Positions 1 through 64,000 of a DNA stretch of 64,000 nucleotides are shown here, one piece after another. Made by a program: the position numbers and the translations under genes. Below the pieces are notes generated by a model. That model saw nothing but the letters and a program-made list of their open reading frames with translations. It was not told where the DNA came from and did no database searches. Numbering within the stretch: position 1 is the stretch's first letter; each line of letters starts with the position of its first letter. This DNA is from Schmidtea nova (taxonomy: Eukaryota). Location of the stretch: assembly GCA_044892505.1 (NCBI GenBank), contig CM097882.1, positions 53,320,001 to 53,384,000 on the forward strand. Reading direction: 5' to 3'.

Positions 1-10
1 TTTATATCAG

Positions 11-14978
<14,968 letters not shown>

Positions 14979-17581
14979 TTTGATTGATCGTAAAATGAAC
15001 TATCAATTCTTGAATAATTAGTTGATATAAAAAAATTTTTTGAATAATTTATATTCGGACTAACTTTTAATTCCTATTTGGTTTGCTCAATATAATAATT
15101 GTTTTGATATTTTTAATATTTTAATCAAGTAAAATGTTTTACAAAGAATTGTTTTGGAGGAATTTGCTTTTGTGCTAGTTGAATTTATTTCATGTAAAAC
15201 AATAGTTTATAAAGTGAAATTAATACATTTTCAGTGTGTCCTATGTTATTTCTACTGAAAGGGGACTTTTGTCAATTTTTGTTTTCGAATATTTTAACCT
15301 TTTAAATGCATGATATTTTTAAAATTATATTCATTGTATGTCAACATATCACTGGTTTGAACTAGTATAACGTGATGCTCGTGCTATTTATATAGGGCTT
15401 CACAAATTGTATGCGGTATGTACTCAATCGATAATATTGCACACACTTAAAATTTACTTCTCACACACCTTAAGGGGTACAATTGAGTATTTTGTAAAAT
15501 GACGACAAAACACATTCAAAAGTTAGACTTTTCTGTTAAATTTATTGTTGAAAATTTGACAAATTACTTAATCCAATTTTTAAATGTTTGCAGTAATTTA
15601 GCCTAGAAAATTGTTGTCTATGTCAGTATTGTTCACTCTTTTCAATTTAACGGCTTAAATTAACATTTCATGAAATTCCGCGGATCATTTCAAATCAAAA
15701 TTTTTATTAAATAATAGTTTTTAGCCAAACCGGGCATGAACTCAGGACCTAAATGGAAGTTATAATATACGAAATTGAACCGTGCCGTAAAATATTTTCA
15801 TTTGTTTCAATTAAGACTAGAAATTAATTTTACATTATATACAATTTCCAAACTATTTGCACCCAAAACTCTTCTAGACAGATCGAAATATTTTACTAAC
15901 CAAAAATATTTTTAATTTTTCAGCTAAATTGTTAGTAATTTTATAACATGGTGTGGTGGTTTTTTCTGTACCAGTTGACAATTTGTCAAATAAGTTTTAT
16001 CGCTTCAATTGATCCGTTTAAAACGTAGTTAGCAATTCTTAACTGATTAGTAAGCTTATCAAATTAATATCAATAATTTAGACTATTATAATAATGACTA
16101 AATCAAATTTTTTTGGTTAAGTACAAAATATTGTCCACTTAAAAACCAAAAAAAAATTGATAGGAAATTATTGATATAAATAAACAAAATCAAAGGTGAA
16201 ACCAAAAGATAATTATGATTGTTATCAAATTGAATTAATTTTTATTAACAAATGCCCCCTAATAACTATACAACTCAGTTTCGTACTTTCCAAGTTAAAC
16301 GACACAGAAAAAAGAATTTCCCACTTTTGAAAGGGTTATTGGCGGTTTCTTAAGCAACATAACATTTTAAGCATTACTAAAAAGGTTTTCATTCAAATTT
16401 GTATAGTATATTGAAAAACCGTAAATTTAAAAACGCTTTTTGGGCAATTTACCGGTAAGTCATTTTACCGGTAATGCCAACCATGCTGTTTACTTATAAT
16501 AAACTTTTTGAAACATGTTCACGAAGCAACCATAAATGAACATGTCATGGAGATGGTCTAAATTAGTCAATCAGTCAATTCACTTTTAGCATCGAATACA
16601 GTGATGCGTTTATAATTTTTTGACATGAAAAAATTTTAAGTATAACTTCAAGTGTTTTTACCGAATAACCAAGACTCTGAAATATTGAAACTTTATTTTT
16701 CACAACAATTTTTATAATTCTTATGCAACATTTCACCGAGATACAAATTTTAGAACAACCCTTTATTCTTTTAAAATTTAAAATTTTGTAAGTCTTCTTA
16801 GAGAAAACTTTCGTTTTTTTTTGAATCCTATTGATAGTAAATATCAATCTCCCAACAATCTTTCGCTAATCACAGTTGTGTGATTATCTTCTGTTCTTCA
16901 CAAAACCGAAAATTCTTAATTAAAAAAAATATTTATATATTATACACCCTCATCAATTACCATAAGAGAATTTTTGTTTTTCCATAAAGAAAACAAATTA
17001 ATTTGGCAAGATAATTTCTATCAATGCTTAATTTATCCTCCCTTGATTACAAAAAAAATCATTTAAATTATGTCTTCTATTTTTCGATAATTTATATATA
17101 TATATATATGTGTGTGTGTGTTAGAAAATGGGAAAATAATAAAAATAATAAAACTAAAATATTATACAAAAGGTTTAAACAAATACCGAATCAACATTCA
17201 CATAATAAATAACGAAGATTTTTGATTCTAGAAATCGGATGGAAAATATCGACTTTATTGATTTTATTGTATGTTATATGGATTTATTGATATTTTGTGG
17301 ATTGATTTCATTAATTTTATCCTATGTTATCTGGACATTAATTTTATTGATTGAATATTATGTTAGTAATTTGTGATTGAAATATTGTGACTTGATTTTT
17401 TGATTTTGATTATTAAATTTTGGTTGTTAATTTTTGCTATACATATAATATAAAAAAACATAACAATGATTTAATTAATGCCATCAGAACTGTATATTTC
17501 GACATACCCGTTACCATAGTATTCATAAGGAAAATTTATTAACCTATCAAAACGAATTAAAACTTTTATATTTAATTAAGC

Positions 17582-18400
17582 TTTTGGGTTATTTTACTTT
17601 GTTTAAGATCGGTTCAAACCTGACTCCTCGTGTCCTTTAATTATCGAAAATCAATGAAACCCAACACAGAACACTTTATTTGATTATCATCACAAATACA
17701 ATTTGTCTTTTATCTCAACTTGTTTTAATCCATATAATTTACACTTTTAGCAATTTGCACTTTCTCTCTTTTCGGATTTGGTTCTTACATTAGGGCTTAA
17801 AACCCAATGGCTAATGGCCCTTTCTTGTACGTAATGTTGAATAACTGTTACTAAAATCTTTTCTCACTTCGTCTATTGTCTTTTCAGCATTCCGCCATTA
17901 CGTTTTCAATTCCTATTATTTGACTGAACTAGCAATAATAATTTTCGTTTTCTAAATTTCCTCAACTGACCAAATATTATAAATTTCTCTTAGTTAATCA
18001 CTCCTGTCCTTTACTTTAGCGCTGCCTTTTATACATTTCTCAAATGGAAATTAAATTTAATCAAAACTGAAAAGTTACCCAATCTCTGGCTCAAGTGGCC
18101 CATCAACAAATTATCATATTTGCGGTCAAGTAGATTTTCCCTTGATTGCTGTACGCAATCTCCCGTCTTTGATCTCATGGGTCTCTACTGCGCTCGGGCT
18201 TCCCATTGAGCGATTAGTTAATTTTAATTAGTTTGCTTTTACGATATAACTTTCTCTGGGGACCGCTTTATTATATCTTTATTATATCCACTTTATTATA
18301 TCCACTTTATTATATCCACTAGTTGATTTTCCAATACAAGATTTACAAATTTCACAATGTCTAATTTTGCAAGTTAACACTTGTCAAAATGACTCAGGGT
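17582..18400 (-). mobile_element. Diverged solo copy of the ~630-bp LTR family
   Basis: Shares TTGGGTTATT...CTGACTCCTCGTGTCCTTTAA...ACCCAACACA and TTTCTCTGGGGACC blocks with 26579-27208 and 47461-48094. Right boundary approximate. Contains about four copies of a CTTTATTATATC(CA) repeat near 18266-18320. Confidence 0.6.
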
Positions 18401-19349
18401 AAAAATATTTTTTCCCCAACTGAATTTGACTGCAGTATATATACTATTTTGTGTCGGCTCTCAACCGATCAAAATTCGCCTACCGCTGCCATAATTGACA
18501 GGTATTTATTTTTAATCCTTATTTTAGATTCATATTTATTTCAGTTTTCCTAGGTTTGAGTTTTTGGGGTAACTTAATCTTTTTGATATTTATTTAATAT
18601 TTTCCTAGCTTTACTTGTTGTTTTAGGTGGGTGACAACATATGGTTTGGGTTGTCATTTTCATTTTCATATTTATATTATTTAATTACTTTAGGATTCCT
18701 TGCGATTCTAGGTTATTCCAATTAATTTGTAATTCTAGGATTATATTTCTCGGTAACTTATTGATTTCTATTTTAGGTTCTGTCAATTGGTATGGATTCC
18801 AGTTCTAAGTTTTTTGGTAAAAACTTATGTTTCCTTTATTGATTATTTTATTTTATTATATTTATTTTAGATTCCCTGTCCATGCTGGTTCTCTGGTTAT
18901 TAATTAATTAAATTTATTAATTTATTATTTTCTTTAATTGCAGGTGTAAGTCTTATCTGGCTGGCCCAACAATTTTAATTTCGCTTTGCTCTTGAGTCGT
19001 TATTGATAACTATAATATGCTTTAAAAGTTTCTTTGAAAATCTACAAAACTTTAAAAAACTCTCTTCTGAAACACAAACTAAGCACTGGTGATAAAATAA
19101 TAATAGTAAAAATATTATTGTGAATATTAAATACATTGATTTAAACAAAAAAATATATTAATAAATAATAGTATTAAAAATAACTCATAAGAAAATTTAT
19201 ACGATTCAGGATGTATAGATGTCACGCTAGTATAAGCTAATAAATTCTCATTTCAAAGATATTGGGAAAAGGGTTTGACTCTAAATATAGTAATTGTAAA
19301 ATAATTGTAAATATAGTAAAAATTGTTGATTAAAAATAAATATTATTGA

Positions 19350-19665
19350 CAAATAACAACCCTTGTCATTTTAAATGAAGAGCAACAAAGATTCACTAAA
19401 TAAACTGAGTGAATTCTAAGTTTAACCACTCATAAAATCATATTTTAAGAAGAATTTCATAGTTGTTATCAGCTATTGAAAACCTTAAAATAGAGCATGC
19501 AGTAAATCGAGCTCAGAGCCACATTCAACACTACACATCACATAGATAGCTTATAAAACACAGACACAAAGATAGTGGTACTCGTAAATGTGATATCATT
19601 TTATTTTGGTAATTATTATATTTTTTTTAATTAAATAAAATTTATTTCGCACCAGTGTTGACTTA
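19350..19665 (+). repeat. Dispersed repeat, inverted homolog of 39715-40030
   Basis: Long shared blocks, e.g. CATAGTTGTTATCAGCTATTGAAAACCTTAAAATAGAGCAT and AATGTGATATCATTTTATTTTGGTAATT...CCAGTGTTGACTTA. Truncated by the N-gap. Confidence 0.8.
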
Positions 19666-20349
19666 NNNNNNNNNNNNNNNNNNNNNNNNNNNNNNNNNNN
19701 NNNNNNNNNNNNNNNNNNNNNNNNNNNNNNNNNNNNNNNNNNNNNNNNNNNNNNNNNNNNNNNNNNNNNNNNNNNNNNNNNNNNNNNNNNNNNNNNNNNN
19801 NNNNNNNNNNNNNNNNNNNNNNNNNNNNNNNNNNNNNNNNNNNNNNNNNNNNNNNNNNNNNNNNNNNNNNNNNNTCATTTTTCTAACAATAAATCAAAAA
19901 ATATTTTCTTGTTTATGAAAAAAATTTGATCTATTGTTTTAAAATGAAAATAAGTGAGATATTTGTTGATGCAAAGAATCGTTTAACAAATTAATAAATT
20001 TGTTTGTATTTTTGCCTTTACACGTCATAGGAGCTCCTCTTTCAATGTGTAATTAATTTTATATATTGAAATTTTTCAATTTCCACTTCACTTTCAAAAT
20101 TTGTTCATTTTTACCTTCGTAATTCAATTAATTAATGTTTAATTTTCTTGCACAATCAGTAATTTAATTAATTTTCAAATATTCTACATTACCCCCAACA
20201 ATATAAATAAAGCAATAATAAAGCTGCTAGTTATTTTTCAATAATAACTTGAAGAGAATCACATTGAAAACTCATAGAAATAAGCAAAAGATTTTATGAT
20301 AAACAAAAAAATAAAAAAATTATACTTTAGAAGCTCTCAAAATATTATT

Positions 20350-21030
20350 AAAAATATCAAAAGACAATGAGCTCCTCAACAAAGATCGAATAGGAAGATG
20401 CCAAAAATTTCAGGGAGTTCCATATTTATCACATATGAGAGAATTTGATAGTTAAGCCATGTCAAAATAGAAAGGCCTGGCCACAAGTGAGAGCTATCAT
20501 TAGAATGGTTCTACACAAGTACAAAATACTACGTAAACTAAGTGCACAAACATACGAAAACTCATTTTGGTATTTTTCTGAAGTAAATTCAGTCATTTAT
20601 GTTGACTTTGTGGTTTCATTGCCGAGTGTTGAAAATAAAAAAGTATATATTAAACAAATTGGATCGAATGTCAGAAGTAATTCCTTTGTCGCTAAGATCG
20701 CGTATGAACTTGGTAGTGAATAAATTTCTTGGTTAGGATCTTCTGAAGTTCTTATTACTAATCAAGGCAGTCAAATTAGATCACTTAAGTTAAAACACTT
20801 TTGGCACTGATCACAGAATACAAGAAAGTATCATTCTCAATATAATGGAGAAGTAGATCAATGATCTTGAACACTCAAAAACACTTTTAAACCCAATACT
20901 CTAAGTATCAGCAAAGCATAGATACAACTTTTGCCACTGATACTTTTAGGTATTCAAAAAGGCAGAATTATAGATGTTAAGTGCTTAACAACACAATTGA
21001 TGTTCGGAGCTCAACAAAGCTTCTTTTTAT
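20350..21030 (+). pseudogene. Highly decayed Ty3/gypsy integrase fragment
   Basis: Remnants in shifting frames resemble integrase core motifs: AWPQVRAII, IYVDFVVSLPS (cf. IAMDFVGPLP), NQGSQI (cf. DQGSQF), YHSQYNGEVD (cf. YHPQSNGMVE), LILLGI, MFGA. Confidence 0.55.
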
Positions 21031-21435
21031 GACATTTTTATTTGCTATATACCAAATAAACATTCAAAAGACAGTATAGTATTTCCAAGTGAAGAAAACG
21101 CATATTATTCAGAAGAAAAAATGTTTTGTATCACATTCGCTAAATATTGCATACACTCATGGACAAGCGTATAAGTAAGGACCTGACCACAGTTGTTTTA
21201 TGGAGGTGCTCTTATCTTGAAATTATGACTTTAAATGAACAAAATTTTTAATGTCTAAATTATTTCTTTTCACTCGTTTCATCAATAAATTAAAAGCACT
21301 TTAATGCTTGAAAATTGATTGTTTTTTTTATAAAATTACACGACCATACCAAATTTCGTGTAATATGTAGGTGGAATTTGACTCATTACTTTTAAAGCCT
21401 ACGTTCAGTAACTCATTTCATCTTTATATTTTCTA

Positions 21436-24400
21436 ATGATTAATACCGATGCGATAGACCCTTTAAAAAAGTGTTTTAAAGTCCCAAATCAAAAGCTTAT
21501 TTTGCTTGAAGATGAAGAATTCGAACATCAAACGTTGAGAAACCTTATTGTGTCGTCAAACAAAATCATTCCGGTTTGAAATTCAATTGAAAAGTCCAAT
21601 TAATTTTCACTTATTTTTAGAATGAAGATAGGTCTTTTATTGTCTTTGATTTTGGTGCGATTGTTTCTCAGTACACTCGCATGAGAAATCTCATTCCGCG
21701 AGCATATCCGTTTTTTGCAATAAAGTGTATGGCGGATAAACAGATAATTTCTTTATTGGGGAGCTTAGGCGCAGGATTCGATTGTGCTAGTTGGGATGAA
21801 ATAAAAAATGCTTCATTAGCTTTGCCCAAACCAACTGGGACATTTCCAGAAAAGTTTCATCCGTTAAATTCGGAAAAAATTATATTTTCTCATCCATTCA
21901 AATTTGTCAATGTAAATTTAAAAAATTGTAAATTTTTTATCTACAGTTTGTAATAGGAAATGGTTAATGCTTCGAAGATTGGAGTGGAATTTACGGTATT
22001 CGACACTGTAGAAGAGCTATTTTCTATTTCAAAATGTTGGCCACAGGCAAAATTACTTTTGAGAATTTTACCACCAAAACAATTCAAGGCTTTTGCACAA
22101 TTGGGGAAAAAATTCGGAGCTGATCATACAACGGCCAAGACTTTAATTACGTGCGCAAAAGAATTGAAAATTAACTTGGTTGGCGTTTGGTAAATAATTT
22201 CATTTAAATGTTTTTGTTATCTTTTTTTCATTAACATCTTTTATTTTCCCCTTTAATCTTTTTTGCCTATTTCGTAAATTTTTAATTCTTTATAAAGATT
22301 ATAGATTAATATATTTTTTTATATGTACACCTTTTTTTGAAAAAGGCTGTGCCGAAAATTCATGTACTTGAAAAAAATTTGATTTAGTATTCATAAAAAA
22401 ATTTCTTTTTAATTTTAGAAACATTATTTTTTTAGAAATTTATTTTCATGGAAATATGCATTCGATTCTCACAGAAATATTCAGTATTATATTTATATTT
22501 ATATTATCACCGTTTAATTATTTGAAATCACAAAAATAGCTTTTGAAATAATGTGACGCTGTAAGCGATATAAATCTAGCAATTTAAAACGTTTTCAAAA
22601 CAATATTTGATGTTAAATAAAATGATAAAATGAAATTTGGTTTTCGGACTAGTTTTAAAAATTAATTGGCTTTTATTGGTATCATGGATCAGTCAAAGTA
22701 ATCAAAGCTTTTACATTAAAACGTATGTTTTATTCTGCTAAAGAGTAAAAGAGTTCATCATATCCATCAGTTGTGAACAGGAACTAACTGTAACCTCCAG
22801 GACACCAACAACCACAGAAATATTTTGATAAATATCATTATCATTATAATCTGTGCTATTATTNNNNNNNNNNNNNNNNNNNNNNNNNNNNNNNNNNNNN
22901 NNNNNNNNNNNNNNNNNNNNNNNNNNNNNNNNNNNNNNNNNNNNNNNNNNNNNNNNNNNNNNNNNNNNNNNNNNNNNNNNNNNNNNNNNNNNNNNNNNNN
23001 NNNNNNNNNNNNNNNNNNNNNNNNNNNNNNNNNNNNNNNNNNNNNNNNNNNNNNNNNNNNNNNNNNNNNNNNNNNNNNNNNNNNNNNNNNNNNNNNNNNN
23101 NNNNNNNNNNNNNNNNNNNNNNNNNNNNNNNNNNNNNNNNNNNNNNNNNNNNNNNNNNNNNNNNNNNNNNNNNNNNNNNNNNNNNNNNNNNNNNNNNNNN
23201 NNNNNNNNNNNNNNNNNNNNNNNNNNNNNNNNNNNNNNNNNNNNNNNNNNNNNNNNNNNNNNNNNNNNNNNNNNNNNAATTAAATAATACCATAAATAAA
23301 TAAAATGATTGAGAGAAAATACTAGAAAAATGATGTAATGTTTTGTAGATCTGAGAATAAGGAATGAAAGTAAGAAATTGAGAAACGAGTAAATAATACA
23401 AAATAAAAGAAATTAAAAGAAGGTAATTGTTACTTAACATGTACAAAAAGAAAAAGGGAATTACAAAATTGAAAAAAAAACAAGTGGGAAATTTATATCT
23501 CGGCAGCTTAGCAAAGATAACGAAAGTTAACTGGAAGAATCGGGAAACTTAAAAAGGGAAATAATCAAAAATCATTTATCTTGACAGCTGTCAGATATAG
23601 TAGGGAACCATAAGGGAAAATGAAACGCGCTGGAGGCAAAAAACAAAAATAATCTTATCTACAAGAGAATGATAAGCTATAAAAGGGAGGAACCACAGTG
23701 GATTTGAGATGGAAAAATTCTAAAGGTTGGAAAAAATAAATAAATTAGTCGAGACAAATTTGGAGAATAAGAATTGTGGTAAAGGATACTGATAAAGAAT
23801 TTATTGAGTCAAATAAAGACTGTATTTTGGAAAACGTGAAATCAAAGAAAATTTAGAAAAGATTAAATTAAACGTAGTAAAACAAGAATTTATCGAACCG
23901 AAGCCTAACGAGTAAACTAACTAAGTCAAAGTAAGAGAAAAACCAGATCTATTTGCAAATTGTTGAATTCAAGTCAGCAGTGAGACGTCGTTAAATTTTA
24001 AGTGTTCTACTTTGGTGCTATTCTTCATGAAGTGTCATAATAAGCACTGTATAATAACCTGTGATGATATTGAATTTGTCATTGTAATTTGTGTGACCAT
24101 TTGGGATCAATAAAGATTTTTATTGTCTGGAAATTGTTATTTTGTAGGTCAAATATAGGACGCCCAGTCACAGAATTAATTGATAAATTTATATTTCACC
24201 AACAACCCAATAAATCAACATAATTATTATTATTATTACTTAAATAAGCATGGCAAAGATAAACTTCACTCATATAACTTCTAGATTGATTTTTAATAAA
24301 TTGAAAATATAATTTATTAAAATAATATTTTAAATTTATTTAAATATATTTTATAATTTGTTTTAATACATTGAATTAAACATGTTTTTTAGCAACTCTT

Positions 24401-27400
24401 TAAATCATTATGAATTATATTTTGAATAGCTTCACTGATCCTACTTAATTGAATTTGTGAAGCTAGTTTTTGAAGTTTCGAATTATTTAGATCTAAAATA
24501 GACGAATAAATACGAATTCTCCATCTGAATAATGATGTTTAGCTCACGCAATATTCCAAGAAATAACAAAACTGACTTCTATTGCGTTTTTCAGTATGTT
24601 TGCTATTAGGATTTTCATCCTTTAAAACATTAAAATCAGTTTTACAACAATTTGAATCCATGACTTTTATTTCAGAAAAATATATGTTATCAAAATAATT
24701 TGTTATTTAAACAAATTTCCAAAAAATATTTTTCTAAATAAAAATATTTTTATATTTTAAAAATCAATCTACAAGTTAATTTTTGAAAATTTAAAAATTT
24801 CTTAAATCTTCCAACTTCCTCATATTTGCAAAATGATGTTATGGTTGTTTGCTTAGTTAATAAGCTTGATTTTAACGATTTAAGCTTAACTTTCCTCAAT
24901 TCAGATACAATTGGAAGCTCAAGTGAAAAATTAAATATGACTTGCATCATAATGTCTCTTCAAGTGACCAACTTTATATTGTACAAGTGAACTCTGGTAA
25001 ATTAGACATGTTGGCTTGCCACCTTGATCAACACATCTTAATTCACCTTCGCACTTAGACTGAAATCCTCTTTTCTTCAAAATATTTTCTTTTTTGTTGG
25101 TGGATTTCAATTTTTTATGACTTCTTTTAACACTGAAATCTCATTTAGTTCCAAGTTCTTGGGATTGTGATTTATTTAATTAATGTATTAAGTATTTCAG
25201 TGAAAAATACTTCTAGCAATTAATTATATAGTCTTGAATAAAATGCAAATTTATCACTGACGTTTATCAGATCAAGATAATAATTAAACTGATTATTTTT
25301 TATTAATCAACTTGTGGATTGTTAAGTATAACAACTTTTAATAAAAAAATTGATTTACAAAAATGTTTAAATTACTCACTTTTAATCACACTGTTAAAAT
25401 TTCTTATTTAAAAATATGAAATTAATATATTTGCATTTTATATATAGAAATATTATTATTATTAAATTATTTTATTTGATAAAAAAACTAATTAAAATAT
25501 TGTGGCTCGTGATCCACCATTCGTTAACGTCTGTGAAAATCTATTCTATTTTTTAACCATAATCCAACTACTCATGTCTGCAAAACCAATGATGCTAACG
25601 ATGTATTTTTAGTTTTCACGTAGGAAGTGGTGTAGAAGAGATGGATGCTTGGTCTCAGTGTATTGAATATAGTGCTAAAATATTTCAAATAATGGAAAAG
25701 GCAGGATATAAACCATATTTATTAGATATAGGAGGCGGCTTTCCCTCAATGAGCATGATAAATTCAACAGAAAATACAGAAAACCAACTTCAATTTGGCA
25801 AAGAATGCCAAAATATTAACATGGTTTTAGATAAATATTTTCCCGCCTCGGAAAATTATGTAATAATTTGTGAACCAGGCGCTTATTTTACAAATGGTTC
25901 TGGTTGTTTGTTTTGTCAGGTAATTAAATATTCCTATGATAAATTAAAAGATTTCGAGTAGGTTATTGGAAAAATAGAAGAAAATGATGTAAATGAACAA
26001 ATAAATAATAATGAAATGGTAAATATTTATTTGTTTTAAAAGAATTATGTTTAATAAAAATTAATTATTTGATAATTTAATTAATATTATAAAATGAATA
26101 TTTTTTATCATTTACAAGGTTGAGTTTTCTAGAGCAATTATTTTATGTTTTTAATAAAAATAAAAATAGATTTTCTTAAATCGGTTATATGAAGATTAGT
26201 ACAGATCTGTTAAATGTAATTTTGGGAAATTTTATTTTAAATAATAAAAAATAAAAGTTTGTTTTGTAAACCATTTTTAGCGTTTGTTCAAAACTTCGCT
26301 TATTTGATCTAATTTTGCTTAAATGGAATTTAATCGTAACGATATCTGCAAATTAATCTATTATTATTGCAAGAGAGGCCTGTTGACCTCTGAAATTATT
26401 GTTGTAATAAATGCCAGTCTTCTTAATAGCCCCGTAACTCAAAGAACACACAAAGGTTCGGTTTTAAATTTCAATCACATCAATTTCACATTCAAAGAGT
26501 TGGAACGGTTAGATTGTCCTTCACTTAATATTGATAAGAAGGCCATTCGTGGCCATCGTCTGTAGCCACGTTTAGAAATGTTGGGTTATTAATTTGAGTC
26601 TGTTTAGTTTCTGACTCCTCGTGCTCCTTTAATAACGATATAACTGAGACCCAACACAATAAATTTTATTTATTCAAATCTGAGAATTCACAACAACTAA
26701 AATCAGTACAATCTTTATTGTTTCTACACTCTCTTTCTGCACTCTTTGTCTAAGCGATAAGGGTAGGTCTACCAAGGGTAGATTGCCATTTCTGATATGC
26801 TTGATTGGCTAATGTTACTGCACGAAAATCTCCTTTTCACTTACTCAATCTTTATAACTGGCGATAATTCTCTTCGATCACACTGACAATTTTCTGTTTT
26901 TCTTGCCGCTTTTATAGTTTACCAATTTGTCAATAAATTGATTATGTTTTCCAAACTTGCGATCAAATTCGATTATAATTTTCCGTAATTGGAATTTTGA
27001 TAATTATAATTCGCACTAATTTGATCCGCGCTTTTGTTAATTCGTTTACGTCTCGGGTTTCCCTTTGCTCGGGCTCTCTACTAGCCCTGGTCTCCCATGA
27101 ACTCGGACTTCCTCTTGACTCGGGTTTTTGAATATCTTTTTCTGGGGACCCCACCATTGATATTTTATTATCATATTCGTGCTCATCTCTCCATTTGCCA
27201 TCCGAACATACCAATTTCCCCTGTTAAATCTTTATTTTTTATTTTTCAAATTTTTAATTAATTTTTTGTACTTATTTATTAATTGTGAATTTCACGTTTT
27301 TCAGCCTTTTTATTGATCTTCTTTCAACATTCGTATTGATCCATATTTTTTACCAACAATCACCAACGGATAATTTCAAGGACTTTTATATTGGCCTATT

Positions 27401-30400
27401 TCTCCTGTTTCAATTAATCTTTCAACCAACTCAACAATTTTATATTCCAAATACATCTGCTGCAGACGAGGATGTTGTAAAAGTGGTGACTCTTTGACTG
27501 TTATTTTATGATATCGTTGTTGTATGATCGAGATAATATGTCGAAGACATAAATATTGTTTCATAATTTTTGTGGCTTTTTATATTCTGAAAACAATTAC
27601 ATTCCGTACCCTATCTTCATTTGAAAAATTTTCTTCAATTAACGCAGAATCAATATAATTAACTTCTATTAACTTTATACCAACTCTTCATAACATTGAT
27701 TCCACCTATAAAATGTGGATGAATTTTTAAAACAATTAAGATATCAATTAATCGAAACTTATCATTCCATCTAACATTGACCCATGTTGATCCCATTTAG
27801 AAAAATATTTCACTAAGCATAATGTTTGCATCTAGTAAAAATATTATTCCAATCTTTTGTCGGCAGTTATTGCTCATAACTGTTATAGCAGCTCATGTAT
27901 CCCACAGTATATCAATTCCAAGATTTTCATTCTGATCCACTGTTTCCATCACTTGACTGATACATCACATCTTTTAAACTTCATTTTGATTTAATTGAAT
28001 ATTTATTGTCTCGAATCCATTGAAAAAATGTAAGCTAAGCAACAGGGTTATTCGTTTTTTTCTTGCATTACATCATGATTTATTAAATTTTCAAATATTT
28101 TCAATTTGTGTACATATAATCGGTCTGTTATAATTTTGGCTTCTATTTTTCATGAGATTACAATGTCTATATATGTATCCTTGTTTTCCATATATTAGAC
28201 ATTCATTTTTTAATGAACATTGGAAACGTAAATGGTTGCTTTCGCCCCAACAGTAGCACTGACCTGGAGATAAGATTTCTTCCTTTGGCTCAGGTAATGC
28301 ACGACACTTGTTATATAACTTCTTTGCTTGATGTTTCATTGAAAAAATGGCCAATATCTTTGATTTCCATTTCCGTCCTCATATTGTTATATTTTCTATT
28401 TGGAAATACAGAAGTATTATCATAATTATAACTTACTGTATTTCCATAACTTGTGCTTGGCACAATTTACTTAGCATCATTATTTCTGTTTTAAAATTTT
28501 CTAACATCCAGATTACTATATTTTGACAGTTGTTTATTTATATTCCGACTTTGATGTCCATGATGAAAATTATTTTCTTGTTTCAAAACCTCTGAAAAAC
28601 TAAATTTTTGAACAGCATCAACATATTTGTCAGAACGCGATTCTTGCGAATATTCTTGATTTTCAAGTAATTTAGAAGTAACTTTGAATTACAAGTTTGT
28701 AAATTATTTTTTTCTTGAAGTGGAGTACTTCTAGCTCGTTTAAAAATAATATCTTTTACAATTTTTCCACGATTAAATTCTGAACTGAAAATAGTTTAGA
28801 AAAGATTTACTCTTATTTCAAAGGAACCAAATCTTTCATCTGCTTTTTGTTTAATTTCGGCAAGTTCCACAATCATATTGGTAATCGATTTCTTTATTGT
28901 AAAGGTATCCAAAAACCATGATTTTGCTTCTTCATTTGTTATTGGTTCCTGTAGGAATGCTAAAAGCAAATAAGATTTTATTAATAGAAATTGTTCTCCA
29001 ATTGACAAGTTGGTCTTTGGCAACCGGAAATCCTGACCGATGATAACAAGAGTTGAAATGAGCAAGCTCCATGAAAGTCCGTATTGATTGATTTCTGGTG
29101 ATGGCGAATAATTGTTTAATCGAGATTGATTGTGATCCAATGTATTGATTTGTAGATTTTTTGAGTTATACATTTCAGATTTGTCTGGATAGTATATTAA
29201 TATTGATCCAGTTGATGACAAGCATCTTCCAGTTTGTACGGCTTCTGCAATCTACGGAACTGGCAATTGTTTCTTCTTTGAATATCGACTACACAATCTC
29301 CACTAGAGTAGAACTGATAATTGTTGTCATTTGATGAAAACGAGTCGCTGTGAATGTCTTGAGTTAATTGGCATATCGAATCATTGTTAACAGCTTGCAT
29401 TTTTTTTGATCAGCGTGAAAAAGTGAAAATATGTAAATATTAAAACAACATCTAATTTAATCCATTTAATAATCAATTAATTTATAAAATTGAAAATTTA
29501 ATCTAAGGCACTACAGTTCCGTTTTAAAATTATGCCATAAAACGTCTGCTTCACCGGACAATAGTAAATCGAAAACACTTATTATTCATTCAAATTTATT
29601 GTTCAATATCTCTGATCCAATTTTAATTTCATCCATTCAAAAATTCAATATATATTTATTATATACAGTCCTGCCCACTTTATTCGGATCGGGATATCTC
29701 GGATTTTTACGTATGTCGTATTGTTTTCGGATTTTTAATTTTACAATTCATATAAATTTTAATACTTAAGTCATATAAATAAGTCGTATTTTTGATTATC
29801 TATTAGCTATTGTTACTGGCATGTAAATGGGAATGTATTGATTTTTTTCTACAAATTACGCACATTAACTGTCAGTACGCAGTTGTACTAATAGAAATTT
29901 AATAATAATGCTATTTAATTGGTATCATCAATTTGATACTACATTATCGAAAGACACTTTCAACAAAACGTTTGACCATAGCTGAAGAAAATTCTCCCTT
30001 TCAGTGTAATATCTTGGATGTAGAGATATCCATAAAGTCTGTGAAATAAAGTTAAAAGCAGAACGATTGAAAACAGTTTTTGTTCAATGGGTTTTGTCAA
30101 AAGGACAGTTTTATTTCTGGAAATATCCCCACTTGTTCTGACACAGAAGGAAGTTCAAGAAACACACCAGAATAAAAAGATCGTAATATCTGGGAGACTG
30201 TGTGATATTGTTCTCGATCATTTGCCTTCAATAAATCTATACGTAGATGTCGATTCTGGTTTTGAGTGTACGGAAACCCTTACAGAATTATTGGAAGCTG
30301 AAATCATAGACTACGTTTAAAATCGAAATCAGACTGAAGACGATGGGAATGAATCGAAAGATGAAAGGCCGGTACTTACGATATTGAAAGTTAACCATTC

Positions 30401-31604
30401 ACTTAAAACAATCATGTCTTCTGCCCTCTCAAAATGCCAGGAACCGTTCATAGATGAGGTGAATAAATTTAAAGAAAGATTTGAAGCATTTATTACCAAG
30501 CCTCCAAAAAGCAGAAATCAATTATGGTCTTTCTTGAAAATAAATAAACAAGTTTTTATAACTAATCGGTTTCTTTTAAATTCCTTTATATTTTTGAACT
30601 ATGTACCAATCCTCATCCTCTAAGTTAAGAAATAAATTGGCAACTATCCAGCCATCCAAATTTGGTTAAGTGCCATATAAACTGCTGTCATAACGATGAA
30701 ATGAAGTCATTCATTTTTATTCTATATTAAATCAACGACAAATAAAAAATACCTCAAAAACAATCTATTTGATATAAATCGTATTAATTGAGACATTTTT
30801 ATAAAGTCCAACTTAAGTGGACACGACTGTATTATATTTAATTTCATCAATTTAAAATTCAAAAATAAACAAACAGTGATTATTAAAACACTGATATATT
30901 TAATGATATCATAACTATAATAATTAATAAAAAAATCTCGTTTTATATTTGTAGCATTTTACTATATTTTCAATGTCAATGGGGCTAATGTTAAAGTTGG
31001 ACAAGAATCACTAGATAATAAATAAATAATATTAATGGAGCATTTATTGTGATTAATTTGTAGACATTCAATTTAAAATTTTTATGACTTTTTAGAATAA
31101 CCAAAGTGTAAAATATTCTTATATACTTAACAACAGTTCATACCATTCTGTGGAATATAAAGCTGGTTTTGATGTGTATTCAGTAAAAGAATTCAACAGA
31201 AAAGAAAAGTTAATCAATTTACAAAATGATGTTGCTACAGAAACAAAGTGAAAATTTACCAATAAAATAATAAAATAATATTTTGTAGATTAAGCAGTCG
31301 CTTTTTGGGATATACTGTAGATGAGTTTGATTGCATAATTCCAGAAATTCAAATCCCTGAATTGGCTATGAACGACTGGTTAGCACTAGTTGATAAAGGA
31401 GCTTACACCGATGTGCATAACGAATTACCGACGATATTTTGTTCAACAACAGCAATTCCGCATTATTATTGCATAACGAAAAAACATTTATCTTCTCTGA
31501 AATCTATTATTAGACAACGCAGCACTAACAACGAGAAAGTTCTGAAAATGACCAACAGAAATGACCTTTTTGATTCAATATCTGATAACTGTTTGGTTAT
31601 GTAA
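21436..31604 (+). CDS. ODC1/AZIN-like: Ornithine decarboxylase / antizyme inhibitor family protein (PLP-dependent fold III), 497 aa, 7 exons
   Basis: Exons 21436-21573, 21621-21911, 21957-22189, 25613-25919, 25962-26018, 31096-31247, 31289-31604, all GT-AG with consistent phases (1494 nt). Motifs PFFAIKCM, GFDCASWDEI, LLLRI, KKFGA, VGVCFHVGSG, LDIGGGF, CEPGAYF, LGYTVDEFD, DWLALVDKGAYT. Confidence 0.92.
26579..29400 (-). mobile_element. Internally deleted Ty3/gypsy-like LTR element in ODC-like intron 5
   Basis: Decayed gag (WFLDTFTIKKSI...ERFGSFEIRV, similar to the gag at 57475-57960), knuckle remnant CYCWGESNHLRFQC, protease remnant LWDT*AAITV (~27890-27920), GPY/F-like remnant near 27700, PPT AGGGGAAATTGGTA, then 3' LTR 27208->26579 (TGTTCGG...CCCAACA, with AATAAA). 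No RT/RNase H/IN core and no 5' LTR seen. Confidence 0.75.
29666..30829 (+). mobile_element. Decayed pogo/Tigger-like (Tc1/mariner) DNA transposon in ODC-like intron 5
   Basis: TIR CAGTCCTGCCCACTT / AAGTGGACACGACTG with TA on both flanks (29664-65, 30830-31). Internal remnant SL*NKVKSRTIENSFCSMGF resembles the DDE_1 C-terminal AWxxVxxxTIxNCFxxxGF motif. Confidence 0.75.
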
Positions 31605-32546
31605 AATTTAAAAGTTTAAAATCTACTACCTTAACAATTTTTTATTAGAATAAATATTTTCATTTTAAATTTTTAAAACAACAAAGCTTATATTTGTTGG
31701 GCTGGTGTAATCAGAAACTAAAGTAGTATAGACATTAGGAAAAACAGAAAAAATAAATTATTTAATCCATAGACACATAATCTCGTAAAGTTAAAACAAA
31801 ACCAAATATAAATATTCTAAAAGTAACTAGAATAAACTATAACTATATAATTTTCAAAGTTATCTCTTGTGCACAAATAAATTGTTGATTACGCCTAAAG
31901 GCATTTCAACGATAATTCTTGTTTAATTTTAACAAAAAAGAATATTTATGTGTGTGTGTGTAATTGTAATTATATATGTAAATATGTGTATAAAAAACCA
32001 TCAATGAGATGTAAACGAATTATAATCAAATAAATTTGATTTAAAAATAAAATGAATTGCAAAGCAGTTTCGGCAAATAAATCAAATAAAATTAGATTAT
32101 CGAGAGAGGTGAGTGACATTGCGTTGAAATGTATTGTGATTGCCATCAACAATGATTATGCACCAAATTTCGTATGCATGACTGCACCCGTGTTCGTTGT
32201 TTTACACGTAGTGTCAACAGAAAAAAAAGAAAAACATGTGTGATAGATGATTGAGTTTCACGGTTCAGTAGTCAAAGTGAATGGTAAATGGATTGTTAAT
32301 AATTGTTACACAAAAATAGCCAAAGAATGTTTCTAAAAACAGAACATAAACATTTTTTGGAAAATACGTGCATGCAGTCTCGACAGAGTTGGCATGTGAG
32401 CATGCACGTATTGTCCGAGCGACTGGTGTTGGGGGTCAGTAAGATGAGAGAAAACCGACAGAAAAGCCGCCGCATACACTCACAGTTTTACTAACAGTTG
32501 TATAGAAATCCCGCATCAGTAGTGTACACACCGACGTCAAAAACAG

Positions 32547-32554
32547 TATATAAA
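32547..32554 (+). promoter_or_regulatory. TATA box of LTR-like copy A
   Basis: AAAAACAGTATATAAAGGC, conserved as AAAAATAGTATATATAGGC in copy C (~50338-50356, -) within homologous flanks. Confidence 0.55.
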
Positions 32555-33420
32555 GGCATTAGAAATTCATAATTTCAACACTCAGAAAGAACACTTATTC
32601 TGAAACCAAATATTTGCAGTGCACTTTGAGGGATTCAGGAGAGATTCCGCCAGCCAGCTCTGATCATGTATATATTTTTATTTTTTTTAGCGAGTAATTG
32701 GATGTCTTTTATAAATGCTTCGGAATTGTTGCTATAAATTTTGCGATATTATTATAATAATATGATCTTACTGTACTGTGTTTTAATGAGTTTATATAAT
32801 TTATAGATGTTTATGTGCTTCATGGGAGCTATATGCTACTAGGGTGCAAGTCTGAGGTCATGGTGCCCAGAGGTTCCACACCCGGTGAGAGAGTAGACGA
32901 TGTATAAAATTTAATAGATACAAAGGTTTCCTGTTGATGAAGTTGCACATGGGTCGAGAAAATAAAAAAGAAATAGGTAGAAGTTGCGATAAATGTACAG
33001 TGAATTCGAGGTCACCGAGGTTATTAGGCATATTAACCTGGGGCAGAGAGAAAACAAATTACTAAAGCGAGTATACAAATTTTAGATAAAATATATGTAA
33101 CCCAAGGGGAAAGTTCCTACACCCTACATGCACCGAAACACAAAGTGACAGTAGTACAGCAGCAAACCATATGGACAGATTTTCCGTCAGTGGTTCCAAG
33201 CGAGCGAGCTAAGGATCGAAGTGATAACAACGGGAAATTAGAGATAAATAAAGGCCATAACGTAATCGACTAAATTACCCTAAGATACAATTACTGATCA
33301 GTGATAAATTGCGGAAGTTGCGTTAGAAATATTTTGAATGCTACCTAATTATTAAATAGCAAATATTGATTAAATTTTCGACGAAATTGACATAAGTGGT
33401 AATAAAAATAGCAAGCGCAA

Positions 33421-33556
33421 GACCTTCTATCGGCAGAACGAACCAAAGGGGAAAATAAATGGGAGTAGTTTCGGTGACGGAGCTCACCTGCCCATCAATT
33501 TTCCACCACCGTATGCAGTACCAACTTGACTAGTAGGGAATAGTCAAGGGTATACG
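33421..33556 (+). ncRNA. Conserved structured RNA domain (copy A)
   Basis: Hairpins at 33459-33495 and 33510-33556 preserved with compensatory substitutions in copies at 41097-41232 (-) and 49654-49792 (-). Transcription not demonstrated. Confidence 0.65.
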
Positions 33557-34065
33557 CGTGTAGTAGTCATTTTATGCAAGGTTATGGGTGAGGGATCCCT
33601 AGAACACAACATTCAAATATTTACAAACCCACCCACAAACCAGCATATTGGAAATTGAATAAATAAATAAATACTTTTGAGTTCCTTACCAAAATTGTTT
33701 CACAATTAATTTCAGTGTGTGTTCTCCTACTCCGAACGATTTTCGAGCTAACTCGGTTAAATTATAAACATATTCGCAACTGTTTCTCTACTACCTTGAT
33801 ATCTATTTCTAAATTTTGTACATTAATTTTCTCTAAATCTCATTGTGATATAATTAATGAATTGATTAAATGCATTAATTAGATTTTAATGAGTACGTTG
33901 TTTAAATATTAAGATTTGCGAGAATTATTTAATTTAATAAAGTTTTGGAATTATTATTCTAATCTTATTTAATTCTTATTTATTTAATCGTTGGAATCGC
34001 ATAAAGGTATTATTATTATATTTTTAATCTGTTAGAGATTTCAGATGAAACCATAAAAATATATC

Positions 34066-35460
34066 ATGGCGTCACGAAATGAAAAAGAATACTTGCAGGA
34101 ATACTTATTTAAAGATAAGTTATCAAAATTGATTATATTCAAGAAGCGAGGAACCAGCGTTAAAATTGAAGATCATTTGATTCTCGTCAAAAGTTTTTTT
34201 GATCAGTTTGCCAAACACAACTTGGTAACGGAAGATGAAAAAATTAAAGTATTTTTAAAATACTTTGACGAAGAAATAGTAAAAGAGATCGAATGCTTAG
34301 GAGACATTAGCACAGCCAGAACCATAGACTGGTACGAAGAAAAGATTCTCAAAATCGTAGAAGTTAAAAAGTCAAAGACCTCAATAATTATAGATATCCT
34401 CGACGACACCAGACAGGAAAGAGATGAGACTGTGGTAGATTTTGCGAAAAGATTAAGAATGCAATGCCTAAGTTACGAAGGCGAAAAAGAAAAAATGATG
34501 AGACATGCCTTTATAGAAGGTGTGAGAAACCAAACTCTCTCGGAAGCCTTGAAGATCAGAGAGCCAAAAACGTTGGAAGAAGCTATAGAAGAGATTAAAA
34601 TGGAGCACGTGGGCGTAAAAGAAAAGGAAAACGAGTATAATAAAGTTAGGAAACTGGCTACAACGGACGAAGGGACAATAAATTTTTTAAAAAGAGAAAT
34701 TGACAGGTTGAACAAGATTATTGAAGAATTAAGGAAAGAAAAATTGAGAAAACCGAATAAAAATCAGAGAGAAGTAAGAGAAGACATTTCTTCCTATCAG
34801 CAAAAGGTTACATGTTTTAAATGTAACAAAGAAGGGTATATAGCGAGATTTTGCCTAAAAAAAGATGACATTGGAAACATTGATACAAGGACGTGCTATA
34901 AATGTGGAAAAATGGGACATATAGGAGCGAATTGCAGAATAGGTACAAATAGGATGAATGCGATTAAATGTTACGAATGTGGTGGTGGTCATTTGGCTAG
35001 ATATTGTGACAAGAGGAATAAATTCAGATATTTTCAAGAAGAAGATGAAGAGGAAGAAGAAGGTTCAGCGAGAGGATCAAAGACCGATTCTGAAGGTGAC
35101 AAGCATGTAAATACTATAACAGAAGTAAGGTTTACTAAAGGGACGAAGAAACCAAAGGAACATTTAGAAGAAAAATATGCAAATTATATAAACAGTCAAG
35201 GGGAAAAACCAAAAAAACAGTTAAATAAATACCAGTCTACAATTATCTCTAGTAGTAGACCGGAAAAAGCGCGGAATAAACCAATAACTGAATGTTACAT
35301 TGGACATCGAATGGTTAAAGTTATGTTTGATATGGGTGCAGATTTAAATGTTATTAGCCAGGAGTTGACAGATAAACTAATAAACGCAAATCCAACCATA
35401 AAGATGTTTAATTCAAAAACAAGAGTTACATGTGCTAATGGAAGCTCAATCGATGTGTAG
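34066..35460 (+). CDS. gag: Gag with three CCHC knuckles fused to aspartic protease (464 aa ORF)
   Basis: CFKCNKEGYIARFC (H->Y), CYKCGKMGHIGANC, CYECGGGHLARYC. Protease motif MFDMGADLNVI (D-T/S-G altered to D-M-G). Ends in a premature stop. Confidence 0.85.
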   Translation: MASRNEKEYLQEYLFKDKLSKLIIFKKRGTSVKIEDHLILVKSFFDQFAKHNLVTEDEKIKVFLKYFDEEIVKEIECLGDISTARTIDWYEEKILKIVEVKKSKTSIIIDILDDTRQERDETVVDFAKRLRMQCLSYEGEKEKMMRHAFIEGVRNQTLSEALKIREPKTLEEAIEEIKMEHVGVKEKENEYNKVRKLATTDEGTINFLKREIDRLNKIIEELRKEKLRKPNKNQREVREDISSYQQKVTCFKCNKEGYIARFCLKKDDIGNIDTRTCYKCGKMGHIGANCRIGTNRMNAIKCYECGGGHLARYCDKRNKFRYFQEEDEEEEEGSARGSKTDSEGDKHVNTITEVRFTKGTKKPKEHLEEKYANYINSQGEKPKKQLNKYQSTIISSSRPEKARNKPITECYIGHRMVKVMFDMGADLNVISQELTDKLINANPTIKMFNSKTRVTCANGSSIDV

Positions 35461-36162
35461 GTCAAATCCAGCTAAACATAGCAATAGGACCGATTGTGAC
35501 AAGTCACATATTTGACATTATGTCAAATATATTCCCACATGTTTATATCGGGATAAGAAGTATGAAGAAGTATGGAATCATCATTAATGCACCAGAAGAC
35601 TGCATAGAGATCCAAGGAATTAGATTGCCATTCTTATCAAAAACTATTCCAGCGGCTTCTTTAAACGAATCCCAACTGTATTAGAGAGTCGTAATAAGGT
35701 TGAAGGGAGAGACGAGACTTGGGGAGACGGTTATCAGGATTATTATAGAGTTATTGTATCAAGTAACGTACAGATGGAAACAGTCGGAGAGTATTTTATC
35801 AGAGGAATGGCAATAGATAAGGAGAACAAGAAATTAGAGAATCTTAATCAAAGTTGTGTGTTTAATGGTGAAAGAGTCAAAATGGCAGAGAGAGACATTT
35901 TGATAAGTGATTACGTGTTTAAAGTTGATGAAGGATATGTATTAGAAAAATCGATATGATGGAAGGTGGTATTAAACAGTTGCATGCAGGAACAACTTTA
36001 GGTTTTATAGAAAGATTTTACGATAAAACGGCAGAAAAGGCTACTATTGGAAGTATGTCATCATCAGAATAGCGAAGAGAAATCACGGCAGTCGATAAAA
36101 ATTTACGAAGTATAGAAGATTCTTTATATCGTACTATTAAATATAGCGAAAGAAAAGAGTTA

Positions 36163-38723
36163 ATGAAAACAATAGAAGAAATTAAGGATGTTTTTAGTAA
36201 ATATAAAATGGATATTGGGAAAATTACATCAGTACATCATAAAATTGACACTGGGAACGCCCGGCCAATTTCTTTTAAACCGAGAAAGGTACCATTAGGT
36301 CTGGAGGAAGAGGTTGACCACATGGTACAAGATTTATTAAGAGCTGGAATTGTGAGACCGAGCAAGTCAGCGTGGAATTTTCCGATTGTGGTTGTAAGAA
36401 AAAAGAATGGTGATATTAGAATGTGTGTCGATTATAGGGCAATGAACGCAAAGACGGCAAGACCAATTTTTCCAATACCAGCTAGGGAAGATCTTTTTGA
36501 TACACTTGGAGGAGCTTATGAACATGGTCTTGAGAAATGAAAATTGGATTAAGTGTGTCGTATACTTGGATGATGTTCTTATATTTGGGAGAACCATCAA
36601 AGAACATAATCAAAGATTGAGCGCTGTATTACGCCGAATTAAAGAGTCAGGACTGAAATTATCACCAGCTAAGTGTTCATTTTAAAAACATAAGTTAATT
36701 ATTTAGGACATGTCATCAATGAGAATGGGCTAAAAACTGACCCAGAGAAAATTGAAAGTATACGTTCATGGACAATGCCAACATGTAAAAAAGAATTGCA
36801 GACCTTCTTAGGATTTTGAAATTATTACCGTAGATTTATAAAAGATTATACAGCGACATCAGAAAAATTGAGTTCAGTGTTAAAGAGTGAAAATAATTTT
36901 GTGTGGAATGAAAATAGAAAAGGAGCATTTTACGAACTTAAAATCAGACTGTCAACACCGCCGGTGATGAAGGGGAATATATACCGCCAAATAATGAAGG
37001 GGAATATATACTGGACACGGACGCTTCGCACAATAGTATGGGAGCCGTTTTGTCACAGCGACAAAATGGAGAAGAACGAGTTTTGTGTTATGCATCAAAA
37101 ACCATGAGTAAGAGTCAGAGAAAATATTGTATAACAAGAAAAGAACTATTGGTAATATATACGTTTGTGCTGAAATTTAAGCATTATTTGATGGGGTCAA
37201 AGTCTTTAGTGAGAACGGACCACCAAGTGCTGAAATGGTTATTGAAATGGGATAATCCAAACACATCACAATACTGTGTTTGGAGAGCCGAACTAGAAGT
37301 CTACGACATGGTTGTCGAATATAGAAAGGGCGAAGAACACATAAACGCTGATGCGATGTCCAGGTTACCTCCATGTGAACAATGCTTACTTAAGCATAAA
37401 GAACCGATGAAGCGTCGAAACGTAAAAGTATACGATGAATTAATAGATGTTAAAAGGACAGAAAACGACGATCTAGAATCAGAGCGGGTTATGTGTGAAC
37501 TGAAAGTACATGAACATGATTGGGGACAAGACGAGGATGTCGACATACAAACCATAATTAAAAGGATGAAACGTTGAGATTCTCAAAATGACAGAAACGT
37601 AGAAGAGATAAGAAGAGGCAGCAGAGAATTACAAACAATATGGGCACACAGAAAAAATTAAGGATAAGGGGCGATCTACTTTATATCCAGGAGGATAACG
37701 AATACAGATTGATACTCCCAAAATTAAAGAGGAAGAAATTAATAATACAATTTCACAGTTTTCTAGGACATCCCGGAATTGAAAAAACTTATCGAATAAT
37801 AAGGAATGAATATTATTGGCCTAATATGGAGTCTGATATATCAGAAGTAATAGGAAAATGTCAAGAATGTGCACATAACAAAAACAGAAACGGTAGAATA
37901 AGGGCACCATTTCAAAGCATAATTGGAGAAAAACCATTTCAGATAATAGCAATCGACATAACAGGACCGTTCAAGACAACACAGAAAGGATTTAGGTATA
38001 TACTGGGTATAATCGATTACTTTTCGAAATATATAAGTTTAATATCAATGAGGAATATCGAGACAGAGAATATTGCAGAAGCGGTGTGGTCGCAGTGGAT
38101 TTCAAAGTTTGGAGCACCAGAACAAAATACACTCAGATTGTGGAAGTACTTTCCAATCAAGATTGTTTGCCGAATACTGTAAAATATTAGGAATTAGGAA
38201 GACAGTTACCTCACCTTACTACCCACAGAGTGATGAACTGGTAGAACGACTATTTGGAACTGCAAAAGGTATGATTGCAGCGATGTTAGAAGAGAAGAAG
38301 AGCAAAAACTGGAGTGTAGTATTGCCGGTAATAGAGTTCGGATTAAGAACTACAATACAAAAGTCAACGAATTATTCACCATATGAAATAGTATTTGGAA
38401 ATCAAGCAAGATTACTCATATCAGCAATAAAGGTTAATACAAGATATTTTCAAGACTATGACGATTACGTCCAACAGCTGCAACTAAATTTATCAGATAT
38501 TCACAAGAAAGTAACGGAAAATATGGAGAAAAAAAGAGAGTGCATCGCCGCAAGATATAATCAGAATCGATGGCACAAAAAATTGATAGTAGGAGATAAG
38601 GTAATGATAAAGAATGAAGACAGAAGGGGTTTCGAGAAGAAGTATATAGGGCCATTCATAATAGAAGAAATAATGGATAAATGGATCCATGTATTATATA
38701 GTGACAAAGCTAAAAAAGAATAA
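36163..38723 (+). pseudogene. pol: pol remnants (RT, RNase H, integrase) with frameshifts, stops and an RT deletion
   Basis: PSKSAWNFPIVVVRKK, RMCVDYR, YLDDVLIFG, DTDAS, LVRTDHQ, HHCC (H..GHPG..CQEC), IAIDITGPF, IHSDCGSTF, YIGPF. RT jumps from DTLGGA directly to LMNMVL, so the motif block in between is missing. Confidence 0.9.
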
Positions 38724-39714
38724 GAAGAAATTATAATCAAATAAAAGTAGTAAATGACGAGGGAGATTCCTGTAGAGTAAAGCCAACCAACACTAGTATT
38801 TGGTCAAAGAAACCGAAGACCAATTTAAAACCGATGAGAAGGTACCCATTACGGACGACGAGAAATCAGAAACCTAAGTACCGTTCGGTTGCCAGCGAGA
38901 GGGATGTGATATAATTAATGAATTGATTAAATGCATTAATTAGATTTTAATGAGTAAGTTGTTTAAATATTAAGAGTTGGGAGAATTATTTAATTTAATA
39001 AAGTTTTGGAATTATTATTCTTATCTTATTTAATTCTTATTTATTAAATCGTTGGAATCGCATAAAGGTATTATTATTATATTTTTAATCAGTTAGAGAT
39101 TTCAGATATAACCATAAAATATATAACACTCGTTCAATTACTATCTCTCCTCTCAAATTCTCTACTAACTCATTCCAATTTCTACCTTTGCACTCTAAAT
39201 TATTATATGCTTGTAAGGCATGCGCTTTTAAATATAATTGAATCCGTCGTTTTAACTCATATTGTGTCCATCCCCAGACATCAGCGTATTGAGCAATTTC
39301 ATCAAAAAAATCATCAAACTTCTAAGGTCATCCTTTAAAATGTTCTACAGGTAAAGTTTTTATCAATATTTTACGATTAATATTGTCAGCATCTCAATTC
39401 TGCCAAATATTATGAATGTTATCATTATTCTTATTAATTTTCGCCATTCTATATATTATTGGATTTCGCAAATTATAAATTATCTCTGGTTCTCTATCTA
39501 TTTTAATATTTTATTAATATTCAAATTTTAATTTTAAGTTATCGAAATAATGATTCTTTAAAATGTCCAATAATTTTATTGAAATAAATCCCAATATTAA
39601 TTAATATAATCCTCTGATTGCAATTTCTATCCCCAATCGATATTATTTTAATTTATATAATTTAATTTATATATTTTAATTTATATCAACTTGATGATCT
39701 TATATAAATAAATA

Positions 39715-40030
39715 AGTCAACACTGGTTCGAAATAAATTTTATTTAATTAAGACAAATATAACAATTACCAAAATAAAATGATATCACATTCACCAGTCC
39801 AACTATCTCTGAGTCTGTGTTTTATATGTTATATGCGTGTTGTGTAGTGCTGAATGTGGCGCTAAGCTCGATATATTGTATGCTCTATTTTAAGGTTTTC
39901 AATAGCTGATAACAACTATGAAAAACTTTTTTAAGCAAAGATTTTACTGGTGATTAAACTGAAAATTTGTTCAATTATTTAGTAACTTTATGTTGCTCTT
40001 AATTTTAAATGGCAATGCTCGTCATCTGTC
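39715..40030 (-). repeat. Dispersed repeat, inverted homolog of 19350-19665
   Basis: See 19350-19665. High but imperfect identity judged by eye. Confidence 0.8.
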
Positions 40031-40798
40031 ACCAAATTTGTTTTTAAACAAAAATTTTTCTATTTTTAAAAGTTCAAAATAACGACTAAAATTTTTAGTG
40101 TCATCCCGTGTCTCAGCATCCTTGAGGTTAAAAATGTAGTGCTCTATATGAAGTTGATACTTATACATCATTAATAATATTAATTTTTTCATAAATTATA
40201 TCTACCTACTATTATTTATTTTTTTGTTTTAATTAGTGTATATAATTTACTATTTGAAACAATAATATCGATGCTATTATTCGATTTTCTTCTTTAACTG
40301 ATCGGGTATGTTAAAAAGAAGAAAGAGGAAGATTTTTCAAAGATTCATATTGTTGTGAGAAGAATAACATATATCAGTAACAATATATCTTTTTAAATTG
40401 TAACTAAAATTCGTTCTATATAAAATCTCCGAAAAAATTATATTTATTATTTAGTCTATAATGCTTGGTGTACAAATTATCTACTACTACTACTTATTCT
40501 TATTCTTATTCTTATTATTCTTATTCTTATTCTTATTACACTTATAATTNNNNNNNNNNNNNNNNNNNNNNNNNNNNNNNNNNNNNNNNNNNNNNNNNNN
40601 NNNNNNNNNNNNNNNNNNNNNNNNNNNNNNNNNNNNNNNNNNNNNNNNNNNNNNNNNNNNNNNNNNNNNNNNNNNNNNNNNNNNNNNNNNNNNNNNNNNN
40701 NNNNNNNNNNNNNNNNNNNNNNNNNNNNNNNNNNNNNNNNNNNNNNNNNNNNNNNNNNNNNNNNNNNNNNNNNNNNNNACCTTTGATCTTTTTTTATT

Positions 40799-40998
40799 AT
40801 TATTATCAATAATTCTCATAATGACTATAGATCAAAATTTTTTTTTATAAACAATAACACAATATTTCGGCACAGCCTTTATCAAGTGTGTATTTCAAGT
40901 GAAATACACACTTGATAAAGGCTGTGCCGAAATATTGTGTTATTGTTTATAAAAAAAAATTTTGATCTATAGTCATTATGAGAATTATTGATAATAAT
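40799..40998. repeat. Perfect 200-bp palindrome (99-bp arms, 2-nt AG loop)
   Basis: 40799-40897 is the exact reverse complement of 40900-40998. Confidence 0.95.
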
Positions 40999-41096
40999 GT
41001 TGGGATTGTGGAGGGGTTGATAAAGGTGTACATGTACGTTGGATTCTTCTAGGGATTCTCCGTCCACAGCCCCACATAACTATTATCGTCGACACG

Positions 41097-41232
41097 CATA
41101 TGCCCTTGACTATTCCCTACTAGTCAAGTTGGTACTGCATACGGTGGTGGAAAAATGATGGGTAGGTGAGCTTTGTTGCCAAAACTACTCCCCATTTATC
41201 TTCCCTTGGGTCCTTGCTGCCGATAGAAGGTC
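41097..41232 (-). ncRNA. Conserved structured RNA domain (copy B)
   Basis: Same hairpin architecture as 33421-33556, with G-U/G-C exchanges in the outer stem. Confidence 0.65.
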
Positions 41233-41527
41233 TTACGTATTTACATTCTATGGATGTTCGTCCCCCAATGACTTCTGCGTTACGTGTCCTTATGATATAT
41301 CGTCTACTTTCTCTTAATGTTCGCATTTTTCTCTCCTTAGTCGCTCTACGAGCCTATGAAGCAATCGCTGCGAGGTAACGGTCGGTTGAGATTTTATGAC
41401 GAGATTTGTTATTTCTACGATTTAATTGGGTTGTTTATTTTATTAAGTAAAATCATACGATGAGAGATAACATTTACAAAACATTTTTATTTAAATGAAA
41501 ACATTTTATTTATTTATCGTCGATATG

Positions 41528-42114
41528 TCATTGTACGAATTCCAGCCGGATTTCCTGGATTAATTCCTCCTCTGTCAACGTATTAAGTTGGTCGATTTGC
41601 TCGTCCAGTCGTCTAGCGAATTCTCGACGACGACGACGTTGCCGCGATCCCATTCGGTGTTTTCGTTGCGGTGGACTGATCATGGGTGCAGGAATTGTTG
41701 GTTTAGGCCGGTTTTGGTGAGGAGTCGGCAAATCTTCTGCGACCAGGGCTGGAGCCACGAAAATTCTCTCTTCGTCTCGCAAGCGACGTCTTGGTAGGCA
41801 CTCTGAGTCCATCGTTGGGCTGTGATCGGTCGTATCAATGCTCGTAGCTCCGAATCGATGTAACTCTTGGTTACCGCATTCAAGCAGTTACGCAATTCTC
41901 TCTGAACTGCATCGAGCTCCATTTTGGTTTCGGCTAGTGCTTCCTGCACACGCTCCAATTTTTGTGATTGTTTCTTCATTTGGTCTGGTGAAAACCACCT
42001 CGCTTTCAATTCGTCGTTGGCTACCGTGAGCCGTTTGATTTGCCGTTGTTGATCTCTCAACTTCCGGTCTTGTATTTGATTTATCGCTTTCTTGGAGGTT
42101 TCCGTAGTGAACAT
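41528..42114 (-). pseudogene. Orphan ORF2: coiled-coil N-terminus plus Pro/Arg-rich C-terminus, one frameshift near 41810
   Basis: ATG at 42114. ORFs 41680-42114 and 41528-41812 overlap in adjacent frames. Intronless, visibly GC-richer than host exons. RKHRMGSRQRRRRREF motif. Confidence 0.5.
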
Positions 42115-42452
42115 GCTATCTAAACGTTACAATATTTAATTCACAAGTGATTCTATCGACAACATTATTCGAACGAAACGACTATTATTTTTAATGAATG
42201 AGTTGTATCCTAACGGTTTTAAATATAGTAGTTTCACAAAGGTTTATTTAACTGTTTCCTTACTGTTAAAAGAATTTTCCTAATGACGATAAATATTCTA
42301 ATGTACACGATTACAACGATAGATTTTGATTAAAAATGTTTCTAACTATAGTTCACCTCTACTACGGAACGAAATGAAACGCTAGATGGTACTAAACATT
42401 TATTACATTAAAATCGGTGATAACACAACATTGGGGATGAATTCGTCAATAA

Positions 42453-42978
42453 TCAATCTTCGGCCCTCTTCCCTCGATATGAGAATATCGAGCGGATTTG
42501 TAGGTTTGTGTTGATGTTCGTTGGGGTGGACTGAGCCTGTTGGAACCGAGCCTTCTCTGCTTCCCGAAGGGGTCGGATTGCAGTGTTAAAAATAAACCCC
42601 AATTCCTTGAACGTGGATGCCGGGATGTATCCCCAGTAGATAACACAATTCGGGAACCCTTGTTGATCCGACATTAAGATGAACCATTCGGCGTGCCATA
42701 GTTCGAATTCTTCCTCTGGGATGATCGGCCCAGTTGGCACAGCCTCGGTACCACACGTGATGACGTGGGTGGTCCCATACCGTAAAGGGACATGCTGTCT
42801 CCAACTCTCGGCGCCATGCCCACATTTTTTGGTGCATCTGTTGTAGGATTTCGAATGGAGCGGGTTTTAATGGGCTTATTCGGACCCGATTTCGACTCAG
42901 CGAACCCCGTTTCCAGCCCCACTGGTTCTCGTTTTTGATGGTCCTTCGTTTTCGGTAGGTTAAACTCTGCTTTGACAT
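42453..42978 (-). pseudogene. Orphan ORF1: Trp/Arg-rich protein, one probable frameshift near 42740
   Basis: ATG at 42978. ORFs 42586-42978 and 42453-42740 overlap. Intronless and GC-richer. No family recognised. Confidence 0.45.
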
Positions 42979-45149
42979 TTCTCTATAATGATTATAACTT
43001 TATAATAGTTAATAGATTGATTCATAGGTTAATTATGGTAGATATGATCTCTCATCGTACTGATTATATTATTTGTCTCCCCTTTTAGGCCCTGACCTGA
43101 ATATGTGAGAAAAACTATTCATCTTAGTGATATATGTTACCCTCATGTCGGCTGAGGTCTACCTATTACGGTGGGATTTACAGTGAACCTTTTAATAAAA
43201 ATTCGATTGGTAAGTAATTTGTGTTGATAACGACAACATTGTTGTGAAAAAACTCCTTCTCGTTGTGCCCCTCTTAGTTGTCACAAATCACCCCTTTTTG
43301 AGTACAAAGTGGTTGAAATAATCTCTCAGGGTTTGTTGGGTGTCCCATGTGCAAATTCTGTTCAGAAGAAAAAAAAATCATATTTTGTTATTTATTACTT
43401 TACCGTGTGTGGAGCCCTCGAGCACCACGCCACGGACTGACACCTTGGGAACCTAAAGCTCCCAGTCAGCGCACTGAATTTAATATATCAAAATATTGTA
43501 TCATATTAATAATTAGTCATAACAAAATTTATAACAATCAAAGATTTAATAATTTATAACATAAAATGAAAACATAGCAAAAAAACATAGCAAAAAAACA
43601 TAGCAAAATCATAGACAATACATATAACAATGAATAAAAATTTACCGAGTATTTCTGAAAAATTGAACCGGTCGGTCAAAGTGAAATTCGCGCAAATTGA
43701 TCAGTTAAATTCGGTAATATTATAACAGTCTGAAGTCTAAAAGCTCTGTCAGTCTAGTGTAAATTAAATTCTGTTAGCTCAAATTAGTCTCAACTTTAGT
43801 CTGAACTTAGTCTTAGTCTAATTCTAGTGAATTCTGGTTTTATGTAAAATCTGATCAGTATTTATACTGATCAGTCGGGTCTAGACTGACCAATCAGGTT
43901 TGGCCAATTTCATGGTGGGTTTGATTATTATTTTGTTGATCCAATTAATTTTTATTTTTTAGATGGGATTCTTTCTCGGTGGTCTGGTTTTAAAAACAAT
44001 TATTCAATGAAAAGTACTATTATTTTGTTTTAATCATTTATATTTTATTTATTTTAGGTGTCCCTTGGGCCATTTATTGGTTACATTATTGCTAATTCAT
44101 TTATTTTTATCTATAATCTATTTCTTAATTTGTTTCTATTTTATCTAAATTGTTTTGTTCTCTAAAATTACTGTTTCTCCTTTTTTTCTTATATTTTCTA
44201 TTTTTCTTTTAATTATTATATGTTTATTTTACTTTTTCCTNNNNNNNNNNNNNNNNNNNNNNNNNNNNNNNNNNNNNNNNNNNNNNNNNNNNNNNNNNNN
44301 NNNNNNNNNNNNNNNNNNNNNNNNNNNNNNNNNNNNNNNNNNNNNNNNNNNNNNNNNNNNNNNNNNNNNNNNNNNNNNNNNNNNNNNCTGTTAACTTGCA
44401 ATATCGTTGTTTAAATAAGGTATGTAATTATATTTGCACACCATCAACCTTATTAGCTTTTGATATACATAATTTTAAATATTTTGAGCCTTGTTTGTTA
44501 TGACCATGAAAAAACCTTTTCAATTATATATAATTTGTTTGAAAAAATTTGAACTTTTTTTTGTTTCAAAATTTTATTTTTCAATCACACACCTTCAAAA
44601 ATAAGACCACAGTGTGCAGTTCACAAAGGCCTTTCGAATGATACCAATTTTTACCTTGGTACGTTAAATTTTTAACATTATGTTATTTTATTTTGAAATG
44701 AGTCATCGATTAAGTCATAAAATTCAAATTTGAAATTAGACATCAATGCATCATAGGACGAATCATCGATGTATCATAACGTTGAGTCTTGAAAATGATG
44801 AGTTATCGATGAGTAATCAATTAAAACTATTTAAAAATATAAAAATTAAAAAAAACATTTTAATCAGTCATAAGTGAGTCATCAATGAGTCAGACAATCA
44901 AAAATTTTTTAAAAATAATCAAAATTAAAAATAATTTTCGAGTCATCGATGCGTCATAAAATAATGTAGAAAATAATAGATTAAAAAAAGGTTTAAAAAA
45001 GGTAAAAAAGGGTGAAAAAAGATTGAAAATTTTTTTGACCCCCTATCTCCGCTAAAAACCCCCAGAGGGGGTATGTCTTTGTTAAAAAATATTTTGCGCC
45101 CACGCATGTCTTTGTTCTTGGCTCCACACATCTACCTACTACCGTTCTT

Positions 45150-48094
45150 CAAGTGGAACTTTCTTACATCAATTTACATGAATGACAATCGTACCAGCCT
45201 TTTTATTATTTTGTTGACGCAAATTAAAATTCGTTTCTGTTGCTTCACATTGACAACCATTCTGCTGGCTCTAGTTTATTTATATAACCCAAGTCTCCAG
45301 GTGTAATATCATGTGCATGTTCACTTTTTTCGTAGCATTCTTAATATGTGTCTTGGTTATGTCTAATTTAAATCCAGCGTGGATCCATACTGATTGCAGT
45401 CTTTCCTCCGTTTATAAAAGTTATCCTCTTTGCCAAATTTACGCACTACTTCTGGAAGTCTGGTTTTCACTTCCTCTACCATCCCTTTCAATTCCTCTTC
45501 CGTTTTTATCTCTATCTTTAGAACTGGATATACGACTTTGACTAAATTTCTTATTACATCACTTGTTTCATCAACTTCCCGCTCAAATTTTAATAAATTT
45601 TTCTTTGTCTCATATAATGTTTTAGGTTTCATATTCTCATTTTTTTATTTCTTCTTTTTCAACATTCGTCTCTTCAGTAAAAACATCAGATAGCTCCTTT
45701 AGTATTTCCATCGGATCATTTTTTATAATTTCACAGTTACTCATCATACTGGCTATCTGTAATTCATTTGTTTCCTGGTGTGAAACCAGGAAATTAATAT
45801 ATTCATTATTTTTTAAATCTATATTTTTAAACTTTAATTAGACCACGCAGCCTTCACATTTCTCTCTTAGTCTCCTTTTTAAATCTTTTACGCAATCATA
45901 TGTTTCACTACGACAAGTAATCACCTTTTTATCAATTTCATTAACAACATCAATAAAAATAAAGTCTAACCACTTATTTTCCCGAACAGAATTTCCGAAT
46001 TCTCTCATCAATTCTTTAATTTCATCTCTATTTGTTACATTTATACGATAATAATTAGCACACAAATTAATCACGCCTTTCACTTTCCTCATACTCAACT
46101 AAATTTGACTCTAGATTTTTATCAATACAAACATTTTAGATGATTCTTCCACACTAGCTTCTAGTAATTTCTCAAGTCTTTTCATCATCAATGTAGCTTT
46201 TTCACTTTCCAGATCGTCCGTTGTACTCATGATTTTCGTTTCCGTTTATGCCATGTCTTGCTGCGATCCATAGATCATGTGATTATCCAATTCATCATCG
46301 GATTCGAAGTTGGACATTACACGATCCAAACGTCGACCCATTTCTTTCACTTGATTTGCAATCCTTTCATTGAAATCATCTGATTGAACATAAGCAACAT
46401 TGTCTGTCCGCATTTTATCATTTTGGAATCTAATTGATTTTTCTTCAATATAGGTTTCTGAAATTTGTCGATATTTCTCGGGCATGATCTAGCCATGTGT
46501 CCAGAGCCTCTACATGACTGGCATTGAAATTGGCCTTGGTTTTCTCTATCTCTTTGTGGGGATGGTGAAGTTGATGGAGACTTCGATCTAGCAAAACAGT
46601 TCCGTGAGACATGTCCTTTCCTTCCACAATTGTAGCATTACACATTATCATTAGTTCGCTGATCCATAATATTTATTTTATTAAAACTTTTCTTAACATT
46701 GTCCTTCAACCAATCTAGCCACATTTGTTTTGGGCTTCGTTTAACATTATCTTTAGATTAGCATTGATTGCTGTTGTGCCCCATCCTTTGACAATAATCA
46801 CACTGGATTGAAGTTGGACTATTTGGAGATATATTTTGAACTAACATTCATTATCATGAGGTCCTATCCGTTGACAATTGCTGCATTGAATTGGCCTCTC
46901 TTTTTCATCAATTTGATGATTTGTTGATTTATTCGACTCAAATCTTTGTCTAAACGACAACTTGCATAGTCATTGCCATTTCCATTTCTTGTGGACATGG
47001 GCGTGTCTTCATGACCGTTTGAGTTACTAATTTTGCTTTCTGGTTGTTTGTTACTTCTTAATTCGTAAAATGGTCGATTTAAAAAAACTTTTACTCTTCT
47101 GAATTTTAATATATCAGTTAGAAAATTTACCTTTTATTTTAATTTTTGACAATAAAATTTTTCCACAAATTTCCAAAAAACATTTATCAATTTTTTGATT
47201 TAATTTACCGGCTCCGTTCACGTCTGAATTTAATAAATTTTCTCGATTAATTAATTTTCAACAATATGCCACCCACTTTTAATCAATTTGCACAAATTCA
47301 CACCTTTTTAAATTTCACAAATAATTTTAAATTTCTCTTTAAACGACTTTTACCGACTCCAATCACGTCAAAATTCTACAGCAACTTTAAATTTCTTTTC
47401 AACAATTGACAATAAGAATTTACTCTTCACCGACTTTGATCACGTCTAGCTCACTAAATATGTTGGGTTATTAATGAATAGTAAGTTAGTATCTGACTCC
47501 TGTGTTCCTTTTTTTAACAATAAATCAGACCCAACACAATAATTTTTTTTTCTCTAATTCAATCACAAAGATATCAATCACAAAAGTTATAACTGTTATC
47601 TGCACTCTTCTGCGTAACGGTAGAAGACCCAATGGGAGATCTCCCTTTTTGATACGCAAGAAGATTGAGTAAATTTGAATTCTACCTTTAGTTTCCTCCT
47701 CTCGCTTTCAATAGTTTGCTCAATTTGCAATTTCAAAATTAGTCTTTGATCACTCTGGCAATTTCGGCAAGTTACTCTCAGTTTATATAGTGCCTTGTCG
47801 CTAGGTCCTGTCGCGCCTTAATTGATCTGTCAAAGGATTAATTAAATTGGGAGTTTTAGTTAAGTGGGTTTGCGGCTTTTCCTTGGGGCACCCTTCAATT
47901 CGTCAAATTATTTTTCCTAATTAATAGATTTGTTGATGCCCCGGGTTTCCAATTAGCCCGGGTTTTTTATAAGGTAATTAAATTAATTAATATTTTATTA
48001 ATTAATTTGTATTTTCTTAATATTTCTTTCTAGGGGCTCCTTTTAATTTTATATACACATTTTTGAATTTGTCTCATCATTTGGCATCCTCCCA
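45150..48094 (-). mobile_element. 5' portion of an LTR retroelement: LTR, PBS and decayed gag-like region
   Basis: LTR 48094->47461 (634 bp, TG...CCCAACA). PBS-like TAGTGAGCTAGACGTGAT at 47456-47439 (14/18 to the tRNA-Trp complement TGGTGACCCCGACGTGAT). Knuckles CDYCQRMGHNSNQC (46802-46761) and CYNCGRKGHVSRNC (46637-46596), followed by broken helical ORFs. Confidence 0.75.
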
Positions 48095-48258
48095 TACCAG
48101 TTTCCCCCTCTAAATCTTTATTTTTGAATTTTATAATTTTTTTAATAAATGCTTGCACTTTAATTACTATTTTTCCAATTTTGTATTTTTTATTAATTTG
48201 CGTATGTACTTAATAACAAAAAAACTTTCGATCTAGTCTTACAAAAATTATTGAGATT

Positions 48259-48912
48259 GATGCATGCTGAAATTAATGGATTTAAAAAATTTTTAAATTA
48301 AATCGATGCCACGAATTACAAAGCAATACACTATCATACCCGACGCCTGTGTTTTAACGGTGCATGAGATACGCGAATTGAAAATCAATGAAACTTACTT
48401 ATACATGCAACTAGAATTTGATAATGGAAAACGTAAATTGTGGTACACGCATAATCACTGATTAATGGAGAGCTTATGGAGCTGCCATATGGAATTTGCA
48501 GTATTTTGAACATGAAATAATCAATCACAGCATCCATTTTGTTGATCCGGAAAATTCGGATATTAACACAGTCGATTGAGAGTTTGTGGTCACATGCAAA
48601 ATATGCACTAAGGAAAAATAACGGAATCAATAAGGAGAAAGAGTTTGATCACTTGATTAAATTCATGTGGGAGCGTGGCGTTGAGAAGTATAAAAGATTC
48701 AACGAAATAGTATTGATGTTTTCATCACTGCATTATTAGTAAAAAGTGGAATAAATATGTTAAAAATTTGTGTATGAATCTTTTATGCTGATAAAAAGAT
48801 TTTTTTGTATTACCATGTATCATTTATAAACTTAGTGTTTTATTTTTATTTTTAAATTAAAATTTTTTAAATCCATTAATTTATTTTAAATCCATTAATT
48901 TCAACATGCACT
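48259..48912 (+). mobile_element. Non-autonomous Merlin (IS1595/ISXO2-like) DNA transposon
   Basis: ~28-bp TIR (G)TGCATGCTGAAATTAATGGATTTAAAA. Perfect 8-bp TSD TTGAGATT (48251-58, 48913-20). Transposase C-terminal remnant GTRIITD*WRAY...INHSIHFVDPEN...QSIESLWSHAK. Confidence 0.9.
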
Positions 48913-49568
48913 TTGAGATTTATTGAATAAAAAAAGACGTTAAATGTGAAACCAAAAATCAAGCATCATAATTATATTTATTTAAACAATACACCAACAG
49001 TCTGTAATTAAGGGTCACAAAAACATTTATTACAAGTAGTTTGTGAGTAATAGCTATTTATTATAAGTTTTTAAACATATTTTAAAGCTATTTTAGCATA
49101 TTTTATATTTATTTAATATNNNNNNNNNNNNNNNNNNNNNNNNNNNNNNNNNNNNNNNNNNNNNNNNNNNNNNNNNNNNNNNNNNNNNNNNNNNNNNNNN
49201 NNNNNNNNNNNNNNNNNNNNNNNNNNNNNNNNNNNNNNNNNNNNNNNNNNNNNNNNNNNNNNNNNNNNNNNNNNNNNNNNNNNNNNNNNNNNNNNNNNNN
49301 NNNNNNNACTGAAAATATATATACGGAAAAAAGTAAGTCATTATAAATTTTATTTGTAATAATTGTGTTCCTTTTTCTTCTGATATGTTTTATGGCTCTT
49401 TTCCCTGTTATAAGAAGTCCGATTTTCCCCTTCGACACTATGTTTCAGATACCTTTAGGTTCAAAACCCATTTAACGGTCAAGGTCTTAATAATCTTTAC
49501 CCCGTTCCACTATTTCAATCAATAACATTTTGCCATGGTTTGTATATCTATGAAAATTTAAGTGTTGA

Positions 49569-50945
49569 TGTTATGGGTTGTTATGAAATTTATTATTATT
49601 CAATAGGGATTATTGCGACTCACACCCTATTATAAAATGTCAACTACCTCGCTCGTATACCCATAGTTACTCCTTAACTAACTATTTTGATACTGTACAC
49701 AGTGGCGAGAATCTAATGAACAGGTGAGCTTCGCTACCAAAACTACTCCTCACTATATTATCTCTTTCGGTACCTGCTGCCGATAGAAGGACTCACCCGG
49801 CTTTACGGTCCTGTCACATGATTTAATTCTTATTTTTCTATCACTTTATTCTATCTTAGGTCTACGCTTGCTCACTCTCAAAAATATACCAATAACCCCC
49901 CTCCCCCTTAACCTCCTCTGGGTTCCTTTACAATTATGTCCTAAGCTACTTTTACAAATCGTCCAAATTTCATAATCAAAAAATTTTAGTTTGTTCTCAC
50001 CACGCTCGCGGAACTCCAAAGAATCCCTAACAGTGTGGCTATCACCCTCATGGCATTACGCCACGAGGACGCATCTATTTATTTTATGAGCAGAGTTTTA
50101 ATAGGTAATCATGATAATAACAAAATGCATTTTCAAATATTTATTAACGAACAAATTGATAATTCCTATCATAATACTTTCAAAACCAGTTAAATAACAA
50201 AGCATAAAACTTAAGTATCAGATTTCTTTACTGAACAAATTCAATCAACTCTGGTGTTGGCTGGTGGAATCAAATTAAACAAAATTATCTGTCCACAAAT
50301 TTTTAGTTTTAAAAAATGTTTTGGTATGATATTTCAACGCCTATATATACTATTTTTGAGTGGCTGTGTGTCTAGTACCGATACGTGTTTGTTACATAAA
50401 TGTTAGCAAAACTGTAGTTGTATGTGTCGAATTTTCACTCAATTTTCTATCCCTTTACCGACTCCCAACACCAGTCACTCGGACACTACATGTAAGCTCG
50501 TATATTGACTCTGTCGAGACTACATGAACGTATTTTCCAAAATATTTTTCTTTTACTATTTTTAATACACATTTCTATCATCATTAAATGTTCACTAAAC
50601 CAGCTAGTGGTAAGTCTAAAAATTTTAAATAATTATCAATCACAAATCACGTGGCCACCCATCGATTCTCTCATTTTCACACGGTGAAAAACCAACAAAA
50701 CCAAACCACCACCAATTAACTCATGTCAACTGTCGATGAATTGCGAATTGTGACAACGCAAATTCAGAGTCACGTAAATTCAATTCAATTTCATTTATTT
50801 ATTTATAAAAATTGTTTTATTTTATCTTTAATTCAAGTTTGTTTACAAAATTTTGTTAATTCTATTTATTTTCAAAATTTATTTTTCTTAACTGTACTAA
50901 ATTATGTGTCTATTAATAATTTATTTTCTCTGTTTTTCGATTCCA
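49569..50945 (-). mobile_element. LTR-like non-coding element copy C
   Basis: Collinear homology to copy A: GAAAAACAG..AAATAAATTATT..TAGACACATAAT, GTCTCGACAGAGT...TGTCCGAGYGACTGGTGTTGGG, TATA block, GATTCCRCCAGCCA, structured block. Ends CCCATAACA. The 5' end is replaced by the 310-bp array. Confidence 0.7.
49654..49792 (-). ncRNA. Conserved structured RNA domain (copy C, most diverged)
   Basis: Stem ATAGTTA/TAACTAT replaces TTGACTA/TAGTCAA of copies A and B at the same position. Confidence 0.65.
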
Positions 50946-52079
50946 CCTTTGGTGTATAAATCTTCTGTATTTCTAAAAATATTTTTTTAATATAAATGTA
51001 TATTTCTCCTCTTCTAAAATGTCTTTATAAATAATTTCACTTATATTTGTCTATGTATTTGTATTTTCTATTATAGGATTTTTGTGTTTTTTGAGATAAT
51101 TTGCTTTTCTCTTCTATAGTATAGGCCCGTAATTTATTACTTTGCTTTTAGTTTTTGTTCTTTTCTGCACTAGTTGTGTATATTTGTTTTATGTATAATT
51201 TAGATTGTTATTATAGATACATTAATTGTTGCCTGCTTGGCTCTTAATTTATGTCCTTTGGTGTATAAATCTTCTGTATTTCTAAAAATATTTTTTTAAT
51301 ATAAATGTATATTTCTCCTCTTCTAAAAATGTCTTTATAAATAATTTCACTTATATTTGTCTATGTATTTGTATTTTCTATTATAGGATTTTTGTGTTTT
51401 TTGAGATAATTTGCTTTTCTCTTCTATAGTATAGGCCCGTAATTTATTACTTTGATTTTAGTTTTTGTTCTTTTCTGCACTAGTTGTGTATATTTGTTTT
51501 ATGTATAATTTAGATTGTTATTATAGATACATTAATTGTTGCCTGCCTGGCTCTTAATTTATGTCCTTTGTGTTTTTTGAGATAATTTGCTTTTCTCTTC
51601 TATAGTATTACTTTGCTTTTAGTTTTTGTTCTTTTCTGCACTAGTTGTGTATATTTGTTTTATGTATAATTTAGATTGTTATTATAGATACATTAATTGT
51701 TGCCTGCCTGGCTCTTAATTTATGTCCTTTGGTGTATAAATCTTCTGAATTTCTAAAAATATTTTTTTAATATAAATGGATATTTCTCCTAGATCCTCTC
51801 CTATAAATGGCATAGTTTATTCCGACGAAACTTCTAAAATGTCTTTATAAATAATTTCACTTATATTTGTATTTTCTATTATAGGATTTTTGTGTTTTTT
51901 GAGATAATTTGCTTTTCTCTTCTATAGTATAGGCCTGTAATTTATTACTTTGCTTTTAGGTTTTGTTCTTTTCTGCACTAGTTGTGTATATTTGTTTTAT
52001 GTATAATTTAGATTGTTATTATAGATACATTAATTGTTGCCTGCCTGGCTCTTAATTTATGTCCTTTGGTGTATAAATC
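50946..52079. repeat. Tandem array, ~310-bp unit, ~4 units
   Basis: Unit start CCTTTG recurs at ~50946, 51255, 51565, 51726 and 52063 (spacings 309, 310, 161, 337). Confidence 0.95.
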
Positions 52080-52102
52080 AAAAAATAAACAAACAAAAAA
52101 AT

Positions 52103-53743
52103 TTATTTTTTATATTGAAAATCCGCGACTAGCGCTAAATGGTCACTGGGGAAATCTTTATTTGGAAGAGCTTGTTCACGCGTAACTTCCTCTAATGATG
52201 GCAACGGCACAGTACTCTTACACAACAGGTCGTTAGAGCTGTAAAATATATAATCTAGTTCTCCTGAGAAATCCAGAACGTAGTTAGTGAACGGACTATT
52301 ATAAGCTGATCTCAACAATAAATCATGATTCAAATACAAGCTTAACTCTTCTCCATCTGGCAATAAATGCTCCACAGCAACAGATCCGTTGAGCACTAGA
52401 TTGATCGTGTCACTATTCCGGAAATCATTAAAATCGCCAATCAAAACGACTTTAGCTTCGGGATATTTGCGCTTTATTGAACTGATTTGAAAAAGAATTG
52501 CTGCCACTTGAATATATCTAATAATATCAGCGGACGGTTTGAAATACAAATGGGTATTCAAAACGATCAATTGGTGATCAGCGGCCTGGAGAACACAGCC
52601 AGCAACGCACTGCTTAAGTTTGATCCAATTCTGGAGCAACGGAGAGGATTTCCTAATAAAATTCACGATTTCCCCAAAGCCCTCCAAGTGGCCACTGTTC
52701 AAAACTAATTTCGAAATCGACTCCACGCAGACATTTTCAACGAGTTCAAATTTCGATTTTCTCCACAAAATAGCCTGGCCTTCCATCGACAGTAAATCTT
52801 TCGTTTGAAACAGCCCATCGAAATAGTTACTGGCAAAGAACGGGTAGAGAAAATGTCGATAGATGTGCGATTCGACTTCCTGCAGGCAGATGATGTCGCA
52901 ATGATAATTGGATATTTCTTTTATCAGCAAATCTTTTCGGTAATCCGCATTTAAATACTCATCGGGACAGTGGCGAAATGTTTGTCTGCCGACTTCGGTT
53001 TCTGAGTAGATGCTTGCCAGTAAATTATAACTCAATATTCTGAACTCATTTTGTTCATTGTTATAATCACAAGTGTGATTCCATCGATTTTTAAGTGCAA
53101 TTTGTGACGGGCCTATTTGGATAGGGGTTGTTGATATGTTTTCAAAGACAATAAGCTCATTAAAACAAGAAGATTTTAATTTTAAAAAATGACTATTGTA
53201 ATTTTCTTTGAGTAAAACAGCGAAACCAGAATCGACTTTTTTCCAATCGCGTTTATTTAACGATACAAACCACTGGAAGCTTATATCGGATAATTCGCCC
53301 TGTTCCATGTCAATTTGCGGGAAAACAAAGGTATCTGTCAACAAGATTTTCGGTAATTTTATTGAGATAATCAATGGTACATTTAAAACAACCCTATAAT
53401 CAATTTTATTTATTTTCACAATTGTGTGCTCAATTAAAACATCTTTCAGTGACATGTTTAAAATATTTTCATCGAATATATGCTTTTCATTGATTATCGT
53501 GACATCATTTACTAATATTTCGGGATTTTCTTTGGATTCTAGTAATAATTTTTGTTTCTTTTTTCTTGATATCTTTTTTTCTAGCACATTATTGATTTTA
53601 AACTTAAATCGATTGATAAAATTAGACAAATCTTCCGTTTGGGAACGCAAGAATGAGAAATTTTCCTTAAAAAGCGAATGATAATTATAAACAAAGTCTA
53701 TCCTCATTTTGTCTGGCATTGATTTAGGAAATCTGATGTACAT
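52103..53743 (-). CDS. PDE12: 2',5'-phosphodiesterase 12 (CCR4/nocturin/angel EEP-family deadenylase), single coding exon, ~546 aa
   Basis: SYNLLA, DIICLQEV, EGQAILWR, NTHLYFKP..DIIRYIQ, GDFN, FTNYVLDFSGELDYIFY and PSDHLALVADF motifs, plus a long PDE12-like N-terminal region. First ATG at 53743. The frame is open to an AG acceptor at 53815, so the true start may lie upstream. Confidence 0.88.
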   Translation of the reverse strand: MYIRFPKSMPDKMRIDFVYNYHSLFKENFSFLRSQTEDLSNFINRFKFKINNVLEKKISRKKKQKLLLESKENPEILVNDVTIINEKHIFDENILNMSLKDVLIEHTIVKINKIDYRVVLNVPLIISIKLPKILLTDTFVFPQIDMEQGELSDISFQWFVSLNKRDWKKVDSGFAVLLKENYNSHFLKLKSSCFNELIVFENISTTPIQIGPSQIALKNRWNHTCDYNNEQNEFRILSYNLLASIYSETEVGRQTFRHCPDEYLNADYRKDLLIKEISNYHCDIICLQEVESHIYRHFLYPFFASNYFDGLFQTKDLLSMEGQAILWRKSKFELVENVCVESISKLVLNSGHLEGFGEIVNFIRKSSPLLQNWIKLKQCVAGCVLQAADHQLIVLNTHLYFKPSADIIRYIQVAAILFQISSIKRKYPEAKVVLIGDFNDFRNSDTINLVLNGSVAVEHLLPDGEELSLYLNHDLLLRSAYNSPFTNYVLDFSGELDYIFYSSNDLLCKSTVPLPSLEEVTREQALPNKDFPSDHLALVADFQYKK

Positions 53744-54050
53744 CAGACAGATAAAACGTTTTACATAAACAGTTCGCAAAGTCCCACTGATAAATAGTCT
53801 AATGTGACTGGCAATCTAAAATATAAAAATAGCTTTAAAGTAAATTACTATGCAGTGAATTACGCAATATTTATTACAATTTATAAAGATTATTGATTTA
53901 TTTTATATTTAAAAATGATTAGAAAAGAGTTTTAGTTTAATTAATAGCCCTATCAAATTTTTTATAAAATGCATTTAATCATATTTTTTTAAATTTTGCT
54001 TTCGATAAATGTGTGAATATTTAAACAAAATACGAATAGTGGTTAATCCA

Positions 54051-57000
54051 TGTATGATTAAGAATTATTAAATATACAGGGTTTCTCATTTTATAGAGTA
54101 ACTATCTTAATATCAGACATCAAGAATAATAATATTTATTTCAAAAACAACTCGTTCTCGTTGATTATTTAAACAACATAGTTTTTTAATAATCATTACA
54201 TTACTTTCCCCTCCTCAACTTTGATGCCATCTCTTCAGCCATTCTATCTGTCTCGGTCGTGTAGCATCCGGAAATTGTAGCTCGACCTGGTGTTCCGACA
54301 AAAATCTAACAATCTTATATGGTCCATCGTATTGCATGTCATTCTTATTTCTTCTGCGTGGCTCCCGTCGGACCAATACTTCCTCCCCCACTTCAAAAGA
54401 ACGTTTACCTCTTCGATCTTTTTCTAAAATTCTCATTCTATCCGCCGCTAACTTAGCATTCTGAACCACTTTCTCGTCAACTCTTTGGCCTTTGATCTCT
54501 GATCATTGTCCATTGGTATGAAGTGACACCTTCCGTCCATACACAATCTCAAATGGAGAATATTTAGTTGCGCTTTGAAATGTCGCATTGATGCTGAATT
54601 CCACCCTTGGAAGTATCTCGCACCATTCATATCGCCTGTTGTTACTAAGAATTGAAGTCACCAGTAGATCTCTCATCGTGCGAATTACTCTTTCTACCAA
54701 TCCATTTGATTGATGTTGATATGGTGCTGAGAATTCTTGACGAATCCCTAAAACTTCGAATTTCTCTTTCATATATCTGCCTTCAAAATTTTTCCCTCTG
54801 TCTGAAAGAATACTTTCTGGCTTTCCATATTTATAAATCCAATTATGAAGTATAATCCGGAATATCGTCATTTCGTCTTGTTCTCTGTCGCAGTTAGGCA
54901 TACTAATTTACTGAACCGATCTATTATGACAACCACATATCTCTTTCCGGACCTTGTCTTTTCCATGTGTGCTACATCAACTACGATTTGTTCCAGAAAC
55001 CCGTTACTTCCGCGCGGAATAAGAAGTTCTTTCGTTCTTCCTTGATCTATTTTCCTTCTCGCACATATACTACATTCCTTTACAACGTGTCTTACTATTT
55101 CTTACATCTTTGGCCAGAAAAAACTATTTTCCATGTAATGAAAGACTTTTTTCCCCCCACATGGCATAATTCTTCATGAATCTTCTTAACCAGTTGTTTT
55201 TTATGGCTCCCTGGAACTCCTACTAAATCATTGGATTCTCTCTCTGCGATAATTAGGTCATCGTTGATCTTCAATCTGTCTTTGTGCGCATATAGGAAAG
55301 ATTTCTTGAAAAAATCCTCTTCCTCATTCAAAAATTCATTGATATAATTCCATGCTCCTTGAAAACCCTTGTCCTTCTTTTGTTCTTCCATAATTTTCAT
55401 CATGGTGCCAGTTTTTTGTATCGAATTAATATATCGTACCCTAGCTCTCTCCTTCTTCGGCTCTTCGTGTTGTGTTTGACATTGTGCGCACAACATTCCT
55501 CCAATTCTCTACAATTCATCGGCATTCCCATGTTCTACTCCTTTCCGATACTGCAATTTAAAATTATATTCTGATAAGTTCACCATCCATGTTTGGAATT
55601 GTGGACTTATCGCTTTCTTTGTCGTATTCATAAATACAAGTGCCTTGTGGTCGGTTCTCGCTATGAACTCCTTCCCATATAAGTATTGACGAAAATAAGT
55701 AACATACTCATGTAATGCCAGTAATTCCTTTCTGGTCACACAATACCCTTTTTCGTGTGATGTAAGGTGTCTCGACCCATACACAATTACTACTTCTTTA
55801 CCTTCCTCTGTGATTTGACTCAGAACGGCACCTACCGCTTCAAAACAAGCATCCGTATCTAAGACAAATACCCCGTCCATCCTAGGATAATCCAGTATTG
55901 GTGTTTTCATCAGGGCTTCTTTTAAATTCTCGAAACTTGTTTCACATTTTTGAGACCATTGTAAAGTCTTATCACACCCTGTTGTTGCTGCATATAGTGG
56001 AGCTGCCAGACGCGCATAATCTTTGACAAATCTTCGATAATAATTCGTCAGTCCCAAAAATGAGCGCAGTTGTTTCGCACATTTTGGTCTTGTAGCTTCC
56101 TTAATCACCAATATCTTTTCTTCGTTAGTTTGAATACCGAACTCACTCACGGCATGCCCTAAAAATATTAACTTATCCTTGTAGATCTTACATTTCTGCG
56201 AATTTATCTTCACGCCAGTACCTCCGATTCTTTCAAAAACTTCTTTTAGCCGGCTGTCATGTTCCGATTTATCCTTCCCGAATATGAGGATGTCATCTAA
56301 ATATACCACCGCCCCATTAAAAAGAATACCTTCTAACATAGTATTCATGAATCTCTGAAATGTAGCTGGAGCTGTTTTCTATCCGAACGGTAATCGCTCA
56401 AAACAGAACTGCCCGCTTTTCGTACTAAACGCGGTTTTCTCCCGTGACTCTGCTGCCAATGATACTTGATAATATGCTTGACCCAGATCCAATGATGAGA
56501 AAAACTTCGCTCCGGCCAAGCAATCCAGTAGCTGTGTGATATTCGGCATCGGAAAAGATTCTTTCTCTGTCAGACTATTTAGACTCCGATAATCCGCACA
56601 CATTCTGATCGATCCGTCTTTTTTCCCCATTTTGACTAATGGTGCGTTCCATGGACTCAGTTTCTTCATTCATCACTGATATTGATGCCCCCGAATCCCA
56701 TAACATTTCTACTTCAACCGTATTAACAACCATCTTATTCCATTCTCTTCCATCGCTCGTCTGATACTTCATGCTTCTTCTCCTGTCATTTCGATTTTCT
56801 TCATATATATCTGCGATCCCATTGACGAAATGTGTGCGATGGGATCATTGGCATTTTGTCTTACTTCTACTTCATGTGGTTGACACTTACTTCCGTATTC
56901 ATCTCTAAAATCATAACTAAAATCATAAATATTGATGCCCCCGAATCCCATAACATTTCTACTTCAACCGTATTAACAACCATCTTATTCCATTCTCTTC

Positions 57001-57965
57001 CATCGCTCGTCTGATACTTCATGCTTCTTCTCCTGTCATTTCGATTTTCTTCATTTATATCTGCGATCCCATTGACGAAATGTGTGCGATGGGATCGTTG
57101 GCATTTTTTCTTACTTCTACTTCATGTGGTTGACACTTTCGTATTCATCTCTAAAATCATAACTATTTATCTGCTGATCCTCTGTTTCTTTGTGTAAACA
57201 TGATATCTTCTTGACGTTGGTGTTGTAACTTCGTCGTCCATTCAGAAGGTTACGATTTCTAAAATTGTGTAAGTTCTTCCCGCAAATCAAACATCTATCT
57301 TTTAAAGGGCATTCAAAACGCCTATGTCCTTCTTCTCCGCAACAAAAACATTGACCTGATTTAAGTTCGCATGGCCTTGGTTCTGGTAACCCCATATGTC
57401 TGTTGTATAACCGTTTGGCTATATGTTTCAGAGATACAGTTATACATCTTCTTTTCACCCGTCTGCTGTCCTTTCTATCTTTGGGACTCTGATTGTTCAT
57501 ATCTTCCGTATTCTACTTTGTTTTCGAAACTTCTAGGTTCTTTTCGTATATATGGTCTTTGCTTTCCTCTCTCCAATTCCTCTCGATTCCTTAGACCTTC
57601 TTTGAATTTTTCCTCATATGACATTGGCTTTACTGCCAAAATTTCTTCAGATCTGTCCTCTGTTTTCTCATAAATTTTTGCTAAATCATTTCTCTCTTTG
57701 TGATCCATCTTAGGTTTCGTCGTAAGTACCTCTTTTAATCTTTTATCTATCACTCTGTGCATAATAATCTCACTTACAATTTCTTCCTTTGGCAATCCTG
57801 AATATAAAACTTCTTCCACAATTTTGAGAACTCGAATCTCGAAAGTAGCAAAACGTTCGTTGTCATCTTGTCTGATAGTTGCAAGATCCTTGATTTTATC
57901 AATATTGACTTTTTTATAGTGAATGTTTCTATAAACCATTCTCTAGCATCATCCTCTGATGTGCC
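54051..57965 (-). mobile_element. 5'-truncated, decayed Ty3/gypsy element
   Basis: Gag remnant, knuckle CFCCGEEGHRRFEC, protease WDSGASISVM, RT (PWNAPLV, RMCADYR, LDLGQAYYQV, YLDD), RNase H (LDTDAC, FIARTDHKAL), IN (SDRGKNF, HQSNGLVER, YDGPY). PPT GGAGGGGAAAG at ~54204-54214. Candidate 150-bp 3' LTR 54200->54051 (TGTA...TACA); this boundary is uncertain. Confidence 0.88.
56679..57165. repeat. 250-bp direct tandem duplication inside the gypsy element
   Basis: ATTGATGCCCCCGAATCCC at 56681 and 56931, with near-identical copies. Confidence 0.92.
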
Positions 57966-58059
57966 TTCGAGTAGAGTAGGGGGAGCGCCCAAGAACAGGA
58001 ACAGACCCCCCCTAAAAAATTTTTTTTACCCCCCCCCCCAAAAAAAAAAAAAAATTTTT

Positions 58060-58650
58060 GTTTAAATGAAGTGAATTTTTTAAATTTTTTATTTTGTTTC
58101 AATTAAGTGAATTTTTAATTTTTAATTTTGTTTAAATGAAGTGAATTTTTTAATTTTAATTTTTTGTTTAAATGAAGTCAATTTAATTTATTATTTTGTT
58201 TAAATGAAGTCTTTATTTTAATTTTATTTATTTTTTATTTATTTTTATTTATTTTTATTTATTTTTAATTATTTTTTATTTATTTTTATTTTTAATATAT
58301 TATTTTTAATAATTTATTTTTAATAATTTATTTTTATTAATTTATTTTTATTAATTTATTTGTATTAATTTTTATTAATTTATTTTTAATAATTTATTTG
58401 TATTAATTTATTTGTATTAATTTATTTTTAATTTATTTTTATTAATTTATTTTTTAATAATTTATTTGTAATAATTTATTTGTATTAATTAATTTTTATT
58501 AATTTATTTGTATTAATTTTTATTAATTTATTTTTAATAATTTATTTGTATTAATTTATTTGTATTAATTTATTTTTAATTTATTTTTATTAATTTATTT
58601 GTATTAATTTTTATTAATTTTTATTAATTTATTTTTAATAATTTATTTGT
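58060..58650. repeat. AT-only low-complexity tandem repeats
   Basis: TTAAATGAAGTGAATTTTT about four times, then many TAATTTATTTGTAT/TAATTTATTTTTA units. Confidence 0.85.
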
Positions 58651-58659
58651 ATTAATTTA

Positions 58660-59460
58660 TTTTTGTAAAGGATTTTTACTCTGGTAATTTTGTACATGAT
58701 TTTCAACTCCGAGATTTTCTAGGGCAAAAATAGACTCTGGGTTTTTTGTACATGGAATTTTTATACATGAATTTTTGGTCTGGTATTTTTTGTATAGGAT
58801 TTTTAGTCCTATTATTTTGAATAAGATTTTCAACTCCCATATTTTTCTCAGGCAAAAGGGATTCTGATAATTTTGAACTGAAAATTTAATGGTAAATAAA
58901 AAACACGTGTAAATTTTTTAAACAAGTAAATTATCATTAAAGTATTTTGTATAGGATTTTCAACTCCCATATTTTTCTCAGGCAAAAAGGGACTCTGATA
59001 ATTTTGAACTGAAATTTTAACGGTAAATAAAAAACACGTGTAAATTTTTTTTTTTTTAAATAAGTAAATTATCAATAAAGTATTTTGTATATGATTTTCT
59101 ACTCCCAGATATTTTCTAGGGCAAAAAATAGACTCTGGTAATTTTGAACTGTAATTTTAATGGTAAATAAAAAACACGTGTAAATTTTAAAACTATTAAA
59201 ATACATTGAAATTATTTTGAATAGGATTTTCAACTCCCATAGTTTTCTAGGGCAAAAATAGACTCTGATAATTTTGAACTGAAATTTTAATGGTAATAAA
59301 AAACACGTGTAATTTTTTAAACAAGTAAATTATCTTTAAAATATTTCAAATAGGATTTTCTACTCCGAGATTTTTCTCGGGCAAAAAGTGACTCTGGTAA
59401 TTTTGAATATGATTTTTGGTCTCGTATTTTTGTATAGGATTTTTAGTCTGGTATTTTTGA
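58660..59460. repeat. Degenerate ~130-bp tandem repeat
   Basis: GATTTTCAACTCCCATATTTTTCTCAGGCAAAA..GACTCTGATAATTTTGAACTG..AAAAAACACGTG recurs at ~58821, 58951, 59091, 59221 and 59351. Confidence 0.85.
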
Positions 59461-59475
59461 AAATAATATTTTGGT

Positions 59476-60185
59476 CGGGGAAAATTGAAAAAATTAAAAA
59501 GTGGTCAGAATCAAATAATTTTTATACCAATCTACTGAGAATCGAATGGCGAACAAAAAAGGTACAAAAAGTAAAAACATGAAAATTTTGGTTTAACCGA
59601 CCCAATTTTTACACGTAAAAGGGTCAACTCGGGGAAATTCCAAAAATCAAAAATGCTCAGAATCAAATAATTTTTATACCAATCTACTGAGAATTGAATG
59701 GCGAACAATAATGGTCAAAAATTAAAAAACATGAAAAATTGATTTTTTCCGACCCAATTTTTACACGTAAAAAGGGTCAACTCGGGGAAATTCAAAAAAT
59801 TAAAAAGTTGTCAGAATTCAATAATTTTTATACCAATCTACTGAGAATTGAATTGGGAACAATAATGGTCAAAAATTAAAAAACATGAAAAATTGATTTT
59901 AACCGACCCAATTTTTACACGTAAAAGGGTCAACTCGGAGAATTTCCAAAAATTAAAAATGCTCAGAATTCAATAATTTTTATACCAATCTACTGAGAAT
60001 TGAATGGCGAACAAAAAAGGTTCAAAAATTAAAAAACATGAAAAATTGATTTTTTCCGACCCAATTTTTACATGTAAAAATGATCGACTCGGGGAAATTC
60101 CAAAAATTAAAAAGTTGTCAGAATTCAATAATTTTTATACCAATCTACTGAGAATTGAAAGGCAAACAATAATTGTCAAAAAATT
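59476..60185. repeat. ~153-bp tandem satellite, ~4.6 copies
   Basis: CGGGGAAATT...TAATTTTTATACCAATCTACTGAGAATTGAA...CCGACCCAATTTTTACACGTAAAA at ~59476, 59630, 59783, 59936 and 60090. Confidence 0.93.
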
Positions 60186-60322
60186 AAAATCATGAAAAAA
60201 TCAAAATTTTATACGTAAAAAATACAGTCTCAGTAAAAAAGGGTAAAATACATAAAAACGTGGAAATATTTAAAATAAAAATTTTTAAACTAAATAATTA
60301 AATCTAAATAAATTTATGATAA

Positions 60323-60523
60323 TTAAATAAAAAAGTAAATAAATTCTATACGAATTTCAAAACTCAATAAATAATTCACTCATTATTTTGTATTTAATTT
60401 ATCAAGTAAAATGGTACATTAAATAAAAAAGTAAATAAATTCTATACGAATTTCAAAACTCAGTAAATAATTCACTCATTATTTTGTATTGAATTTATCA
60501 AGTAAAATGATACATTAAATAAA
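60323..60523. repeat. 96-bp direct duplication
   Basis: TTAAATAAAAAAGTAAATAAATTCTATACGAATTTCAAAACTCA... at 60323 and 60419. Confidence 0.9.
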
Positions 60524-63500
60524 AGCATGGAAATAATAAGTAAATTAAACTTAGAATTTAAAAATAATTTGTACTGGATTTATGAAAAATGGCAAAGTAA
60601 ATAAATTAAAGATAGAATTTTAAAAATAATTATGAATTTAATGATAAATAGAAATATAAGTAAATTAAGAATAAAAAAGTAAATTAAGAAAGACGTGAGT
60701 TTTAATGTCATAATTTAAAAAAGAATTGCTTTTAAAGGAACTTTTTAAGGTAATATTTGAAAAATGTGAGAATAATTAATTATTTTTGAAATTTTTTAAA
60801 GTAAAATTTATTAACAATAAGTTCAATGTAGAATTTTTTAGCAATAAAATCAATGTAAATTTTTTAATTAATAAATACAAAGTAAACATTTTTTCGCAAG
60901 TAAATATTTTTCACAAGTAAAATTTTTAACTAATAAATACAAATCTAATTGTTTTTTCAATATGATGTTTTTTAAGGAAATGATCAAATGTAGTAAATAA
61001 AACACGTGTAAATATTGAATTTATTTAGAATAAAAATAGTTATTAAACAAGAGTTTTTACAATTTTGTATACTAAGTTAAAAAATATCAATTAATGACAT
61101 AAATTTTTAAAAATAAACGTAATAATTNNNNNNNNNNNNNNNNNNNNNNNNNNNNNNNNNNNNNNNNNNNNNNNNNNNNNNNNNNNNNNNNNNNNNNNNN
61201 NNNNNNNNNNNNNNNNNNNNNNNNNNNNNNNNNNNNNNNNNNNNNNNNNNNNNNNNNNNNNNNNNNNNNNNNNNTGTTTTAATAAAGCGATAACCCCATA
61301 GGTAGAGAACGCGCAAGATTCCATTTTTAACCTTAGCTTCCATTAAAAAATCCAACAATTATGTGGAAAACACCAAAAGGTGAAGTGGAATCAAAAAACA
61401 TCAACCGGTAGACTACGCGCTAACTGCGAATTTATAAATATTTTCACTGAAATCGCGAGAAAAATTAAAAGCAGAATGTTTGGAAGCTAGAATAGGCAAA
61501 AAACCCATGGAAAGTGCCCATAAAGAACAGAATTTTGTCATAAACCTTCAAGTGCAGAAAAATTAACACAATTCTAGAGGAAAATTGTGAATTTATCACA
61601 AAATTTCACATATAACAATAGAGAGAATTAATATGGATCGAATATCATAAATTAAATCAAATCGAACAAATTTCGATTCAAACATAAAAATTTTGAATTA
61701 AAATAAATTATTTATAGTTTATAAAAAATTATTATACAAAAATATGGAATTAATTTTCGGAAAATCATTAGAATTAATTTAGAAAAAATTAAGAGAAAAT
61801 TCTAGAACAATTTGTTTTATTGCACTACCGGAGATAGAGAAAATTTGATGGTATATATACCGCCATCAAAATGGCAGAATTCAGAATTTGTGAAAATTTT
61901 TCCGAAAATTTTTTTTTTACTGATACAGAATTTGTGGTAACCAAAAATTTATTTAGAAGAATTTAGAAAAACTCGTTAATTTCAGAGGAAACGTAAGGAG
62001 TAATTTGCTTTTTAATATTATATTTTTTTTTTGGGGGGAATGGAATGGTCGTCCATCATGCCTGACGATCATCCCATTCCTCATTCTTTGTTAATTTGCT
62101 ATTTATTATTCTATTGACGTATATTTTGTTATTATAAAATTATTAAAATATTAATTTTTGTTAAAATTTTCTTGTTATTATTATCATAATAAGACATAAA
62201 TTCCCAACTTAATGATTATTTTGCAAGCAGTTATTTGAATAAAATTATCAAAAATAAATAAAGAATTTTTTTTTGTTTTCCATATCTTCTGACGATCCGT
62301 CCAGCATTGCGTTGTGCGGATCTGTTAGTAGCCTGGGTGGATCGTTGTCTGATTGGTAATCGGCCAGCCCATATTTCCACTTTAAGGTGAGGCTCATACA
62401 TCCAAATTCTCGTCATCCCAACTGGGGAATCGTGGTTTGGCCAAGAGCAAGGATTTGTTATATTAATGATTTTTATTATAATAAAGTAGCATATTTTTAT
62501 TATCTACATAAGCAATTTCGTAATACAACATAAAATCTTCTAACTCATGTCTTGAAATCTAAAATAGGAAATATTATTGATTAAAAAATCGACTCGTACT
62601 CACCTTCACCTTCACACTCTCAACAACGTTCATCTCATGAGAAAATGCAAGAAAAATGGATGCTAATGATGAAAAGAAAATCGTTCGAAATAATGCTCAA
62701 GTCTAGAATAATGCTCACGAAGTGAAATGAATTGTGAAACAAGTATTGATTTAATCTGAATTAAAACTCATTATGGTCTAAATAAGTTTTCCTGTGAATC
62801 TTGTTTTTCGAGAGCCTGAAATTCCTAAGTGAAGTGTCCCGAAAAATTCGCGTACACTTTGATTGGGAAATTCATGCTCAACAAAACCGAAATTTACTTT
62901 ACTTGAGGTTAAAAATATTCGTTGAAAAATTTATAACTTATTTTTATTTTATTTTTATTTAGCATATAAAATTTTTTAGATTAAATGCTTATTTAGATTT
63001 CGAAATTTATGGATGAAAAATTTATTATTATGTGAATTTCGTTTCGATCAAAAAATAAAAATTTACTTTTTATTATATTGGAAAAATTTTTATTGTAAAC
63101 CAAAAATTCTCCGAATATTGTTATGATATAAAAGATTTTGTCATTTTATAAAATTCCTAAGAATTTATAAATCAAAACGTATATTGAAACCCATAAAAAT
63201 TTTAAATCGAAAATATTATTAGTATATTGAAAATTTTATCATTTCAAAAAATCCAAAATTTCAAAATTCTATAGGGAAAATTTTTTTACTATATATACAT
63301 ATACTTAAAATATAAAAATTCGAATATAAAAATTCATATTATAAAAATTAGAAATGGTATTATTATATTATTAAAATTATAAAAAGCATTATAAAAATTT
63401 ATAATATAAAAATTAGGAATTTTATTATTGTATTATTTTCATAAAATTATAAAACTAAAATTTATAAAAAGTATTATAAAAATTTATAATATAAAAATTG

Positions 63501-64000
63501 GAAATTTTATTATTATATTACTTCATAAAAATTATAAATCTAAAATTTATAAAAAGTATAATTATTATTATTATTTTAATATAAAAATTATTATTATTAT
63601 TTTAATTTTAAAAATATTTTATATAATTTATATATATATATATTATAAATACCCCCACGATATCTCAAAAATCATAATGCATCCCTAATTGCAAAAAATT
63701 ACATCCATTTCATTCAATAACATTTCCCATACTAATACACAAGCAACATATATTTAAAATACAATATACACACATACACAGTACCATTTATTAGCATTCA
63801 ATAGTTATATACACACAAGCAAACCATACTGAAAATTCTACACAGTTATGTTAGTCGGCAACATACATCCAGAAAAACCATACAAAAATTTCTATCATTC
63901 AAACCTACCATATAAAATTGAATATACCCAGCCAAATAGGCCATTTACATTACAGTTTATTTTTAATTTACAAAAATTTCATAAAACTAATAAAAACTCA

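Follow-up and report, generated by a model that had tools for sequence, protein, structure and literature searches.

What does a protein of the ornithine decarboxylase (ODC) family do once part of its active site has been replaced? This question is raised by a gene on the plus strand at positions 21436-31604 of a 64,000-nucleotide stretch of Schmidtea nova DNA, here called the window, for which the original prediction proposed an independently evolved antizyme inhibitor. Taken as a whole the locus is probably best explained as an orthologue of planarian ODC5, a lineage-specific and fast-evolving paralogue in which an almost complete barrel without Arg277 is joined to a degenerate C-terminal domain without Cys360.

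The assignment of the gene to the eukaryotic ODC family, of the group IV PLP decarboxylases, was confirmed by the detection of the PF02784 domain on the plus strand in exons 2, 3 and 4, which together cover profile positions 3-246 of 247, and by the PDB search, in which the best matches were ODC chains and these outscored AZIN1 chains in every exon comparison (for exon 4 the E-value is 3.6e-13 with ODC chains and about 1e-5 with those of AZIN1). The PF00278 match of exon 6 alone, at 16.8 bits, lies under the 23-bit cut-off; on the family HMM the model at full length reaches 348.5 bits, and its C-terminal part carries the GAYT and TxDxxD motifs.

The gene model consists of six exons with GT-AG borders and a frame of 487 codons that is open throughout, so that from the predicted intact frame over seven exons the frame was retained and the exon count was corrected. 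Exon 1 (21436-21573, 46 codons, ATG at 21436, GT donor at 21574) is an open frame for an N-terminal extension and alone has no family or Pfam match. Exon 2 (21621-21911, 97 codons, PF02784 E-value 6.5e-13) begins the PLP barrel with K69, D88 and E94, contains a loop insertion of about 12 residues and aligns to mouse ODC residues 38-97. Exon 3 (21957-22189, 77 codons and 2 nt, E-value 2.8e-10) continues the barrel with R154, K169 and G171, aligns to human ODC residues 123-194 and covers the antizyme-binding-element region. Exon 4 (25613-25957, E-value 3.5e-18) includes H197, S200, the GGG loop, E274 and the Ala that replaces R277, and is aligned to ODC residues 196-281, while tblastn of the clade mates described below extends to 25949-26015. 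Exon 5 (31107-31247), with which the C-terminal sheet domain begins, is strongly diverged; it has no match of its own in PDB or Pfam and was placed solely by the full-length profile alignment. Exon 6 (31289-31604, stop TAA at 31602-31604) contains the Val that replaces C360 together with D361, D364, G387 and Y389; it is aligned to ODC residues 352-391 and 355-413, ends in a tail of about 60 residues and is followed by an AATAAA/ATTAAA-type signal at 31649. The junction of exons 4 and 5 is ambiguous, with donor 25957 and acceptor 31107 giving 348.5 bits and donor 25919 and acceptor 31096 giving 334.7 bits on the family HMM, and either version leaves the frame and the residues in question unchanged.

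Intron 3 (22190-25612, GT-AG borders) contains an N gap at 22864-23277; since exon 3 runs to residue 194 of human ODC, exon 4 starts at residue 196 and the split codon corresponds to residue 195, no coding sequence is missing in the gap. In intron 4 (25958-31106, 5.1 kb) a Gypsy-type gag/protease remnant, degenerate and on the minus strand, occupies about 27328-28954; it is collinear with an element at 56601-57974 (tblastx, E-value 5.3e-25), and no ODC-like exon was found in this intron by tblastn. The expanded, Gypsy-filled introns match the description of the S. nova genome, and the GC content is 29.5% in the window and 28.1% in schNov1; positions 27229-27267 were left out of the stop-codon and composition counts and of the element comparison. 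The tblastn search of the 64-kb window with nine family members revealed no alternative exon supplying GPTCD and no second ODC copy or further ODC exon. The assembled sequence at the R277A codon has support from reads: 0.94-1.00 of the sampled words from the stretch 25400-26100, which includes this codon, were present in four runs (three samples, one study). In the sequencing-run search no RNA runs containing the locus were found.

The residues reported for the active site proved to be mostly correct. The PLP lysine K69 is present in the motif FFAIKC (AAG, 21723-21725), and the profile alignment agrees that D88, E94, R154, K169, H197, the GGG loop, E274, D361 and Y389 are kept and adds to them G171, S200, G235-237, D364 and G387. 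Arg277, the ligand of the PLP phosphate, is replaced by Ala in EPGAY (codon 25881-25883) and Cys360, the proton donor contributed by the partner subunit, by Val in GYTVDEFD versus GPTCDGLD (codon GTA, 31317-31319). Human AZIN2 has Val at the same position. The third proposed substitution, of Asp332-Gly333 by Asn-Ser, was mis-numbered: the Asn-Ser of ILNNSSY (31132-31137) aligns with Asp320-Gly321 of VNDG, a motif replaced in exon 5 by LNNS (31129-31137), while residue 332 of ODC sits in LYDHA and in the profile alignment, here within a weakly aligning stretch, its counterpart is the D of GFDVY, so the true Asp332 probably survives in exon 5. The description of the active site as dismantled was overstated, since only 2 of 18 canonical key residues differ. 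Nevertheless, the Cys360 and Arg277 required of a competent ornithine decarboxylase are absent, the Schiff-base Lys69 being present, and a homodimer of the gene product presumably could not be a normal ODC. In the antizyme-binding-element region, the alignment to human ODC places Lys at position 125 and Phe at position 140.

The divergence of the gene product is concentrated in the C-terminal domain, and the barrel is under clear constraint. The barrel is 47% identical to that of the clade mates P0001 and P0189, while identity in the C-terminal domain is 23%, against 40-43% in pairs among the other proteins compared. Of the 92 family columns with a conservation of at least 90%, 70 are retained, and 12 of the 22 lost ones fall at residues 317-399, the C-domain losses including the VNDGxYGSFN motif and the FNG loop adjoining F397.

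In the phylogenetic tree the gene product groups with P0001, P0188 and P0189, in which all key residues are kept, and with P0186, apart from vertebrate ODCs (SH-aLRT 98); its residues 15-323 pair in alignment with residues 3-303 of P0188. The other members of this small clade are metagenome or Logan proteins that bear no label, and P0186 differs by S200N and R277T, matching the published ODC3 signature; the clade is presumably planarian. The terminal branch of the gene product reaches 3.04 substitutions per site compared with a median of 0.36, which makes its tree position less secure. No close relative was found: the exon 4 query found none above 48% identity among 1.84 billion cluster representatives, no protein closer than 37% at full length was found, the profile search with P0001 and exons 2-4 returned mostly P0001 relatives, and the word search with exon 6, in which only proteins of 0.55-1.75 times the query length were visible, gave no match.

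Planarians possess six ODC paralogues, as described in the Cassella et al. study (2017, Sci Rep 7:9736, PMC5574924), where SMED-ODC-5 in Table 2 bears R277A and C360V alone among the 18 key residues. The supplement of that paper identifies Smed-odc-5 as JX010519.1 (dd_Smed_v4_6130_0_1) and DjODC5 as FY933339.1. Judged by its residue signature, its clade and its genome, the gene described here is most likely the Schmidtea nova orthologue of these genes. A paralogue with R277A and C360V has been known from planarians since 2017, and the locus adds to it one species and a gene structure. In the same study the phenotype of ODC5 RNAi was not rescued with putrescine or reproduced with DFMO, nor was it changed by co-silencing of antizyme, and the epidermal progenitor cells that express ODC5 were found to express ODC6 as well, the two genes having identical RNAi phenotypes (PMC5574924). 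According to the published RNAi, ODC5 acts in late progenitors of the epidermis and in the wound response; its role is neither the bulk supply of putrescine nor the titration of antizyme.

The identification with ODC5 has to be weighed against the reading that an unrelated dead ODC paralogue, of a non-planarian genome or a further paralogue distinct from ODC5, acquired Ala277 and Val360 by coincidence. The comparison with Smed-odc-5 was indeed made through the published residue table, no close relative appeared among the cluster representatives, and inactive ODC homologues reportedly arose more than once (Ivanov et al. 2010). However, A277 and V360 are combined in none of 150 diverse ODC-like cluster representatives, of which 2 have A277 and 1 has V360, the clade mate P0186 bears the ODC3 signature, and the genome identity and GC content fit Schmidtea, so that a coincidence is unlikely. 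Still further down the scale stands the possibility of a decaying or dead gene copy, or of an assembly that is chimeric at the N gap, in spite of the very long branch, the retroelement remnant in intron 4, the gap in intron 3, the ambiguous exon 4/5 junction and the lack of an RNA run in the search. The original prediction had already argued from the frame that the gene is not a pseudogene, and this is borne out, since 487 open codons would arise by chance with P ~5e-17 at the 0.074 stops per codon counted in introns of the same gene; on this ground the pseudogene reading was rejected. The canonical state of all splice sites, the conserved columns kept, the seamless joining of the gap flanks at ODC residues 194 and 196 and the published orthologue, which is expressed and has an RNAi phenotype (PMC5574924), speak against decay and chimerism as well, and together they make either very improbable.

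Two other readings accept an intact gene and differ in what its product does. It could act alone, as a homodimeric PLP enzyme whose chemistry is slow or altered, an example being decarboxylation-dependent transamination or the use of another basic amino-acid substrate. Trypanosome ODC mutants of Cys360 and Arg277 keep residual or altered activity, and in the present protein K69 survives together with nearly all PLP ligands, and of the residues that bind the distal amine D361 is certainly kept and D332 probably. Moreover, the Xenopus "AZIN2" proved to be an active decarboxylase (PMC6738921). Despite these facts the reading is improbable, because 12 conserved C-domain columns are gone, the FNG loop and the VNDG motif included, and because the RNAi phenotype is the same as that of ODC6, which lacks K69 and is no enzyme on its own (PMC5574924). 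The role given by the original prediction, an antizyme inhibitor analogue in which an inactive ODC look-alike binds antizyme tighter than active ODC does and thereby frees the active enzyme, is slightly less probable again. In its favour are the impaired catalysis with a retained fold, the Lys at position 125 as in human AZI, where it is one of two affinity-raising residues (PMC3084279), and the presence in planarians of one antizyme and one intact ODC (PMC5574924). On the other hand, position 140 is Phe, neither the Lys of AZI nor the Met of ODC, the PLP site is conserved far beyond the needs of a pure binding decoy, and both K69 and C360 are reported to be absent from the AZINs of vertebrates (PMC6738921). 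The absence of putrescine rescue, of DFMO mimicry and of an effect of antizyme co-silencing also argues against this role, and an AZI-like role of ODC5 was explicitly excluded by the authors of the RNAi study (PMC5574924). From the proposed candidate it therefore holds that the product is impaired in catalysis and independent of vertebrate AZINs, descent from the AZIN lineage being contradicted by the better matches of ODC chains and by the separate clade, while the function of an antizyme inhibitor is not upheld.

For the ODC5 orthologue, the preferred reading, a partner has already been suggested. ODC6 has a ruined barrel without K69 and an intact Cys360 loop, it complements ODC5 at K69 and C360, and the idea of an ODC5:ODC6 heterodimer was put forward in 2017 (PMC5574924). 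In this scheme the ODC5-type product would pair with the co-expressed ODC6, whose defect is the opposite one, and the dimer would contain one composite, nearly complete active site, with the K69 barrel supplied by ODC5 and the Cys360 loop by ODC6, and one dead site. The concentration of divergence in the C-terminal domain (23% identity versus 47% in the barrel) fits this idea, and the drift of the C-domain against a constrained PLP barrel is what the present locus contributes as a concrete reason to consider it. A counterpoint is that Ala277 would remain in the "good" site, and since DFMO does not mimic ODC5 RNAi, a composite site that decarboxylates ornithine is not favoured. That the gene product functions by pairing with ODC6 in a dimer is a tentative proposal, the likeliest mode of action but with chances short of even; slightly more doubtful is the stricter version, in which the heterodimer is obligate, ODC5 donates the barrel, and the one composite site has a product or ligand other than bulk putrescine. 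Such a heterodimer would be an unusual enzyme of an animal stem-cell lineage, in which "two broken halves make one site".

Compared with known systems, the gene is closest to planarian ODC5, with which it shares the pattern over 18 key residues (R277A and C360V with the other 16 kept), a similarity to vertebrate ODC that is weak relative to other paralogues, and membership of an ODC family with several paralogues in a genome of planarian type; it differs in that the copy comes from another species, Schmidtea nova, and the two were compared through the published residue table. With vertebrate AZIN1 and AZIN2 it has in common the status of an ODC paralogue without normal decarboxylase activity and the Lys at position 125, whereas it has a separate origin and keeps K69 and the PLP site. 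The inactive invertebrate ODC homologues of mosquitoes, Ciona, amphioxus and Hydra, reportedly covered in the survey of Ivanov, Firth and Atkins (2010, J Mol Evol 70:289), are likewise lineage-specific duplicates of ODC in which key catalytic residues have been lost, and the planarian set joined them in 2017. The trypanosomatid prozyme systems, for example that of deoxyhypusine synthase, where a dead paralogue activates an impaired enzyme (PMC3663545), follow the same logic of two defective paralogues forming a heteromer with a shared interface site, although they belong to another enzyme family and lineage and the heterodimer is a hypothesis in the planarian case. If it is true, ODC5:ODC6 would be an animal system of the prozyme kind, at work in epidermal progenitors.

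The ODC-like gene lies at window positions 21436-31604 (+) and its model consists of six exons (21436-21573, 21621-21911, 21957-22189, 25613-25957, 31107-31247, and 31289-31604, all on the + strand), which comprise 487 codons followed by TAA and are separated by introns that are GT-AG in 5/5 cases. With the stop rate of 0.074 per codon taken from the gene's own introns, an open frame of this length would arise by chance with P about 5e-17; according to this frame and the intact splice sites the gene is not decayed, in line with the argument of the original prediction against a pseudogene. Read words covered the region 25400-26100 nearly completely in four DNA-type runs (three samples of one study), which may include the source reads of the assembly itself.

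The window is AT-rich (GC 29.5%) and eukaryotic in character. It also contains a gene for myosin II heavy chain, split into multiple exons and with several internal N runs (3612-14339, +; one exon matches Myosin_tail_1, E 9e-43), and an intronless PDE12-like ORF of 558 codons from the endonuclease/exonuclease/phosphatase family (52103-53779, -), which shares 73% identity with UniParc UPI00060F577B and 49% with an ENA protein, its named matches being PDE12 and CCR4-type nucleases. Two Gypsy-type LTR retrotransposon bodies (34066-38723, +; 54503-57975, -) carry ORFs for gag zinc knuckle, RT, RNase H, and integrase.

Exons 2, 3, and 4 cover the whole Pfam Orn_Arg_deC_N barrel (E 6.5e-13, 2.8e-10, and 3.5e-18, respectively), and, exon by exon, the closest solved structures are those of eukaryotic ODCs, with AZIN1 chains weaker each time; exon 5 on its own found no match in PDB or Pfam. 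In human numbering the PLP lysine K69 is kept (AAG, 21723-25, motif FFAIKC), while R277 is replaced by Ala (EPGAY, codon 25881-83) and C360 by Val (GYTVDEFD, GTA, 31317-19), and these readings of the original prediction held, together with the conservation in the alignment of D88, E94, R154, K169, H197, G235-237, E274, D361, and Y389, to which G171, S200, D364, and G387 are added. The supposed change of Asp332-Gly333 to Asn-Ser was mis-numbered: the VNDG motif of vertebrate ODC is D320-G321 and residue 332 lies within LYDHA, therefore the N-S of ILNNSSY replaces D320-G321, and D332 pairs by profile alignment with the D of GFDVY, a soft assignment given the lack of matches for exon 5 alone. Since just 2/18 canonical key residues differ, the description of the active site as dismantled is too strong. 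In exon 2 (21795-21860) about 12 residues are inserted near PKPTGTFPEKFHPLNS, in the loop after GFDCAS, in comparison with most ODCs; the proteins P0001 and P0010 have insertions in the same loop.

Intron 3 includes an N run (22864-23277). Since exon 3 reaches human ODC residue 194, exon 4 resumes at residue 196, and the intron-split codon is 195, the gap holds no coding sequence and its length is irrelevant to the frame. Were a wrong join concealed there, exon 2 with K69 might derive from another copy than exons 4 and 6 with A277 and V360, but nothing suggests one. Exons 4 and 5 can be joined in two in-frame ways, neither of which touches the residues at issue. On an HMM built from 45 full-length members of the family, the pairing of donor 25957 and acceptor 31107 scored 348.5 bits, keeping the strand-loop-strand with KYSY on both strands, versus 334.7 bits for donor 25919 with acceptor 31096, and clade-mate tblastn matches extend beyond 25919. 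A near-identical 12-mer stands at both ends of intron 4, AAATATTCCTAT (25920-25940) and AAATATTCTTAT (31106-31126), each translating to KYSY in the preferred 25957/31107 model; this likeness could be due to chance in AT-rich DNA or to two similar beta-strands, or an old insertion turned intron could have left it as a target-site-like duplication. The 5.1 kb intron contains a degenerate Gypsy-type gag/protease remnant (27328-28954, -), whose ORFs had no Pfam match and which is collinear with 56601-57974 of the element at 54503-57975 (tblastx E 5.3e-25). Searching the 64-kb window by tblastn with nine ODCs revealed no further ODC-like exon, so it holds neither an alternative exon supplying GPTCD nor a second copy.

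Among 1.84 billion cluster representatives exon 4 had 590 matches, all at most 48% identical within the exon, and the nearest full-length protein is P0001 (37%). In a 48-protein tree the gene grouped with the unlabelled proteins P0001, P0188, P0189, and P0186 (SH-aLRT 98), a position subject to a long-branch caveat because its terminal branch measures 3.04 substitutions per site, the median being 0.36. None of the key residues is changed in P0001, P0188, and P0189, as in ODC-A, the intact planarian ODC, and P0186 carries S200N and R277T, the published ODC3 pattern, which suggests flatworm transcripts within metagenome data. The members of this clade, P0186 and P0007 (JGI/IMG) and P0001, P0188, P0189, and P0192 (Logan, JGI), are environmental or run-assembly proteins. 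Of 92 columns conserved to 90% or more across 170 members of the family, the gene retains 70, and 12 of the 22 lost ones fall within residues 317-399 (Y317, D320, G321, G324, F326, N327, P358, C360, G378, M386, N398, and G399). Compared with P0001 and P0189, identity amounts to 47% over the barrel (residues 40-283) and to 23% over the C-terminal domain (284-410), where other compared pairs reach 40-43%. What is constrained in this protein is the PLP barrel; what has drifted is the domain that gives Cys360 to the partner's site.

The observation of the original prediction was mostly accurate. Half of the original interpretation, an independently evolved, catalysis-impaired ODC paralogue, is upheld, while the proposed antizyme inhibitor role is contradicted by existing ODC5 RNAi data (PMC5574924). 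In that study the same late progenitors of the epidermal lineage expressed both ODC5 and ODC6, and silencing of either or both gave an identical injection-site wound-response phenotype, which was not rescued by putrescine, not mimicked by DFMO, and not affected by antizyme co-silencing, and therefore the authors excluded the inhibitor role (PMC5574924). As regards antizyme binding itself there is a weak hint in Lys at position 125, the same as in human AZI (PMC3084279), opposed by Phe at position 140. The authors also suggested that ODC5 and ODC6 might form a heterodimer in which one site is functional, and their Table 2 shows K69S and a ruined barrel for ODC6, with the C360 region intact (PMC5574924). 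ODC5 may tentatively be placed, as the leading candidate role, as the barrel-donating half of this heterodimer; however, a composite site with Ala277 would still bind PLP more weakly, and the failure of DFMO to mimic the phenotype also speaks against it. A non-enzymatic role for ODC5 is possible, as is an ODC5 homodimer with slow, altered chemistry; Cys360 and Arg277 mutants of trypanosome ODC have residual activity.

A paralogue of such kind is already published for planarians. Cassella et al. 2017 reported that Dugesia japonica has six ODC paralogues and that Schmidtea mediterranea has five classes of them; their Table 2 gives S200N and R277T for ODC3, R277A with the remainder of the row blank for DjODC5, and R277A and C360V, with nothing else, for SMED-ODC-5 (PMC5574924). 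The S. nova genome assembly schNov1 has a GC content of 28.1% and introns enlarged by LTR/Gypsy insertions (PMC11410931), and the window agrees with it in both GC and its Gypsy-containing intron. A277 and V360 together occurred in 0 of 150 diverse homologues, and we infer, rather than read from an alignment, that the gene is orthologous to Smed-odc-5: planarian ODC5 has the same key-residue pattern, R277A with C360V.

Follow-up and report, generated by a model that had tools for sequence, protein, structure and literature searches.

Long solo LTRs in the Schmidtea nova genome point to giant Burro-like gypsy elements and a probable gag-only satellite family

Within a 64,000-nucleotide stretch of the Schmidtea nova genome (GCA_044892505.1, contig CM097882.1, positions 53,320,001 to 53,384,000 of the forward strand; hereafter the window, numbered from its first letter) lie three very long, diverged units with the look of LTRs, copies A, B, and C, and the question raised by this locus is what such units are and how they came to be there. 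Copy A (31695..33645, forward strand) is 1951 bp long, starts with TGTTGGG, ends with CCAGCA and is adjoined on its left (31691..31694) and on its right (33646..33649) by the 4-bp target duplication TATT, all of which can be read directly and agrees with the first-pass annotation of the window. That annotation had left two readings side by side, unusually long solo LTRs or a self-contained element or RNA gene family. The first has stood, together with the 4-bp integrase-type duplication and the view of the conserved islands as cis signals, but the second has not, as the units are also found in pairs, as the two LTRs of elements with a primer site and gag or gag-pol between them. We consider it highly probable that copies A, B, and C are solo LTRs of Ty3/gypsy elements of one lineage, in which a gag-only family is trans-mobilised by giant autonomous elements.

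Remnants of gag, RT, RH, and IN (34057-38723) begin about 400 bp downstream of copy A on the same strand, and copy A could be imagined as the 5′ LTR of this gag-pol region. This is hardly conceivable, however, as the gag-pol has 223-bp LTRs, a primer site and a 5-bp duplication of its own, and copy A is closed by TATT. The region (33844-39128, forward strand) is a separate, ordinary gypsy element of 5.3 kb with gag and a broken pol, whose LTRs (33844-34066 and 38905-39128) are 95.5% identical and whose duplication reads CTCAT/CTCGT, with one mismatch; it is unrelated to copy A. A second decayed gypsy gag-pol lies at 54503-57942 on the reverse strand, and a frame with a weak match to the ornithine decarboxylase family (31266-31604, forward strand; E 0.009) ends 90 bp before copy A in the same orientation.

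The 19-nt start motif of these LTRs occurs 717 times in the genome, and the first 100 occurrences listed include 17 pairs spaced 10-15 kb apart on the same strand and none on opposite strands. Nine pairs were examined. In eight of them, the two members are LTRs of 1.43-1.74 kb with 99.6-100% identity, the target duplication is exact over 4 bp, and all eight share one primer site and one motif ahead of the 3′ LTR; in the remaining pair, the two members have the upstream flank in common as well, and this is a duplication of flanking DNA and not an LTR pair. The primer site is 18 nt long, is complementary to the 3′ end (plus CCA) of the tRNA-Pro(UGG) of this genome, the pattern of which has 1,105 genome-wide matches, and starts 6 nt after the LTR in whole elements; the usual gap between LTR and primer site is 0-3 nt. 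No primer site lies 3′ of copy A, and a search which placed the site at a gap of 0-5 nt found only the flank of copy A itself. By exact match, the LTR-primer junction is present in at least 509 copies and is common to the gag-only elements and the giants, and the 3′ junctions number at least 130 of gag-only type and at least 462 of giant type. Before the 3′ LTR, a conserved G-rich, self-complementary motif stands instead of a pure purine run. In all whole elements (e.g., L047:1990-2024 and L083:3830-3863), a conserved pair of short palindromes takes the place of a pure purine tract at this position. The tRNA-Pro(UGG) genes form a large tandem array with a 308-bp period at G000:C1:459.6 Mb (L097).

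When the 3′ end of copy A is compared with the genome, the 30 best matches all stop at one hexamer and then, with a single exception, run into unrelated DNA; 29 of them have no primer site after the end and one does. The flanks of 15 solos with both ends readable were compared, namely copy A, nine of the 30 loci and five of 13 single loci, those left out being duplicates or having no detectable end. The duplication is exact in all four bases in 9/15 and matches in at least three of four in 14/15, whereas shuffled pairing of the flanks gave a mean of 1.0 exact matches and none of 5000 shuffles reached nine. The TATT around copy A, for which coincidence had at first been allowed, is thus no chance repeat; three of the nine exact duplications are located in AAT microsatellites. 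It might be argued from the 29 matches without a primer site, and from several LTR mosaics which are met mostly as solos, that A-type units also move alone as single-LTR, TRIM- or SINE-like RNAs, some solos then being independent insertions. However, a lone LTR has neither a primer site nor a plus-strand primer, the solos share their 4-bp duplication with the whole elements and near-identical paired versions exist, and we regard such movement as very unlikely. Recombination between LTRs, a process taken from established LTR biology, would instead have left copies A, B, and probably C as solos.

Similarity to the paired LTRs of L101/L100 and to the solo LTR L004 assigns copy A, as a solo LTR, to the non-autonomous family that has only gag. 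L101 and L100, the two best matches to its 5′ part, are an LTR pair 98.9% identical to each other, with an ATAT 4-bp duplication, a tRNA-Pro primer site with one mismatch and gag inside. Identity to these paired LTRs is 92.6% over positions 1-1315 of copy A and 82% over positions 1565-1908, and identity to L004 is 93.5% over positions 634-1951; copy A is a mosaic of two LTR subfamilies. No paired element with its exact full 1951-bp layout was found, and the sole primer-bearing element with its 3′ two-thirds (L079) has a deleted interior. The spacers between the islands had been thought to vary freely, but each of the three units aligns collinearly with an LTR subfamily of its own, present in multiple copies.

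The gag-only elements are about 13-14 kb long and have paired LTRs, a primer site and gag, with no enzymes seen. Their interior contains tandem repeats and a single ORF, about 1,000 codons long, whose product has zinc knuckles and a retrotransposon gag domain. The family has at least 127 gag copies; all 127 scored are at least 90% identical, and the longest frame does not exceed 1035 aa. A PR-RT-RH-IN query had no match in four gag-only elements (0/4), and no pol was present in the ORF lists of the other four. The capsid region is conserved, with nonsynonymous/synonymous ratios of 0-0.22 in four comparisons, and the rest of gag gives 0.17-0.86 on few changes; a comparison of gag between these elements and the giants gives 49-55% identity. 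The zinc knuckles of the gag-only protein (P0001) number seven, a set of three that is duplicated and one more, unlike in the giants, which match a single set. In L100, the gag of a gag-only element is interrupted by a stretch with the LTR ORFs of a giant. Elements with near-identical gag have at least two unrelated U3/promoter types, as well as mosaic LTRs (L042-L061, L004, L022), thus suggesting that LTR modules have been swapped.

The autonomous partner was met by sampling 20 primer sites, picked mostly where the gag-only start motif is absent; at 16 of these, the site is followed by a very long gag ORF that is 43-50% identical to the gag-only protein. The four giants followed to their 3′ LTR are 28-30 kb in length, with LTRs of 3.1-3.3 kb that are 99.9-100% identical and 4-bp duplications in all four. 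The polyprotein region spans about 15-17 kb, or ~5,100-5,700 codons by coordinates, and in the stretches scanned against Pfam its domains follow the order gag with CCHC knuckles, fusion glycoprotein (PF24664), protease, RT, RNase H, integrase, and ankyrin; by Pfam, accessory ORFs encode RING upstream and TRAF/MATH downstream of this region. BIR, BCL2-like, ubiquitin-like, and dUTPase-like motifs gave no Pfam or PDB sequence match in the giants; several of these motifs were found in Burro only by HHpred, according to an excerpt of its description (PMC6431247). A gag query among longer proteins had no match, which is weak evidence on kinship to the reference elements (Burro-1 to -4, GYPSM1). The giants are Ty3/gypsy elements with a Burro-like architecture, the likeness being one of description (size and domains).

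Copy B (40998..44240, reverse strand) is a decayed solo LTR of an autonomous giant of the E1 type, 70-87% identical to the E1 LTR over positions 20-440, 767-913, 1283-1403, and 1434-3260. It had been given an end at 43480 but reaches to at least 44240, this part being 78% identical to positions 20-440 of the giant's LTR; its 5′-most bases are unreadable, and its target duplication cannot therefore be read. The extra sequence which had been taken for cargo is the native ORF pair of the giant's LTR, along which copy B aligns. Copy C (49563..50945, reverse strand) is an older LTR of gag-only type, with 75% identity to L046 in the promoter block and 83% to L058 in the 3′ domain, and alignment places its 3′ end at 49563 and not at 49569. 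At the 5′ end, where copy C borders on a tandem repeat, the TG is missing; its duplication is not readable, so that it may be a truncated LTR instead of a clean solo LTR. The tandem repeat (50946-52079) has units of about 310 bp, and a palindromic MITE-like repeat (40779-41001), with a second copy at 4981-5154, lies beside the 3′ end of copy B. Copy C also lies about 1.1 kb downstream of, and in the same orientation as, an intronless 570-codon endonuclease/exonuclease/phosphatase gene (52103-53815, reverse strand), which we take to be PDE12-like. The genome contains one paralogue of this gene, at 35%, and otherwise only weak partial matches, and the idea that the gene sits inside a giant whose 3′ LTR would be copy C was rejected on these grounds.

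The islands said to be common to the three units are so in part: in a self-BLAST of the window, the 3′ domain recurs in all three (A versus B, 88% over 147 bp; A versus C, 72% over 162 bp), but the upstream block is found in A and C only (76% over 241 bp). In copy A, this block (GTCTCGACAGAGT ... TGTCCGAGCGACTGGTGTTGG; 32373..32431, forward strand), recognised by copy comparison, may be a promoter element in the U3 of one type of gag-only LTR. It is present in A, C, L046, L004, and L101 and absent from copy B and from the four autonomous LTRs checked, among which no element with the promoter block of copy A was found. The GTCTCGAC/TGTCCGA block, also first credited to all three units, belongs to A and C alone, and their type of promoter combines the GTCTCGAC block with TATATAAA; a TATA-like box at 32547..32554 (forward strand) may serve it in copy A. 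The promoter of copy B differs, with a CTGATTGG box and CAGTATAAATAC near 43858-43868, in the part of the unit beyond 43480, and in the giants the CTGATTGG box is found in three of four and a TATAAATA box near position 380-400 in all four. The donor-like GT motifs described at the outset are indeed present in A, B, and C. In copy A, the GC-rich leader cassette between an AG and this GT (32807..32886, forward strand) is a candidate small exon or hairpin. The AG...GT layout is seen in five LTRs (A, B, C, L046, and L022) but not in E1, which has no AG, or in E3, which has no such donor, and this distribution makes splicing plausible. Folding of the cassette gives z scores of -3.4 to -4.2 in B, C, and L022 and +0.5 in A. 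Four contig sets over the 5′ LTR of a giant have even coverage and no GT..AG among 15 joints listed of 37, and are uninformative on splicing.

The structured 3′ RNA domain (33416..33561, forward strand), defined by alignment and folding, contains a bulged, purine-rich stem with a hairpin at 33467-33484 whose loop is GNRA, as well as another long hairpin, and is kept by both families next to the primer site. Its presence in all three units was borne out, with both-sided changes at pairs and the GNRA loop retained. The domain of copy A is 78-93% identical to those of gag-only LTRs and 73-89% to those of three autonomous LTRs (88% to E1, 73% to E3), and that of E4 aligns in the multiple alignment only; besides a 100-bp leader match in one type pair, it is the sole BLAST block between gag-only and giant LTRs. 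Among 14 diverse copies, two stems have both-sided changes at several pairs (a raw count over related copies). A GNRA hairpin loop is seen in 13 of the 14 and accounts for 21 of the 22 loops read from a 28-sequence set. The G-U pairs favour the forward strand, and folding z scores are -3.6 in A, -2.7 in B, and -0.7 in C. No Rfam covariance model matched the domain, and hammerhead, twister, pistol, and HDV-like cores did not fit in a by-eye comparison from recall.

The LTR of the giants contains two ORFs of about 160-210 (ORF1) and 190-200 codons (ORF2), both found in 13 of the 19 loci scanned and 19-44% identical between lineages. The dN/dS ratio is 0.12-0.25 in 18/19 pairs for ORF1 and 0.05-0.16 in 14/22 pairs for ORF2, the remainder being saturated and the pairs not independent; both ORFs are under purifying selection. 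In copy B, each survives as a remnant in two frames on the reverse strand, ORF1 at 42456..42993 (tblastn, 79 and 46% to E1 ORF1) and ORF2 at 41534..42120 (81 and 64% to E1 ORF2). Neither ORF had homologues in the libraries searched, ORF2 giving only sub-0.9 Atlas leads, and the predicted model of ORF1 has a pLDDT of 41. To our knowledge, two selected orphan genes within an LTR are unusual for a retrotransposon.

The ORF2 remnant of copy B runs from a coiled-coil-like part through an Arg-rich to a Leu-rich part, and in 12/12 aligned copies, at 27-96% identity, a Leu-rich tail comes after a stretch rich in Arg/Lys. Besides retroviral Rev, the known export systems for unspliced RNA include Rex, Rec, and LTR-borne response elements. 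The giant could thus be a complex retrovirus-like element, in which ORF2 would be a Rev/Rec-like export protein made from spliced RNA and the 3′ domain its response element, the gag-only family keeping the domain and using the protein in trans. Such an addition to our reading would fit the layout and low dN/dS of ORF2, the bulged purine-rich stem shared by both families and the AG which, by eye, lies a few bases 5′ of the first ATG in most accessory ORFs, but we think it rather unlikely. No homologue or structure ties ORF2 to Rev, Arg-rich stretches are common nuclear signals, an AG before an ATG is a weak sign in AT-rich DNA, and packaging, priming or polyadenylation would explain equally well a domain that adjoins the primer site. 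A precedent is provided by CERV, which, in the excerpted account, is needed for export of the RNA of the Caenorhabditis elegans element Cer1 (PMC10309623). The likeness to CERV/Cer1 and Rev/RRE, an accessory protein which, with a structured RNA, might export unspliced RNA, is one of motif resemblance alone, with no sequence or structure similarity seen for ORF2 or the 3′ domain. A literature search on Rev-like gypsy proteins found no description of this family.

The reading which we prefer is still that of solo LTRs from a helper and its dependants. As gypsy elements, the giants would prime their replication with tRNA-Pro and insert by means of an integrase that makes a 4-bp stagger, and copy B would descend from these 28-30 kb autonomous Burro-like elements; copies A and C would descend from a 13-14 kb gag-only deletion derivative, copied with the giant's RT and integrase in the manner of trans-mobilisation familiar from LTR biology. 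The borrowed integrase first proposed would hold for the gag-only parents of A and C but not for the unit alone. The derivative would have kept the ends, the primer site, the motif before the LTR and the 3′ RNA domain, and the CCAGCA end, which adjoins the tRNA-Pro primer site, would serve as the integrase attachment end. The islands may then be the cis signals which both families need: a type-specific promoter, the leader cassette and the 3′ folded domain.

Solo LTRs, Burro giants and gag-retaining non-autonomous elements are all already known. The giants resemble Burro/GYPSM1, giant gypsy elements known from planarians, as far as excerpts of its description go, in giant size, long polyprotein, gag with CCHC knuckles, an env-like fusion domain before PR-RT-RH-IN, ankyrin, MATH/TRAF, and accessory ORFs, with a total of over 30 kb in Burro against 28-30 kb here, LTRs of 3.1-3.3 kb included; unlike in Burro, TRAF/MATH is here a separate downstream ORF (PMC6431247). 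The same excerpts make no mention of LTR ORFs or of a gag-only derivative (PMC6431247). Our literature search likewise found neither LTR-encoded Burro ORFs nor a gag-only or non-autonomous Burro derivative, but the original description may already show LTR ORFs or short derivatives. The "semi-autonomous" TR-GAG elements of plants, in the part of the literature consulted (PMC13570524), share with the gag-only family paired LTRs, a primer site, a target duplication and a gag ORF without enzymes; the family here differs in its animal host, its size of 13-14 kb, a gag of about 1,000 codons with duplicated zinc knuckles and a partner found in the same genome. The ta-TRIM elements of cestodes are likewise a non-autonomous LTR family of flatworms with many solo LTRs, but, by the excerpt available (PMC4558846), are small miniature elements, whereas the present family is large and keeps gag.

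Copy A itself is ordinary debris, and the value of the locus lies in the pair of helper and satellite to which it leads. We put forward only tentatively, and regard as doubtful when taken whole, the picture of Burro-like giants whose LTR encodes two orphan proteins, one of them a Rev-like export factor acting on an RNA element of the same LTR, and of a young gag-only family which has dropped these proteins, swapped promoters, kept the RNA element and lives, in an animal host, as the satellite of a helper that bears env. The pair would show that some cis signals are indispensable to a giant gypsy element, namely the 3′ RNA domain, the primer site and the end motifs, and that the promoter is a signal which such elements can swap. 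If ORF2 is an RNA export factor, it would represent a further independent Rev-like solution.

What the first reader, a model, noticed from the sequence alone, without database searches (positions are those of the whole stretch)
33421..33556. Covariation-supported structured RNA motif shared by the three LTR-like units
Hairpin 1: lower stem ATGGG/CCCAT (A, B) versus GTGAG/TTCAT (C), a conserved T/CAC internal loop, upper stem AGTTTC/GGAGCT (A), AGTTTT/AAAGCT (B), AGTTTT/GAAGCT (C), and a 6-nt loop GGYRRC. Hairpin 2: outer stem CGTATGC/GTATACG (A), CGTATGC/GCATATG (B), TGTGTAC/GTATACG (C), a 9-nt bulge AGTAYCAAM, and inner stem TTGACTA/TAGTCAA (A, B) versus ATAGTTA/TAACTAT (C), where 4 of 7 pairs are double compensatory changes. 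An invariant CCTTCTATCGGCAG lies upstream. I recognise no hammerhead, HDV, twister, snRNA, SECIS or IRE consensus. Inference: an undescribed cis-acting RNA element (packaging or RT-initiation signal, export element, or a novel ribozyme).
Basis: partly seen in the sequence, partly recalled or inferred. Interest (0 to 1): 0.82.

Follow-up and report, generated by a model that had tools for sequence, protein, structure and literature searches.

The report
Folded leader RNA of giant retroelements
The last ~240 letters of the terminal repeats of giant, envelope-bearing retrotransposons keep the same predicted base-paired shape across many diverged families and sit directly before the tRNA primer site, so they likely form the RNA platform that places the primer and starts reverse transcription.

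Summary
The three units are solo LTRs of giant Burro-like gypsy elements (Gag, fusion glycoprotein, PR-RT-RH-IN, ankyrin, MATH). The motif is the 5' part of a ~240-nt domain that ends at the LTR's terminal CA. In full-length copies an exact 18-nt tRNA-Pro primer-binding site (PBS) follows (69 of 70 such LTRs carry the motif). A core pattern has 6,463 genomic matches. Added here: a third arm whose base pairs across the LTR-end/spacer junction, possible only beside the PBS; a C-loop-like bulge; a GNRA cap in most lineages; a probable loop-loop pseudoknot. Gag-only derivatives keep the domain. Best reading: a cis-acting U5-PBS leader for primer placement and reverse-transcription initiation (0.58). 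Extra tRNA contacts and PBS masking are predicted but did not beat shuffled controls. No Rfam match, no usable RNA data, no hits outside this genome. A new fold doing a known kind of job; a ribozyme is not excluded (about 0.08).

The parts
31695..33645 (+). Unit A: solo LTR, 1951 nt, TGTTGGG...CCAGCA, 4-bp target duplication TATT
33415..33645 (+). Structured 3'-terminal (U5/PBS-side) domain of LTR A; cross-family homology starts 8-21 nt before CCTTC and ends at the terminal CA
33423..33444 (+). 5' conserved block CCTTCTA-N-CGG-Y-AG ... GRACC; predicted partner of the PBS (closed form) or of the tRNA T-arm 5' strand (primed form); not shown
33448..33504 (+). Hairpin 1: basal stem, lower stem 33459-63/33491-95, C-loop-like U/CAC loop, upper stem 33467-73/33478-84, GNRA loop 33474-77
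33510..33556 (+). Hairpin 2: outer stem 33510-16/33550-56, internal loop with near-invariant CCAA 33517-24, inner stem 33525-32/33541-48, AGGG loop 33533-40
33571..33645 (+). Arm 3: TTTATG (33571-76) complementary to the terminal CA plus the spacer found only in 5' LTRs; stem 33580-90/33630-41; CCCTAG 33596-33602 complementary to the hairpin-2 loop
40998..44240 (-). Unit B: 3.2-kb LTR (first ~20 nt not readable in the window), TATA near 43866, remnants of two LTR-internal ORFs (42453-42999, 41680-42126), domain at 40998-41233
49563..50947 (-). Unit C: older LTR of another lineage, 5' end cut off, domain at 49563-49793
32546..32556 (+). TATA-like box of LTR A (likely promoter; inferred)

Best explanation
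This is the 3'-terminal ~240 nt of the LTR of Burro-like giant gypsy retroelements, lying directly before a tRNA-Pro primer-binding site, and it is predicted to fold into a three-armed leader that likely positions the primer and controls the start of minus-strand DNA synthesis. Shown: LTR identity, position, PBS, covarying hairpins 1 and 2, complementarity of TTTATG to the LTR-end/spacer junction, retention in Gag-only derivatives. Inferred: in the genomic RNA arm 3 ends 2-3 nt before the PBS, so reverse transcriptase would start at the foot of a helix; before priming the 5' block (CGGYAGY) would mask the PBS and close the domain; Gag/NC-chaperoned annealing of the tRNA 3' end would displace it and free GRACCCG to pair with the released T-arm 5' strand, as a primer activation signal does in HIV-1. 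Hairpin 1 (C-loop-like bulge, GNRA cap) and the loop-loop pairing would hold the tertiary scaffold and may also bind Gag.
For: Position fixed at 219-269 nt before the LTR end in 69 of 70 PBS-linked LTRs. PBS is the exact complement of the genome's tRNA-Pro(UGG) 3' end. The junction helix has 5-7 bp in 67 of 70 copies; in lineage D the spacer is 4 nt longer and the helix has 8-9 bp in 12 of 12, so both sides lengthened together. That helix cannot form in 3' or solo LTRs. Three 11-12.5-kb elements with Gag but no env/pol hit in the ~9.9 kb read keep the domain. Full-domain partition functions give 7-13 expected pairs between the 5' block and the PBS in 14 of 18 copies; seven C-to-U changes in that block face a G. 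GRAYCCG complements tRNA nt 49-55 in 18 of 21 lineages, the best-conserved 7-mer register. Extra template-tRNA contacts are a common requirement of retroelements (PMC5371799, PMC1865047, passages).
Against: The tRNA contacts outside the PBS do not beat controls: 153 of 200 shuffled tRNAs reach an equally conserved 7-mer, and at the a-priori position p is about 0.07. The 5' block-PBS duplex is matched by 300 of 2,000 shuffled PBS sequences, has no double changes and 7 non-pairing cells, and is weak in 4 of 18 copies. The junction helix shows only one-sided changes in the plain alignment. Hairpins 1 and 2, the best-supported parts, have no demonstrated link to priming. No transcript ends, probing or activity data exist here.
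Confidence: 0.58

Rival explanations
1. The domain is mainly a packaging/dimerisation signal: Gag recognises hairpins 1 and 2, and the AGGG/CCCU loop-loop pairing forms between two genomes.
For: Kept in Gag-only derivatives; invariant internal loops look like protein sites; loop-loop complementarity of 5-7 bp in 14 of 16 parsed lineages; terminal blocks are swapped between families with unalignable upstream LTRs, as co-packaging would allow.
Against: Retroviral core packaging signals lie mostly 3' of the PBS (recalled); the loop-loop pairing is absent in lineage D, the lineage with the most pattern hits; no self-complementary loop was seen; it does not explain the junction helix. Not exclusive with the best explanation.
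Confidence: 0.18
2. The domain controls 3'-end formation or export: it lets full-length RNA read through the poly(A) signal of the 5' LTR, or presents its own signal in hairpin 1.
For: Long LTRs carry one TATA near +380-400, two ORFs and AATAAA at the second ORF's stop, 166-259 nt before the motif, so read-through must be arranged somehow; AATAAA or a one-letter variant lies in the base of hairpin 1 in several lineages.
Against: That hexamer is missing in lineage D, lineage E and L154/L165; no known export element matched; the GT and AG that could be splice sites are not kept in all lineages (L119 and L129 types).
Confidence: 0.11
3. The domain is a new self-cleaving ribozyme or an exonuclease block that creates the 5' end of the genomic RNA about 10 nt before CCTTC.
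For: About 35 of 161 positions are at least 90% conserved, mostly in loops; tertiary-type features (C-loop-like bulge, GNRA cap, loop-loop pairing); sharp homology edge 8-21 nt before CCTTC with no shared promoter motif seen there.
Against: No Rfam ribozyme match at gathering or E<=1 thresholds; a cut inside the domain would sever the strong-stop template, and a 5' end at its edge needs a 3' end beyond it, for which no universal signal was found; the homology edge is equally explained by selection or template switching.
Confidence: 0.08
4. No RNA function: the stems reflect shared ancestry of a repeat or DNA-level integrase sites.
For: The count of pairs with double changes alone is within the neutral range (20 of 27 against mean 16.1, max 21).
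Against: 87% paired against at most 63.5% under neutral drift on the same tree; G-U pairs are tolerated in the sense orientation; integrase sites span only the terminal ~10-20 bp (recalled).
Confidence: 0.03

Closest known systems
HIV-1 U5-PBS domain with primer activation signal (PAS)
   Same: Structured U5 directly 5' of an 18-nt PBS; an upstream motif complementary to the tRNA T-arm, masked by pairing in the leader (PMC1865047, passages).
   Different: Different sequence and fold, tRNA-Pro primer, ~240 nt with three arms, 6- or 10-nt spacer that is itself part of a helix; the PAS-like contact here is only predicted (p about 0.07).
Ty1/Ty3 primer-binding architecture
   Same: LTR retrotransposons with tRNA contacts outside a single PBS, T-arm and D-arm included (PMC5371799, passages).
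   Different: Those have a bipartite PBS for tRNAi-Met; here the PBS is a full contiguous 18-mer.
Burro/GYPSM1 giant gypsy elements
   Same: Over 20 kb, Gag with CCHC knuckles, MATH, fusion glycoprotein in frame before PR-RT-RH-IN, ankyrin repeats, thousands of copies (PMC6431247 passages).
   Different: The passages read describe proteins only, no LTR RNA structure, PBS or LTR-internal ORFs; LTRs here are 1.4-3.6 kb; BIR, BCL2 and dUTPase domains were not detected by Pfam.
C-loop 3D motif
   Same: Lineage D has U-CAC-U * A-U-A, fitting N1-C-A-C/A-U5 * A6-(0-2 nt)-N7 (PMC4551918, passages on Fig. 4 and Table 12).
   Different: The other lineages carry one extra C on the long strand; no 3D-motif scoring was run.

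Membership tests
LTR of a Ty3/gypsy element | TG...CA ends with target-site duplication | tested here: met
   A has TATT on both sides; exact 4-bp duplications in 11 of the 12 B-type loci with both ends found, 15 examined
LTR of a Ty3/gypsy element | Paired direct repeats around gag-PR-RT-RH-IN with a PBS after the 5' copy | tested here: met
   3,284-nt pair, 99.7% identical, PBS after the first
Burro-like giant elements | Over 20 kb with fusion glycoprotein in frame between gag and PR, plus MATH and ankyrin | tested here: met
   (two copies, B-type and lineage D)
Burro-like giant elements | BIR, BCL2, dUTPase-like domains | tested here: inconclusive
   no Pfam hit at E<=0.01; the paper used HHpred for some
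Burro-like giant elements | Sequence identity or RT-tree placement with reference Burro elements | not testable with these tools
   no reference sequence among the 120 listed hits; source paper not held
Retroviral-type U5-PBS initiation domain | Lies immediately 5' of a tRNA PBS on the sense strand | tested here: met
Retroviral-type U5-PBS initiation domain | Helix ending next to the PBS | tested here: met
   complementarity in 67 of 70 and 12 of 12 copies; predicted, not probed
Retroviral-type U5-PBS initiation domain | PAS complementary to the T-arm 5' strand | tested here: inconclusive
   18 of 21 lineages, p about 0.07 at the expected place, not significant without that prior
Retroviral-type U5-PBS initiation domain | Needed for efficient tRNA-primed initiation | not testable with these tools
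   needs a primer-extension assay
Known small ribozymes and other Rfam families | Match to the family covariance model | tested here: not met
   0 hits at gathering score in the window; 0 at E<=1 in six loci of five lineages
Self-cleaving ribozyme (new class) | Site-specific cleavage in vitro | not testable with these tools
   no assay; no RNA reads
C-loop | N-CAC-U * A-(0-2)-N loop between helices | tested here: inconclusive
   pattern met by eye in lineage D, one extra C elsewhere

The most novel reading that the evidence does not exclude
The domain is an active RNA: a new ribozyme or exonuclease-blocking fold that generates the 5' end of the genomic RNA downstream of the LTR's own two-ORF, polyadenylated transcription unit, and that also carries a tRNA-mimicking anti-PBS switch. 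This would explain how a 3-kb gene-bearing LTR yields a short strong-stop template.
Probability: 0.08. Interest if true: 0.88.

Novelty: new variant of a known kind. Interest (0 to 1): 0.5.

Why it matters
Structured primer-initiation leaders are mapped for a few retroviruses and yeast Ty elements. I found none described for giant envelope-bearing gypsy elements. Thousands of copies in about twenty diverged lineages give a natural covariation set, so the fold is well constrained before any bench work. The ~290-nt leader plus PBS is a small, testable RNA that bears on how 25-kb retroelements with 3-kb gene-bearing LTRs prime and package, and on why Gag-only derivatives spread. The model also serves as an LTR-end marker for annotation.

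Tried and rejected
Rfam: nothing. Other genomes: phage blastn none; viral contigs one chance hit and zero; metagenome pattern scan gave 118+ stretches, and the 80 listed plus the viral hit scored at most 17.5 bits with the model against 130-145 for the window copies; related-locus scans with the RT and three homologous proteins confirmed nothing. Close animal relatives are not held, so this is no evidence of absence. Expression: no RNA holder listed; four runs of unknown kind, contigs only, gave no GT-AG joints among those shown and cannot show ends. A PBS search allowing a 0-4 nt spacer found none; the spacer is 6 nt. A small 5' hairpin CGG/CCG is poorly supported (no double changes; absent in D). 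GGCAG/CTGCC alternative pairing: register not kept. CCAA as an anticodon-loop partner and CCNTAG as a D-arm partner: 19 and 11-14 of 21 lineages but within shuffle range. Splice-site reading: not invariant. One helix (columns 28-31) was mis-specified by one column and is disregarded. LTR ORF2 has no Pfam hit and no homolog at near lengths. Earlier findings: three look-ups returned nothing.

Full report
Observation. The three copies exist as described: A at 33423-33556 (+), B and C on the minus strand. A covariance model built from 29 other copies finds exactly these three in the window, at 130-145 bits. Sense-strand folding z-scores are -3.44, -2.73 and -1.59. Rfam gives no match in the window or in six loci at E<=1.

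What the units are. Genome searches with each copy gave 2,381-4,335 first-look candidates, 40 scored each. Homology stops sharply at a terminal CA. Unit A runs 31695-33645 from TGTTGGG to CCAGCA with a TATT duplication; 11 of the 12 B-type loci with both ends found (15 examined) have exact 4-bp duplications. These are solo LTRs. One B-type pair, 3,284 nt and 99.7% identical, lies 41 kb apart with a PBS after the first copy. Between them Pfam finds Gag/CCHC, a Monjiviricetes-type fusion glycoprotein in frame with PR-RT-RNase H, integrase, ankyrin and MATH, plus a nested Polinton-like insertion. A copy of the divergent lineage D has one reading frame of over 4,900 aa with Gag, MATH, fusion protein, PR, RT, RH, IN and ankyrin. 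This is the architecture reported for Burro/GYPSM1 elements of dugesiid planarians (PMC6431247, passages). No tool named the host, and no reference Burro sequence was available, so I call them Burro-like.

Position. The PBS is the exact complement of the 3' 18 nt of the genome's tRNA-Pro(UGG). It follows the LTR after a 6-nt spacer at 643 exact junctions (control 0). Of 70 such junctions read (the first 30 listed and 40 of the next 70), 69 carry the motif 219-269 nt before the LTR end; the seventieth has a degraded copy (34 bits). A core pattern of hairpin 1 has 6,463 matches (control 0); all 30 fetched show the flanking blocks and 3 are followed by the PBS. Lineage D escapes that pattern; its LTR-end pattern has 1,808 matches, and 12 of 20 fetched have the same PBS after a 10-nt spacer. 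Three 11-12.5-kb elements keep the domain but show only Gag in the ~9.9 kb read. The ordinary gypsy element at 33844-39128 lacks it.

Covariation. On a plain alignment of 23 copies, 88.4% of cells pair (shuffles 74.4%, slid partners 32-43%) and 27 of 46 pairs have double changes (3 of 500 shuffles reach this); several pairs occur in all four Watson-Crick forms. RNAalifold recovers the same core, 18 of 25 pairs with double changes. For a check that keeps relatedness I took the 111 model hits, dropped 2 truncated and 2 weak ones, reduced 107 to 33 representatives and realigned without structure. Six of the top seven of 12,090 column pairs are helix pairs; expected null counts are 0, 0.25 and 1.1 for the top three and about 6 for the rest. 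The number of double-changed pairs alone (20 of 27) is within the null (mean 16.1, max 21).

Anatomy added. The upper loop of hairpin 1 is GNRA in 13 of 21 lineages by automatic call and three more by eye; five lineages have other loops. The U/CAC loop fits the C-loop pattern exactly in lineage D and with one extra C elsewhere (PMC4551918, passages). The hairpin-2 loop can pair 5-7 bp with a downstream CCCTA in 14 of 16 lineages parsed (5 not parsed); it cannot in D, and one search shows only one-sided changes there. A third arm closes on the LTR end. Its base, TTTATG, pairs with the terminal CA plus the spacer: 5-7 bp in 67 of 70 copies and 8-9 bp in 12 of 12 D copies, where both sides are longer. 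Folds of three 5' LTR-PBS fragments all contain it (z -2.0 to -2.6). It can form only in the RNA that continues into the PBS.

Mechanism. Shown: location, PBS, hairpins 1-2, junction complementarity, retention without pol. Inferred: a leader that sets up tRNA-Pro priming. In two of three full folds the 5' block pairs with the PBS itself (not 99); 14 of 18 copies give 7-13 expected pairs, and seven C-to-U changes face a G while seven cells break. GRAYCCG complements the T-arm 5' strand in 18 of 21 lineages, where the HIV-1 anti-PAS lies (PMC1865047, passages). These two contacts would make a strand-exchange switch, but neither beats its control: 300 of 2,000 shuffled PBS sequences bind as well, 153 of 200 shuffled tRNAs give an equally conserved 7-mer, and p is about 0.07 at the expected place. 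GRAC also fits the m6A motif (recalled). The switch is a hypothesis.

Where transcripts begin and end is unknown. Long LTRs (3.0-3.4 kb) have a TATA near +380-400, two ORFs of about 160-210 and 190-200 aa, and AATAAA at the second stop, 166-259 nt before the motif; short LTRs lack the ORFs. That suggests a long R and a U5 location. Cross-family homology begins 8-21 nt before CCTTC, which fits a functional edge, template switching, or an RNA 5' end there. No RNA run was listed and the four contig sets laid cannot decide.

Known or new. Structured U5-PBS leaders with extra tRNA contacts are known for retroviruses, Ty1 and Ty3 (PMC5371799, passages; PMC1865047). Searches (listings) and passages of PMC6431247, PMC11410931 and PMC8532177 showed no RNA structure for Burro LTRs. 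The paper that named Burro is not held, and its supplements may describe the LTRs. No homolog of the motif was found outside this genome, but related animals are not in those collections; polyproteins with the same fusion-PR-RT order exist in other assemblies (P0002-P0004, P0006, P0007, P0025) and their LTRs could not be read.

Verdict. A real, well-constrained and apparently undescribed RNA fold with a most likely conventional role: new variant of a known kind, interest 0.5.

Noticed in passing
window 32815-32890 (+), 43400-43475 (-), 49995-50070 (-); also L148, L150, L151, L184: A second conserved two-hairpin element 280-450 nt after the LTR TATA box, ending in a splice-donor-like GGTRAG/GGTAAA; stems differ in sequence between families.
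   Followed up: partly
window 41680-42999 (-); L147-L183: Long LTRs carry two internal ORFs kept open across lineages; no Pfam hit for the B-type pair, no homolog found for the second.
   Followed up: partly
L103 near 3840-3870; LTR-PBS junctions: The sequence before the 3' LTR of the B-type full-length copy is not a plain polypurine tract, and the LTR-PBS spacer is 6 nt (10 nt in lineage D), longer than the usual 0-3 nt (recalled).
   Followed up: no
L371, L372, L373: 11-12.5-kb derivatives encode Gag with CCHC knuckles but no env/pol in the part read.
   Followed up: partly
L103-L105: A ~16-kb Polinton-like element (B-family polymerase, double jelly-roll, terminal inverted repeats) is nested in the full-length copy.
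   Followed up: no
G000:C1 from 459.61 Mb (L141-L146): tRNA-Pro(UGG) genes form a tandem array with a 308-bp unit; 1,106 pattern matches genome-wide.
   Followed up: no
window 33844-39128 (+) and 54503-57942 (-): Two ordinary, broken gypsy elements; the first has 224-bp LTRs 95.5% identical and sits 200 bp after unit A.
   Followed up: partly
window 5105-14339 (+), 25599-25961 (+), 52103-53815 (-): Myosin heavy-chain exons, a pyridoxal-dependent decarboxylase exon and an exonuclease/endonuclease/phosphatase ORF.
   Followed up: no
window 40799-40998: A perfect 99-bp inverted repeat directly after unit B, with related copies near 5000-5150.
   Followed up: no
P0002, P0003, P0004, P0006, P0007, P0025: Other assemblies hold polyproteins with the fusion glycoprotein and RT in one chain, 37-45% identical; one is annotated as a bacterial MAG protein, probably a contaminant.
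   Followed up: partly
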